Assembly: GCA_963845755.1 (NCBI GenBank)
Contig: CAWJTV010000012.1
Coordinates: 96,001-160,000 of the forward strand
Direction: 5' to 3'
Origin: an uncultured Planctomycetota bacterium
GTDB taxonomy: Bacteria > Planctomycetota > Planctomycetia > Isosphaerales > Isosphaeraceae
Length of the DNA stretch: 64,000 nucleotides
Shown: one piece after another, positions 1 through 64,000 of the stretch
Layout of the letters: the number at the start of each line of letters is the position of its first letter
Numbering within the stretch: the stretch's first letter is position 1
Position numbers and translations under genes: made by a program
The notes under the pieces: model-generated
Seen by the model: the letters and a program-made list of their open reading frames with translations, nothing else
Database searches by the model: none
Told to the model about the DNA's origin: nothing

Positions 1-5
1 TCCCC

Positions 6-1142
6 TTGGGGATGGTGGGGGCTGGAGCCGTCTACGGCTACCGCCAGTACGATGAGTTGCGCTCCCGGCCGGAAGTGACCCGAGGACTGGTGCAACGGAT
101 GACCTCCGGCGAAGCCGAGAAACTTTTGAGCGCCAAGGGATATCTCAAGTCGCGCTTCCAGGCGATGATCGGGACGAAGATTCCGGGACGCGTCGAGCGG
201 ATGTACGTCCACGAAGGGATGAAAGTCAAGAAGGGCGATACGCTCGCAGTCATCGAACACAACGATATGAAAGCGCTCCTGGCGTTGCGCGAAGCTCAGT
301 TGCTCAAGAACCGGGCCGAGCTCGAGGAAGCCGAGGCCGACCAGTGGGAAAAGGAACGTGAGGAGCGCCGATTGACCGTCCTCCGTGCCCGCAAGACGGT
401 TCCCGAAGAGGAATATGAAAAAGGGGTCTCCGGGCTGAAAAAGGCCAAGGCGCGAGTCTCGGCCCTCGGGGCCGCCATCAAGTTGACCCAGGCCAACATC
501 CAGGAGATCCAGGCTACGATCGCCACCATGTCTCTCTACGCCCCGTTCGACGGCACGGTCGTCGAGAAACAGGGTGAGGAGGGTGAAGTCATCACGCCGA
601 CGGCGATGAACTCATCGCTGGGCCGCACGGCGGTCGTGACGATCGCCGATCTCGCCAAGATGGACGTCGAGACGGACGTCTCCGAGAACTTACTGTGGCG
701 GATCGCCATGGGCCAGCCGGCGGAGGTTTCCGTCAGTGCGATCCCGTCCAAGCGCTATCGCGGCCGGCTACGGCAGGTGATCCCCATGGGAGATCGGGCG
801 CGGGGCACGGTCAAGGTCAAGGTCGAGGTCCTCGATCCGGATGACCAACTCTTCCCCGAGCTGGCGGCGACGGTCCATTTCCTCCCCAACAAGACCGGGA
901 ATAGCGGCGAAACCGGTCAGTCGTACCTGTTCGTCCCGAAGTCGGCCGTGTTCCAGGAAAACGGGCACGATCACGTCTGGGTCATCGGCCGGAAGAGCAC
1001 CGTCCGCAAGCGCCCGGTCGAGGTCGCGACGACCACCGACGCGCTGGCGCGTGTCGAATCAGGACTCGAGGCCGGCGAATCGGTGGTCATCAACCCGCTC
1101 AAGGCGCTCCACGAGGACGAAGTCGTCCGGATCGCTGACTAA
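6..1142 (+). CDS. Efflux RND/MacA-type periplasmic adaptor subunit (HlyD family); 5' end probably upstream of the window
   Basis: Lipoyl-like halves '[20 protein letters not shown]' and 'LYAPFDGTV' flank a coiled coil; beta-barrel and 'GLEAGESVV' C-terminus; precedes an ABC ATPase. Confidence 0.9.
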
Positions 1143-1183
1143 CCGCGCCCTTCCGGGCGTCGACGCCGAAAGGTCCATCCTCC

Positions 1184-1900
1184 ATGGCCGATTTGCCTTC
1201 GATTGTGCTGGTGGGAGTCAACAAGGAATATCGCCGCGACGAGTTCCGCATCCCCGTACTCGAGAACCTTCATCTCTCGGTCGCCGAGGGGGAGTTCCTC
1301 GCCCTCATGGGCCCCTCGGGATCGGGCAAGACCACGCTGCTGAACCTGATCGCCGGGCTCGACCGCGCGACCCACGGTAAAGTTGTCGTGCACGGACAGG
1401 ATCTCGGCGCGCTGAGCGAGTCGCAGGTCACGCGCTGGCGTGCCAACAACGTCGGATTCATCTTCCAAACGTATAATCTCATCCCGGTCCTGACCGCATT
1501 CGAGAACGTCGAGTTGCCGCTACTCCTGACCCACCTCTCGCGGCGTAAGCGGCGGGAGAATGTGGCGAAGGCCCTGAAGATCGTGGGCCTCGAAGGGCGC
1601 GAACACCATTACCCGCGCCAACTCTCCGGCGGCCAGGAGCAGCGGGTGGCGATCGCGCGGGCGATCGTCACCTACCCCGACCTCCTCGTGGCCGACGAAC
1701 CGACCGGTGACCTCGACCGCACGACCGCCGGTGAGATCCTCGACCTCCTCGATCTGCTCAATCGCGAGCTGAAGAAAACGATCATCATGGTGACCCACGA
1801 CCCGTTGGCCGCCCAGCGCGCCAGCCGGATCCTCCACCTCGACAAGGGCCAGCTCGTCGATGATGTGATCCAGGAAACCCAGGTGCACGCCGCGTCATGA
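1184..1900 (+). CDS. ABC transporter ATP-binding protein (LolD/MacB-like)
   Basis: Walker A GPSGSGKT, signature LSGGQEQR, Walker [11 protein letters not shown]-loop VTHD. Confidence 0.95.
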
Positions 1901-3084
1901 AATACTTCACTTATATCCTACGGAACGTCCGGCGCAACCCGGTGCGCTCCGTCCTCACGGTTGCGTCGACAGGGATCTGTCTGTTCCTGATGATGATCCT
2001 CGTCTCCTTCTTCGCGATGAATGACGAGATCAGCACATCCTCGCGGATCTTCAACCGGATCGCGACGCTGAACGCCAACGGTTTTGCCGGCAGGATTCCG
2101 ATCGCATACGTCCAGGAGGTCGGCCGGCTCGACGGGGTGATCGCCGCCACGCCGTTCAGTTGGTACGGCGGGAAGTACAAGGACGAGATCCTCCCGTTCG
2201 CCCAGTTCGCCGTCGATCCGGAGACGGTCTTCACGATCATGAGCGAGTTCAGCCTACCGGATGCCCAGTTGAAGGAGTTCAAGGAGAACAAGGACGGCTG
2301 TGTGATCGGAAGGAAGCTGGCCAACGACAAGAAGCTGAAGATCGGCGATCCGCTCGCCTTGAAGGGGGACGCGTACCCGGTCGACCTCACCATGACCGTG
2401 CGCGGCATCTATGATGGTCCGAGCGATCGCGACCTGCGGATGTGCTTTATCCGATTCGACTACCTCGATGAGGCCCTGAAGCGCGTCGTGATCCGGACCT
2501 CATCGACGGGTGGCCCGCAGTTGTCGGGCAATGCGGGGATGATCTTCGTCAAGTGCCGGAGTGCCGACGCGATGGCGCCCCTCTGCAAGAAGATCGACGA
2601 CCTGTTTCGCAACAGCGACTTCCCGACTCGAACCCAGACCGAGGAAGCCTTCGGCAAGATGTTCGAAGAGATGATGGGGGACCTGCGGGGCATGATTTTC
2701 TGGATCGGAATCGCCGTGGTCTCCTCGCTCCTGTTCGTCGCCGGCAATTCGATGGCGATGTCGATGCGCGAGCGGACGACCGAGGTGGCCGTGCTCAAGG
2801 CCATCGGTTTCAACAAGGGCCTCCTACTGTTCCTCGTCATGACCGAGTCGGTCCTCGTCGCCGCAACCGGCGGCATCCTGGGCTCACTGGGCTGCAAGGG
2901 CCTCTGCGAGGTGGTCGACCTCTCGCAGTTCACGGCGGGCTTCCTCCCGTTCTTCTATGTTCCCTGGAACGTCGCCCTCCTCGGCCTGGGCGTATCACTC
3001 TTCGTCGGGTTCGCAGGCGGGATTTATCCCGCCCTACGCGCGGCCAACCTGGCCGTGGTCGATGGGCTACGGAGGATTATCTGA
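1897..3084 (+). CDS. ABC transporter permease (MacB/FtsX family)
   Basis: N-terminal TM helix, periplasmic domain, '[15 protein letters not shown]' FtsX motif; ATGA overlap with the ATPase. Confidence 0.92.
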
Positions 3085-3091
3085 CGACGTC

Positions 3092-4255
3092 ATGATTCCC
3101 GTCAAATATAATATCCGCAATCTCCGGGTCCGCTGGAAGACGACGCTGATGACCGTGCTCGGCACGGGGCTGGTCGTCTGGTCGTCATGTATCCTCTTCG
3201 GGCTCGTCGATGGTCTGGAGCATAGCCTGACCATCTCCGGCGATCCGCTCGACATCATCGTCATGCGCAAGGGCTCGACAAACGAGACGACCGGCGGCTT
3301 CGAGACTTCCAAGGCCGACGAACTCCTCAACCTGCCCGGCATCGCTCGCGACGAGCAAGGCCGTCCCCTGGCGGCGAAGGAATTGCTGAACATCCCGATC
3401 GCCGAGCGCCAGAACGGGACCCGGACCAACATCATCGTGCGCGGCGTGCAGCCCGCATCGCGGAAGCTGCGACCGGACTTCCGGATCGTCGAGGGGAACG
3501 ATCTGGTCGAAGGCCGCGGCGAGTGCCTCGTCAGCCGGAGTATGACCAAGCGGTTCAAGGATGCCCAGATCGGTGGTAAACTCGAATTCGGCGAAAAGGA
3601 GCAATACCGGGTCGTGGGGATCTTCACCGCGGGCGGCAGCGCGGCCGAGAGCGAGGTCTGGGCGGACCTGAAGGACGTCGAGAAGAACACCGGCCGCGAC
3701 GGCTCGGTCTCGTGCGTGCAGATCCGCGCGACCGGTCCCGATGATTATCGCAAGCTCCAGGACACCATCGAGAACGACACCCGGTTCAAGTTGGCGGCCA
3801 TCCCCGAATCGGTCTACTTCCAGAACCAGAATCGCTCCGGCATCTTCCTCAAGGGGGCGGGGACTCTGATCGCCGTCCTCCTGACGTTCGGCGCGATGTT
3901 CGCCGCGGCCAACACGATGTTCGCCGCCGTCGGCGCCCGGACTCGCGAGATCGGCACGATGCGCGCGCTGGGGTTCTCCCAGCTCGATATCCTGATCTGC
4001 TTCATGGGCGAATCGCTGATCCTCTGCGGACTCGGCGGGGCGATCGGGGTGCTTGCCGCGATCCCACTCAATGCGCTGACGTACGAGACGAGCGACTTCA
4101 ACAGCTTCGCCTCCATCACGGTCGGGTTCCGCTTCGGGCCGCTGGTGATGGCCGTCGCATTTCTGATGACGCTCGCCATGGGGCTCTTCGGCGGGATGTT
4201 CCCCGCCATCCGCGCCGTGAGGCTCGACGTCATCTCGGCGCTGCGAGAGCTGTGA
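3092..4255 (+). CDS. ABC transporter permease (MacB/FtsX family), second subunit
   Basis: Start MIPVKYNIRNL at 3092; 'ARTREIGTMRALGF' motif; C-terminal 'PAIRAVRLDVISALRE'. Confidence 0.92.
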   Translation: MIPVKYNIRNLRVRWKTTLMTVLGTGLVVWSSCILFGLVDGLEHSLTISGDPLDIIVMRKGSTNETTGGFETSKADELLNLPGIARDEQGRPLAAKELLNIPIAERQNGTRTNIIVRGVQPASRKLRPDFRIVEGNDLVEGRGECLVSRSMTKRFKDAQIGGKLEFGEKEQYRVVGIFTAGGSAAESEVWADLKDVEKNTGRDGSVSCVQIRATGPDDYRKLQDTIENDTRFKLAAIPESVYFQNQNRSGIFLKGAGTLIAVLLTFGAMFAAANTMFAAVGARTREIGTMRALGFSQLDILICFMGESLILCGLGGAIGVLAAIPLNALTYETSDFNSFASITVGFRFGPLVMAVAFLMTLAMGLFGGMFPAIRAVRLDVISALREL

Positions 4256-4292
4256 GCACCCGCACGGACGGGGCACGGCATCGCGCGGGCCT

Positions 4293-4955
4293 TCATCGCG
4301 CATGTTCGAGTCGCACGATCGTCCGAGCCGAGGGGAGGCTGGCCCGTGAGATCTCGACGGAGTGCGCGCCCGGCCGATCGATCGGGTCGCCGGGAAGCGC
4401 CTCGAGGAATCGCTCGACCGGCTGGATATTCAGATTGATCCTGGGCGTCTTGAAGTGCATCGGGATCACGACCCGAGGGCCAATCGCATCGAGGAGCGGA
4501 GGGATCTCGGGGTAATCGAGCGTCGGCGGGCCGCCCGCGGCGGCGAGGACGATGTCGGCACCCCGCAGCGGCGCCAGCTCCGGCCCGGTCAAGGGATGTC
4601 CAAGATCCCCCAGGAACACCACGTGCAAGCCCTCGGCCTGAAAATGGACGATCGTGACCTCATCCTCCGGCCGGCGCTCGGGAGTTTCGAAGACGTGTAT
4701 CGACTGGATCGAGATGTGCCGAAACATCGTGCCTTGCGGCGGCAGCTCCAGCGCCCGGATCGTCTCGAAGGGAGGTATGATCTGGCCCAGGTGGCTATGA
4801 TACCGGTCGTTCTCATGGCTGACGACCACCAGGTCCGCGGGCTCGTCGATCGGCTCGTATCCCCCGCAATCGGGCGAGCGATAGGGATCGAGAATGATCC
4901 GAACGACCTGGGTCTCGATCAAGAATGCCGCATGGCCGAACCAGGTGATCCGCAT
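4293..4955 (-). CDS. MBL-fold metallo-hydrolase
   Basis: 'MRITWFGHAAFLIE', 'VVSHENDRYH', 'FLGDLGH' and 'VIPMHF' motifs. Confidence 0.88.
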   Translation of the reverse strand: MRITWFGHAAFLIETQVVRIILDPYRSPDCGGYEPIDEPADLVVVSHENDRYHSHLGQIIPPFETIRALELPPQGTMFRHISIQSIHVFETPERRPEDEVTIVHFQAEGLHVVFLGDLGHPLTGPELAPLRGADIVLAAAGGPPTLDYPEIPPLLDAIGPRVVIPMHFKTPRINLNIQPVERFLEALPGDPIDRPGAHSVEISRASLPSARTIVRLEHAR

Positions 4956-5148
4956 GAGGATGCTCGCTCGGAAGGTGTCGATCCGCTCGGAACCGGTCGT
5001 CCGGCTACCGACACTCGATCATAACCGGGCGCGCGGGATTGTGTTACCATATGATGCGAATGGCGACTGGGAGGGTGGCCGGTCCCGCTCCAGCAGCGCA
5101 ATCACCTTGCCTGGCTCGCACTCTGCCGCCCGAAAGGAGACGCATCTC

Positions 5149-6072
5149 ATGAACCGCCGCAACTTTCTGGCCGCCGCCGGTGCTGGGACCGCGACTGCCG
5201 TCGTTTCCTCGACGTCGCCGGGAGCAACCGCACCGGTCAAAGCCGGATCCACCGGCGATGGGACGTGGTTGACCTATGCCGTCAACGTCGAGATGACCTG
5301 GGGAAGACTCCCGTTCCTGGACCGGCTCCGGAAGGTCAAGGAGGCTGGGTTCTCGCACTATGAGTTCTGGCCGTGGCGCGGGAAGGACATCGAGGGAATC
5401 CTCAAGCTGAACGACGAGCTCGGACTGATCGCGTCACAGTTCTCGGCCTCGCCCGTGAAGGGCTTCGGCCATGGGATCACCAATCCTGACCCCAGGCGGC
5501 GGGAAGAGTTTGAGGAGGAGATCCGGTCGGCCGTGGCGGTCGCCAAGAAGCTGGGGGTCAAGAAGCTTTGCGTCGTGGCCGGAGAAGAGACCGTCGGACA
5601 TTCCCGAGAGGAACAGATCCAGGCGGTAATCAGCGCACTCAAAGCCGGCGCCCGGATCGTCGAGCCCGAGGGGATCACCATCATCCTGGAACCGCTCAAT
5701 GTCCTGGTCGATCATCCCCGGCAACTGATCGTCCATTCCGCGCAGGCCGCCGCGGTCCTCGATGCCGTCGGCTCGGCGAACGTCAAGATGCTCTTCGATA
5801 TCTACCACCAGCAGATCAGCGAGGGGAACCTCACGCTCAACATCCGGAAGTATCGCGATCGGATCGGCTACTTCCAGCTTGCCGACCATCCCGGACGCCA
5901 CGAGCCCACGACCGGTGAGATCTCCTATCCCTTCATCCTGAAGACGATCCACGACGTGGGATATCGCGATCCGATCGGCATGGAGATGAGTCCCAAATCC
6001 GACCCGATGACGGCCTTCAAGTCGATCCGGCGGGTCGATGCCGAGGCACGCGCTCTGAACGCCATCGCTTGA
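5149..6072 (+). CDS. Hydroxypyruvate isomerase / xylose-isomerase-like TIM barrel protein with Tat signal
   Basis: RBS AAGGAG, then MNRRNFL twin-arginine motif; 'LEPLN', 'FDIYHQQ' and 'QLADHPGRHEP' motifs. Confidence 0.88.
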   Translation: MNRRNFLAAAGAGTATAVVSSTSPGATAPVKAGSTGDGTWLTYAVNVEMTWGRLPFLDRLRKVKEAGFSHYEFWPWRGKDIEGILKLNDELGLIASQFSASPVKGFGHGITNPDPRRREEFEEEIRSAVAVAKKLGVKKLCVVAGEETVGHSREEQIQAVISALKAGARIVEPEGITIILEPLNVLVDHPRQLIVHSAQAAAVLDAVGSANVKMLFDIYHQQISEGNLTLNIRKYRDRIGYFQLADHPGRHEPTTGEISYPFILKTIHDVGYRDPIGMEMSPKSDPMTAFKSIRRVDAEARALNAIA

Positions 6073-6092
6073 CCCCATCGGGAAGCCATTCG

Positions 6093-7388
6093 ATGCGATG
6101 GTTGTCGCACATCGCCGGATCGCAGATCTGGTCGCGAGAGTTCCGGATCGACGTCAAGCCGATTGCGCGACTGGTTCGCGAGCGCCCCGAAACGGTCATC
6201 CTGGGACTGGGGATCCTGTTACGCGTGGTCGTCTATCTGTCCAATCGCACGATGTGGCTCGACGAGATGTCTCTGGCGGCCAACGTGGTCGGGAAGCCGA
6301 TCCTCGATTTCCCGGAACCCTTGACCAACGACCAGCTCGCCCCGTTCGGCTTCCTGATCCTCCAGAGATCGATCGTGAAGCTCCTGGGCGACTCGAATTT
6401 TTCCATGCGACTGGTGCCGCTGTCCGCCGGCATCGTCGCGTTGATTCTGTTTTCCCGGCTGGCTCGCCGCATACTGCCGCGACGGGCGTCGTTGGTTGCA
6501 ATGGCGCTCTTCGCCTTTTCGGATGACCTGATCTATTACTCCAGCGAGATGAAACCGTACTCGGTAGACCTGGTGGTCGGGCTGGCGATCAGTCTGCTGA
6601 CCCTCAAGGCACTGTGCAAACCGGTCAGCACTCGCTCGGCGGTCTGGTTGGCCACCCTCGTGGCCGCGGCCCCCTGGTGGTCGTTCGCCTCGGTGTTTGT
6701 CGTCTCCGCTTGTGGCGGCGTGCTGGTCCTGGAGAGTCTGGTTTCGCGGCGATACCGCGCCGCGGTCCTCTGGGTGGTCATCGGACTCGGTTGGCTCGGG
6801 GACCTCGCGGTGTCCGTCGAGGCTTCACACAATCTGCTCACGCCCTACACCACGATGTACCTGTTCTGGGACTTTGCGTTCCTTCCCAATCATTCGGTGG
6901 CCGGAGCGACTCAGGCCGCATCAATCCTTCGCGACGACCTGCATAAGGCCGCGGGCATCCTCCTCGAAATCTTCGTGAACCCCTTGAACCTCGTCGGCCC
7001 GATTTGGCCGCGTGTCGGGGTCATCGTCCCCTTCATTCTCCTTCAGGTCGGTGAGCTTTCCCTGGCGCGACGGTCCTGGCTGACGTATCTTCTCCTCGTC
7101 TTACCGATCGTCCTGGCGATCGTGGCTTCTGGCTATAAGATGTATCCATTCCATGGCCGGCTGATACTCGAGCTCGTCCCGGCTTTCTTTCTCTTGATCG
7201 CCGAAGGGTCGGAGTGGGTGGGTCAGCGGGATCCGACCCGCTACCGGCTCTGCTACAAGGCTGCCTTGATCGTTCTCCTGGCCTACCCATGCTTTGCGGC
7301 GGTCTACCAGGCGTCTGGTCAGCGCTATCGCTTGTTCAATCCCCACGGTGATTTGCACACGAACGTCTTCCTGGAGGGAGCAGGATGA
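6093..7388 (+). CDS. Membrane glycosyltransferase, GT-C/PMT (family 39-like)
   Basis: 'MWLDE' acidic loop, multiple TM helices, 'YYSSEMKPY' and 'YPFHGR' motifs. Confidence 0.7.
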   Translation: MRWLSHIAGSQIWSREFRIDVKPIARLVRERPETVILGLGILLRVVVYLSNRTMWLDEMSLAANVVGKPILDFPEPLTNDQLAPFGFLILQRSIVKLLGDSNFSMRLVPLSAGIVALILFSRLARRILPRRASLVAMALFAFSDDLIYYSSEMKPYSVDLVVGLAISLLTLKALCKPVSTRSAVWLATLVAAAPWWSFASVFVVSACGGVLVLESLVSRRYRAAVLWVVIGLGWLGDLAVSVEASHNLLTPYTTMYLFWDFAFLPNHSVAGATQAASILRDDLHKAAGILLEIFVNPLNLVGPIWPRVGVIVPFILLQVGELSLARRSWLTYLLLVLPIVLAIVASGYKMYPFHGRLILELVPAFFLLIAEGSEWVGQRDPTRYRLCYKAALIVLLAYPCFAAVYQASGQRYRLFNPHGDLHTNVFLEGAG

Positions 7389-7671
7389 ATCCGGCATGGT
7401 GGTTCCGTGGAGGGCCGCGTGCGTCCCGGACAGGACTCACTCGTTTCGTGTCCGAAATGGCGTTCCACGGCAATAGTAATGATAGGGTGCGGCGAGGTGG
7501 TCTTCGAGGGTGGATCCGTGGCGGCATAAGGTCATGAATCAGCGGACTGATGATCGCGATGCGGCCGCGGGAGATGCTCCGGCGGACTCGAATTCCGCTT
7601 CCCGCGACTGCTCGTACGAGTTGACCGGGCCGGAGTTCTCGCCGGATTCGGTTGTGATGGGTTGACGCACG

Positions 7672-10201
7672 GTGGGCCCCGAAGAGCTGTTAGAGCGCCT
7701 CTGCAATGACCAGGTGAAGCGATGGCGCGACGGCCAGCGGGTCCCGGCCGAGGCGTATTTGTCGATGCATCCAACGATCCGGGATGAAGGCGAAGCGGCA
7801 TTCGAATTGATTTATGGTGAGTTCTTGCTGCGCGAGGAGCGGGGCGAGCGGCCTTCCCTGGGAGAGTTCCGATGGCGCTTCCCGCGGTTCGCCAAACGGC
7901 TCCAAAGACAACTCGACCTCCACGACGTGCTGGGGGTCGATGGCAAGGTCGAGCCACCTTGGGACGGAATTTCCGAGGATGTCGACGTGTCGGAATCGGA
8001 AGAAGTTGGTCCCCACCGAAGCGGACACTTCTTCGGGCCGGGCTACCGGATTCTGGGCGAGCTGGGACGTGGTGGGATGGGTGCGGTCTACAAGGCCTGG
8101 CAGATCCGGCTCAAGCGGGTCGTGGCGCTGAAGGTCATTCGCGCCGATGCCTATGCTGACTCGGGAGCCGCGGCGCGCTTCCAGTCGGAGGCCGAGGCAG
8201 CGGCCCGGTTCCAGCACCCCAACCTGATCCCGGTCTTCGAGATCGGGGAACACGAGGGCATGGGATACCTCGTGCTCGAATACGCCGCCGGCGGAGGACT
8301 GGATCGACGCCTGGCCGGCACGCTTCAGGACCCCGTGGAATCGGCCCGCCTCATCGAACTCCTGGCTCGAGCGATCCACTATGCCCATCTGCGCGGGATC
8401 GTCCATCGGGACCTGAAACCGGCGAACGTCTTGCTCACCGAAGAGGGCGTCCCCAAGATCACGGACTTCGGACTGGCGAAGTTGCTCGAGCGCGAGGACG
8501 CCTTGACGCGCGCCGGCGAGATCCTGGGCACGCCCAGCTACATGGCACCCGAACAGGTTCGCGGACTCACGGACCAGATCACTCCGGCCACAGACGTCTA
8601 TTCTCTGGGGGCCATCCTCTATGAGATGGTTACCGGCCGTCCGCCATTCAAAGGGACTACACCCCTTTCGACGCTCGAGCAAGTCTCGAGCCATGAGCCC
8701 CTTTCCCCCTGCAAGCTCCAGCGCAGTCTTCCCCGAGACCTGGTGACGATCTGCCTCAAATGCCTGCAAAAGGATCCCCATCGCCGTTATCCGACCGCGC
8801 TGGCATTGGGTGAGGATCTGCACCGATTCCTGCAGGGCCAACCGATCCTGGCCCGGCCGATCTCGATTCTTGAACGCACCTGGAAGTGGGCGCAGGAGGC
8901 GGCCCGGCATCGCGACGGCGATTACCGCCCTCCTCGTGCTCCTGCTCGTGCTGCTGGGCGGGGGCGTGTACTACAACTCCCAGCTCCGAGAGAAGATGCT
9001 GGAGGCCCGCGAGGCCGAACAGCGAGCAGCGACCAATGCCCGGGCGGCCTTCGAACAACGAAACCTCGCCCTCCAGGCTCTCAATCAGCTCGTCTACGAC
9101 GTCCAGGAGAAACTTGCCCAGACCCCTGCCACCCGTTCGCTCCGTCAAGAAGTGCTCAAGACGGCGATTCGGGGACTCGAGGACCTTGGACGAAACACCG
9201 CGGGTGCTCCACCCGATCTGAGTCAGGCGGTCGCCTACCAGAAGCTCGGCGACATCTTCCGGATCATCGGTCGATCCGTCACCGCCCGCCAGCATTACAA
9301 CCAATCGCAACGGCTGGCCGAGGAGCGATTCAGGCAATCGCCGCGCGAGCTCGAAGCGGCGGAGGTTCTTTATCGGACGCACATGGGACTGGGTCTGCTC
9401 GACCTGAGAGCCGATCAGTTCGACGCGACCAAGGTGGAGTTCCATCGCGCCGTGACCATGGCGGAAACCCTCGTCGACGCCAGGCCGGCAAGGGACGGAC
9501 CTCGTCGCGACCTGATCGAGGCTTATCTCCAACTCGGACGAGCTTACAGCTTCGCCCACGATTATGCGACGGCGGAGGTGTGGTTCCTCAAGATGCAGGA
9601 CCTGGCCGGGAGTTGGGTCTCCGCGGATCCGAGACAGGTGCAAGCCCAAGACCTGCTCGCGTCGAGCTACCGCAAGCTGGCGGACTTGAAGAAATTCTCC
9701 CGGGAGTTCGTCGAAGCCCGCCGGCTGTACTCGCGCGCCATTGAAATCTGCGAGGTACTGCTGGCGAGATCGAACGACAGTTTCGAGTTCAGGACCCATC
9801 TGGCCATCGCGCTCGACGACCTCGCTCAGGTCGCGCAAAAACAGGACCGATTCGAGGAGGCGCGGCAGCTTTTCCGGAAAGCCGAGTCGCACTTCCTCGA
9901 GCTGGTCCGCACCGATCCCGAGCACCTGGACTCCCGACTGGCCCTGATGCATACCCAGTACAATCGCGCGATGCTGGACCGAGGCGAATCGCGGTTCGAC
10001 GCGGCGGTTGCGGGATTCCGTGGCGTCCGCGATCAACTCTCCATCCTCGAGCGTGAGGGCCGGATCGAGGACCGGCACCGTCTCTTCGTAAATACCCGAT
10101 CGCTCGATAAGAACATCGATTCGTGTGTCGCGGCTTCGCGGGCGTCCCGGGATCCACGCGCGACCGCCGGCTCGATCGGGACGGCTAGAACGTCGGAATG
10201 A
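7672..10201 (+). CDS. Ser/Thr protein kinase with TM segment and C-terminal TPR-like region; apparent 1-bp insertion near 8892 joins ORFs 7672-9744 and 8810-10201
   Basis: GRGGMG, VALK, HRDLKPAN, DFG and GTPSYMAPE motifs; removing one base restores 'WKWARRRPG-IATAITALLV' into the TPR frame. Confidence 0.85.
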
Positions 10202-11323
10202 CGATCCGATCCCCTCCCTTCATGGCCGAGTCGTGGCGCAGAGCCCGACCATCGTCCAGTTGGCTGAGGTTGCCGCGTCAGGCAAGGCCGGACGCTCTCC
10301 TCGAACAGCGCTCAGGAAGGCGTGGACCAGGTGAGGGTGAGAACCGCCATGGCCGCCGCCCTGGGTGAACGACAAATGCTGCTCCCCTTCGTCGAGGCTA
10401 TAGACACCCTTGGTGGTGAAGCGGCGGATCGGCTCGGGAAGGCGCTGAGCATAGTCGGGCACGGCGACTCGTTTGGGGATCTCCGACTCGGGGATGGTGT
10501 GCTCGGAGGTGCTCTTGGTGTGAATCACCGGATCCTCGCCTTCGACCTGTTGCCATTCGAAGCTCTTCGCGCTTCCGGTTGCGTCGAAGCTCTCGCGGTA
10601 CTGTCTCGCGGTATCGAAGAGGCTGCGCGTGACCTCGGCAACGACGTCCGAGTCCTTGATGGTGAAGGTAGCCGTCTCGATGGCGAACGGGCTGCCGTAC
10701 CGGCCGATCAGCTCCTCGCGGATGCGACCGGAGCCGTGACAGACGACGCTTTCGGCGAGTTTGCCCAGGATCGCCAGGCACGGACTGACGCAATGGGTCG
10801 CGTACCACATCGGGGGCAGCCCCGGCCAGTAATCCGGCCAGCCGTCCATGTCTTGCTGGTGACTGCCTCTGAGGAACTGGAGCCGGCCCAGCTCTCCCTT
10901 GTCATAGAGTTCCTTGACGAACAGGTACTCACGGCTATAGACGACGGTCTCCATCATGATGTAGACCTTGCCGCTCTTGCGCTGGGCTTCCACGATCCGT
11001 CGGCATTCGTCGACGCTCGTGCCCATCGGCACGGTACAGGCGACGTGCTTGCCGGCCGCGAGCGCCTCGATCGACATCCAGGCGTGGTCCGGGATCGGCG
11101 AGTTGATATGGACCGCGTCGATGTCCGGGTCCTTCAGGAGTTCCCGGTAGTCGGTGTAACGAGCCGGGATCTTGTAGCGATCCCCGCACTCGTCGAGACC
11201 GTTGCGGTCTCGGCGGCAGATCGCGTGAATCTCCGCCCCGGGATAACTCTGGTAAATCGGGATGAACTCGGCCCCGAAACCGAGACCGATGATCGCCACG
11301 CGGATCGGCTTTTCGCTTGCCAT
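10185..11323 (-). CDS. Gfo/Idh/MocA family oxidoreductase; likely 1-bp deletion near 10236
   Basis: Rossmann 'VAIIGLGFG', 'AGKHVACTVPM', 'GHGGSHPHL'; the corrected tail 'CAHDSAMKGGDRIVIPTF*' ends at 10185. Confidence 0.88.
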
Positions 11324-11424
11324 CGACATCGTCCCTGGATCATGGTGGAGGAAGAGACTTGCGGAGTTCCGTGCAAGATAGTAGGACGTGAGGGATAAGG
11401 CAAGCACCCTGTGAGGAGACCAGC

Positions 11425-12546
11425 ATGGCGGCCTCGACTCCGGAACGACCCGTTCGCGTGGCATTCATCGGCACTGGTGCGGTCACGGCTTATCATCACC
11501 TGCCCGGATTGCGGCTGGATCGTCGTGCCGAGCTGGTGGCGATCTGCGATACGGACCCCGAGATCCTGGCTCGGCGCAAGGCGGAGTGGAAGGTGGAGCT
11601 GGCCACGACCGAGCCCGAGGAGCTGTGCCGCCGGGAGGAAGTGGACGCCGTGGTAATCGCCACTCCCAACGATACGCACCGGCCGATCGCCGTGGCCGCG
11701 GCGAGAGCCGGCAAGCACGTCATGTGCGAGAAGCCGCTCGGCCTGAACGCCGCTGACGTTCGCGCGATGTACGAGGCCGCCCGTGATGCCGGCGTGGTCC
11801 ACATGACCGCGTTCACCTATCGGTTCGCGCCGTCGATGCGATACCTGCGGCACCTGCTCAAGTCCGGGTCGCTCGGAACACCTCGCCACTTCCGCTCGCA
11901 ACGGTTCCTGGACTGGCCCGAGACGAGCTGGGGTTGGCGGCAGTATCGCGATCGGGCGGGAGCAGGCGACCTCTTTGACATGACGATCCACCGCATCGAC
12001 TTCGCCATCGACCTGCTGGGCCCGATCTCTCGCGTTTGCGGGGCCGTGGCACGGTTCGCACCCCGCGACCACACGGCCGACGGCCGGCCCTGTCCGCCCT
12101 CCGAAGTCGACGACTGGTCGTGCCTGATCGGCGAGTTCGCCGGAGGCGCCACGGGCGTCTGGGAGGGGACAACCCTCGCCAAAGGATATCATCGCGACGG
12201 CTTCGGTCACGAATGGGCCGAGATCAACGGCTCCGAGGGCTCGGCGGTGTACCGGCTCCACGAGCCCAACACGATCCTGCTCGGCAAGACCGGACAGGAT
12301 CTCGCCCCGGCAGCCGTCCCCGCCGAGTTCCTCAAGCCGGCGGCAAGTCCCCGCGACCCCAGCGTGGGACCGCCGGCAACCATCTTCCGCTACGACCTGA
12401 TGTGGGAGTTCATCTCGGCTATCGTTGAGCGCCGCGCGGCCGTGCCCAGTTTCTACGACGGTCTGAACGCCCAGATCGTGGCCGATGCCGTCCTCCAGTC
12501 CCACGCACAACGGATGTGGATCGACACGCCGCCGGCCACCATGTGA
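11425..12546 (+). CDS. Gfo/Idh/MocA family oxidoreductase
   Basis: 'VAFIGTGAV', 'AGKHVMCEKPLG' and 'GDLFDMTIHRID' motifs; RBS GAGGAG. Confidence 0.92.
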   Translation: MAASTPERPVRVAFIGTGAVTAYHHLPGLRLDRRAELVAICDTDPEILARRKAEWKVELATTEPEELCRREEVDAVVIATPNDTHRPIAVAAARAGKHVMCEKPLGLNAADVRAMYEAARDAGVVHMTAFTYRFAPSMRYLRHLLKSGSLGTPRHFRSQRFLDWPETSWGWRQYRDRAGAGDLFDMTIHRIDFAIDLLGPISRVCGAVARFAPRDHTADGRPCPPSEVDDWSCLIGEFAGGATGVWEGTTLAKGYHRDGFGHEWAEINGSEGSAVYRLHEPNTILLGKTGQDLAPAAVPAEFLKPAASPRDPSVGPPATIFRYDLMWEFISAIVERRAAVPSFYDGLNAQIVADAVLQSHAQRMWIDTPPATM

Positions 12547-12678
12547 GCGACGAGCCTTGTGAGGACTCGCGATTCCTCTGAGTCAGGATGCGACCGACGA
12601 AGGTGTCTGGTTCTCCGCCGGAATGTTCGCGGACTCGAGCACGCAAACGGCGGCTTCGCTTGATGGTTCCAAGCAACA

Positions 12679-12724
12679 GATCGCCCTGGCCGAATGAGGA
12701 CGGCTGTCCTCAGCCAGGGCGATC
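12679..12724. terminator. Strong hairpin between convergent genes, probable terminator
   Basis: GATCGCCCTGGC/GCCAGGGCGATC 12-bp stem plus inner TGAGGAC/GTCCTCA stem. Confidence 0.55.
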
Positions 12725-12738
12725 AAAGTCTCGGAAGA

Positions 12739-13347
12739 TCAGGCTCGGACACGAGCCGAATCGGTCGCAAGGAACTTCTTCCAGCTCTCAATCGACGGGC
12801 CATGTCCGGGGCCGTGCAGGGCATAGAGCGGCTTCCACTCGGGGCGTGCCGGGCACTTCCTGAGTTTCATTCCGGCCTGTTCGGGAGTCCGGTCGGCCTT
12901 GCGCGCGTTGCAGGTCACGCACGCCGCGACGCAGTTGGTCCAGCTCGACTGGCCGCCCTGCGAACGCGGGTTGACGTGGTCGATCGTCAACTCCTCGACC
13001 CCGGGCTGGGCGCCGCAGTACTGGCAGGTGTAGTGGTCGCGCTTGGCGACGTTTCGCCGGCTGAACGTGACCGCCGCCAGCGGGACCCGGTCGTAGTGCT
13101 GGAGCGCGATGACCTCGGGGACGCGGAGCCGGAGCCTGGCCGTCCGGATGCACGGGCCACCCTCGTGCGGCGACAGCGTCATCCACTCCTCCCAGGCGTG
13201 CAGCCGGTATTCCTCGGGATCGACCACTTTCGCCGAGTCGTTCCAGAGCATCACGAGCGCGCGAACCACCGTCGTGACGTGGATCGGCTGCCACGAGCGG
13301 TTCAAGACCAGCGTCGGCCGGCACAGGACTTCGTTCGATTGGAACAT
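12739..13347 (-). CDS. HNH endonuclease (McrA-like zinc-finger HNH)
   Basis: 'RDHYTCQYCG...LTIDHVNPRSQGG..SWTNCVAAC..CNARK'. Confidence 0.92.
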   Translation of the reverse strand: MFQSNEVLCRPTLVLNRSWQPIHVTTVVRALVMLWNDSAKVVDPEEYRLHAWEEWMTLSPHEGGPCIRTARLRLRVPEVIALQHYDRVPLAAVTFSRRNVAKRDHYTCQYCGAQPGVEELTIDHVNPRSQGGQSSWTNCVAACVTCNARKADRTPEQAGMKLRKCPARPEWKPLYALHGPGHGPSIESWKKFLATDSARVRA

Positions 13348-13510
13348 GGTCGTACCCCTTCGACAGCGTCGAGGCGCGGGGCCGGCCGCTCATTCAAGAG
13401 TCTCCTCGGTGCCGGCGGGTTGCCTCGCTCAACCACCTAGACGCTCGGACCCTCGATGGGGTTCGCTCGTAGCTCTTGGCTGAATGGCGAGTGCCAGCGA
13501 GACCGCGCGT

Positions 13511-14765
13511 TCAGGTGACCGTGCCGTGCTTCGTCGCGAACGCTTGCCATGCACCGCTCGCGCGGATCTCGACAATGGCGGCGATCGCCGCGTCGAGCTC
13601 GACGTCGCGACTGTAGAAGTGGGGCGAGAACCGGACCCCCGCCCCTGGTCGGTAATCGCAGAGGATGTCGAGGGACTTCAAGGTCTGCGAGATCTCATAG
13701 CCGTGCTCGATGTCGATCGCCACCGTACCGCCCCGGCGGGCGGGATCGCGCGGACTCGTGCAGCGATAGCCCGCGTCACCGGCCAGGTCCAGGAGTCGTT
13801 GGGTCTGCCGAACCGACTTGGCTCGGATCGCCTCAATTCCCACCTGCCGGACAATCTCCAGTCCAGGCCGTGCCGCGTAGAGGGCGGGGATGTTGGCCGT
13901 GCCGTGGAGGAAACGCCACCCGTCTCGACGTCGCACCAGTTTCGTCTTGAACGCGAACGGGTCTTCTTGAGCCATCCATCCCGTGAGTCGGGGCTCGAGT
14001 CGGTCACGGAGTTCAGGCTCGATCCACAGAAAGGCCGCACCTGGGCCGCCGCAAAGCCACTTCAGGCAGCCGCCAATGTAGATGTCGATCCCCATCGCGC
14101 GCACATCCACCGGGATCGTACCCACGGCCTGATAGCCGTCGATGACCGTGATCGCCCCGACCTCGCGCGCTTTCTCCCCAATCGCGGCGACGTCATGCAC
14201 GAAGGCCGATTTGAACAGGATGTGGGAAAGGGCCACCAGGGCTGTGTGCTCGTCGATCGCATCGATCACGCGTTCCGCGTTGAACCGAGATTCCATCCTG
14301 GGAAGATACCACGGTGACCTCGGCGCCGTCTCGACGTTTCTGATCGATCAGGTACAGGATCGAGGGGAAGTGCATCGCGTCGGTCACGATCTTCGCCCGA
14401 TTGGCGGGGAAATCGAAGGCGCTGAAGACGACGGCATGGGCCAGGGTCACGTTCGGTTGGAAGACGACCTCACCCGCGTGAGCCCCGATGAGCGGGGCCA
14501 GGAGGTCGCCCAGATCGGCGACGAGTGACCACCATGCGTCTTCCCAAGCACGGACTCCCCGAATCGCCCAAGCCTCGTAATACGCCTGGAGGCTCGCGCT
14601 GGCCGCCGCTGGCACGGCACCCAGAGAATTGCTGATCAAGTAGTTCGTACGTGAGAGAATGGGAAACTGCTCGCGCAAGGCCAGGAGCGGATCCGACGTC
14701 TCGGACCCGCGATCCGTGGAAATCCCGCACGCCGACCCTTCCCACTCGCCCGGCTCGTGATTCAT
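13511..14765 (-). CDS. Kynureninase-like aminotransferase class V (PLP); frameshift near 14290
   Basis: 'NYLISNSLG' N-terminus in ORF 14193-14765; 'DGYQAVG', PLP-lysine 'GGCLKWLCGGPG' and 'RFSPHFY' in ORF 13511-14296. Confidence 0.85.
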
Positions 14766-14888
14766 GATGACGAGACTCCCCCGATATCGATCTTACTGCG
14801 TAACCTGGACGGCTTACGGTGAAACTCGGCACGGTGATTGCAATTATCTTGTCTGGGTTCCAACACGATCCGGAATGGTGGTGCGACC

Positions 14889-15908
14889 ATGACGACAACG
14901 AGAACGCGAATCGCGACAGCGGTCTTGATGGTGATCGGGATCAGCCTCGGCGTCGTGAGGGGCGTCGAGGGCCAGGAGGTCAACCGGCCACAACCGGGGG
15001 CCGCCACCACGCCATCCGAAAGCACCCCGTCTGGGGGCATTCGGCCGGGTGGATCGACGGCGATGCTGACCGATCGGCCGGAGGACGAGAAGGCCCTCCG
15101 ATCGATTGCCGCGGCTTACGGCCGCGCCTACAACGCCGGGGACGCTCGCACGCTGGCGTCCCTGTTCCATGATGATGCTGAGATGATCGATGAGAATGGT
15201 GAGCAACTCCGCGGCCGGCCCCGGATCGAGGAAGTCTTCAAAACGATGTTCAAGGAGCGGCCGGGTGCGACCATCGCGATCTTCCCGGCTTCCCTCCGGT
15301 TCGTCGGTACGGACGTTGCGCTCGAGGAAGGCCAAACCCAGGTCAAGACGACCGGGGACGAACCCCCCTCGTTGCGACAGTACACCGTCCTCTATCTCAA
15401 GCAACGGAATCGTTGGCGGTACTCGCGCGTGCGGGAGGAGCCGGCGAAGGGACTGACTCATCATCAGCGCCTTCAAGAACTGGAATGGTTGGTCGGCGAC
15501 TGGCTCGACGAGAGCCCGGATTCGGTCGTGCATACCACCTGCCGATGGACCGAGGATCAGAACTTCCTGGTCCGGGATTTCACGATCCGTGTGCAGGGGA
15601 AACCGGTCATGTCCGTCCACGAGCGGATCGGCTGGGACCCGTCCACGCGACAGATCAAGTCGTGGGTCTTCGACTCGGAGGGAGGTCATGGGACGGGGCT
15701 CTGGAGCCGGAACGGGAGCGAGTGGGTGATCAAGTTGACCGGCATCATGCCGGATGGCCGGACCGCGACGGCGACCCATATCTTGACGCGCGTAAACTCC
15801 CAATCGGCCCGGTGGGCTTCCGTCGAGCGGACGGTCGGAGACCAGGTCGTGCCGGACCACGCCGAATATGTGATGGTCCGCCGTCCCCCCCAGGCGGGGA
15901 CGAAGTGA
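14889..15908 (+). CDS. Secreted SnoaL/NTF2-like (SgcJ/DUF4440-type) protein
   Basis: Signal peptide; 'AYNAGDARTLASLFHDDA' NTF2-like domain; second domain 'LEWLVGDW...IGWDP...SWVFDSEGG'. Confidence 0.75.
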   Translation: MTTTRTRIATAVLMVIGISLGVVRGVEGQEVNRPQPGAATTPSESTPSGGIRPGGSTAMLTDRPEDEKALRSIAAAYGRAYNAGDARTLASLFHDDAEMIDENGEQLRGRPRIEEVFKTMFKERPGATIAIFPASLRFVGTDVALEEGQTQVKTTGDEPPSLRQYTVLYLKQRNRWRYSRVREEPAKGLTHHQRLQELEWLVGDWLDESPDSVVHTTCRWTEDQNFLVRDFTIRVQGKPVMSVHERIGWDPSTRQIKSWVFDSEGGHGTGLWSRNGSEWVIKLTGIMPDGRTATATHILTRVNSQSARWASVERTVGDQVVPDHAEYVMVRRPPQAGTK

Positions 15909-15956
15909 GCAATTGCTAACGATCTCGCAACTCCAGAAATGCAGGCGGAGGTAGCC

Positions 15957-17642
15957 ATGATGGGTCGAGTCTTCGGCAAGCTCTTGGGCGTGCTCGCGAT
16001 CGTGAGCCTGGCTGGTCCCGCAATTGCATTTCACGGCGGGGGCGGTCATGGCGGTGGCGGCCACGGCGGAGGGGGGTTTCACGGCGGCGGCGGGTTCCAT
16101 GGCGGTGGCGGGTTCCATGGCGGTGGATACCACCCGGCCGGGAGTTTTCATCCGGCGGCTCCTGCGTTCAATCGCACGCCGTCGTTCAGCACGCCGCGGA
16201 GCTTCGCTCAACCGCGCTACGCCGCCCCGGCGATGCATGTCGGCGGCTTGCCGGCCGTCCATCCGGGCGTCGCTACGGGAGGAGTCATGCGTGGTGGGAC
16301 CATCGGTCAGCGGCCGCTCGGTATCAATCATCCCGCCGGCCGTGCCGGGAACGTCGCGATGAACCGAGTCAATTCGATCAACGCGATGAACCCGAATCGC
16401 CTGGCCGGCGTGCCGGGGATGGGATGGCATAACCCGTACCTCGGTTATCATCAGGGATGGGTCCATGGATACTGGAATGGCCATTATCCGAGTGGATGGG
16501 GCTGGCGCCGCGGCTACGGATATCCAGGCTACGGATACTGGGGCGGATACGGCTACCCCGGTTACGGCTTCGGTTATGGAGGTCTTGGTTGGGGACTCGG
16601 AGCCGGATTGGGACTGGGAATGGGTTATGGGTTGAGCTCTTGGCTGTACGGTCCCATGCTCTACAACTGGGGGTACGGAAACTACAATAACCCCTATTAT
16701 GGCGCCGGCCTTGGCGGTGTCACGACCGTGGCCACGCAGCCGGTCGTCTACGACTACTCTCAGCCCATTAACTCGACGGGGCAACCACCGGAGGAGACGG
16801 TTACGGACCAGGCAATGGCGGTGTTCGACCAGGCGCGTGACGCATTCAAACAGGAGAATTACACCGGTGCCCTCGACCTGGTCGACCAGGCACTTCGCCA
16901 ATTGCCCAACGACCCGACCCTTCATGAGTTTCGAGGTCTGAGCCTCTTCGCCCTCAATCGCTATGATGAGGCCGCGGCTGCGCTTTACGCTGTCCTGTCG
17001 GTCGGTCCCGGCTGGGATTGGACCACCCTGATCAACCTCTATTCCAAGCCGGAAACCTATACCCAGCAAGTCCGGGCTCTGGAGAGCTATTGTAGCCAGA
17101 ACCCCGAATCGGCGGCCGGTCGATTCGTCCTGGCCTACCACTACCTGACCGAGGGCCACACCGCGGAGGCCCTCTCCCAGTTGAAGGCGGTCGTCAAACT
17201 GCAACCCAAGGATCAAATCTCGGCCCAACTGATTCAACAACTCGAGCAGATTCAGAAGTCGCCATCGACCAGCCAGGAGGCCCAGGCTCCGATTCCAGGC
17301 CCATCGGTCCTGTCGGAAACCGCCACCACAGAAACCCCAGCCCAGGATGCCGCGAAGCAGGGAACGCTGACAGGGACCTGGATCGCCAAGCCCGCCGGGG
17401 ATACGACAATCATGGTCACGTTCCAGGATCAAGGGCGCTTCGTCTGGAAAGTCTCGCATCAAGGTCGAGACCAGCAATTCGAGGGGAATTCGAGTCTTGT
17501 CAATGGGATTTTGACGTTGGCCCAGGACCAGAACAACGCGCTTGTCGGCCAGATCAACTGGCAGGATGACCAGCACTTCCAGTTCAAGGTCCTGGGTGGA
17601 GGGCCGGGCGATCCTGGTCTTTCGTTCACGAAATCCTCTTGA
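15957..17642 (+). CDS. Secreted Gly/His- and Gly/Tyr/Trp-rich low-complexity protein with TPR domain
   Basis: Signal peptide, (GGGFH)n repeats, GYW-rich tract, TPR 'DPTLHEFRGLSLFAL...AALYAVLSVGPGWDW'. Confidence 0.8.
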   Translation: MMGRVFGKLLGVLAIVSLAGPAIAFHGGGGHGGGGHGGGGFHGGGGFHGGGGFHGGGYHPAGSFHPAAPAFNRTPSFSTPRSFAQPRYAAPAMHVGGLPAVHPGVATGGVMRGGTIGQRPLGINHPAGRAGNVAMNRVNSINAMNPNRLAGVPGMGWHNPYLGYHQGWVHGYWNGHYPSGWGWRRGYGYPGYGYWGGYGYPGYGFGYGGLGWGLGAGLGLGMGYGLSSWLYGPMLYNWGYGNYNNPYYGAGLGGVTTVATQPVVYDYSQPINSTGQPPEETVTDQAMAVFDQARDAFKQENYTGALDLVDQALRQLPNDPTLHEFRGLSLFALNRYDEAAAALYAVLSVGPGWDWTTLINLYSKPETYTQQVRALESYCSQNPESAAGRFVLAYHYLTEGHTAEALSQLKAVVKLQPKDQISAQLIQQLEQIQKSPSTSQEAQAPIPGPSVLSETATTETPAQDAAKQGTLTGTWIAKPAGDTTIMVTFQDQGRFVWKVSHQGRDQQFEGNSSLVNGILTLAQDQNNALVGQINWQDDQHFQFKVLGGGPGDPGLSFTKSS

Positions 17643-17772
17643 GGAGTGGTCACGTCCGCTTTCCGGAGTTAGAATCACTGACAGTCTCATCGAGACGATC
17701 GGGTTGGGTCCTATCGTGGGTAGGCGGGACCGGGTCGGTCGTCTCGTAGCATGGGACGAGGAGTCGGGTTCG

Positions 17773-18264
17773 ATGACATCCGATGCCGGCGTTTCGAATC
17801 CTCAGCTCGACCTCCGGAAAGCCGTCGAAGGTGGGGACGGGATCTCGGTAATCCGAGGCGGCGGTAACTGCCGGAGTTGGAATAACATCCAGTATCGCGT
17901 CGGATTGAGCGCCAAGAACGTCAGTTCCTCGAAGTTGTCGATGAATGTGGCGACGATTCCGCCGGGTGGTGTGGCCTACGCCCATATTCACGTAGGGTTC
18001 GAGTTGATGCTCTACATCCTGCACGGTCGCGTCCGGCATGAGTATGGTCCGGGCCTCCGGCAATCGGTCGAAAACGAAGCGGGTGACTTCATTTATATCG
18101 AGCCGGGCGTTCCCCACGAAGTGTTCAATCTGAGCGAGAACGAGCCGGTGGTCGCCGTCGTGGCCCGTTCCGACGCGAGTGAGTGGGAGAATATCGTCCC
18201 ATACGACCGCAATGGCGAATCGAGCGAGAGTCACCGACCACCATCGTCGAACGTTGGGTCCTGA
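17773..18264 (+). CDS. Cupin domain protein
   Basis: 'AHIHVGFE' and 'GDFIYIEPGVPH' cupin motifs. Confidence 0.85.
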   Translation: MTSDAGVSNPQLDLRKAVEGGDGISVIRGGGNCRSWNNIQYRVGLSAKNVSSSKLSMNVATIPPGGVAYAHIHVGFELMLYILHGRVRHEYGPGLRQSVENEAGDFIYIEPGVPHEVFNLSENEPVVAVVARSDASEWENIVPYDRNGESSESHRPPSSNVGS

Positions 18265-18532
18265 CCCTCCGAGTGGTAAGGAGTTTTTCCGAAGCCGACG
18301 GCTCGGCTCCGCGACGATCCATCGGGTCTTTCGCCGCCTCAACGGAGAGGCCAGACCAACACTCGTCCCTTCTCATCCTCGCCATGGGTCTTGCGTCTGC
18401 TCTCGACACGAGTACAATCCAAACAATTCCACCATTCAGCGAATACCCAGCAACCAGTAACGGACGAATGCCGGCTTGGGCGACGCGAAGACGACGTCAC
18501 TCGAGTCCCTACGGAGCGGAGGGTTCCTCGGC

Positions 18533-18892
18533 ATGCTCAAATTCACAACCCAGGAGGTGGATGGCGTGCTGGTCGTTGAATTCGAGGCGACCGACGACGC
18601 CGCAAGCGACTGGCAGTTCACTCAACGGGACTGGCTCTATAAGCTGGTGGAGTCGCATCCCGATTCGCGGTTCGCCATCGACCTGACCGAAGTCAATTAC
18701 CTGGCCAGCTCCGAGATCGGCTTTCTCGTCACACTCAAGCGGCGGATCGACCGTCGTCAGGGCCGCGTCGTGGTCTTCGGAGCGGGTCCCTACATCATGG
18801 ACCTGTTCCGGACGATGAATCTGGTCAAGATCCTCGACCTCGTGGACACCCTTCCGTCGGCGCTGGCCAAACTCGATCACGTGAATGCTTAA
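18533..18892 (+). CDS. STAS domain anti-sigma factor antagonist
   Basis: 'AIDLTEVNYLASSEIGFLV' STAS motif; about 119 aa. Confidence 0.85.
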   Translation: MLKFTTQEVDGVLVVEFEATDDAASDWQFTQRDWLYKLVESHPDSRFAIDLTEVNYLASSEIGFLVTLKRRIDRRQGRVVVFGAGPYIMDLFRTMNLVKILDLVDTLPSALAKLDHVNA

Positions 18893-18961
18893 ATCCTTCA
18901 ATCCTTGAATGCTTCGGGGCTTCTCCCGCGTCCTGAGGTTGGCAAGCGCGACCCCAGGTGC

Positions 18962-21083
18962 TCACGGACTCGAGGACCTGGCGGCTCTTGGGCGAACGGT
19001 CAGGAGGATCGGGGCGCTGGCATAGGCGGTCTTGACCACGAAATTGATCGATACGTGTCCCATGACGGCGATCGGGACCTTCTCGCAGGCCGGCGCACCG
19101 GGCGCCGCTTGCAGGATGATCCGGCCCTGGGTTTCCTTGGGTCCCAGCAGCGTCTTGCTTCCCGCGTCTTTCAGCGTGATGCCCGGCGGCAGAGGGTTGG
19201 CGTGAACTCCACCGAGGTGCTGGAGGATGATCGCCAGGTTGACGGGCTGTTGATACCGGGGGTTGCGGGTCACGGACACATCGATGGGCAGGGACTCTCC
19301 CGGGGCCAGAACCACCTCGGAGGGTTTGGCCTCGACCGTGATGTCAGAGGGATCCGTCACAGTCAGGGCAAGCGTTTCGACGGGAAAACGGCCGCGCCCG
19401 CCGCCCGGGAGGTAAATCTCTTCCCGGGGTTCCGCCGTGCGCGCGATCGGACCTGATGCACCATCGGCAGTCCCGCGGAGTGTCACGAGCGCCGAGGCGT
19501 GGCCGGCTCCTGGACGTGCGGATACCACGATGACGCCCTCGTTCATGGCGGATGAGATCGAGAGAGGGCTCGCCACGATGCCGGCAGGTAAGCCCTCCCA
19601 GGTCAGTCTCACGGCGCCGTTGAAGCCATGGCGCCTCGTCAGTTGGACGAAGACCGGAACCCGCCCACCCGGTCCCACGTTGATCTTGTCTGGGTCACAG
19701 GTCAGGAGGAAATCCGGACTGGTCGCCCCGGCGAGGAGCACGTAGCCGAATGTCGGGCCGCCCCGGTCGTGAAGGTCGGCGACCTGGAGCCGGTACGTCT
19801 CGTCTGCCGGCGCTTTCCACTCGATCCGGGCGTCCTTCCCGAGTCCGCGTACGTCGTCCGCTTCGCTAAGGACCTTCCCCTGGTGGTCGATCACACGCAG
19901 GACCGGGTCGCATTCCGAACCTGCGCGACTGGCAATCACCTCGAAGGCGAAGGTCTGACCCTTCCGGGCGATGAAGTCATAACCGTCGATGTCCCCTCGC
20001 GCGTCGAGTCGCCCGGAGATGGCTGCGGGAAGTTTGATCGGCTTCATCGGACCCGAGCCCGCTGGTGCGTCGGTCGATTCGGCGACGACCGGGTAATCCG
20101 TCACGAGGAAGGAAATCGGCCGTGAGCCGCCACCCGCCCTGAGCAGGGAGAAGAGGTGATCGCCCATCGCGGCGTCCTCGGGCACGTGCAGGTCGATCGT
20201 TCGCGCGGGATCAAAGCCGGGGCCCCGGACCTCGACGCGCGTGGTGGCACCCGGGTTCACCGCCATCGGAAAGACCGAGGTCGCAACCGGCCCCTTCATC
20301 GCGTGCAGCGCATAGCACCAGGAGACGTTGCCCGAATAGGTTGTATCCCGCATTTCGAGATAGTAAGTGCCCGCGGCCGGTGCCCGGAATGAGAGCAACG
20401 GGTCGCCCGCGTACGAATTATCGGCGACGGCCAGCTTGCGCCCCTGGCGTCGTGCAGCGTAAGGATGGGGTCGAGGTGAGTCTGCAAGTCGTGGATCTTG
20501 TTCTCGATCCGGTTACCCCAGACCTCGAAGCTGACCCATTCGCCTTTCTCGACTTCGAAGGCATACCAATCGACGTCCTCCACCTTGCCGACGCGTCCCG
20601 CAGCCACGGCCGGAAGGTTAAGACGCTGGCTGCTCTCGGGACGATCGTTGGCACGGTCGTCCTCCTCGAGAACGACTGGGTCGTCGACGACCACGACCAG
20701 ACCGACCGACGAGACGCCCTGGGGCGTGGCGACCCGGATCTCCCGTGGACCGAGCGGCGCATCGCGCGCGACCTCGAGCCGCGCCCGAACCTGTCCCGTG
20801 CGGCGCCGCCCTCGGCGCGAGCCGTCCCCAGCGCCGGCGGTTCCACCGGTTCGAATCGCACGGAGTCGCCACGCAAGCCCGGACTCTGGCAGAGCAACGC
20901 CCAGGCACCCTCGAAGTTCTCCTGGCCCGAGATGAGGAGTTCAACCGAGCAACCGCGCGTCACGGCAGTCGGCTCGACTCGAGTGGTCATGGGGTAAGAT
21001 GTCTGCGCTCGACTCGTGTTCGATAGCAGACACGCCCCACCGGCGACCGCGGCCATGATGATTCGGAACGGATGGACTTGCAT
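18962..21083 (-). CDS. Planctomycete PPC (pre-peptidase C-terminal) domain protein; split by several indels (about 20420-20830)
   Basis: Pieces 'EDVDWYAFEV..GEWVSFEV...LDPILTL' and 'DIDGYDF..RKGQTFAFEV...DPVLRV' lie in three overlapping ORFs; signal peptide. Confidence 0.75.
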
Positions 21084-21086
21084 GAT

Positions 21087-22778
21087 TCACCCCGACGGTT
21101 GCGTGGAAAAAGAGACGGGCTTGACCCGTTCACCTCGCAAAACTCGGACGATCGCGTCCTGCCGGACGGAAGCCGTTCTCGCCGGTTCCACGGGGAGAGA
21201 GTCATGGCCCGCCCGCCACTTCACGGTGTCGATCAATCTGGGCGAGCCGGCGATGTATCCCTCGGGAGAGGCAATCAGCCACTCGGTCTGCGGGGCCGCC
21301 GTTTCGGGGCTTGCCGAGGACACCAGGCTGGGGGGCTGGACGAGAAGCGCGATTAACCTGCCTGAGCCGGTGTCCCACAGCCGAACCAGACCGTCCCAGC
21401 CCCCGGCCGCGGCGACGCGAGCATCGTCGGTGATGGCGACCGAATACTGCCATTCGGTCGGGCCGGCGAGCTGTCGAAGCGATGCGCCGGTCGTGCCGTC
21501 CCAGAGCCGGACCGAGCGGTCTCCGCCCGCAGAGATCAACCGGCGGCCATCGCCGCTGAATGCAAGTTGATGGACGGGCCCGCCATGTCCACCCCTCCGC
21601 GACACGGGCTTGTCGCCGTCGAGGGTCCACCAGCGGATCTGCGGCTCTTCACCCGCCGTGACAAAGCGCGTGCCGTCCGGATGCGCCGCCAGGGCCATGA
21701 CATCCTGGCTATGGCCGCTGTAGGTATGCTCCTCTCGGAGAGACCGGACGTCGATCCGTTTGATCGTCCGGTCCTTGCCGGCCGTCAGCACATGCCGACC
21801 ATCTGGGGTATAGGCCACCGCGTAGACGAAATCGGAATGACCTTGAAATGTCCCGGTAGACCGGCCCTGTCCGAGATCCCAGAAACGCACGGTCTGATCG
21901 AAGGAGGCCGTGGCGAGCTCGGCGCCGTCGGGCCGCAGGGCTAGTGCGAAGACCACATCATTGTGGCCGGAGAAGTCGTGAATCTGCTTGGCGTCCGGGA
22001 CCGAATAGATCCGAGCCACACCCGACCGTGCCGGCAAGCCGGCTCCGACGGCCAATCGTCGTCCATCGCGACTGAATGCGAGGGCATGCACCGGTCCCGG
22101 AATCCCGAGGATCACGCCCGCAGGCTGGCCGTCAACGAGATCCCAGAGCACGACCTGACCATAAGTCCCCACGGCCAGCAGCCGGTTGTCGCCGCGGAAC
22201 GCCAGGGAACGCACGGCCGGCAACGGGCCGGCCGACACGACGATTGCCATCGGGCCGCCCCGAGTCGTATTCAACGTCTTCGGTGGGACCTTGACATCCG
22301 TGGGAATCACGACGTCCAGCGCGGGGCCTCCTCGCGGCGATCTCGTCGGAATGCCGGCCGTGACCTCGGGGACACTGGCCTTCTTCGCGGATCGGATCCC
22401 TCGCGGCGCACCGGCATCGATCCAGCGGCCGATGAGTTCGCGCTGAGATCGGGGTAGAGGGTCTTCCTGCAGTGGCATCCGCCGATCCTCGTCCGCGTCC
22501 GCGAGTCGGCGCACCAACTCGCTCTCGGCCGATCGGCCCGGTACGACCACCTTGTGACGCTTGGTCCCCGCCAGGATCGCGTCGAACGTGTCGAGCACCA
22601 GTCCGCCCGAGAGGTCGGGGTCCTCTCGATGCTTGACACTGTGGCAAATCGTGCAGCGCCGGACGAGGATCGGCTTGATTTCCCGCTCGTACGTCGGGGG
22701 TGTCGGCTCCGCAGCGCATACGGAACCCCCCGGCCCCGCGAGTCCGGCTAGGAGCCCGGCCAGTGCGGTTCTGAGCAT
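21087..22778 (-). CDS. Planctomycete cytochrome c (PSCyt1-type) + WD40 repeat protein
   Basis: Heme motif CTICH, 'RRMP...WIDAGA', then about seven GH..WD repeats. Confidence 0.85.
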   Translation of the reverse strand: MLRTALAGLLAGLAGPGGSVCAAEPTPPTYEREIKPILVRRCTICHSVKHREDPDLSGGLVLDTFDAILAGTKRHKVVVPGRSAESELVRRLADADEDRRMPLQEDPLPRSQRELIGRWIDAGAPRGIRSAKKASVPEVTAGIPTRSPRGGPALDVVIPTDVKVPPKTLNTTRGGPMAIVVSAGPLPAVRSLAFRGDNRLLAVGTYGQVVLWDLVDGQPAGVILGIPGPVHALAFSRDGRRLAVGAGLPARSGVARIYSVPDAKQIHDFSGHNDVVFALALRPDGAELATASFDQTVRFWDLGQGRSTGTFQGHSDFVYAVAYTPDGRHVLTAGKDRTIKRIDVRSLREEHTYSGHSQDVMALAAHPDGTRFVTAGEEPQIRWWTLDGDKPVSRRGGHGGPVHQLAFSGDGRRLISAGGDRSVRLWDGTTGASLRQLAGPTEWQYSVAITDDARVAAAGGWDGLVRLWDTGSGRLIALLVQPPSLVSSASPETAAPQTEWLIASPEGYIAGSPRLIDTVKWRAGHDSLPVEPARTASVRQDAIVRVLRGERVKPVSFSTQPSG

Positions 22779-22857
22779 CGTCAAACCTCGGGGCTGATGC
22801 CCCGAGCGATAAGAGACCGCTCCGAACTCGGGGGTCGAATCCATCTCCGGCTCGCCT

Positions 22858-25362
22858 CTAATGGTTAAACAGAAACTCCTTGGAGTTGAGCAAGGCCCAG
22901 AATAGGTCCTGGGCCCCAGCGGACCGAGTCGGAGCCTCCGACAGGATCGTTTTCGCTCGTGTCGTCTCGGCGGCCGAGGGAGTCCGGTTGAACGTGAGAA
23001 GATAAAGACGGCTGATGAGGGCCGGTTCGGGGAGCTTGGGGTCCCGGAGCAGCCTCGCCAACCGACCATCGGGCTGGAGCAGCTTGCGATTCAGGAGATC
23101 GCCATTCATCAGGTGGAGGGCCTGGCTGAGATTCGGGTCGCCCGACCGCTCGCACTCACAGGCGATGGCGCGGACGGGCCGACCGAACGTATCGAGGAAG
23201 TAAGACGCATAGTTGGTATCCGGCAGTGCGATGGCGCGCGTCCCGGAGGGAAGCTTGGGAAACTTCTCCAGTGTCCCGGTGGCGGCATCGATCGCATCGA
23301 GCAACTGCTCGGCGGTCAGTCGCTTGATGGTGTAGTGGGTGAAGAAGGTCGAGTCGAGCCGGTTGTCGGGTGTGGGCATCGCGCTGAGTTGATAGACCCG
23401 GCTGGTCAGGATCTGCCGCAAGAGGGCTTTCAGATTGTAGCCGGAGTCGATGAAGGATCCGGCCAGCGCGTCCAGCAGAGCCGGGTTGGACGGGGGGTTG
23501 GTCTCGCGGAGGTCGTCGATTGGGTTGACGAGTCCCCGGCCCATCAAGTAGCCCCAATAACGGTTGGCCACATTACGGGCCAGCCAGCGTGGGTTCCGGA
23601 CAGTCAACCATTTCGCCAGCGCTCGACGGCGGTCGACCGGGTCGTCGGCCGGAGCATCACCGAGGGGGCGCGGGGCCATCTTCTTGCCGGTCCGCGGCTG
23701 GAAGACTTCTCCGTCCTTGGCGACGTAGACGACCTGCTCGCCACCGAACAGGCCGAAATCGTCGCTCCGCTTCGAACGCACCCGGGCGAAATAGGCAGCT
23801 AGGCTGTAGTAATCATCCTGGCCGTACGATTCAAACGGATGATGGTGGCACTTGGCACATTGGAGTCGCACCCCCATGAAGACCTGGGCGGTCGTCTCGG
23901 CGAGGTCCGCGGGACTCCTGGCGACCCGATAATAGTTCGCCGGACCGCTACGGAAGATCGAGCCCTGCGCCGTGATCAGCTCGTCGACCATCTGGTCAAC
24001 CGGCTTGTTCGACGAAAACGACTCACGGAGCCAGAGGTTGAACGCCAGCATCCCCTGGGCTCCGAGCTTCTGGGAGTCGATGCGCAGCAAGTCGCCCCAC
24101 TTGAGCGTCCAGAAGTCCGCGTATTCGGGTCGATCGAGCAGCCGATCCACAAGACGGATTCGTTTCTCGGGATCGCGATCGGCCAGGAAGTCTTCGACCT
24201 CGTCCGGAGTTGGGGTCGTTCCGATCGTGTCGAGCATGGCGCGGCGGAGGAATTCGGCGTCGGAACAAGGAGGCGACGGGACGAGCCCCAGTTCCCGCCA
24301 CTTGCCCGCGGATCGTGCATCCAGGATGTTGGTCGAGGTGAATGCAAACGGCTTTTCGGGACCGAACGGGACCGTGAGCCGGGCCATCGCCGGCAGGCCC
24401 TGGTACCGGACCATGACGTTGGCTTCGCCCCGGCCGATCGTCTTGGCCACGCCCGAGGGCCGCACGGTGGCCACGGCCTCGTTGAGAGTGTCGAATCGGG
24501 CGTCGGCGGTCACGTCGCGTTCGATACCGTTGCTAAAGATCGCCATGACGGTCAGGTGTTGCTCCTCACCAGGCTCCATCACCCGTTGCGTGGGATACAC
24601 CTTCAGGCCGACAACCCGCGGGTCGTCCTCGATCGGTCCCGGAACACCGTTTTCGAGCCAGAGGGTCAGGAGGCGATAGGCGGCAGAACCGGCGTCCATC
24701 TTCTTGCCGCCGCCGTGCGCCACGGCGAGGGTCGGCTTGAGCAGGATCAAGCTTTCCTCGGGAGCAAACGGCGTGACCCGACGCGCCTCGGCGCTCTTGA
24801 CGATCGCCGTGTAATCGGCCTCCGGCTCGAAGCCCAGCAGCGAGAGTTTGAATCCCCCCTTGCCGTGCTGAGCACCATGGCAAACGCCCTGGTTGCAGCC
24901 CAACTTGGTCAGCCGCGGCTCGATCTCATTACGGAAACTGACCTGCCGTGGCCGGGAAACTCCGCTCACCTCGACGGGAATGCGCGCGATCGCCGAACCC
25001 GCTCGCACGACCAGGTCAACCGTTCCATCGGCCAATGGTCGGATCGTACGGTCGGGCGCGATCGTCACCCGACCCGGCTTCGAGGCCGCGATCCGAGCCT
25101 CGGCGGTGAGGTCTCGCTCCGAACGGTCGGCCGCAACGCCGAGAACGACCAGGCGCTGGGTCGCCTCGGGACCGAAGAGCCGAACCTTTCCCGGGTAGAC
25201 CTCAAGACGCTGGACCGGCCTCGCTGCGCCTCGAGTCTCGGCACTTCGAGCGGCCTGTGCACCGATCAGGCAGACTGCGAGCGTCACCCCAGCCCAGGCT
25301 AATTGAACCGGCGCCGATCCATAGCGGGCTATCGAGAGACGGAGGAACGACGTCGGCGTCAT
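22858..25362 (-). CDS. DUF1549/DUF1553 (PSCyt2/PSD1) protein with Ig-like domains
   Basis: 'GCNQGVCHG', 'CAKCHHHPF', 'NRYWGYLMGRGLVNPIDD', terminal 'WALLNSKEFLFNH'. Confidence 0.92.
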   Translation of the reverse strand: MTPTSFLRLSIARYGSAPVQLAWAGVTLAVCLIGAQAARSAETRGAARPVQRLEVYPGKVRLFGPEATQRLVVLGVAADRSERDLTAEARIAASKPGRVTIAPDRTIRPLADGTVDLVVRAGSAIARIPVEVSGVSRPRQVSFRNEIEPRLTKLGCNQGVCHGAQHGKGGFKLSLLGFEPEADYTAIVKSAEARRVTPFAPEESLILLKPTLAVAHGGGKKMDAGSAAYRLLTLWLENGVPGPIEDDPRVVGLKVYPTQRVMEPGEEQHLTVMAIFSNGIERDVTADARFDTLNEAVATVRPSGVAKTIGRGEANVMVRYQGLPAMARLTVPFGPEKPFAFTSTNILDARSAGKWRELGLVPSPPCSDAEFLRRAMLDTIGTTPTPDEVEDFLADRDPEKRIRLVDRLLDRPEYADFWTLKWGDLLRIDSQKLGAQGMLAFNLWLRESFSSNKPVDQMVDELITAQGSIFRSGPANYYRVARSPADLAETTAQVFMGVRLQCAKCHHHPFESYGQDDYYSLAAYFARVRSKRSDDFGLFGGEQVVYVAKDGEVFQPRTGKKMAPRPLGDAPADDPVDRRRALAKWLTVRNPRWLARNVANRYWGYLMGRGLVNPIDDLRETNPPSNPALLDALAGSFIDSGYNLKALLRQILTSRVYQLSAMPTPDNRLDSTFFTHYTIKRLTAEQLLDAIDAATGTLEKFPKLPSGTRAIALPDTNYASYFLDTFGRPVRAIACECERSGDPNLSQALHLMNGDLLNRKLLQPDGRLARLLRDPKLPEPALISRLYLLTFNRTPSAAETTRAKTILSEAPTRSAGAQDLFWALLNSKEFLFNH

Positions 25363-25520
25363 TGTGGTGGCTCCTTCGGGAACGATCGCGGAGTGCCGGC
25401 GACCTCATGCGGATGGTGTGTGTTTCCCTACCGTCGCCAGAGCGCCTTCTCTTACCGAGGTTGGAAGGAATCCTCAATCATGTTCAGAAGGTCATGCGCC
25501 GGGTAGCCGGACCTACGACC

Positions 25521-25535
25521 CATTGTTTAACAATG
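25521..25535. promoter_or_regulatory. Palindromic operator candidate CATTGTT-T-AACAATG
   Basis: Perfect 7-1-7 AT-rich inverted repeat in the divergent intergenic region upstream of the DUF1549 operon. Confidence 0.5.
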
Positions 25536-25792
25536 ATTGTTTTTTCCTCCAAACGCAAGGCTCTGCCGCTACAAATCCTATTGGGGCAACATCAACCCCG
25601 ACGTAGCGCTGTCTTTCCCGGCCGAGTCTCGCAATTCGTCGAGCTGGAACGCCTGAACTAACGGATCATTTCTGGTACAGGAACCCAGTGATGGCTGGTT
25701 CCTGTCGCCCTGAGATTGGCGCCTTGTGGGCACCTCGCTTTTCGAACTATCATGGGACGAAGGAATGAATCTCCTTCTCGTGAGGACCAGCC

Positions 25793-27868
25793 ATGATGCG
25801 CGTCGCTCGTCTTTCCTTCGCGCTCGCTTTGCTCGTGTGCGTACGCACCGGCGTAATGGCCCAGCAGTATGCCGACCCCGAGTTCGATGCGAAGGTCGAT
25901 CGCCCGGCCTTTACGGACCGACATCCGCTGGTGCTCATCGACGGGGCCCATCATAACTTCCACACTGCGACCGGGCGTTACAAGCCGTTCGCCGACCTAC
26001 TCAAGAGCGACGGTTACCTCGTCGAGCCAAACAAGCGGAAGTTCACGTCCGAGGCGCTGAAGGGGTGCGCGGTCCTCGTAGTGGCGAACGCCCAGGGGCG
26101 CCGGCGATGAGGAACCCGGCGGCGGCGAACCCCGCGTTCGAGCCGGCCGAATGCGATGCCGTCCACGACTGGGTCCGGTCGGGGGGATGCCTCCTGCTCG
26201 TCGCCGACCATCATCCGTGGGGCCTCTCGAGCGAACGATTGGCGGCGCGGCTTGGTGTGGATATGGGGAAGAGCACGACCTATGACCCGGGCAATTCGGA
26301 GACCCGCATGCCCGGGCTATTGAACTTCAGCCGCGTGAATGGACTGATCGGCGACCACCCGATCCTCAGGGGCCGGGACGGTGCGGAGCGCATCGATCGA
26401 ATCCTCGCGTTCACCGGCCAGTCGCTCAAGGGGCCCGAGGGCGCGGTCGCACTGCTTCCCCTTTCCCGGTCGGCCGTCGACCAGCCTCGTCCGGAAGTCC
26501 CGGGCCGCGAGGGATCGGCTGCCGGACGTGCCCAGGGGCTGGCGTTCACGCTGGGTCGGGGCCGCGTCGTCGTGCTGGGGGAGGCCGCGATGCTCTCGGC
26601 ACAGATCAACGGCCGCCGCCCCGTTGGTATGAACGTCCCGGGGACGAATAACCGGCAGTTCGCGCTTAACGTCATGCACTGGCTCTCGGGCGAGGACTTC
26701 CCCGCGTATGGGGAGACCATCGCTGGCAATCCGAAGTCGAAGCCCCCGGGGAATGCCGGCGCCGCGAACGCACCGACCCATCCGCTCTCTTCGGCCGAGA
26801 TCGCCGCGGAGTCGGAACCCTCGATCGCCCTGATCACGGGGGGTGATGGATCGGTCGGCACCGGCTTCCTCGTCCGCCCCGACATCCTCGCGACGAACGC
26901 GCACGTGATCGACGGCGCATTCCTGACCTACGTGCGCGTGCGGTTCCCCTCCGCCGAGAAGCCGCAGCAAGGCCCCTTCCCCGCCGAGCTGCTCTACGAA
27001 GACACGCGCCGCGACCTCGCGTTCCTGAGGGTGAAGTCGGCGCTCCCACCGCTCCGCGTTGCCCCGACCTACAAGTTCCGCAAGGGCGAGGACGTCACCG
27101 CGATCGGCAACCCCGGCGCGGGGGGCGAGCTGATCCTCGAGAACGCCATCAGCCGCGGGCTCATGAGCACCAGGACCTCGCTGGAAGGCCAGCGATATTA
27201 TCAACTCTCGATCGCGGTCAACCCGGGCAATTCTGGCGGCCCGGTGTTCAACTCCTATGGCGCGGTCATCGGCGTGGTGACGCGCAAGAGTGTGGAACAG
27301 GAGGCGCTGGCGTTCTGCATCCCGGTCGAGGACCTCAACCTCGCGATCGAGAAGGTGGTCTCCTTTCCCCAGGATGCGATCGACCGGGAGCAGTCGCAGC
27401 ACCGCCTGATCTTGACGGTGAAAGAGCTCGGTGGCGGCGGGGCGCTCTGACTGCTCGGCGTTGACCTACCGGCGGAGCAATGCAACGGCCGACGCGAAAG
27501 ATCGGCAGCCGGCCACGTATTACGACGCGGCCATCAACCACCTCGAAAGGCAGACATTCCCCAGGCTGAGGGAGGAACTCGGCCGGGTCCGCGGCGATGT
27601 TCACGTTCCCCAGTCGCAGCGCGAGAAGATCGGTCAGCTCGCCGACAACCTCGAAAAACTCAAAGGACTCTACGCGGCCGACAACCGAACCAAGGGGGGA
27701 AACGACCCGCTTTCGAATCTGAGGTCCACGCATCGCCGGTTGCTCATCGAGCTATGTAAATCGCTAAAGCTCGAGGTCCCCCTCAACGTCCTCTTCTCGC
27801 TGGGAGACCCTTTGGAATCGGGCAACAACAAAGGCTCGTCGAAAGACAGCTCAACTCCGAAGAAGTGA
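25793..27868 (+). CDS. Secreted DUF4350/GATase-like domain + trypsin-like serine protease fusion; indels near 26100 and 27449
   Basis: 'LIDGAHHNFHT..GRYKPFA' N-domain; triad motifs TNAHV, RDLA, GNSGGP; 'ctc tga ctg' reads 'L-Y-C' if one G is removed. Confidence 0.75.
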
Positions 27869-28021
27869 TGGAACGAAGCTCGAGAACGACGCGACGGGCA
27901 CTCCTGGCCAGCCTACGGCATCCGGCCCAGTCGTGATGGGAATCGTCTCGTTGGCCGGCAGCGAGACGTCGAGCCGTTCCATTGGATCGAATTGTTGGCT
28001 TCGACCGACGCGGGTAGTCGG

Positions 28022-28961
28022 TCAGTGTGTGATCACAAGTTTCGGCAGTGATTCCTGGAGTCTTAGCACTCCGGCATCGGTCACATGTGTGCCTTCGAGA
28101 TATAACTTCCGGAGGTTGGTCAGCCCTTTCACGTGATCCAGACCGGCATCGCTGATCGTTGTTCCCGTGATGGATAGCTCCCGGAGGTTGGTCAGTCCTG
28201 TCAGGTGAGTGGGTCCGACATCGGTGATCCGAGTGCGGTCAAGGGACAGCTCTCTGAGGCTGGTCATGGCCTCGAGATGTTTCATTCCGGCGTCGCCGAC
28301 CTGCGTTCCTCCGAGGTGGAGGCGCTGGAGGTTGGTCATCCCTCTGAAGGCGACGAGTCCCGCATCCGTGATACTCGTCTGGAGCAGGTTCAGGAATTCG
28401 AGGCGGGTCAAGCCCTGCAAATGCCTGAGCCCGGCATCAGTGATCTTGACGTTGAAGAGGTCCAGCCATTCGAGACTCGTCAAGGGCTCGAGGTGTTTCA
28501 TCCCCTCGTCGGTGATGGGCGCCGCTTCGAGGCCTAGCAACTTCAGCCGATCCAGGCCCTCGAGGTAGGCCAGGCCCGCATCGGTCACCTGTGATCCGTT
28601 AAGGCTCAGTTGCTCCAGGCGGCCGAGAGACCCGGCGACGTGGCTCAACTCGGCATCGGTTGACTGCGGGCCGCCCAGTCCGACCGAGACGACGTCGCCG
28701 AAGAAGTCCCGACCCACGCGTTCCACCAGCCATCGCGGCCACCAAGGCTCGGCGTTCGAGGCCGGCCGGCCGTTTTGCATTTCCCATTCATACCAGTAGT
28801 GGCCGCCCGCTCGTTCGATCGCGATCACCGCCGCCGCGTTGAACCCGCGCCCGATGGACCATCCAGCCCAGAACCGCGCCAATAATCAGCACGAGGAGAA
28901 TCAACGCTCGCACGCTGACGCGTATGTAACTCCACCAGCGTCGTGAGAGGGGTTGGTCCAT
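28022..28961 (-). CDS. Leucine-rich repeat protein with N-terminal membrane anchor; frameshift near 28835
   Basis: About eight 24-aa LRRs 'LxxLxLxxTxITDAGL'; N-terminus 'IRVSVRALILLVLIIGAVLGW' in ORF 28788-29027. Confidence 0.85.
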
Positions 28962-29094
28962 GACGAGCCTTCTGCGTCGGCGGATTCGAAATCTCAGATT
29001 CCGGATACGTGATTCCGGGTCTCCCAACTCTTCATATTACAAAAGTCGGAGGCGGACCTCAACTGGCTTGTTGAGAGTCTTCTCGGGGCGTCGC

Positions 29095-30228
29095 TCATCG
29101 GAACGAGATCCGATCGTTGCAGAAACGTTTCAGCTTATCCTGGTCGATCTCGACGCCCAGACCGGGGCGGGACGGGATCGTCAGAAGCCCCTGATCGTCG
29201 AGGTGGAAGGGTTCGGCGGTGAGCTCATCGATATAAGGGCTTGGGGTCAGGTACTCGACGTAGCGGGCAACGGGGATGGCGGCGGAGAGCTGGAGATCCG
29301 CCGCAAGGCCGACGACGGTGTTCCAGCCGTGGGGGACGACCTGGACGTTATGGTCGTATGCCAGCCAGGCGATGCGCCGGGATTCGCTCAGCCCGCCGTT
29401 CTTGGTGCAATCGGGCTGGAGAATGTCGACGGCGCGGTTTTCGATCCAGGGCCGAAACGATTGCCGGCGCGTCAGAACCTCTCCGCCGGCGATCGGCACG
29501 GGAGAGACCCGCGTCAAGGCGATGTATCCGTCGAGGTCATCCGGCGGTAGCGGCTCCTCGAACCATGTGATTCCGAAGTCGGCGAGCATCTCCGCCGTAT
29601 TGCGAGCCCAGTTCGTCCCGTGTGGCCAGAACTGCTCGCTGCCGCCGGCGTCGACCATCAACTCGACGGAGTCGCCGACGGCCCGGCGGGCCGTCCTCAC
29701 TAGCAGTTCGTCGAACGCGCGGTCACGCCTCCCGAACGGCCGCCAGCCGACCTTGATCGAGCGGAATCCTCGCGATACGACCTCGGAGAGCCTCCGCGCA
29801 AGCGGCTCCGGCTCGTCGAAGAGGATGGAGGCGTAAGGGCGGATTGTCCGCCGATAATCGCCCCCGAGGAGTCGCGAGACAGGCTGACCGCAGGCTTTTC
29901 CCATCAGGTCCCAGAGCGCGATGTCGATTCCACTGATCGCATGCTCGACCGATCCCCCTCGCCCTTGCCAGAAGGCCGCCTGCCGTAACGACTCCGAGAC
30001 CCGCTCCGGTTCGACGGCCGATTGTCCTCTCAGGAGCGGCCAGATCAGCTCCACGGCCCCGGCGACCAGGCGGCCCGAGGTGAAACAGCTCCCGAAACCT
30101 TCGAGGCCCTCGTCCGTCCTCAGGATGAGGAGGGTGTGCAGGTTCTCCTGCAACTCGAGTCCCTCCGGCCAGCCTCCATCCACGGCCGCCCCGCTCAATG
30201 GGCAGACCTCAATCGATCGGATGCTCAT
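29095..30228 (-). CDS. Mandelate racemase/muconate lactonizing enzyme (enolase superfamily)
   Basis: 'ISGIDIALWDLMGK', 'LMVDAG', 'WFEEP', 'AGGE', 'LQPD' and 'PHGW' motifs. Confidence 0.92.
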   Translation of the reverse strand: MSIRSIEVCPLSGAAVDGGWPEGLELQENLHTLLILRTDEGLEGFGSCFTSGRLVAGAVELIWPLLRGQSAVEPERVSESLRQAAFWQGRGGSVEHAISGIDIALWDLMGKACGQPVSRLLGGDYRRTIRPYASILFDEPEPLARRLSEVVSRGFRSIKVGWRPFGRRDRAFDELLVRTARRAVGDSVELMVDAGGSEQFWPHGTNWARNTAEMLADFGITWFEEPLPPDDLDGYIALTRVSPVPIAGGEVLTRRQSFRPWIENRAVDILQPDCTKNGGLSESRRIAWLAYDHNVQVVPHGWNTVVGLAADLQLSAAIPVARYVEYLTPSPYIDELTAEPFHLDDQGLLTIPSRPGLGVEIDQDKLKRFCNDRISFR

Positions 30229-30478
30229 CGCGGACTCCCCGTTGCGCCTCGGGCCGTTGATTCCCGGAACAACTCGAACGAAGCCTTCCATCCGAGAATC
30301 ATACCGACTCCGGGTGGGATCTCCAGAAGGACTAGAGGTCGCGTGACGCGTCTCTAACGCCGGGCGCGCCGTTGCTACCGTGCCGCACATCCATTAACCT
30401 GGTATCGTGTGGGAGCCGCCCGATTCTCGTCAGAAGTCCTGCCACGGCCGGTAATATCGGGGTCCGGTCAAGGAGAGA

Positions 30479-30507
30479 TTGACGCAAAACGGCTTATGGT
30501 TTAGAGT
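30479..30507 (+). promoter_or_regulatory. sigma70-type promoter of tRNA-Ser
   Basis: TTGACG (30479-84), 17-bp spacer, TAGAGT (30502-07), 11 bp before the tRNA. Confidence 0.6.
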
Positions 30508-30518
30508 TAGATAGTCTC

Positions 30519-30605
30519 GGAGAGGTGACCGAGAGGCCGAAGGTGCGGCACTGGAAATGCCGTGTGGTGTCACAGCCACCGTGGGTTCGAATCCCACCCT
30601 CTCCG
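30519..30605 (+). tRNA. tRNA-Ser (anticodon GGA); CCA not encoded
   Basis: Acceptor GGAGAGG/CCTCTCC, anticodon arm CGGCA-CTGGAAA-TGCCG, long variable arm, T-arm GTGGG-TTCGAAT-CCCAC, discriminator G. Confidence 0.97.
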
Positions 30606-30623
30606 CTTGTTAGTGATTAGAAT

Positions 30624-30669
30624 GCCGGGTGTTAAGTCGCGATCCTCGCGGCTGCCGCCCGGCTTTTTT
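30624..30669 (+). terminator. Rho-independent terminator downstream of the tRNA
   Basis: GCCGGG...CCCGGC stem with inner AGTCGCGA/TCGCGGCT pairing, followed by T6. Confidence 0.65.
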
Positions 30670-30670
30670 C

Positions 30671-30763
30671 CTGGCTTAATCGCCCTGGCTTAATCCGCTG
30701 GCTTAAAGCGGGTCGGTGGAAGGTAGGCCAGGACGAACCCGCTGGGCGGCACCGTTGGCTTAA
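30671..30763 (+). repeat. Four direct copies of YTGGCTTAA (30671, 30685, 30698, 30755)
   Basis: Read directly from the sequence; clustered just 3' of the tRNA. Confidence 0.75.
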
Positions 30764-31078
30764 GTATCAAGCCTTGGAAGTGGGCGGCGGATCGCGCTAT
30801 CGCCGATACCCCATGTCAAAGCGCTGTGCTGGTTCAGCGTGAAATGGAGAAACCGGGGTCGGGAGACAAGGTAGAGTGCACATCGGAACAGGCGGCGTCG
30901 ATTTGCCGCCTTGGTGCCAATCCCGAAAGGGAAAGACAGGGCGGAATCGTGCCGCCCCCCCTTCGGTCTTGGCCCCCGGGTCGGCGCTCGGGTCGTGTCG
31001 CCACGGAGCCCTATCCTCCGCCCGGGTCACTCTCCAGCATAGGGTCGTCGAACGATGCGGACAACGGCTCGGCGGCGA

Positions 31079-32047
31079 TCAGCTCGCCGGCCGACTCGCT
31101 TCGCGCGCGGCTCGCCTCCGTTCACGCGCGGCCTCCAGCTTGCGGTCGCGCTCGGCGAAGATCGCCCGATCGCGACCGGCCAGCTTGTCCGCCGGCGCGA
31201 TGTAGCCGATCGCGCTGTGCAATCGGACCTCGTTGTAATGCGCCACGAACTCCCTGACGAGGCGCCGCGCGTCCTCCAGGCTCAACGGCACCTTGACCCG
31301 GATGCATTCGCCCTTGAGCGTCTTGTGCCACCTCTCGATCTTCCCGTTGCTCTGGGGATAATAGGGTGATGTCCTCACGTGAGTCATCCCGCAGATCCTG
31401 ATGAATTCCTTGAAGTCCTTGGCGATGAACTGCGGGCCGTTGTCGGAGATGATCCGGGGCCGCTCGCCGGGGAAGCGCTCGCGGGCCCGCTGGATGATCG
31501 TCTCCACCTCGGCCTCGGTCATGCTCTCGCGGATCTCCCAGTGGACGATGAACCGGCTGCAGCCGTCGAGGAGGCCGCAGAGGTAGAAGGACGTGCCGGC
31601 GACGTTGATGTACGAGATATCGACGTGCCAGTGCTCGTGGGGCCGCAGCGGCTGATGGAAGCCCTTGCCCTTGAGCGATGGTTTGCTGCTATGTGCCCTC
31701 ATCAATCCGGCGTCGCGGAGGACGCGGTAGACGCTCGACGGGCTGACGGCGACCAGGTCGGCGTCGAGCATCATGAAGGCGAGCCGCCGGTAGCCCTCCA
31801 GCGGATGGTCGGCATGGAATTCGAGGATGGCCGCCTTCTCCCAGGGCTCGAGCCACCAGTCGCGGGGCACGGTGGCGTTGTGCTCGTTGGCCGAGCCGTA
31901 GCGCGCCTTCCAGTCGTGGAACTTGCTGGCGGCGATGCCCAGCCAGCCGATGAGTCGCCGCATCCGCATCTCGGTGCGGCCGGCCCAGTGGCGGACGAAG
32001 TCGACGATCGAGTCGCGGGTGTCGTGGGGGACCCAGGCCCCGGTCAG
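31079..32047 (-). CDS. IS3 transposase OrfB (rve DDE), probably via -1 programmed frameshift
   Basis: 'WHVDISY', 'ISDNGPQF', 'PQSNGKIERWH' and 'YNEVRLHSAIGY' motifs. Confidence 0.92.
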   Translation of the reverse strand: MTGAWVPHDTRDSIVDFVRHWAGRTEMRMRRLIGWLGIAASKFHDWKARYGSANEHNATVPRDWWLEPWEKAAILEFHADHPLEGYRRLAFMMLDADLVAVSPSSVYRVLRDAGLMRAHSSKPSLKGKGFHQPLRPHEHWHVDISYINVAGTSFYLCGLLDGCSRFIVHWEIRESMTEAEVETIIQRARERFPGERPRIISDNGPQFIAKDFKEFIRICGMTHVRTSPYYPQSNGKIERWHKTLKGECIRVKVPLSLEDARRLVREFVAHYNEVRLHSAIGYIAPADKLAGRDRAIFAERDRKLEAARERRRAAREASRPAS

Positions 32048-32352
32048 AGTTCCCCAATCTCTTTTTTTAGTTTGATATGTTCCTCCATCAATTCGGCGAC
32101 GACCTCGTTCTTGCGCTGGAGCTTATCGCGCAGGGCGGCGATTGTCCGCTGGAGGTGGCCGTCGGTGGTGGCATTCTTGCGCTCGAAGGCGGCAGGGCCG
32201 TTCTCGAAGAACTGCTTCTGCCAGACGTAGAACAGCGTGGGCGAGAGTTGGTGCTCGTCGCAGAGGTCAGAGACGGGGACGTGGTCGATCAGGTGCCGCC
32301 GCAGGATGGCGACCTTCCCGACGGGCGTATAGTTCTTGCGAGGCTTTCGCAT
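32044..32352 (-). CDS. IS3 transposase OrfA (HTH)
   Basis: HTH 'VSDLCDEHQLSPTLFYVWQKQF' and leucine zipper; ends at slippery A7G (about 32061-32068). Confidence 0.88.
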   Translation of the reverse strand: MRKPRKNYTPVGKVAILRRHLIDHVPVSDLCDEHQLSPTLFYVWQKQFFENGPAAFERKNATTDGHLQRTIAALRDKLQRKNEVVAELMEEHIKLKKEIGEL

Positions 32353-32422
32353 GGCGAGACTCCTGCCGAGTTATCATATAACTCGGGTGGGGCGTCTCTC
32401 CATTTCCGTCTGAAGCAAGACA

Positions 32423-32775
32423 TCGCCGCCTGGCGCCTGGCCCGAAGGGTTTTCCCCGACGAAGGTGAAGACCACCAGTGCGTTCACGTGATCGTGGCCG
32501 CGTGGGCATGGATCGCCGGTTCCGCAATGGCCCTGGGGTCCAGCGGGGCCCTTACGGGTATCGCGTTGATGGCCACGGTCGCCATCTCAGTGGGTCTGGT
32601 CATCTACAAGGGTCGCCGAGTCGGAAAGGACAAAACGGACGGGACGCCCCCCGGCGATCGGGCCGACCTCGCCTGCCAGATCGTGAAATACCTGTTCTTA
32701 GCTTACTTTGTAGTTTTTGTACTAAAGAAAACAGACGTTTGGTTTACCACCGAGCAGAGGTGGTCATGCGGATAG
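32423..32775 (+). pseudogene. 3' remnant of a small membrane protein gene truncated by IS3
   Basis: Hydrophobic segments begin at the IS end with no start codon. Confidence 0.4.
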
Positions 32776-32939
32776 GAGCTACGCGGGGGTGTCAGCTCCT
32801 CGACCTCAGCGTGGCCGAGTCGCCGCCGGGAATAGAAAAGGTGACCTATAAATCAACCTTTACAGGAAATGGGTCAGCACGAAGAGTTCTTCGACCTGTC
32901 AGGAGCCAGCCCTCTTTCCCTTGCCTTCGATGCCTCTAG

Positions 32940-34988
32940 CCCATGTTTGGGGTGGCGCATCGTAAGTCCTTGCGGCGCAAGGGTCGGATTTTCCATTAGT
33001 CACTACATGACCGTATTCTCCCCCTCCAGCGGCGCCGGAGGGCGTTGGTCCACCAGCTTCAGCGCCTTCAGCACCCTCCGGGCATCGGGACAGCCGCCGG
33101 CCAGCCCTCGCCGCTGCGGTTGGCCTTCCAGACGGAACGTCACCAGCCTCACGGTCGCCAATGCTTGCATGGCCCGCGACGGCGACAGATCCAACCCCGC
33201 CTCGTTGAGCCGGCGGCCCAGCAGGCGTTGAACCAACAACGCCAACGCCGCCACAAAAATATGAGCCTTGATTCGTATCTCGATCTGGTGATAGATCGGC
33301 CGCAGCGCCAGCACATCCTTGAGTTGGCGGAACCCGCTCTCGACCTCGGTCAATTCCTTGTACATCGCCACCGCGTCCCGCACGCTCAGCCCTTTCTCAC
33401 TCGTCATGATCACATATTTTCCCTCGATCTTCTTCTCACGTCCCAGCCGCGCCTCGCTCTCGGTGATCTCCAGCGTCCCATCCTTGAGTTTCCAATCGAA
33501 GTAGCGATAACCGTGATATTTCTGCATAATCCGCTCGACGGCCGCCCCGATCTTCTCGGGCCGCTTCAAGTTCCCCGCGGCGACGCGCCCCTTGAGCTTC
33601 TCCAGGCGCTGGCCGGCTCGCTCCATCGCCTGTTCCCGCTTCGCCTGCTCGTAGCCGCGGCGCTCGTCCGAGTCGATGACGATGACGCGCAGGTCGGGAT
33701 CTCCGGAGGCGACTTCCTGGGCACGGGTGCGCCGTGGGTTGGTCTTCCGTTCCTGGGTATTGATGCCCCCGGGGCAACGGACCCACTGGGTGTCGTCAAC
33801 GGCGTCGAGCCAACCGTCGATCTGGGCGTTGCGCCGCCGCTTGACGCCAACCAGGAACCCATGCTCGTCTTTCGTAATCGCCTCGATGTTCTCATCGGTG
33901 ACCATACCCCGATCACCGACGAAGACGAGCCGGCCGAAGGCGAACCGCTGGCGCAGGTCGCGGATGACGTCTTGGACCGTGGAATGGTCGATGCAGTTGC
34001 CCGCCCAGACATGATGAGCGATCGGCCAGCCGGCGACCATCACCACGCCGACGACCACCTGGACGTTCTGCGGCTTGCCATCGCGGCTGTAGCCGTGCTT
34101 GGCGAAGTCGCGCGGGCCGGCGCCCTCGAAATAGGTGCTGGTCATATCGTAGAGGACCAGGTCGGGCTTGAAGCTGAAGAGATCGCGAAGGCGGTGGTAG
34201 AGCGCCACTTCGATGCGATCTTTGGCCGCGTGGAGCTGGTCGAGGGTGCGGTACCAGGCGTCGAGCTGGCGGGGATGGACGCGGACCCGTCGGCGTTGGT
34301 GCCAATGAGGAACGAAGCGACGGCCCTTGCGGTCGCAGACGAAATCGGTCTCGAGCCAGCCGGCGAGCCCATGCTCACTGGCCGGGGCGATGAGCCGGTT
34401 GGCGACGAGCACGAAGGCGCGGTCGGCGAAGGGGACGCCCTTGGCGAGCCCGAGGTATTGGTCGAGGATCGCCCAGAGGCCGAGTTGGTCGAACAGGGCC
34501 CGAACGACGAGGATCGGCCCCCAGGTAGAGGCATCGATCACGTGAGGGTCGGCGGGATCGCCGGCGTCGCACTGGGCGTCGCCGTCGAGGAGCCGGCGGA
34601 GCTTGGGGAGCAGCTCGACGAGGAGATCCTTGCGCCCGAGGTCGGCGACGACACGTTGCTTGACCTTGCCGCCGTCGCGGTAAGCTTCGACGACGCGGAC
34701 GTATTCGTGGACGGTGCCGTTCTGGGAGCGGACTTTGACGGTTCTTGGATACATGACTGGTTGCTGGCATCGCTGGCGAGGGATGTCCGGAGATGCACCG
34801 CAATCATTATCACGACAGATTCTGGCGAAATCAAGGTAATTAATCGGAATTCAATTGGAAGTTCCCGCCTAGAGTTGTCACTACACTTTTGGGGCCGGCG
34901 AGACCACAACCCAAGCGAAAAGCCTGGGAAAATAGCGGTTTTTGCGCACAGGACCAGGCGGCCCCGGCTCCGTCACCCCAAACATAGG
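32940..34988 (-). mobile_element. IS1634-family insertion sequence
   Basis: IRs CCCATGTTTGGGGTGGCG / CGTCACCCCAAACATAGG; CTAG on both sides (32936-39 and 34989-92). Confidence 0.88.
33003..34754 (-). CDS. IS1634-family DDE transposase
   Basis: 'YVRVVEAYRDGGKVKQRVVADLGR', 'LYDMTSTYFEG', 'GYSRDGKP', 'VGDRGM' and 'VESGFRQLK...RPIYH' motifs. Confidence 0.92.
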   Translation of the reverse strand: MYPRTVKVRSQNGTVHEYVRVVEAYRDGGKVKQRVVADLGRKDLLVELLPKLRRLLDGDAQCDAGDPADPHVIDASTWGPILVVRALFDQLGLWAILDQYLGLAKGVPFADRAFVLVANRLIAPASEHGLAGWLETDFVCDRKGRRFVPHWHQRRRVRVHPRQLDAWYRTLDQLHAAKDRIEVALYHRLRDLFSFKPDLVLYDMTSTYFEGAGPRDFAKHGYSRDGKPQNVQVVVGVVMVAGWPIAHHVWAGNCIDHSTVQDVIRDLRQRFAFGRLVFVGDRGMVTDENIEAITKDEHGFLVGVKRRRNAQIDGWLDAVDDTQWVRCPGGINTQERKTNPRRTRAQEVASGDPDLRVIVIDSDERRGYEQAKREQAMERAGQRLEKLKGRVAAGNLKRPEKIGAAVERIMQKYHGYRYFDWKLKDGTLEITESEARLGREKKIEGKYVIMTSEKGLSVRDAVAMYKELTEVESGFRQLKDVLALRPIYHQIEIRIKAHIFVAALALLVQRLLGRRLNEAGLDLSPSRAMQALATVRLVTFRLEGQPQRRGLAGGCPDARRVLKALKLVDQRPPAPLEGENTVM

Positions 34989-34991
34989 CTA

Positions 34992-36213
34992 GTGCTTTGT
35001 CACAGCTAAAAATTGGGGTTGGGGAAACCTCCGCGACCGTGGATGATACGGGGAACAAGGAGGCCCCCATGAACAAGAAGTACATTGTCCGGCTTACGGC
35101 TGAGGAACGGGACGAGTTGGCGGCCGTGATCAAGAAGTTGAAGGGAACCAGCGAGAAGGTTCGACGCGCCCAGATCCTGTTCAAGGCCGATGCGGACGGT
35201 CCGAACTGGACCGATCGTCGCATCGCCGAGGCGTTCGGATGCCGAACGCAGACCGTCGAGAACATTCGTCAGCGTCTCGTGGAGTACGGCTTTCGAGAGG
35301 CATTGGACCGCAGCAGGCGCCAGATGCCGCCGGTCGAGAAGCGACTCAACGGCGAACAGGAGGCGAAGATCATCGCCACACGGCTCGGGTCACCGCCCCC
35401 GGGTTATGCCAACTGGACGCTGCGGCTCTTAGCTCGAAAGGTGGTGGAACTGGGGATCGTCGAAACCGTCAGTTACGAGACGGTGCGGCGGACTCTGAAA
35501 AAAACGGGATGACCAACCGCAAGATCGAGTACTGGGTCATCCCGCCCGAGGCTGACGGTGAGTTCGTGGCCCACATGGAAGAGGTGCTGGAGACCTACGC
35601 CAAGCCTTACGACTCGATGCGGCCGATCCTGTCCATGGACGAACAGCCGGTGCAATTGCTGAAGGAGTCCCGCGTGCCGATCCCTGCCACGCGCCGACAC
35701 GCCAAGCGCGTGAACTACGAATACGAGCGTGCCGGGACGGCGAACATCTTTATGTTCACCGAGCCGCTGGCGGGCTGGCGCGAGGTGGCCGTCCGGGATA
35801 CCAAGACCAAGGTCGAACTGGGCGATCGAGATGGCCGCGCTGTTGGAGGGCCGTTATGCCAGTGCCGAGCGAGTGATCGTGGTATGCGACAACTTGAACA
35901 CGCACACCAAGGGTGCCTTCTACGAAGTCTTTGCACCGCCCCGTGCTCGCCAGTTGGTCCGCCGCATCGAGTTCTGCTACACCCCCAAGCACGGCAGTTG
36001 GCTGAACATCGCCGAGAACGAGCTCAGCTCGTTGACGCGGCAGTGTATAGCCGGCCGCCGCTTCGGTGATGCCCAGGCGCTGCGAGTGGAGACCACCGCT
36101 TGGTCAACCGACGTCAACAGCACCCAGCGCGGAGTGGATTGGCAGATGAAGATCGACGATGCCCGCTCCAAATTGAAGTCGATCTACCCCAAAATTAAGC
36201 TGTGACAGAGCAC
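34992..36213 (+). mobile_element. IS630-family insertion sequence
   Basis: IRs GTGCTTTGTCACAGCT / AGCTGTGACAGAGCAC with TA duplication (34990-91 and 36214-15). Confidence 0.9.
35069..36205 (+). CDS. IS630 transposase; probable programmed shift at CTGAAAAAAAC (about 35495-35505) plus an extra indel near 35815
   Basis: HTH OrfA 'WTLRLLA...SYETVRRTLKK'; DDE motifs 'SMDEQP', 'VCDNLNTH', 'PKHGSWLNIAE'. Confidence 0.88.
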
Positions 36214-36219
36214 TAGCCC

Positions 36220-38448
36220 TCAGCGCACGTCCCAGACGATGGCGCTGCCCCGGTGGAATCCGGTGAAGAGCTTGGTGCCGTCGGGTGAGAACGCCAGCAC
36301 GTAGGCCCGGTTGTCAACAGGTTCGAGCGTGAGGTACTGCCCACCAGTCGCGATGTCATAGAGGCGGATCGTGTCCTGGCCGAGATCGTCGCCGTACCGG
36401 ATGTCCGAGGTCGCCAGGGTGCGACCGCCGGGGGCGAGCCCAGGTGGCAGCCGTGCCGGTGCGGATGCCGGAACTTCCGGCGCATCAGGCCCGACTCGAC
36501 GTCCCACACGTAGACCCACTCCATCTGGCATGAGACCAGCGTGCGGCCGTCGGCGCTGAACGTGGCCTCCCACATGTCGGGCTTGCGGGGCTGCCCGGCC
36601 TTCTGCTCCTCCGGAGTCCGCCATTCGGCCAGGAATCGGCGCTGCTCGTGGCCGGTGAGAGCACTAAAGCGGATCACGTCGCCACCCCTCAGGGCCGCCT
36701 GGAACCAGGGCGTGTTGCCCGCGAATTGCATTCGGGCCACGGGAGGGAACCCGACCCGCTGATCCCGGGGGGGGATGGACCAACGGGTCCGCCCCGTCCC
36801 GACCTCGATCCCCAGGAAATGCGTATCGCCGTAGGCACCGTCCGAGGTGGCGATGACGACGATCCGCCCATCGGGCGCCATCGCCGCCGATCGGATCGCT
36901 TTCTGAGGGACCTCGCGCACCGTCCGGCCGCTGTCGGCCTCGTAGAATACGACGATCCCATGGTCCTCAGTCACCGGGTCATCGCGAATGCCGGCCGCGA
37001 CCACGAGCTTGCCGTCGCGCGAGAAGCACACAGACGCTGCGCGGGGGTTCCGCCCGATCGGGCTGACGACCGGTGCCAGGGGCTTATGCCAGATCAGCTT
37101 GCCGGTCGCGCCGTCCCAGACGCGCACGAGGCCGTCGAACTGGCCGACCGCAAGCCGGTCGCCCGATGGCGACCAGGCCGCCGAGGCGACATAGCCTACG
37201 GGCGTACTCTCGTCGTGGTGCAGCCGTCGGCCGGTCGAGACCTCGAAGAGGCTGATCGCGTTGGCGATCGGCATGGCGACGAGGCGGCCATCGGGCGAGA
37301 ACGCCGGCCGCCCGCCCGATGAGCCGGGTAGTTCAATCGTCCGCTCGGTCCAGCCGGTCGCAGCGTCGAGGATGCGAAGCCGGTTGTGGTCGGCCACCGC
37401 CACGCGCCGGCCGTCACGCGACAGCGCTCCGTAGCCGAAGCCGTAGTCCTCGTCGCCGTGGTAATCGGCGATGCGCTCACCGCTCGCGACGTCCCAGAAT
37501 CGGACCTCGCTCATCGCCACGTGCGAGTGCCGGCCCCGGAGCTTCGTCTCCTCGCGTCGCTTCGCGGTCTGCCCGGCCGACATGATCCGACGCCCATCGG
37601 GCGTCACCGCCACGCAGTTCAGCCGGGGATTGATCGACTCGTCCAGAGGCGTGCCGTGCGCCAGGGGATCTTGCGCAGGAGCCGGCCATCGCCGATCTGC
37701 CAGATGAAGAGTGTGGCATCGCCGGAGGTCCCCGCGACGAGCCGGGTCCCGTCGGGCGTGAACGCCAGACATCCGATGCCTTGCCGGCCCATGACGGTCC
37801 CCACGACCTTCGGTGCTTCGAGCTGGCCCGCCGCCGGGCGCGGTCGCGTCGAGAGGTCTCGAACGACTTCCGCAGGCTTCGCCACTCGCCGGAGGCGGAC
37901 GACCTCATCGCCCCCGATGGCGATCAGGCTGCCATCGGGAGAGAATGCGACCTCGTTGACCTCGTCTTCGCGCAGCCTCTCGCGGAACAAGAGCCGGTTG
38001 CCCGGCAGGTCCATAGCGCGACTTGGCCGTCGTATTCCCCCCAGAGCAGTTTCGTGCCGTCCGGTGAGAGCGCGAGCGACCCGACACCGCCCTCCCGATT
38101 CCCCGGCGCGACGATCTGCTTGACCTCCTGGCCGGTCCGCACGTCGAAGATGACGACCCGTGGACTCGCGGCGACGCCGCCCGCGACGGCGACCGAACGG
38201 CCGTCGGGCGAGAAGGCGAACACAGGGTGGAGGTCCTGCGCCCGCAGGTCGTCCGTGCCGATTCGCAGCAGCGCTCGCGGCGGTAGGGCTCGTTTGGCGG
38301 CGTCCGTCCGGGGCGGATCGCTCCGCTCTGCGGAGGCCGCACCGGGCGCGATTTGCGCCTCGGACTGCACACCGGGTGGCCCTAGGGCGAGAACCGTCAC
38401 CGCGCCCGTGATAGTCCGGATTGCAAGCCGCGCACGGACAAGCTGCAT
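36220..38448 (-). CDS. Secreted WD40-repeat protein, multiple indels
   Basis: Signal peptide, 'LPPRALLRIGT' and repeated 'AFSPDG...WD' units across four or five overlapping ORFs. Confidence 0.75.
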
Positions 38449-38716
38449 GGCCTATTTCTCATGGAACCCTAAAAGGTTTGATCTCCGGATCACCCGTTCT
38501 ACGTCCAGGCATCGTTCCGCGCCACCTGACCGGCTCAACTATGGATCAGGCTTTGCGCTGAAACGACGGTTGGACTCGGCGCCGCAAGACGAAATCGGTC
38601 CACACGAGGTGGAAAGTCGGGTGGGCTCTACCTACCGGCGGGAAGCCTTCTTCCCGCATCGTCCCGCACCCGACCGTCCGCGCCAACGATGAATCGGGCA
38701 ATGCGCCCGAAGGGAC

Positions 38717-39226
38717 TCATTTCGGCTCCAGCGGGTCGGGCTCGACGGTAAGCCAGGGGCGGGATGCGGCGGCCATATACTTCCGCCCGAGTGCGGCGTG
38801 GTATTCCGCCAGCTTTCGGTGAGGCTCCGTCACCCGTTGGGCGTAATTGGCCTGGATCTCGCGTCTCTTGTCCGCCATCGAACGCACTCTCGCTTGGGCT
38901 TCTCTGAAACGATCGTGCCCCTCGGGTTGAATCGGTTTCCCCTCAGGGAAACCGAACCATCGTTCGATCCCCCTGTCAAGTTCGTCGCTCGTCTCCGGAG
39001 GGGACGCCGGCACTTGGTTCGCCAATCCGTTGCCAGCGGCGAGAGTCGCGGCCGATGCAACCGAGCGGCGGTAGAATGCTTCCGCCTCGGCGTGCCATGT
39101 CGCCCTCGCGAGGCAACTCTCACGCTTCCGCTTGAGTCGTCTCGCCTCGCGATAGCCGCCGAACAGCAGCGCCACGACCGCCACCGCGATCATCCACCGC
39201 CCTGTCGTCATTCGGGGCAGTCGCAT
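38717..39226 (-). CDS. Hypothetical N-anchored helical protein (paralog of 39288-39552)
   Basis: 'MRLPRMTTGRWMIAVAVVALL' N-terminus; 'YMAAASRPWLTVEPDP' C-terminus. Confidence 0.75.
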   Translation of the reverse strand: MRLPRMTTGRWMIAVAVVALLFGGYREARRLKRKRESCLARATWHAEAEAFYRRSVASAATLAAGNGLANQVPASPPETSDELDRGIERWFGFPEGKPIQPEGHDRFREAQARVRSMADKRREIQANYAQRVTEPHRKLAEYHAALGRKYMAAASRPWLTVEPDPLEPK

Positions 39227-39287
39227 GGCTCACGGCCCTCTCGTTCACACCCCACCAGCCTTTGCGGCTCACTCGTCCCCCGTCGCT

Positions 39288-39552
39288 TCACTCCGAATCC
39301 GGCCCGACCGCCAACCACGGCCGGGCCGCCCGCCCGTTGGTACATCCTCGCAAGCCTTTCGTTGTGCTCTGCAGCTCTCAGGTCCCCCGCGGGGCCTGCC
39401 GTGCCACGCAGATGATCGGCCAAGTTCTCATGGACCGCGGCCAGCCGCATGAATTGGGCCGCCCGCCGCAACATCACGAAGGCCCCGAGCAGCAGCGAGA
39501 CGGTTAGGACCGCCACCATCCACCGCCGCGTCGTCATCCGGGGTAGTCGCAT
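39288..39552 (-). CDS. Hypothetical N-anchored protein; indel near 39330
   Basis: 'MRLPRMTTRRWMVAVLTVSLL'; corrected tail 'YQRAAARPWLAVGPDSE*' matches its neighbour. Confidence 0.65.
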
Positions 39553-39577
39553 CGCTGAAGCCCTCATCTCACCCCAC

Positions 39578-39812
39578 TCACTCCCCCAGCCGCCCCGAGC
39601 CCTTCGCCTGGTCGAGCGCATTGCGGCGTTCGGCTTCCGCCTGCGCCGCCGCCACGGCTCGATTCGCCTCCGCCGCTGCCCGCAGGCGCGTACGCCGCGG
39701 CCTGCCGTTCCGCCGCCAGCCTCTTCGTTCGCTCGGCCACCAGCGCCGCGATGATGACAAGGAGCATCAGAGTACGGATGCGGACGCGCCAGCGGGGACG
39801 TTGCTGTTTCAT
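39578..39812 (-). CDS. Small N-anchored coiled-coil protein; one indel
   Basis: 'RWRVRIRTLMLLVIIAALV' followed by an Ala/Arg/Glu-rich helix. Confidence 0.55.
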
Positions 39813-39939
39813 GGTCGGGATCTCGACGCCGTTTGCCTGAAAGGTCTCAGCTCTGGATCACCCGTTCCGGCTCACCGCCATAGTCCCGCGCCCGACTGTT
39901 CGCGCGAGCTATAAATGGGACGTTCCGATCACGCGCTCA

Positions 39940-40382
39940 TCAAATGGCCGGCCCATCGCGCCAGACGCCTTTGTCGTCCTCTTGCTTGGTCTTCCCCGTC
40001 TGCTTCTGAGAGCAGCCCAAGGCGAGAGTGCCAAAGCAGCCGATCACTCGCATCACCCAGCCGGCGAAGACGCCTGTCATCATCCCGACGACCGCCCCGA
40101 AGCTCAGGAACAAGATCGAGAAAAGTAAGCTCAGGAACAATTCACCGAACGTGTTCGGATAGCGAGGCGGCGTTGGGGAACGAGATGTTCAGGCGGTTAT
40201 CATGGAGATCGAGTGTCACCAGACGATGCAATGGTCGTTGATTCTTCGGGATTCCTCGAACTGAAAGACCGAGCGGGCCGCCGAAAGTATGCCGGCAGCG
40301 ATCTCCGAGCGCAACGGAACCCTGCCAGAGGTCACCACGCCAGACAATTACGATGGGATGAGTCTCATCGAGCATACGCATG
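39940..40382 (-). CDS. Putative small membrane protein, frameshifted
   Basis: Hydrophobic C-terminal ORF 39940-40140; lies between two repeats; frame unclear. Confidence 0.3.
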
Positions 40383-40491
40383 GATCGTACCTGATACGCC
40401 GTGGCAAGGGTCGATACTGGATCACCCGTTACGCGTCCCGCCATTGTCCCGCGCCCGCCTGTCCGGGCCAACTATGAATCAGACTTTGCGC

Positions 40492-40896
40492 TCACAGCGT
40501 TGGGGAGAGTCTCGGGGGACGACCCGCCAGTGCGTCCTCATACGCCTCTCGGATGATAGGGGTGACCGGGTAAAGAGGCCCGTGAACCATCGACAACTGC
40601 TCTCGGATCTCATTCGGGCTTACCACACCGGAGGCAATCGACCCGCACATCACTTCGTAGGCAATCGCATAGAGTTCCGCCTCCGGTAAGACTTCCGACA
40701 TATCTTTCAGGAACAGCGTCCTGCCTACGGCCTCGAATTCCTTCCGCTCCCGCTCTATTTTCTGCCGTTCCTCCTCGGAGAGGAGGTGGTCTATGGTCGT
40801 CTTGGGAAAGAGCTTCTCGAAGGCATCGTCATCCAGCCAGACGAGACGACCGCCAGAGGGGGCGTCGTTTGGCCCTGGGGACTCGGGTGTCAACAT
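40492..40896 (-). CDS. Hypothetical protein
   Basis: RBS GAGGGGAG before ATG at 40896; coding-like composition; stop overlaps a repeat core. Confidence 0.65.
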   Translation of the reverse strand: MLTPESPGPNDAPSGGRLVWLDDDAFEKLFPKTTIDHLLSEEERQKIERERKEFEAVGRTLFLKDMSEVLPEAELYAIAYEVMCGSIASGVVSPNEIREQLSMVHGPLYPVTPIIREAYEDALAGRPPRLSPTL

Positions 40897-40972
40897 GGGC
40901 CTCCCCTCGATCAAAGCGCTTGGCGCCCCGGACATCACCCGGAGCATCTGATCTATAGATCAGACCTTACGC

Positions 40973-41712
40973 TCAATCCTCGCATTCGTACCGCCACTCG
41001 TCGGACAATTTCAGATCCAAGTACAGGTTGTAGAGCGGACCGCTGGCACGCCCAGTGGGCGCGCGCCGGGGGAGGCGCCGACTCGGACGAACCCAGAGCG
41101 ACCCGATGGGTCCCGGTCGATGATCAGGCCGACATTGCCACTGGAGGGATCGACTGCCGTGGCGACTACGCGGAACAACCCGGCCCATTCCGGGCTGGTG
41201 ATCCCCTGCCCGGCGGCAACACGATTGGCTAGGCGATCCAAAGCCCGCGCGGAGGCGAGGAATGCCAGGCGTAGCGGCCAAGGGGTGAGGAGCATCGTGA
41301 GCGGAAGGATGCCCGATGCGACAACCAACGGCCAAGCCCAGAACGTGGCGCGTTGTGATCTCGTTTCTCGCCGCGTCGCTGTGGTCGCCCAGGCGGCACC
41401 GGCACTGAAGACCAGCGGAAAGGCCAAGAGCCAGACGAGGAGCATCAGGAAGACGCCGCCCATACAGAGTCGGTGAATGCACAGGCCGGCGGTCGCGATG
41501 TTGCTCAAGGCGGCCACGAGCCCGAAACAGGCGGCCGAGACCCGTCGGAAGCCATGGAAGATCCACCACAGTACGCCGATCAGGGCGAGGTAAGCCAGTC
41601 CGAATGCGACGAACAGGCCGATTGGTGAACGCGCGGCGACGAGGAGTCCAGCCGCCGCCGCGACCACGATCATGAGATTCCAGATCGTGAACCGAACGCG
41701 GGGCCATCGCAT
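40973..41712 (-). CDS. Hypothetical multi-TM membrane protein; indel near 41045
   Basis: 'MRWPRVRFTIWNLMIVVA' N-terminus and several TM helices; corrected tail 'GPLYNLYLDLKLSDEWRYECED*' stops at 40973. Confidence 0.7.
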
Positions 41713-41822
41713 GGCTCACTCCTGCCACGTCTCATCACTAATCGCCCGTTCCACGTCCCGGCCTCGTCACGCGACCGTCTGACCGGGTCAACTATAATTC
41801 AGACTTGTCACTGGAAGCTCGC

Positions 41823-42359
41823 TCAGCGGAGAAGGGCAAAGCTGCGATACAGGGCGACAACTAGCACGATCCAAGCGAGCCCGATTACGAATCCGAGCCA
41901 GTCGATCCAGGAACGCTCAAATCGCCACCGCCCTCCCAGAATACTCGCCGACCAGGCACCGATCACAGCGAAGCCAGGACTTTGGTAGAAGTTGTGTGAG
42001 AACGGCGTTATCACGAAGTCAGGTCGCGCCCCCCCGACGATCTGCAAAACCATTAAGGTCGTTTCCAGAGCGATGGCGCATGACATGGCGACGATCGCTG
42101 AGGTGCCCGGATAGTCTGCCAGAAGCCTTACAGGATGTCGGGGAGTTCGAAGCCGTAAGACGAGGCAGGCGACGGTGCAAGCGGCAAGCATGGGGGGGAC
42201 ATAGAGGAGAGAATCTCTCACGTATCCGAATCGGTCCGAGAGCGAAACGAACCTCGGGGGAGCGGGAAGGAAGCTCGTCAAGCTCGTTCGGCATAGCGCC
42301 AAGCCAACCGCAATCGCCGCCACTAACAAGACTGCGTCGAGGAGGTTGAATCTTCGCAT
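41823..42359 (-). CDS. Hypothetical membrane protein
   Basis: 'MRRFNLLDAVLLVAAIAVGL', 'LRLRTPR' and 'GRWRFERSWIDWLG' segments; about five TM helices. Confidence 0.75.
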   Translation of the reverse strand: MRRFNLLDAVLLVAAIAVGLALCRTSLTSFLPAPPRFVSLSDRFGYVRDSLLYVPPMLAACTVACLVLRLRTPRHPVRLLADYPGTSAIVAMSCAIALETTLMVLQIVGGARPDFVITPFSHNFYQSPGFAVIGAWSASILGGRWRFERSWIDWLGFVIGLAWIVLVVALYRSFALLR

Positions 42360-42547
42360 GGCGGTCCGATCTACGACGGCCTCTTGGCAACTATCGCCTC
42401 TAGTCCACCCGTTCCAGCTCCGGCCATCGTCCCGCGCCCACCTGTCCGGGTCAACCATGACCCAGGCTTTACACTTTGGACTATGGCTCTTCAACCCCAC
42501 AATCCAGGAGCGGTCGCCAGGCAGATCGATGGGCAGAGCACGGCGAT

Positions 42548-43278
42548 TCAGCGGACGCGGCCGGACTTTCCGAGGCGTTCGAGGGAGTCTCTGGCCACCT
42601 CGGTAGGCTGGGCATCGGGATGGCCGGTGGCCATGTCCCTGAGGATGGCGATCGCCTCCGGGGTGCCGATGTGCTCCAGCAGTGCGATGGTGCGCACGAT
42701 TCGGGTCCACTTCTTCTTGGGGTTGCGCCGATTCGGTTGAGGTCCTCGATCTTGTGGTCGGCCCTCAAGAAACTCTTAAGGGTGCCGAAGTAGAACATGC
42801 CGTTCCGGCTCCTCCCGAAATTGACCTCCTGATCCCCGAACCAGCCGGCCTCCTTCCCGCTCATCACCTCGACCATCCGTTTCCTCGCCGGGCTCTCCTT
42901 GTAGCGATCCATCAACGTCTCGAGGTCCATCGCCAGCCGCGGATCAAAGTATTCGAGTTCCTCGAAGGCCGGCCTCCAGACTTTCTCGTTCTCGTTCCCC
43001 AGCTTTAGTAGCAGCGCCCGTACTGCTCCGGGCGTGATCTTCAGCGGCTTCATCTTCGTCTTGAGGAACGCGACCGCCTTCTCGCGCCGGTCAGCCAGGC
43101 TGAGCAGGGCGCGTATGGCGTCGGTCTCACCCTTCTCCAGATCCGCCCACCAGACATCCGTCGTGCCTGGGCTGTCCCTCGGGCTCATGCCCGGATTGGC
43201 CGCCGGTGGGCGATGCTCAACAGGCTGGATCGTGAACGCAAGCAGCGCTAGGAACAACAATGGTAGGAGTCGCATCAT
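42548..43278 (-). CDS. Secreted helical (HEAT-like) hypothetical protein; indel near 42722
   Basis: Signal peptide; corrected tail 'RTIALLEHIGTPEAIAILRDMATG...ERLGKSGRVR*'. Confidence 0.65.
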
Positions 43279-43470
43279 CTGGTTCCTTGTACGCCTCATC
43301 GTCTACTTGGGGCGCGGCCGCCAGATGGCAAGTCTGAGTTCTAAATGAGGCTTTACACCGGGGATTCGACGTAAGTCCCGAAACGAAGCCTCGGATTTCG
43401 TTGAGCCGCGACGGTCGAACGCTGCCAGGTTTCGCGGATACGAGCCTGGCCCGACCGTGCGGACCGACGG

Positions 43471-46400
43471 TCATCGGCGAGGCCCTGGTTCTTCGACGGT
43501 TCGCGCGACGGAAGGATCCCAGAGCTTGATCGTGGTGTCGCGACTGGCAGTGAAGAGGATTCGGCCGTCGGCCGAGAAGGCGACCCAGTCAATCGCATCG
43601 TGATGACCGCGGAAGGTGGCTCGCAGCTTTCCGGAGGGCGTGTCCCAGAGGCGGAGCACCTCGTCCGCTCCGCCCGCGGCAAGGGTCTTGCCGTCGGGGG
43701 AGAAGGCCAGGTAGAGGGCCGGCCCGGACAGCGATTTCAGCGTGACGAGGGGCGACCTTGCCATGACGTCCCAGAGCATGACAGTCGCGGCCTCGGTCGC
43801 CGCGGCCAGAGTCTCGACCATCGGGGGTGAATGCCAGTCGCGTGACCCGACCATCGGGCACGGGCAGGACCGCGAGCCGTCGACCGGTGGCGAGGTCCCA
43901 GAGCCGGACCTCGCCCGAGCCGGACGTCGTGATGGCACCGCTCCCGACCTTGCTGCCACCGGTGGCAAGGGTCTTGCCGTCGGTGCTGAGCACCACCATG
44001 TTCATCCCGCCGGGATGCTGGAAATTGGCCCTCGCCTTGCCGGTCTGCACGTCCCAGAGCGTCACCAGGCCCGCCGCGTTGGCCCCGACCAGGGTCTTGT
44101 CATCGGCCGAGAACTGGACGAGATCCACGCCCCCCTGTCGCCCCGACGGAACGACCGTGGCCTTGAACGTGCGGGTGTCCCAAAGCTTCACGACCCCGGC
44201 GCGACTGGTGGTCGCCAGGGTCTTGCCGTCGTGGCTGAATTCGAGCGCGACGACCTCGCCGTTGTGCCCGGAGAGCATCGCACGCTCGTGGCCATCGTCG
44301 AGGCTCCAGACCTTCGCCTCGACGGTCGGCGGGGCGTCGGGTTGGCGCTGGGGAGCGGGCTTGCTCTGCGCGGTGGGCTTGGCCACGGGAGCCGGCCGGG
44401 CCTGCGCAGCGGGCTTGGCCGCGGGAGCCGGCTGGGGGCGGGCACCAGCTTCGAGGCCTTGAGCTTTGGGTGCTCAGGGCCTTCACCTTTAGCCGCCGGG
44501 CCAGCCGGGCGGGCGGGAGCGGCGGGCGGCTTGACGGCGGCCCGATTGGCGCGGATGCCGGCCGCCAGCAAGCGGCCGTCCGGTGAGATTCCCATGCAAC
44601 GGACGCGCGACGTCCTCACTGCCGAGCGTCAATCGCACGCGGCCAGTTCCGATGTCCCAGACCTTGATCGTTCCGTCCGCGCCGCGCGTGGCCAGTGTCT
44701 TGCCGTTGTCGAGGACCGCCAGGCTCCGCACGATATCGGCGTGACCCCGAAGGGTGGCTCGCTCCTGGCCCCGGGACGAAGCCGCCGTGCGGACCAAGGA
44801 CCGGCCTGCCGGCGACACGTCCCAGGCCTCGATCCGCCGTTCGCCGGCCGTGTACAGCGTCTTGCCGTCGGGGTCGAACGCCAGGCAAGAGACGCCTTCG
44901 CCCGCCGACGCGCCGGGCAAGGTGAGTGTCGCGGCGAGGCGGCCCGGGGCCACGTCCCAGAGCGATACGGTCGGGTCGCCATCGCATGACGAGGCGAGCC
45001 GCTTGCTGTCCGGCGCGAATGCGAGAGCCGTGATCGGCACGATGGGCCCGCGGAGCGTCGCGCGCTCGGTCCATGTGGCGACGTCCCAGAGCCGGACGGT
45101 GCGATCCGCCCCGCTGCTGGCCAGGATCTTGCCGTCGGGGGAGAAGACGACGGACAGGGTCGCCCGGGTGTGACCTTTCAAGTTGGTGAAGGGCACGCCG
45201 GCAGCCACGTCCCAGACGGTCACGATGCCGTCGGCGCCCGCGGTGGCAATCGTCGAACCGTCGGGGGAGACGGAAATCGATCGGGCCACGCTCCTCGATT
45301 TCGATTTGAAGGGCCGGAGCGGTTGCTTCGCGTCCAGTCCAAACAAGATAGGCGGCCCGCCGGCCATCGCCAGCGACCGGCCGTCGGGGGTGAAGGCAAT
45401 GACCCGGGCGCCGGACGGGTTGACCGGCAGTTGGCCCATCTCGTGCAGGGTGGCGGTATCCCAGAGCTTGAGCAAATTCGAACCCGAGCCGACGGGGAGC
45501 ATGGCCAGGATCTTGCCGTTGGGAGAGAGGGCAAGCTGAACGTCCTGGGCTGCGAGCAGGATGGGATCGCCCCGCTCCCGGCCCAGTTTCGGGTCCCAGA
45601 GCTGAACGTCGCCATTGGTCGTCGCTGATGCGAGCACCTTGCCATCGCGCGAGAGCACCAGGGATCGGACTTTCGCCTCCACGCCCGCGAACGGCCGAGG
45701 CGCGAGCTGGGCGGCCACATCCCAAAGCTTGAGCTGGCCGTCGCCCCCGCCGGTGGCGAGCGTCTGACCATCGCCGGCGATGGCCATCGCCGCGAGCGGT
45801 GTCGGGTGCGCCTCGGTGTGGAGGGCCTGAGCGTGGCCGTCGGCCGCATCCCATCGGCGGAGCGAGCCGTCGGCACCGCCGGTGAACAGCGACTGGCCGT
45901 CGGGCAGGTATGCAACCGCACCGACCGATCCCGAGCGAGACCGCAGCGACGCCCGACCCGACGCCTTGGCGAGGTCCCAGAGCCGCGTCGTGCCATCGCG
46001 GCTCGTCGAAGCGAGGGTCTTGCCGTCGGGTGCGAACGCCAACGCGTCGATCGCGTCACGATGCCCGTCGAGAGAACGGCGAAGCGAGCCTCTAGGCAGG
46101 TCCCACACCTTCACTGTCCAATCGACCGATCCTGTGGCGAGCGTCCGGCCATCGGCGGCGAACGCCACGCAGGTGATCCCGCTGGTGTGCCGGGCCAGGG
46201 TCGTTCGCTCGGCCGCCTTGGCGACGTCCCAGATGATCGCGGCGGCATCCCGACTCCCCGATGCGAGGCTCTTGCCGTCGGGCGCGAACGACAGGCAGGT
46301 GATCGCACCCTCGTGACCCTTCAGCACGGCCCGCTCACGGCCCGCGGCCAGGTCCCAGAGAGTGACGACTCGACCGTCACCGCCGAAGGCCATGGTGACG

Positions 46401-47715
46401 CCGTCTGGGCTGATGGCCAGGGCGCGGACGGTTCCGGAGGGATCGCGGAGCCGACGTCGGATCTCGTGCGTCGTGATGTCCCAGAACGTCACGATGGGAC
46501 TCTCGGTCGCGGTCGCCACCGTCTTGCCATCGGGCGAGAACGCCAGGGCCAACACCGGCTCGGGGTGCATCATGATCCGGTCTTGCACGGGACCGGGCGG
46601 GCGGAGGCCCAGCCAGACGGCCCGCGTCGTCCCGGACGACGACGTCCCAGAGTCGGATCGAACGATCGGCACCGCACGATGGCGAGGGTCTTGCCGTCGG
46701 GCGCGAACGCCAGCGCCCGGACCGCGCCCAGGTGGCCCTTCCGATGAGCCCCGATGACCTGTCGATTCGCCATGTTCACGAACGCGATCGAACCGGGAGA
46801 CGGCACGGTCGCCCGCGGGTCGGACAGGGCCACGGCCATGATTCCGCCGTCGGGCGCGAACGCGATCGCGAGCACGTCGTTTCCGACCGGCAGCGACTGC
46901 GGCATGGGTTGTTGCGGTTGCGGAGCTTGAGGCCTTTCTGAGGTTCCCGAGGCGGTTTCGGTTTGTGCTCGCCGACCGGCCAGAACCGCAACGTCTTGTC
47001 CGCGCCTCCCGAGACGACGATCTTGCCATCGGGGGCGAAGGCCACGCACCAAGCCGGTTCATTCTGCTTGCCCAGGAGCGTCAACGGCCGATCGACGACC
47101 ACGTCCCAGAGCCACACCGTCCCGTCGAGGCTCGCCGAGGCGAGGGCCTTGCCGTCGGGCGCGAACGCCAGGCCCTGGACGCTCGCCTCGTGCCCCTCGA
47201 GCGTGCGCAAGGCGCCGGTTCGGCGACATCCCAGAGCCGGATCGTGGTGTCCGGGCTGCCGGATGCAACGGTCTTGCCATCAGGCGCGAACGCCAGGGCG
47301 GTCACGGCACCCGAGTGACCCGAGAGCGTGCCCAGCCCCGCGCCGTCGACGGTCTTCCAGAGTCGAACCGTCCGATCCTCGCCCGCGGTGGCGATCGTTG
47401 TCCCGTCGGACGAGATTGCGACGCGGAGAACCTTGCCCTCATGCCCGCGCAGGTCGGCCCGCACGGTCCGGGTTGCGACGTCCCAGATCTTGGCCAGCCC
47501 GTCGGAGCCAGCCGTTGATCAGCGTCTTGCCGTCGGGTGTGAAGACCGAGCCCGAGGACGTCGCCGACGTGCCCCTTGGGATTGACCGGGTCGAGAGGCA
47601 GCTCATCGGCCCTCATCGGTCCGGCGAGGACCGGCAGGATCAGCAGCGCCGATGCCAGTCGCCAAAGCGTCTTTGAGGCGCAACGCATTCGTCTTGACGA
47701 GCTGTCAAGTCGCAT
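43471..47715 (-). CDS. Very large secreted WD40-repeat protein, broken by many indels
   Basis: More than 20 'GH...V..LAFAPDGKTLAS.S.D..V.LWD' units continuing across at least seven overlapping minus-strand ORFs; signal peptide. Confidence 0.8.
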
Positions 47716-47899
47716 CCTTCGAGCCTCCCTCGGTCAATCGATTGGTCGTTGTCTGCTCAGCGAGCACGGTTTCACGGTCTTGGCGAGATGAAGAGCGACG
47801 TTTGTAGCGGAAACACGAGGCGCGATGCGAGCACCCGGCTGTGTCTTGCAACGGCAGCCCGGTGCTCGCGGAGCGACTCGACTTCGGCTTCACGATCAC

Positions 47900-49502
47900 T
47901 CAGTCGCCATTGCGGGCAAGCCGGACAGAGGACGGGGCGACCAGTGACTTGAGGAACGCCTCGACTTGCTGCCGCTCGCGAGGAGTGAGGGTGAAGAACC
48001 GATGCGCCGCGGCTGCGCCCTGGCCCCCATGCATCGCGACGGCCTCTTCCAGAGTCTGGGCGCGTCCGTCGTGGAGATAGGGGCCCGAGTCGCGGAAGCC
48101 CCACAGCGGCGGGGTCTTCCACTCCAGGCGGGTGGCGCCCCGGAGCTGGGGCGACCTCGCGGGAGCGACCTGCGGATTTCCGGCCAGGTTGGGGACGATC
48201 CGAGGAACCAGCGGCTCATCGTCGTCGGAGGTGTCCTCGCCATACGACCCCTCGTCGCCCATCTCCTGACCCATATCGTGGAGGAGCAGGTCGCTGTATA
48301 TCCCCTGGACATTGCCCAGCGAGGGCGTATGGCAATTCGCACAGCCGACGGCTGCGAAGGTCGTCCGGCCGGCATCGAGGTGCTTGGAATCCGCGCCCGC
48401 CGACGTCCGGCGCTCGACCGGCTGGGGCAGGCTCCGCACGTAGGCGACCAGTGCCGAGCACTCCTCGGCTGTCAGGTCGAACCCGTCCGTACGATACTTC
48501 GGGGCTTGAGGAGTCATGGCCTGATGATGACCGGGAACCTCCAGACCAACCTCGACCGCACAGGCATTCAGGACGAAGTCTTCGACGTTGGCGGTCTGGC
48601 CTTTCCATCCCAGCCGTCCGATCCGACCGTCCTTGAGCCGGCTGACCCGCCCGCACGTCGCGGGCGACTCCTTGGCCTGACGTGTCTCCATGGCCAGGAT
48701 CGCCTCATCCGGGATGGCGTCGATCAGACCGAGTCCGAACAACGGCGTCGGATTGCGCTGCGACCGCCTGACGAGTAACCCGCCAGCCCCCATGATCGGC
48801 TGCCGGTTGGACGCGATGCTCGCGAACACCGCCGAGCGTACTTGATTGAGCCGCGCCGTCAGCGCGATCGGTGGCCGGGTCACCCCCAGGTCGAACCGAA
48901 TTCTCGCGAGGATTGAACGTCAAGCCTGTCCTCTCCGCACGAAGAACCGCGGTGGAATCCGTGGGAACGGAGGGTAAGGGGATGAGGATCGCATCGCCTT
49001 GAGATCCGGGCGTCGCGGACCGACTCAGGGCCTGGCTGCGCCATGCATCGTAGTTCGGGTCGATGCCGAACTTGTGCAGGACGACTGTCCGGCTGGTCCG
49101 GAACCCGGCGTGGAAATCGGTCAATCGGTTGGCCGATGTCGGCGAAGGCGGAGCACTGCCCGAACGGGTTTGGGTCTGAGGATTCCCGAGGTTACGCGAT
49201 GCGTTGAGGATATCGATGTTCTTGCTCACTGGCCCCGCACCGCCGCTGCCTCCCGAGTTGTGGCAGGCGACACATGATGAATCGTTGTACACCGGCCCGA
49301 GCCCGTCGCCGCCGTGGCTACGCGGGTCGTTCGCGATCCACTCCCGGTTGAAGATCTCGTAGCCGACCGCGACCGCGTCCGGTTTCTCCGACTTCGAATC
49401 GGCTCGGGCCAGGCCGCCACCGATCGATTGAACTGCCACGACGCACAAACCCATCCACACAAACAAACCGCCGAGTCTCATCGCCGAACGTGTTACCCGC
49501 AT
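47900..49502 (-). CDS. Di-heme oxidoreductase family (DHOR/DUF1111-like) protein; frameshift near 48895
   Basis: 'GDGLGPVYNDSSCVACH', 'PLFGLGLIDAI', 'GRLGWKG', 'CANCH', 'YSDLLLHDMG' and 'WKTPPLWG...YLHDGRA' motifs. Confidence 0.85.
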
Positions 49503-49832
49503 CGCGAGTCCCTCCGTCGAGTGTCGAACAGATCGTCGGCCGTCACCGAGCACGGACTGTCATCCTACATCTGTCTGCACCAAATCTCAACGAGTCTTAT
49601 CAGATCTCCTGACGGACAGGGATTTCGGGGGCCCTCGTTTGCTCGACAGGCGGAATGCCGAAGCGGTCGCTCGGCTCTGCCACCCAGCCCCAGGGGATTG
49701 CTCTGGCCGTTTCATTACTAATGCGCGAAAGAAAACCGTCGCTTATGAAACGGAACATCCAGTCAGGCGAGACGGTGTCTCGTCTCTGTCCGATGCCATC
49801 AAGATGGTGAGCCGTGACACGACTGGAGACCG

Positions 49833-50804
49833 ATGATGACCTCGCGGAAGCTTGCCGCTCCTGCCACCTTGGCCCTCTTCCTCGTGACGGTCGCAATCTA
49901 CCTGGTGCAGGTCCTGGCCGGTGTCGATATCCTCGAGCGGGCGATCGGCCTCATACCCGCCCGCGTCTCCAATCTCGCCACGCTCACGGCCATCGGGAGC
50001 GGACAACTGGTCCACGCATGGCTGACCCTCGTCACCTACATCTTCCCGCACGGGGCCTGGTGGCACGTCACGATGAACATGGCCGGCCTGTGGTTCTTCG
50101 GCCGGCTCGCCGAGCCCATCATGGGCACCAAGCGTTTCTTGTTCACCTACGTCGCCTCAGGTGTAGTCACCGGGCTCGTCATCGTTCTCCTCGGCCCCCA
50201 CTGGACGACGCCGGCGGCCGGGGCCTCCGGGGCGATTAGCGGGATACTCGGTGCCTTCTTGGCCCTTCGCCTGCCCCGCTGGCCCATGCGGAGGGACCGC
50301 CGCAACCTCGCGGTCCTGGCCATCGAGTCGACGTGTCTACTTGGCATTGTGGCGTGGCTGCTCGTTCGGACGCCGCCCCAAGTGCCGGACCGCATGTCGG
50401 CCTTGATGTGGCACCTCATTCCGTTTCTGGCAGGCTGGCTGTGGGTACGTGCCAGGGGGCAAGTTGTTGCGGGGACCGACGCCCACTGCCCTTATGGTTG
50501 CATAGACCCTCATTATCCCCGGCGACGACGGGGCCGGCTGACAAAGAGCGATGCAGAATCCCGGCCAATTGCCGATGCAGTTGACAACGACCGGTTTTGG
50601 CCTTGGGAGAGCGGCTCAGTCGAACCTCCCCACCGTGAGAAAGTGGATGACGGGCAGGCCGCCCCCTACCTTCGCCGATTCGATCAAGATCCCGGCCGAG
50701 CGACCGTCAGAGAGCTCCAGCTCATAGATCTCTCCCACCTCGGGGACGGCTTGGCCCTCCGGGACGAGGAAATCCCCTTGCCAGTCCCTCGCCCTCCCGG
50801 ATGA
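49833..50804 (+). CDS. Rhomboid family intramembrane serine protease; true end probably near 50470
   Basis: 'FPHGAWWHVTMNM', catalytic 'GASGAISG' and 'WHL'; the long tail overlaps an opposite-strand gene. Confidence 0.8.
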   Translation: MMTSRKLAAPATLALFLVTVAIYLVQVLAGVDILERAIGLIPARVSNLATLTAIGSGQLVHAWLTLVTYIFPHGAWWHVTMNMAGLWFFGRLAEPIMGTKRFLFTYVASGVVTGLVIVLLGPHWTTPAAGASGAISGILGAFLALRLPRWPMRRDRRNLAVLAIESTCLLGIVAWLLVRTPPQVPDRMSALMWHLIPFLAGWLWVRARGQVVAGTDAHCPYGCIDPHYPRRRRGRLTKSDAESRPIADAVDNDRFWPWESGSVEPPHREKVDDGQAAPYLRRFDQDPGRATVRELQLIDLSHLGDGLALRDEEIPLPVPRPPG

Positions 50805-50885
50805 CGGACTCTCCTCGATCGACAGGCGGATGTCGCGGAGGACGATGTTCCCTGCCTGGCTGATCGTCCCGGTCAGTCCTTCCAT
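50616..50885 (-). CDS. Small hypothetical beta-rich protein
   Basis: RBS GGAG, then MEGLTGTI; 'YELELSDGRSAGILI'. Confidence 0.55.
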   Translation of the reverse strand: MEGLTGTISQAGNIVLRDIRLSIEESPSSGRARDWQGDFLVPEGQAVPEVGEIYELELSDGRSAGILIESAKVGGGLPVIHFLTVGRFD

Positions 50886-51265
50886 CGCCGAATCTCCAAG
50901 GCTTGAGGACGGATATCCCGCCGGCGGTATGGCGAGCATCCCGCGGCCGGCGGGGTACTTATCGACGAGTCTGCAGAGGAGGATACCCGCTCATCCGGGG
51001 CCGGGCGATCCGCGGCGGTTTCGGATCGCCGCGATCGGCGGTAGACTGGGGTGGTTCGCCCCCGGTCAACTCGGGGACACGGGCCCCGATCCCGGAAGGG
51101 GACGATGGGGCGGCCCGGCCCTCCGGGGCGCCTACGACTGGCCGTCGGGGCAGGAATGAACCCGCCCCGGGACGTCGGATGCCCTCGATCGCCCCCGGAG
51201 CCTGTCCGATGACCGCGATCCTGCGAGACGTGCCCGAGGGCCGTATCGATCTCGAGAGGCGCGCC

Positions 51266-53314
<2,049 letters not shown>

Positions 53315-53476
53315 CGCCCTCTATGCGAGTCAAGCTGCGGGGCAGGGGATAGGGCTCAAGAGATTGCCAGCAGTAGCAAGTGTTATCATCTTCAAAAGAA
53401 CGCGCGTCGTGTCTCTCGCGGAATGACTTTGGTGCTAGCGAGTCATCGCTGTCGGGCGTAGGTCAGAGGCGGCACT

Positions 53477-55089
53477 TCATCGAGGAGGCCAGGCGCGCTC
53501 CGCCTGCGGCGGATCCCACCAAAGGTCTAGGCCCAGATCAGCGGCCAGCACCGCGGCGGCGTTGTATCCGCACAAGCCCGTGATGTTGCCCCCCGGATGG
53601 GTCGACCCGCCGCACAAGTACAGGCCGCCTACGGGGGTCCGATATTGACCGGCCCCGGGAAATGGCCGGTGGTAGCCGACCTGGCCGTCGGACAACGACC
53701 CGACGAGGAGATCCCCGCGGCACATGTTTGGCAGGCCGCGCTCCGTATCCAGCGGCGAGCGGGTGAACGCATCGAGAATCGTCTCCTCGTCCGCCAGGTT
53801 CGGGGCGAAGCGCCCCCAAAGGGCGAGCATCGCCCGGCCATGCACCTCCTGAACCGCATCCCAATTGCGGGCATCCCCCTGCAAGTCGTAGGGGGCCTTC
53901 TGCCACATGAACGCGGTGTGCCGGCCTGGAGGGGCCTGGCTGGGGTCGAAGAGGGTCGGACATGCGCCCCACATGATCGCAGGAGGGAACTCGCCCCGCC
54001 CGTGCGCCGCCACCATCTCGTGGAATTGGTCCATCCGCTCCAAGCCGAGGATGACCATGAATGCCCGGTTCAGTTCCGGCCGTCGCTCCGCGGCTGTATA
54101 CCGCGGCGGCTCCCGCAGCGCCAGATTCAGGGCGAACAACGGGGCGATCCGGTTGTATCGGAAACCGGAAGCGGCCTCGCGCGTCGGCCGTGGGGCTGTG
54201 TCCGCGTCCAGTAGATCCAGGAACGTCTGCTGAGGGTTGAGCCCGGACGCGACGAAGGCCCTGGCGGCGATCCGTTCGCCACCGGCCAGCTCCACGCCAG
54301 TCGCCCGGCCATCACGGGTCAGGATGGCCTCCGGCTCGACTCCGGTGCGGATCTCCCCCCCGTGCTCCCGGATATCCTCGACCAGCGCCTCGGCGAGCCG
54401 GGCCGAGCCGCCCAGGCACATCTGGGCCTTGTGGCGACCGGCCAAGAGTGCCGCGATCGAGTGGCCGAAGCCGGGCGCGCGTAGGTCAATCTCCCTCATG
54501 CCGTTGAAGAACAAGAGTCCGGCGCGGACCACGTCGTGCTCGAATTCCTCTCGGACAAACTCCAGCGGCGTGCGCGCCGAGACCTCCAAGAACCGCCGTC
54601 CCAGGGCCGAGCGCCGAGTAGCTCTCTTCGCCGCTGGGGCGGCAAAGGCGGCGATTGCACCTCGGGCAGGATGATCTGCTCGACGATCGGCTGGAACTCC
54701 GCGACCCAGCGCCGTAAGGCGGCCGCGTCCCGTGGGGAGAACTCCGCAAACGAGTCCACAGTTCTGTCGAACTCGGTCCACCACTGAAGAGACCGCCCGT
54801 CGGGCAGGATCAGGGCGACGTTGAGCTCGGGCTCGAGATACACGGCCCCGTGGCGGCGTAGCTCCAGGTCGCGGTACCAGGGCATCATGGTGACGGCCCG
54901 GTGGAAGAAGGAATGGATATTGTGCCGGAACCCGGGAAGGCGGGGGTTCTCCACCGTGGCCAGCCCTCCGCCGGGTACCGAAGCACGGTCCAGGCTCAGG
55001 ACGCGCAGGCCGCAGCGCGCGAGGTAGGCCTGTAGCACAAGGGCGTTATGGCCGGTGCCGAGAATGATGCCGTCGTAGTCCGAGCTCAT
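53477..55089 (-). CDS. Phytoene desaturase-like NAD(P)/FAD-dependent oxidoreductase; frameshift near 54615
   Basis: 'YDGIILGTGHNAL' Rossmann variant; 'YRTPVGGLYLCGGSTHPGGNITGLCGYNAA'. Confidence 0.88.
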
Positions 55090-55350
55090 GGTCGCCGCTC
55101 CTGGGTGTCGGTCGGAGTCGAGCCGGAATGACCGGTCAGGGTTGGCTGGCCGCCGCGAGCGATCAGCACAAGCGCAGTCCGGTCAGCATATCAGCCCGGT
55201 CAGTATAACAGGGCGCCAATCGGCCCATCGTCGGCGTCAACCATCTCTCCGGGCGTCCGCTGTTCCATGCTCCCAAGGCGCGAAAAGGCGGCTCGAGTGG
55301 GTCGCATCGAGCAACGCAAAATGGCATCGATCGGCTTCGGTGTCGTCGGA

Positions 55351-55578
55351 CGAATGGCACTAGCTTAAGCGTAAACCCTTGCTACGAAATGGCATGCGTT
55401 CGTGGCGGGCGGGTCTTTTGCGGAGAATATGCAAGTATAATCATTTTACCGGTGGCCAGCTAGCCGGGAAACATAGGGGTTTTAGGTGGCGTCCTGGGAA
55501 TCAGGCCCAAGGAGCCGGGAAGCCCGATATTCGCAAGTCTAATCGCCATTGGGAGTTGCGCTAAGCTAGTGCCATTCG
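55351..55578. mobile_element. 228-bp non-autonomous MITE with IS4-like ends
   Basis: Perfect 17-bp IR CGAATGGCACTAGCTTA / TAAGCTAGTGCCATTCG; 10-bp duplication TGTCGTCGGA (55341-50 and 55579-88); no transposase. Confidence 0.9.
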
Positions 55579-55755
55579 TGTCGTCGGACCGAAGCGCCAG
55601 CCAATTGGGCGGGCCTGCTCGAGTCGCTGCAATCTCCTTGACAGCCGCTCCCGCCGCACAAGACAATGCGGTTCGTCTGGCTGGCGAAGTCCTCGCAGGC
55701 GAAGCCGCGACGTCTCTCGCCCCCCCCCGAAAAACTGCACCAGACTGAGGCTGCG

Positions 55756-56586
55756 ATGCTTGGCATTTGCTTGACGATCGGGCTGGTCATCGCCGGAGAG
55801 GCCCAAACGCCAGAAAAGGACGTCAAGACTCGCCCTTGGGCCGTGATCGCCAAGCGGCACGCGATGGCCTCGAAAGTGTACGCGACGGCCGATCCCGCTC
55901 ATCCATTCGTTCCGCTCAAGGAACCGGTGTTGCATCGGACCCAGGAAGTCCAAGGGAGCTCGAAGGGCTCGGTCTTCGTCTGGCTTGAGCCCTCGGGTCA
56001 ACCGGCGGTGATTTGTGACGTCTGGACGGAAGCCGGCCACCTATGGAACGAGTGGCATTCGCTGTCCGCGTCTCCACTGCGGGCCGAATCGTCCAATGGG
56101 GTGTTGTTCAACGCCACCGGCCCGGGGCTGGAATGGAAGCCGATCCCGAATGCCCCGGCGCCCGCCGACACGCCGCCGGGGCGCGACCGGCAAGCCCGCC
56201 GGCTTGCCGAACGGTTCAGCGCCGACGAGGTCAACCGCAAGAAACAGCGCTTTCGCTTGCGGCTGCTGACGACGCCGTTGCATCGTTACGACACGATCGA
56301 CTCGCTGGTCTCACGCGGCGGGGCGATGTTCGCGTTTTGCCAGCAGACCGACCCGGAACTCCTCTTGCTCATCGAGGCCCGCAAGTCGGGTGCGGGGTAT
56401 CGATGGGAGTATGCCGTCGCGGGGTTCTCGGACATGGATCTCTACCTGCACCTCGACAGGAGTGAGGTGTCGCGCGACGTTCCCGCCTTCTCGAGCGGTC
56501 GCGGCGTTCACAGCGGCGGTCTGGTTCGGGGCGTCGATACCGCCGCGGAACTCGAAGCGGCGAAACGCGAGAAACGCGAAGAGTGA
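55756..56586 (+). CDS. Secreted hypothetical protein of Planctomycete type
   Basis: Signal peptide; 'GSVFVW...EWHSLS', 'LRLLTTPLHRY' and 'DPELLLLIEA' segments. Confidence 0.7.
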   Translation: MLGICLTIGLVIAGEAQTPEKDVKTRPWAVIAKRHAMASKVYATADPAHPFVPLKEPVLHRTQEVQGSSKGSVFVWLEPSGQPAVICDVWTEAGHLWNEWHSLSASPLRAESSNGVLFNATGPGLEWKPIPNAPAPADTPPGRDRQARRLAERFSADEVNRKKQRFRLRLLTTPLHRYDTIDSLVSRGGAMFAFCQQTDPELLLLIEARKSGAGYRWEYAVAGFSDMDLYLHLDRSEVSRDVPAFSSGRGVHSGGLVRGVDTAAELEAAKREKREE

Positions 56587-56699
56587 GCGCGGAAAACGGC
56601 GCCACCGTGGATCGACGAGAAAGCATCGGCCCGCAGGCAGAACTCAGGCCAACCCGGAGCTTAGCCCTCGCGGCGAGCGAGTCGTCGATGGGCCAATTG

Positions 56700-57019
56700 A
56701 TTGCGACCGCCAGGCGGCCAGACAAACAACGCTCGGCATCGAGGAGCCGGAAGAAGCGCCAACGGCCTCCAAGGCCAAGCTCCCCTGGCCGAAAACGCTC
56801 CCCGAGCCGGCCCAGGCCATACGGACGGCGCTGGCGACCCGCCGCGACCCCGTCACGCCGGAGGAGCTCGCCAAGCAATTTCACCGCGCCAGGCTCGACC
56901 TGATCGAGGAACTGCTCGATACGCTCGTGTCACTGGGGCAAGCCCGCACCCTGCCCGACGGCCGCTTCATCGCGGGCATCATCGGGCCGAAGCGAAAGTC
57001 CCCGGCGAAATCGGTGTAG
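56700..57019 (+). pseudogene. Orphan C-terminal fragment resembling the tail of MmeI/YeeA-like DNA methyltransferases
   Basis: 'KLPWPKTLPEPAQAIR..L...PVTPEELAKQF.RA....IEELLDTLVSLGQAR....GRF' recalled as that family's tail; no methylase domain upstream. Confidence 0.55.
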
Positions 57020-57058
57020 ACATCAGAACAGGCGATCGTACTGCCGCGAGGCGAATTC

Positions 57059-57811
57059 ATGGATGGCAGGGACCAGAACCGACGCCTCAAAGAGCTGAAC
57101 CAGGCTCTACGTGACACCGGCTGTCTGGAGGTGCGCTTTCGACTTTACAAATTCTCGCAGAGCCTGAACATTTTCCTAAGCAATCACGAGGACTTGGAAA
57201 ATGCCATCAGTAAGCACGTGTCCTATATACCCTTACTTGATTATTACGACCCCGAATTGAATGCCGCCGTGAGCGAGCAGCTCTTTCAGATAATCCGGCA
57301 TCTCCATAACACGGTCGCCGCCGCGCAATCATTGGTTGATCATACGACCATCTTTTTTCGCAGGTTTTATCGGGATTCCAACCAGATTCCCGATTATCAA
57401 GCTCAAATCGACAGCCGATTCAAGAACCATGGACTGACCCAATTCGTGATCTGCCTGCGGCAGTTCTGCCAGCACTACCGCAATGTTGCCCTGACGTCGA
57501 GCCTACTCTTCGACCACCTGCATCGTCCGCATACTCGAATCATCCGTCTGACCAAGCATGACCTGCTGGAATTCGGCAGTTGGAAAGCCGCCGCCAAGCA
57601 GTTCCTCAACGGACTCCCCGAAGAGATCGACATCCTCGATATCCTCAGAAACTATAAAAATCACATCATAGAATTTTATAATTGGTTCATGTCCCGCTTA
57701 AACGATATTCACCAGGAGGATTTCGCCACGTACAACCGTATCATGGATGAAATCGAGCTATACCGTCCACCTCGATTCCCCCTCGCCATCGTTCCGAAAT
57801 CCAACGATTGA
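57059..57811 (+). CDS. Hypothetical helical protein with a HEPN-like Rx4H motif
   Basis: 250-aa ORF, visibly lower GC than the flanks; 'HLHNTVAAAQSLVDH' and 'LRQFCQH'. Confidence 0.6.
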   Translation: MDGRDQNRRLKELNQALRDTGCLEVRFRLYKFSQSLNIFLSNHEDLENAISKHVSYIPLLDYYDPELNAAVSEQLFQIIRHLHNTVAAAQSLVDHTTIFFRRFYRDSNQIPDYQAQIDSRFKNHGLTQFVICLRQFCQHYRNVALTSSLLFDHLHRPHTRIIRLTKHDLLEFGSWKAAAKQFLNGLPEEIDILDILRNYKNHIIEFYNWFMSRLNDIHQEDFATYNRIMDEIELYRPPRFPLAIVPKSND

Positions 57812-57819
57812 TGCTCATC

Positions 57820-57977
57820 ATGCCCTCGAAGCCCAAACCTCAGCCACCCGCGCCGTCCAAGGTCATGAAAGTCACTCTGTGGCTGCGCGTCGAGAACAAC
57901 AACAAGTACATCCGGGGCAAGAAGAAGGCCCGCCAGGAGATCGAGGACCGCGTCCTCAGCCGCTACCACATGAAGAA
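57820..57977 (+). pseudogene. Small gene truncated by ISL3
   Basis: 'KVTLWLRVENNNKYIRGKKKARQEIE' runs into the ISL3 left end. Confidence 0.5.
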
Positions 57978-59355
57978 GGCTCTTCTGCAAAACGTGTGGG
58001 TAGGAAATCGTGTATTGCGGCCCTGAAACCCCTCGTTTGAAGGGCCTTTTGGCTTCTCTTCGGCGCGAAGAATCTGGCATGATGACCGGATGCGAAAACA
58101 ACGTCGATTGGAAGATGCGTACCGGTTTATCGGTTTCCGTCCGGACCCCAGGGTCCGTGGCATCTTCGGAGATCCCAAGGCGAGGATCGTGCGGCTCCTG
58201 CGCCGGGGAAAAAAATGGCCTGCGGCGCCTGTGGGCGGATTCAGCGAACCTTTTACGACCGCACGACCCGTCGAGTACGCGACCTCTCCTGTGGCGACAC
58301 CCGGGTCAACCTGGAGTTCGAGGTCCGGCGAGTGTCTTGCCGGAGCTGCGGCGCCGTGAAACGGGAGCATCTGCCCTGGTTGGCCAACAACCCTTTCTAC
58401 ACCAAGCGGTTCGCCTTCTATGTGGGGCGGCGCTGTCGGGCCTCGACGGTCCGGGATGTGGCCCGCGAACTCCGGCTCGATTGGAGAACCGTCAAGGCGC
58501 TGGAAATGGAGTACATGGGCGAGCAACTCCGACGCGCCGGGACGCCTGGCCCGAAGGTGATCGGCATCGACGAACTCTCCATCGGCAAGGGGCACAACTA
58601 CCGCATCGTCGTGAGCGATTTGATCCGCGGCCGGCCGATCTGGTTCGGAGGCACGGATCGATCCGAGGAGAGCATGGACCTCTTCTTCCAGTGGCTGGGG
58701 CCGCGGAAATGCAAGGGAATCCGCCTGACCGTGATGGACATGTGGAAGGCGTTCCGCAACTCCACCCTCAAGACGGGGAACGCGCCCCAGGCCGGCATCC
58801 TCTATGACAAGTTTCACATTCTCAAGCACTTGAACGAGGCCTTGGACAAGGTGCGCAAGAGCGAGTACGCCCGGCTCTCGGGAAAGGACCGAAAGTTCAT
58901 CAAGGGCCAGAAGTACACACTGCTGTCCCGCCGGGCCAACTTGTCCCAGGAGGGGCGGCAGTCGTTGAAGGCGCTGTTCAAGGCCAACAGGAGGTTGAAC
59001 AAAGCCTACCTCCTCAAGGAGATGTTCGGTCAGCTCTGGGATTACAAGCGGGAGGTATGGGCGCGGCGATTCTTCGAGCGATGGAAATCGGCCTTGAGGT
59101 GGCAACGCCTCAAGCCGTACGAGAAGTTCGCACGGATGGTCGATGAGCACTGGGACGGAATCGCGTCGTATTGCCATGAGGAGAACAAGGTGCCCTTGGG
59201 TTTCGTCGAAGGGATCAACAACAAGATCCGCGTCATCCAACGACGGGCCTACGGACTTCGAGACGAAGAATACCTCCGGCTCAAAATCCTCACGTGCATG
59301 CTGCCGGAAATCTGAAAATCGGTCCGAAGTTACCCACACGCTTTGCAGAAGAGCC
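57978..59355 (+). mobile_element. ISL3-family insertion sequence
   Basis: IRs GGCTCTTCTGCAAAACGTGTGGGTA / TACCCACACGCTTTGCAGAAGAGCC; flanks are not duplicated. Confidence 0.92.
58090..59315 (+). CDS. ISL3 transposase, joined through GGGGAAAAAAA at 58205-58215
   Basis: Zinc finger CGAC/CRSC, 'IGIDE', 'MDMW', 'YDKFH' and 'VEGINNKIRVIQRRAYG'. Confidence 0.92.
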
Positions 59356-59363
59356 CAAAAAAA

Positions 59364-61074
59364 CTAGGATAGCAAAAGTAGCTGGGAAGCCCCTCGGCTT
59401 GGTATAATGGACGTAAGAACAGAACAGAGCAGAGGAGGCTTTCCATGCGCAACCCACAAACGACGACCTCGACCGCAACCCGATCGCGCCTTAACCCTCA
59501 CTCCGGTCCTCTTGAACTGCCCCGAGTGCCAGCACCGGACCGGTGCCGACTACAACAACTTTCGCACCATCAGCACCCTCGACGGCGTCTTCCGGCTGAC
59601 CCTGACGATCCGACGCTGCCCCAATCCCGCCTGCTCCCGCTTCCTGAGACCCTACCGCCCTGAGGCTGAGCCCCACTTCGCCTTGCCCTATCACGAGTTC
59701 GGCCTCGACGTCATGGCCCTGGTGGGCCGGCTCCGCTATGCCGAGCACCGCAGCATCCCCGAGATCCACCGCGAGCTCACGCACCGCGGGCTCATCCTGG
59801 CCGAACGCACCGTCACCAACCTGTTGGACCGCTACGACGAGCTGCGGTCCCTGGCCACGGCCGATCCCCAGCGACTCGGTCCGCTGTTGCGCCCGCAGGG
59901 CCGCGTCATCCTGGCCATCGACGGCCTGCAGCCGGATGTCGGCCACGAGGTCCTCTGGGTGCTGCGCGACTGCCTCTCCGGCGAGATCCTCCTGGCCAAG
60001 AGCCTGCTGTCGTCCACGGCCCAGGACCTGGCCGGCCTGATCGACCAGGTGCGGAAGGTCCTGCCGGTGCCGATCACCGGCGTGGTCTCCGACGGTCAGG
60101 AGAGCATCCGCAACGCCGTGGCTATCGCCCTCAAAGGTGTCCCCCATCAGCTCTGCCATTTCCACTACCTCCGCGAGGCGGCCAAGCCGATCTACGAGGC
60201 GGATCGCCACGCCAAGAAGGAGTTGAAGAAGCGGGTGCGGGGCATCCGGAAGATCGAGCGTGCGGCGGAGAAGGAGCTGGAGGACGACGCGGAGGACGCG
60301 GAGGCGGAGGTGGTGCGGGACTACTGCGCCGCGGTGCGCGGGGCCTTGACCGACGACGGACTGCCACCGCTTTCGGCCTCCGGGCTGAAGCGGCAGGATC
60401 GATTGAGCCGGATTGCCGCCAACTTGGACGATGTCGTCGCCAAGGCGGGCGACCTGCCCGGGGGTTTGAAACGGCTGAGGCAATTGCTGCGGCGCGGGCT
60501 GGAGGAGACGGCCGCGCTGTTCCCGGCGGTGCGCGAGTCGTACCAATGGGTCAAGCGCGCCGCCCGGATCCTCAAGAACGAGGAGGGGCTGCCGGCGAAG
60601 AAGGTGCGGCGGCGGCTGGTGCAACTGCTGGCGCAAATGCGCCGGGCGGTGGCGACGACAGACGAGCCCACGGTGCGGGCGGGTTTGAAGCAGTTCGTGA
60701 AGGTGACCCGGAGCTACTGGCCGGGCTTGTTTGCCTGCTACGAGTCGTCGGATCTGCCGCGGACGAATAACGACCTGGAGCACACCTTCGGCAGTCATCG
60801 CTACCACGAGCGCCGGGCCAGCGGTCGGCGTCGGGGGTCGCCGGGCCTGGTGGTGATGGGCTCGGCGCGGGTGATCTCGGGGCTGGCGACGCGGCTGCGG
60901 CCGGACGAAGGCTTGGTGCTGAGCCCGGGCTATGTTGAGGATTGGAAGGGACTGCGCGCGGAACTGGAGGCGCGGCGGGAATCGCGGCGGAAGCAACGCC
61001 GGTTCCGCCACAATCCCGATGCCTACCTCAAGGACTTGGAGCACCGCTGCCTCCAGCTAACTTTGCCAGCCTAG
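59364..61074 (+). mobile_element. Unclassified IS (IS256/MULE-like DDE)
   Basis: IRs CTAGGATAGCAAAAGTAGCTGG vs reverse complement CTAGGCTGGCAAAGTTAGCTGG; A7 on both flanks (59357-63 and 61075-81). Confidence 0.85.
59445..61074 (+). CDS. DDE transposase of the unclassified IS (likely start ATG 59445 with a 1-bp insertion after it)
   Basis: Zinc-finger N-terminus, 'LAIDGLQP', 'VVSDGQ', 'QLCHFH' (CxxH) and 'RTNNDLE'; stop codon lies inside the right IR. Confidence 0.85.
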
Positions 61075-61159
61075 AAAAAAACAACGATTCGGTCGGCCAT
61101 CATCCCCCGCGATGCCAACGTGGACGTGACCCCAAGACGATGAATCGCGTTGACCGCCG

Positions 61160-61187
61160 CCATCCGGTAATGGGGCTTATGTTAGGT
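61160..61187 (+). other. dif/Xer-like recombination site candidate
   Basis: CCATCCGGTAA-TGGGGC-TTATGTTAGGT: 11-6-11 layout with inner TAA/TTA; right arm 9/11 identical to the E. coli XerD arm TTATGTTAAAT. Confidence 0.45.
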
Positions 61188-61667
61188 CATGAACAGTCCT
61201 GAAGGATATGCGGACTTTGCGGGCGGACATTCGACCGCGAGTGGCTAGCGGCCGTGTACGGGGCTCACGCCCGAAAGATCGTCGGTATCGGTTCGACCGA
61301 CGCACGTTCAAAGTATGCTCGCGGCTCGATGAAAACGGTACGCTTGTCACTCTCGGCCCGCGAATACGGGTACTCCGATCCGACCCCCTTGACGTCCCGG
61401 CGTCCCGGAGATAACATCTCGCCTAACTTAATAGGTTAGGCATCCGGCAGTTGCGGAGCAGTAGAGCACGCGGTCCAGCCATCGAGTTCCCCGGTAGCTG
61501 GCGCGATCTCTTTGCAGCGAACGGGTGAATCTCAGGCGACCTCTGTTGTCCGGATGCCTTGGCCGGCCGGGCTGGGCCACCGCCGCGATGCTTAACCGCG
61601 TCGATCCGGTTCGGGACAACGACAGGGCCCGATCATCCAGGCCGGGCGGACCGCAGGAACCTCCGTC

Positions 61668-61880
61668 ATGCTCGACCACTTCCGGCGTCCCGGCCAGCCC
61701 CTTAACTTTCTCCCGAGGGCGGTCCGGCTGCTGGGGCGATCCGAGGGCCGGATGAGACCCGGCCACCTCTACGAGCTGCGCGTGCGGCACGATGACTGGT
61801 GCCACCACTGGGGCGGCGGGGCCTGCGACTGCGATCCGGATTGCAGCCTGGTCGAGGTCGGCACTCCTGAGCGGAACTAG
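61668..61880 (+). CDS. Small Cys/His-rich hypothetical protein
   Basis: 'RHDDWCHHWGGGACDCDPDC' putative metal-binding motif. Confidence 0.5.
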   Translation: MLDHFRRPGQPLNFLPRAVRLLGRSEGRMRPGHLYELRVRHDDWCHHWGGGACDCDPDCSLVEVGTPERN

Positions 61881-61932
61881 CCGACTCGATCGCGACCCCT
61901 CGGGGATCCCGCGCCGGCGAGCCGGCGAGGTC

Positions 61933-63402
61933 TCACGGCCGACCGGCCAGACACTCGCCGAGGGCGTCGGCCATCCGCTGGAAGACGCCAACCCAGTCCC
62001 CGCGCGTCGCCTGCCGGAACAGGCGGGCGCTCGAATACCAGGGTGAGTCGTCCCGGTCGAGCAGCCAGCGCCACTCGGCGCAATGGGATAGCGCGATCCA
62101 TGTCGGCCGCCCCAGGCCGCCCGCGCAATGGGCGACCGAGCTATCCGGGCTGATGACCAAGTCGAGCTGGCTGATGATCGCGGCGGTGTGGAGCCAGTCT
62201 CCGACCTGGTACTCGAAGCCGAGGTCCACGACTGGGAATCCCGACGCGGCGAGCTGCTCGCACCCGGGGCCCTTCTGCAGGCTGACCAGCGCCACACTCG
62301 GGACGGCCGCCAGCGGCGCCAGGTGCTCCAGGCGGAACGATCGCCTGGCGTCGGCCGCGTGCCGTGGATGTCCCTGCCAGCAGACGCCGACCCGGAATCC
62401 GCCGCGGGCCGCTCCCACTGAGCCCCTCCATCGCCCGGTCGTCTCGCTGTCCGGCGACAGATAGGGCTCGCCACCCCGCATCGTCTCCGGGGTCACCCCG
62501 AGGGCCGCCGCCAGGCCCAGGACGGTCGCCTGGGCCGCGGCCGGCGACAGGTCGCCCGGGTCGGTTGCGACCCGGTCGATCCCGCGGCAACGCCCCAACA
62601 GCCGGGCCTCGGCCGGGCGGCAGAGCAGCACGATCTCGCGCACCCGTCGAACGCGCCTCGGCCGCGAAGCGGATCGCCATCAGGGCGTCGCCGTATCCAT
62701 CCGTCGTGGTATTGAGCGCCAGCGTGCCGTCCAGCGGCTCGCCGCGCCAACTCGCGACCCCGGGGAGCCGGATGCCTCCGGCGGCGGGCGCCTCGTGCCG
62801 CAGCTCCAGCGCCGGCCAGCCAGCGTCGAAGTCGCCCAGCTTCAGCTTGAGGAGCCCGCGCCGAAGCGGACGGCGGCAGTCGCCGCCGCGGGGACGTCCC
62901 GCACGAACGCGTCGTAAGCGATCGCGGCCTCCCGGGGATGGCCGGCCCACTCCAGGGCCTGAGCCATCCGTTCCAGCAGCGCCGCGTCGCCGGGCCTGAG
63001 CCGCAGGGCCTCGCGGAATTCGGCGGCCGCGGCGACGTGGTCGTGCAGGCCATCGCGCAGGAGATGGGCGAGGTTGACGCGCGCCGGGTACGACCCGGGT
63101 TCGAGCCGGATCGCGGCGCGGTACTCGACCGCCGCTGCATCCAGTCCTCCCAGGAGCTGCCAGGCGATGCCGAGGTTGTTGTGGGCCCCCGGCAGCGTCG
63201 GATCGAGCCGGATGGCCTCGCGGAGCTCGATGATGGCCTGCCGTGGGTGCCCGTCGCGGATCAGGGCGAAACCCTGGTTATTGAGGTCCTTGGCCCGGGC
63301 GGAGCGGTCGGCGGGGGTCGGGACGATCGCCGACCGGTCCGTCGGCTGGGGGCCGCCCGCACGGCGATCCCGCTCGCGGAGGCGTCTCTTCGGCTGGCGC
63401 AT
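61933..63402 (-). CDS. TPR-containing glycosyltransferase (GT9-like C-terminus); indels near 62870 and 62645
   Basis: TPRs 'AHNNLGIA'; 'DGYGDALMAIRF', 'RVGVCWQG', 'LDLVISPDSSVAHCAGGLG' and 'WRWLLDRDDSPWY..ARLFRQ'. Confidence 0.85.
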
Positions 63403-63719
63403 GGTCACCCCCGCCCGGTCCCGAAGGGCGCCGGATCCCGGGCCGTTCGAGCCGGATTCGCCGTGCGGGCGGCCCGCGGTCGGCGGACCACCGCATCGCG
63501 AATCCGGCTTGGGGCACCGGTCACCTCTCCGGGTCCCGCAGCCATCCGGCGGTCTACCGGGTCATCTCCCCGAGCCGCTCCCCCCGGGCCGGCCGGTCGG
63601 CCGCCGAGGTTTGCGGGCCCGGGCCTCTATGTGACACGAGTCGGAGGCAACCTTATCACAACTGTCCGAGTATGCCAAGGCTTCCCGGCACGTGCCCGGG
63701 TCCATCACAGTGACCCGGA

Positions 63720-64000
63720 TTCAAGAAGGCGCCGCCGCCGCTAGTGACCTACCTTGAGAAGCCCGAGATCGAGGCCATACTAGCGGCCCCCGATGTCCGC
63801 ACGGCTCAGGGGTTTAAGGACTACGCGGTGCTTCTGTTTCTGTACAACACGGGCGCCCGGGCGGATGAGGCCGCTCACGTGTTGATCGGCGATCTTGAAC
63901 TCGGACCCATGCCAAAACGAGACATCTCTGCCGTCCTCATCCGGGGCAAAGGCGACAAGCGGCGACGTTGCCCCTTATGGGCCAGGACGGTCACTGAGTT
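63720..64000 (+). pseudogene. Tyrosine recombinase catalytic-domain fragment (RIT-type look), N-terminally truncated, runs off the window
   Basis: My translation: FKKAPPPLVTYLEKPEIEAILAAPD...DYAVLLFLYNTGARADE...IRGKGDKRRRCPLW; in-frame TGA at 63711 and no N-domain. Confidence 0.8.

Follow-up and report, generated by a model that had tools for sequence, protein, structure and literature searches.

A promoter-like repeat module heads accessory gene units in variable arrays of Isosphaeraceae genomes

The repeat copies and their cargo

The window, i.e. the whole 64-kb stretch of Isosphaeraceae DNA analysed here, contains a series of minus-strand genes interspersed with copies of a long, degenerate repeat (Table 1). 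Copies were located with a sequence-only covariance model built from 28 copies of the same genome, and cmsearch scanned the entire window with its filters disabled. An earlier reading made from the letters alone (the sequence-only reading) had listed nine copies. Six of them were recovered with E values from 3e-14 to 3e-25, and these all share the minus-strand orientation and the intergenic placement described by that reading; as it had also stated, the window holds no further long copy. The copy listed at 40909 turned out to be a partial remnant, and the two proposed core-only copies were lost: 32845 matched model positions 12-32 at chance level (E 6.2), and 43338 gave no cmsearch match up to E 10. 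An independent repeat search of the window recovered the same copies (families D7, D8, D9, and D11). The remnant contains the palindrome TGATC-TATA-GATCA.

In five of the six strong copies an ORF starts 16-31 nt past the last position of the model, on the minus strand. The sixth is truncated and lies approximately 90 nt upstream of the copy heading the WD40 gene. The copy at 40411..40499 is the best-scoring one of the genome in cmsearch. Not every gene has a copy of its own; the second and third of the small anchored-protein ORFs follow their predecessors without one. The repeat-gene-repeat layout with unrelated cargo was upheld.

The cargo is poorly characterized. The 233-aa membrane-protein ORF begins MRWPRVRFTIWNLM, and its unit recurs at 82-83% identity in the arrays of genomes G012 and G015, where its neighbours differ. 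The 169-aa anchored ORF falls in a family of 117 clusters that has neither a name nor a recorded Pfam domain, and in which all named clusters but two are called "hypothetical protein". The two small genes at 38717-39552 are paralogues (repeat family D13). The split of the WD40 gene is probably an assembly indel, and metagenome contigs show 1-nt insertions at 36439 and 37660, within the gene. The tRNA placed next to the array by the sequence-only reading is indeed a tRNA-Ser(GGA), but the repeat is not tied to this locus, as the genome carries 28 strong copies on 11 contigs.

Table 1. Repeat copies, cargo genes, and neighbouring features of the window. Start gives the distance in nt from the model end to the ORF start.
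Feature	Coordinates	Strand	E value	Model positions	Start	Remarks
tRNA-Ser(GGA)	30519..30606	+				8 kb from array, three IS elements between
Cargo	36213..38448	-				WD40 beta-propeller gene, signal-like N-terminus, in two ORFs
Repeat copy	38479..38563	-	2.1e-20	8-93	+27	heads WD40 gene
Repeat copy, truncated	38650..38715	-	3.4e-14	4-69		5' subrepeat and core, without 3' subrepeat
Cargo	38717..39812	-				three small N-terminally anchored ORFs: 82, 114, and 169 aa
Repeat copy	39846..39933	-	8.3e-18	8-94	+31	heads the three successive small anchored-protein ORFs
Cargo	39940..40381	-				79-aa ORF (low GC3, doubtful) and 66-aa hydrophobic ORF
Repeat copy	40411..40499	-	2.6e-25	5-93	+26	heads 79-aa and 66-aa ORFs
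Cargo	40492..40896	-				134-aa soluble-looking ORF; upstream full repeat absent; no family, no Atlas match
Repeat remnant (40909)	40951..40977	-	0.42	8-34		5' subrepeat only, past 233-aa ORF stop
Cargo	41011..41712	-				233-aa multi-pass membrane ORF
Repeat copy	41731..41818	-	5.8e-19	6-94	+16	heads 233-aa membrane-protein ORF
Cargo	41823..42359	-				178-aa ORF, hydrophobic N-terminus; no Pfam or NCBIfam match
Repeat copy	42394..42479	-	1.2e-21	8-93	+31	heads 178-aa membrane-protein ORF
ORF	42481..43299	-				272 aa, upstream of first copy, without own repeat

Anatomy of the module

The module is self-contained, approximately 75-90 nt long, and lies on the sense strand of its gene. It has an A/T-richer 5' subrepeat of 20 nt (model positions 13-32, consensus GTGTAAAGGGTGATCCATAG), followed by a core with a -35-like TTGGCG, a strongly conserved G-rich spacer of 17 nt, and a -10-like GACGAT; the subrepeat then recurs at positions 70-89 (GTGGAACGGGTGATCCAGAG). 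TTG at model positions 33-35 is present in 167 of 199 copies and A at -11 with T at -7 in 169, and 142 combine all of these with the 17-nt spacer. Exact hexamers are less frequent (GACGAT in 115/199 copies, TTGGCG in 99/199). The tRNA genes of the same genome carry TTGAC(A/G/C), 16-18 nt, and TA(C/T)NAT, with -10 boxes that include TACGAT three times and GACAAT once, and the motif core is one mismatch away from these promoters. A sigma-70 consensus scan (threshold 9/12) returned no site between 36000 and 44000, because the motif hexamers reach at most 8/12. The spacer is conserved like the hexamers (85-97% overall, 91-97% for CGGAC). This exceeds the need of a plain promoter, and could reflect another sigma factor, a bound regulator, or a recombination function.

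The relation of the module to the gene behind it was tested against controls. An ORF of at least 60 aa begins between -12 and +100 of the 3' end in 81/97 strong copies, compared to 33/97 in the mirror test. A basic-plus-hydrophobic N-terminal anchor is encoded behind 45/199 copies, versus 0/199 in the reverse control and 7/199 in the upstream control. The 5' subrepeat scored 0.64 in array-internal copies (n = 111) and 0.60 in first or stand-alone copies (n = 88; p = 0.24); it is equally kept in both groups, and the module is one piece. The sense strand is rich in G (0.38 vs. 0.23 for C). RNAalifold yielded no consensus pairs from 28 copies, i.e. no conserved hairpin or dyad, and an Rfam search returned only the tRNA.

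Distribution and mosaic arrangement of units

Twenty-two of the strong copies in this genome lie outside the window, on 10 other contigs. Across the family the motif was found in 30 of 121 genomes, from 13 genera, at up to 60 copies per genome, and co-oriented arrays reach 18 copies. In the longest array the copies are spaced 0.4-3.5 kb apart and the intervals are filled with ORFs, except for one tandem pair 84 nt apart; tandem "empty" copies separated by 55-84 nt occur at several loci. Array copies are mostly in direct orientation and occupy the stop-to-start gap, and where oppositely oriented copies share a locus, each faces its own gene. Copy-to-copy identity was 0.675 within a genome, 0.669 within a genus, and 0.666 between genera. 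This lack of decay with genome distance suggests that selection maintains the motif consensus.

Dozens of unrelated accessory genes per genome have the module in front of them, and many encode N-terminally anchored envelope proteins. Pfam searches of 77 cargo proteins identified LRR (6), beta-propeller (3), CarboxypepD_reg (2), and DUF1559 (2) domains, besides TPR, RraB, DUF4159, and response regulator matches, and left 56 proteins without a family. By Pfam and NCBIfam profiles only, the immunity-type Pfam matches among the 77 amounted to one RraB-like protein and one weak DUF6188, and NCBIfam gave no immunity-family match in the 33 cargo proteins scanned.

The units that differ between genomes consist of a module and one to three genes. 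As the sequence-only reading had anticipated, the content between repeats varies among relatives. Of 29 long copy pairs that share a flank, just two have both flanks in common. Judged from these comparisons, the arrays are mosaics. The expected breaks in inter-genome homology were also found, with 65 of 182 HSP ends falling in the motif or within 15 nt of it (7.3 expected), a partly trivial enrichment given that the motif takes up the intergenic space. Maximum likelihood breakpoints of 27 one-flank pairs ranged over model positions 0-89, 18 of them at 20-47 and nine outside. This clustering may point to a region where crossovers are preferred, beyond simply tracing the stretch of best conservation. 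One 560-nt unit is 98-99% identical between two arrays of one genome, and the homology both starts and ends inside the flanking copies. Identity of at least 90% was seen in 8/26 motif-adjacent HSPs versus 3/37 others, and between genera some units (90-96% identical) are more alike than the backbone, which would fit active exchange. The ends of island insertions in a congener lie elsewhere than at the motif. The junctions read showed no target duplication, and no orthologous gene pair differing by clean presence or absence of the motif was found. The sequence-only reading had named single copies at scattered genes, together with an absence of breakpoints, as evidence against a cassette system. 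Some copies are indeed single, upstream of lone scattered genes, but breakpoints at the repeat are present.

Proposed role and competing explanations

The cassette system suggested by the sequence-only reading, from a layout like that of integron or dif-module arrays, was only partly supported: there is no hairpin or dyad, no adjoining recombinase, and no single breakpoint position, the 5' subrepeat is kept as well in first or stand-alone copies as within arrays, and the core is promoter-like. None of 65 ORFs flanking five large arrays encodes a recombinase, and the genome's 43 Phage_integrase matches are not constantly adjacent to arrays, the nearest clear ones being 6.5-20 kb away. Four known classes were rejected. 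For an integron attC array, the foldable inverted repeats, the intI/attI/Pc beside the array, and the fixed G|TT crossover are all missing. The dif/pdif elements are 28-bp XerC/XerD sites that have dyad arms and alternate in orientation around modules; the present copies lack a dyad and are mostly direct. A CRISPR array has short, regularly spaced repeats and non-coding spacers; here the copies of the longest array are 0.4-3.5 kb apart, except for the one tandem pair, and the intervals are ORF-filled. A MITE or REP element does not agree with the lack of terminal inverted repeats or a palindromic body, or with the strict sense relative to the gene.

Partial likenesses to several systems exist. 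The integron attC is a folding imperfect inverted repeat 3' of promoterless cassettes, beside intI, attI, and Pc. The Isosphaeraceae arrays resemble integrons in having co-oriented units of one or few genes, a conserved junction sequence, and relatives whose arrays differ at the junctions, but the motif is promoter-like and 5' of each gene, with no dyad, adjacent integrase, or single crossover point. Mycoplasma families of the vsp/vlp/vsa type switch one active promoter by site-specific inversion. They share with our arrays the clustering of genes, a conserved promoter and leader (predicted in Isosphaeraceae) with an N-terminal signal or anchor on divergent bodies, and recombination in the conserved 5' part (likewise a proposal in Isosphaeraceae); however, every Isosphaeraceae unit keeps its own module, the arrays are mostly co-oriented, and the cargo comprises more than one family. 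The sigma-70-type tRNA promoters of the same genome have the same TTGnCn, ~17 nt, nAnnAT pattern with A at -11 and T at -7, whereas the motif has G at -12, the conserved spacer, and the 20-nt flanking subrepeats, none of which is seen at the tRNA promoters. The rAID-1 orphan-immunity arrays of Bacteroidales, as outlined by Ross et al. (bioRxiv 10.1101/471110), are headed in each cluster by a conserved XerD-family recombinase and carry cargo recognisable as immunity genes. On that outline, both consist of small, unrelated genes that are shared horizontally and set in long co-oriented arrays with repetitive intergenic sequences and strain-variable content, but the Isosphaeraceae arrays have no flanking recombinase, their copies are scattered across many loci, some at single genes, and their cargo has no immunity-family match in Pfam/NCBIfam except one RraB-like protein. 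Halovirus HF2 has intergenic repeats carrying promoters, according to the account in PMC8707807. As described there, these are likewise intergenic, tens of bases long, and serve as promoters before successive genes (a role that is predicted in Isosphaeraceae), but HF2 is a small viral genome with archaeal promoters, in contrast to 10-60 copies and shuffled units on bacterial chromosomes of 13 genera.

We consider it rather likely that the repeat is a promoter/leader module and, in addition, provides portable homology by which units are shuffled. In this reading the module drives, and probably regulates, the gene behind it. RNA polymerase would start a few bases past GACGAT, and the second subrepeat would fall in the 5' leader, with the start codon 16-31 nt beyond it in the window. 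A lineage-specific factor may bind to the two subrepeats and the conserved spacer and co-regulate all units. With the same sequence at both ends of every unit, homology-driven recombination between module copies, with crossovers mostly in the conserved core, could delete, duplicate, or swap units, and the outcome would be mosaic arrays without a dedicated integrase. RecA-type recombination acts poorly on imperfect repeats whose conserved core spans ~35 nt, which counts against homology-driven shuffling.

In the 7-16 Mb genomes of uncultured soil Isosphaeraceae, the motif marks a large share of the flexible gene content that had gone unnoticed before, with hundreds of unknown and often envelope-anchored proteins apparently under a single control sequence. 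Should the module prove to be a promoter, planctomycete genetics would have a conserved expression signal ready for use and a means of access to a lineage-specific regulon; should units truly move at the module, this would be a route to cassette arrays that needs no adjacent integrase. The motif model is a simple probe for such arrays in metagenomes.

A wider formulation strikes us as doubtful, namely that the giant-genome Isosphaeraceae maintain an integron-like cassette economy, without an integrase or with one acting in trans, where the ~90-nt promoter module is both expression signal and exchange junction and single units move between arrays, genomes, and genera. A genuinely site-specific cassette system, with a trans-acting recombinase exchanging units at a set point near ATAG|TTG and the motif doubling as promoter, is unlikely. 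Units of unrelated cargo do have the same ends, and the rarity of pairs with both neighbours kept, the excess of homology ends in the motif, the breakpoints at 20-47, the unit-precise copy between two arrays, the closely similar units in different genera, and a spacer more conserved than a promoter requires would all agree with it. Yet the motif offers no dyad symmetry or hairpin for recombinase arms, recombinases are absent beside the five large arrays and not consistently near arrays of the same genome, a third of the breakpoints (9/27) fall outside 20-47, up to position 89, the congener's island insertions end elsewhere, and the break enrichment is in part trivial.

We regard it as improbable that the arrays are operons in which the motif is a transcribed leader or intercistronic RNA element acting post-transcriptionally (processing, translation control, or an RNA-binding protein on its repeated GGA/GGGAC words). 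The G-rich sense strand, the position across the stop-start gap, and the short, fixed distance to the start codon would suit such an element; against it, there is no conserved secondary structure and no Rfam family, and the best-kept columns coincide with the -35 TTG and the -10 A and T. Moreover, the full module is also present on stand-alone copies without a co-oriented upstream gene, which therefore need their own promoter.

More improbable still is that the motif is merely the inherited 5' end (promoter and signal-anchor) of one expanding paralogous family, with no role in shuffling. Of 106 downstream-only pairs, 92 share only a short stretch, mostly 50-95 nt, coding for the anchor MRxPRVRFTVRRMM..., and the D13 genes are such paralogues. 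However, cargo is unrelated across families and mostly without one (56/77), the anchor is missing from many cargo proteins, and motif identity is constant over genome distance. A MITE-like mobile promoter element inserting before genes is very improbable: although the motif is multi-copy, short, intergenic, and patchy among genera, terminal inverted repeats, target duplications at the junctions read, and orthologous pairs with clean presence or absence were not found, and its sense and its distance to the gene start are strict.

Motif copies in the window and across the family

The sequence-only reading had described nine direct repeats of about 74 bp beside tRNA-Ser(GGA) as a candidate gene-cassette array, and a repeat search recovered this repeat as four direct-repeat families (D7, D8, D9, and D11) between 38487 and 42478. 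A profile from the window copies was iterated over the whole source genome (14.27 Mb, 49 contigs), in which the window occupies C12:96001-160000, and a sequence-only covariance model was then built from 28 genome copies. Applied to the whole window with filters off, this model gave six strong matches (E 2.6e-25 to 3.4e-14), the truncated one lying some 90 nt 5' of that at 38479. Six of the nine copies were thus upheld; the copy at 40909 matched at model positions 8-34 only (E 0.42), that at 32845 was at chance level (E 6.2), and that at 43338 gave no match.

The motif is not a property of the tRNA-Ser locus: at E < 1e-9 the source genome has 28 copies, which are spread over 11 contigs in clusters of two to six and as singles. 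Among 41 relatives the model matched seven genomes, all of the same family (6/24 vs. 0/16 in other families). Family-wide, 30 of 121 genomes and 13 of 53 genera carried the motif at E <= 1e-8, and all 30 genomes were 7-16.5 Mb in size. Two genomes contained 56 and 60 copies, and the longest array found comprised 18 copies on a single strand within 16.8 kb. This array (locus L180, G069:C6:29000-41000) adjoins CRISPR-Cas genes (Cas1, Cas6, and Cmr3 fragments), a single case that may be due to chance. In an exact-pattern scan with one genome per species, nearly all matches fell in records whose titles name uncultured Isosphaeraceae or Planctomycetota MAGs; the remaining ones, single and scattered in other records, look like chance. 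Full-text literature searches yielded no publication that describes the motif in this family or maps planctomycete promoters.

In the window the array begins past three insertion sequences in a row (31079-36218), each of them multicopy in related genomes. Synteny with the congener stops just past the enolase-like gene, making a unit-by-unit comparison with the congener tRNA-Ser locus impossible. Genes were split or overlapped in different frames at 36213-38448, 40973-41728, 41823-43299, and 43353-47062, among them the two WD40 genes, the end of a 233-aa ORF, and a 272-aa ORF (cargo lengths are approximate owing to crude ORF calls and probable assembly indels). Metagenome contigs of three DNA runs over 36200-44000, all short, low-depth pieces, carried one extra nucleotide at each of 36439, 37660, and 42727 and lacked two at 41059. 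The split and overlapping genes are probably assembly indels, not pseudogenes. The two long metagenome joints lay between WD40 repeats, with sides of 20-24 letters, and the contigs gave no usable information on unit variants.

Coordinates of the array surroundings, motif copies, and motif elements (C, contig; G000, a genome; L, loci)
Feature	Reference	Position	Strand	Remark
Enolase-like gene	window	29095-30390
tRNA-Ser(GGA)	window	30519-30606
IS3-type rve transposase gene	window	31079-31969		after tRNA-Ser
IS4-like DDE_Tnp_1 element	window	32936-34992		22-nt inverted repeats at 32936/34971
IS630-like element	window	34987-36218		33-nt inverted repeats at 34987/36186
IS630-like ORF	window	35239-36069		weak NCBIfam match, below cut-off
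Motif copy	window	38479-38563	minus	covariance-model match
Motif copy, truncated	window	38650-38715	minus	covariance-model match
Motif copy	window	39846-39933	minus	covariance-model match
Motif copy	window	40411-40499	minus	covariance-model match
Motif copy	window	41731-41818	minus	covariance-model match
Motif copy	window	42394-42479	minus	covariance-model match
20-nt 5' subrepeat	motif model	13-32	gene strand	GTGTAAAGGGTGATCCATAG
TTGGCG	motif model	33-38	gene strand	consensus
G-rich spacer, 17 nt	motif model	39-55	gene strand	consensus
GACGAT	motif model	56-61	gene strand	consensus
Second subrepeat	motif model	70-89	gene strand	GTGGAACGGGTGATCCAGAG
Tandem motif copies	G000 C5	521796-521935
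Tandem motif copies	G000 C15	120801-120905
Tandem motif copies	L040	5815-5956
Tandem motif copies	L055	5482-5640
Tandem motif copies	L159	12277-12361

Genes behind the motif and its promoter likeness

The motif stands in sense orientation just 5' of genes. For five window copies an ORF starts 16-31 nt past the model end, and the copy at 39846-39933 precedes three consecutive small ORFs, so that a unit (a motif copy and the cargo genes behind it) may comprise two or more genes. In the first six genomes, ORFs of at least 60 aa started between -12 and +100 of the 3' end for 81/97 strong copies, vs. 33/97 in a mirror-image test. A strict N-terminal anchor (basic residues, then 16 hydrophobic residues) was encoded behind 45/199 copies, compared to 0/199 in the reverse control and 7/199 in a same-strand control 300 nt upstream; its sequence was frequently MRxPRVRFTVRRMM-AVAVVA. 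Otherwise the cargo was unrelated: Pfam searches of 77 downstream proteins revealed LRR (6), beta-propeller (3), CarboxypepD_reg (2), DUF1559 (2), and singles of TPR, RraB, DUF4159, and an OmpR-type regulator; for 56, no Pfam family reached E <= 0.001. The nine small cargo ORFs of the window matched no Pfam or NCBIfam family, and Pfam, NCBIfam, a word-index protein search, and an Atlas look-up yielded no function for its small proteins. The 169-aa cargo protein falls into a family that comprises 117 protein clusters and has no recorded Pfam domain; all but two of the named clusters are called hypothetical protein. An 84-nt direct repeat (D13, 75% identity; 39154-39237 and 39480-39563) covers the 5' ends of two adjacent small paralogues (MRLPRMTT.RWM...) that have no motif of their own.

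Column frequencies from 199 copies, read on the strand of the gene behind, revealed two hexamers between two subrepeats that are identical at 16/20 positions. TTG was present in 167/199 copies, A at the -11 place with T at the -7 place in 169/199, and all of these combined in 142/199; GACGAT was complete in 115/199 and TTGGCG in 99/199. The tRNA genes of the source genome carry TTGAC(A/G/C), 16-18 nt, and TA(C/T)NAT just 5', with TACGAT (three times) and GACAAT (once) among the -10 variants; compared with these, the motif hexamers are one mismatch from the house promoter. Judging from this likeness, transcription would initiate at the motif. A consensus promoter scan at a threshold of 9/12 gave no sites, as the motif hexamers score below it. 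ECF-type and sigma-54 promoter readings were rejected by eye, because spacing or key bases misfit, but the motif may still be a planctomycete ECF promoter of an undescribed type. ECF-type sigma-factor genes (Sigma70_r2 / r4_2) lie within a few kb of two large arrays of genome G062 (L184 48-1067 and 11232-11729; L186 8749-9342); we claim no link, as planctomycetes carry very many genes of this kind.

The motif showed no consensus secondary structure (RNAalifold, 28 copies, 0 pairs), and an Rfam E-value scan of 28000-48000 found tRNA only and nothing at the motif. A G-quadruplex was considered and dropped, with the loose G3N1-12 pattern in just 41/199 copies vs. 13 in shuffles. Retention of the 5' subrepeat was 0.60 in first or stand-alone copies (n = 88) and 0.64 in array-internal ones (n = 111, p = 0.24), which makes it an integral piece of the module rather than the end of a cassette lying upstream. 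Its consensus contains TAA, TGA, and TAG, one per frame and 7 nt apart (e.g., 40475-40499, minus strand), so that any incoming upstream frame is closed ahead of the -35 box; TAA is the weakest-conserved of the three. Copy identity between genera (0.666) was about as high as within one genome (0.675), which speaks for either selection acting on the individual copies or a shared pool, not for post-duplication decay.

A regulator may bind the motif. CGGGAC-type words recur in its core at intervals of about 11 nt, and spacing of this kind is used by OmpR-type response regulators. An OmpR-type response-regulator gene (L067 4427-5125) stands behind one of the motif copies (E 6e-10).

Probable exchange of units at the motif

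All 199 copies, from 11 genomes, were compared with their 300-nt flanks. Out of 19,701 pairs, the upstream flank alone was shared by 31 and the downstream flank alone by 106; only two, which compare two congeners at 90-98% identity, had both flanks in common. The anchor-coding sequence that many cargo genes share accounts for most downstream-only pairs of short homology. A total of 13 upstream-only and 14 downstream-only pairs had long homology (>= 150 nt at >= 80%). In the first six genomes alone, both flanks were kept in 0/37 sharing pairs. Inter-genome homology ended inside the motif or within 15 nt of it in 65/182 cases vs. 7.3 expected, an enrichment that is partly trivial since in arrays the motif takes up the gaps between genes.

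The arrays of two congeners are mosaics: some units are shared, others are not, and their order differs. The 233-aa unit of the window is 82-83% identical in arrays of two other genera, with different neighbours, and a 560-nt unit occurs at 98-99% identity in two arrays of one genome, its homology running from inside the upstream copy to ...ATAGTT of the downstream copy. Between different genera, 8/26 motif-adjacent HSPs were at least 90% identical vs. 3/37 others, and between genome G012 and the source genome median identities were 86% (n = 4) and 75% (n = 36), respectively. This suggests exchange between lineages, in small samples whose "other" class itself comes from variable regions.

The best-supported reading, which we consider fairly probable, is that the motif is a promoter/leader module and also the place of homology-driven unit shuffling. 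Such a module, with additional protein-binding parts, would stand ahead of accessory genes, often for envelope-anchored proteins; its occurrence as dispersed direct repeats would allow units to be lost, duplicated, and exchanged by homology-driven recombination. Among the known systems compared, its closest functional counterparts are the repetitive intergenic sequences of rAID-1 arrays and intergenic repeats that carry promoters, and we group it with promoter-bearing intergenic repeats and cassette-like arrays as a variant of them.

Site-specific exchange by a recombinase encoded at a distance is an unlikely alternative. In its favour, breakpoints, estimated by likelihood for each long one-flank pair as the switch from flank-level to background identity, do cluster, with 18/27 at model positions 20-47 around the -35 box (upstream-sharing pairs: 0, 22, 24, 27, 29, 29, 35, 38, 43, 46, 47, 56, 89; downstream-sharing pairs: 20, 28, 28, 31, 32, 32, 42, 42, 63, 69, 70, 70, 84, 88), and the spacer is over-conserved for a promoter, equaling the hexamers (CGGAC 91-97%). 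The other nine breakpoints lay elsewhere, and no position is common to the support intervals of all 27. RNAalifold on 28 copies found no dyad for recombinase arms. The 43 integrase-domain matches of the source genome had no constant adjacency to arrays, the nearest clear ones being 6.5-20 kb off and one weak match 1.3 kb off, and in two other genomes the 65 ORFs (>= 150 aa) on the flanks of five large arrays included no recombinase or transposase. In the congener, three insertions bringing motif units into the otherwise syntenic backbone ended away from the motif and had no duplicated target. As for integrons, pdif modules, MITEs, and CRISPR, the motif failed their defining tests.

A Phage_integrase (tyrosine-recombinase) match that spans C12:159750-160277 begins at the very end of the window (63750-64000), at a distance of 20 kb from the array. 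Tandem overlapping motif copies 55-84 nt apart, with no gene between them, occur in the order core-subrepeat-core-subrepeat; such empty copies are consistent with recombination or slippage between the two subrepeats.
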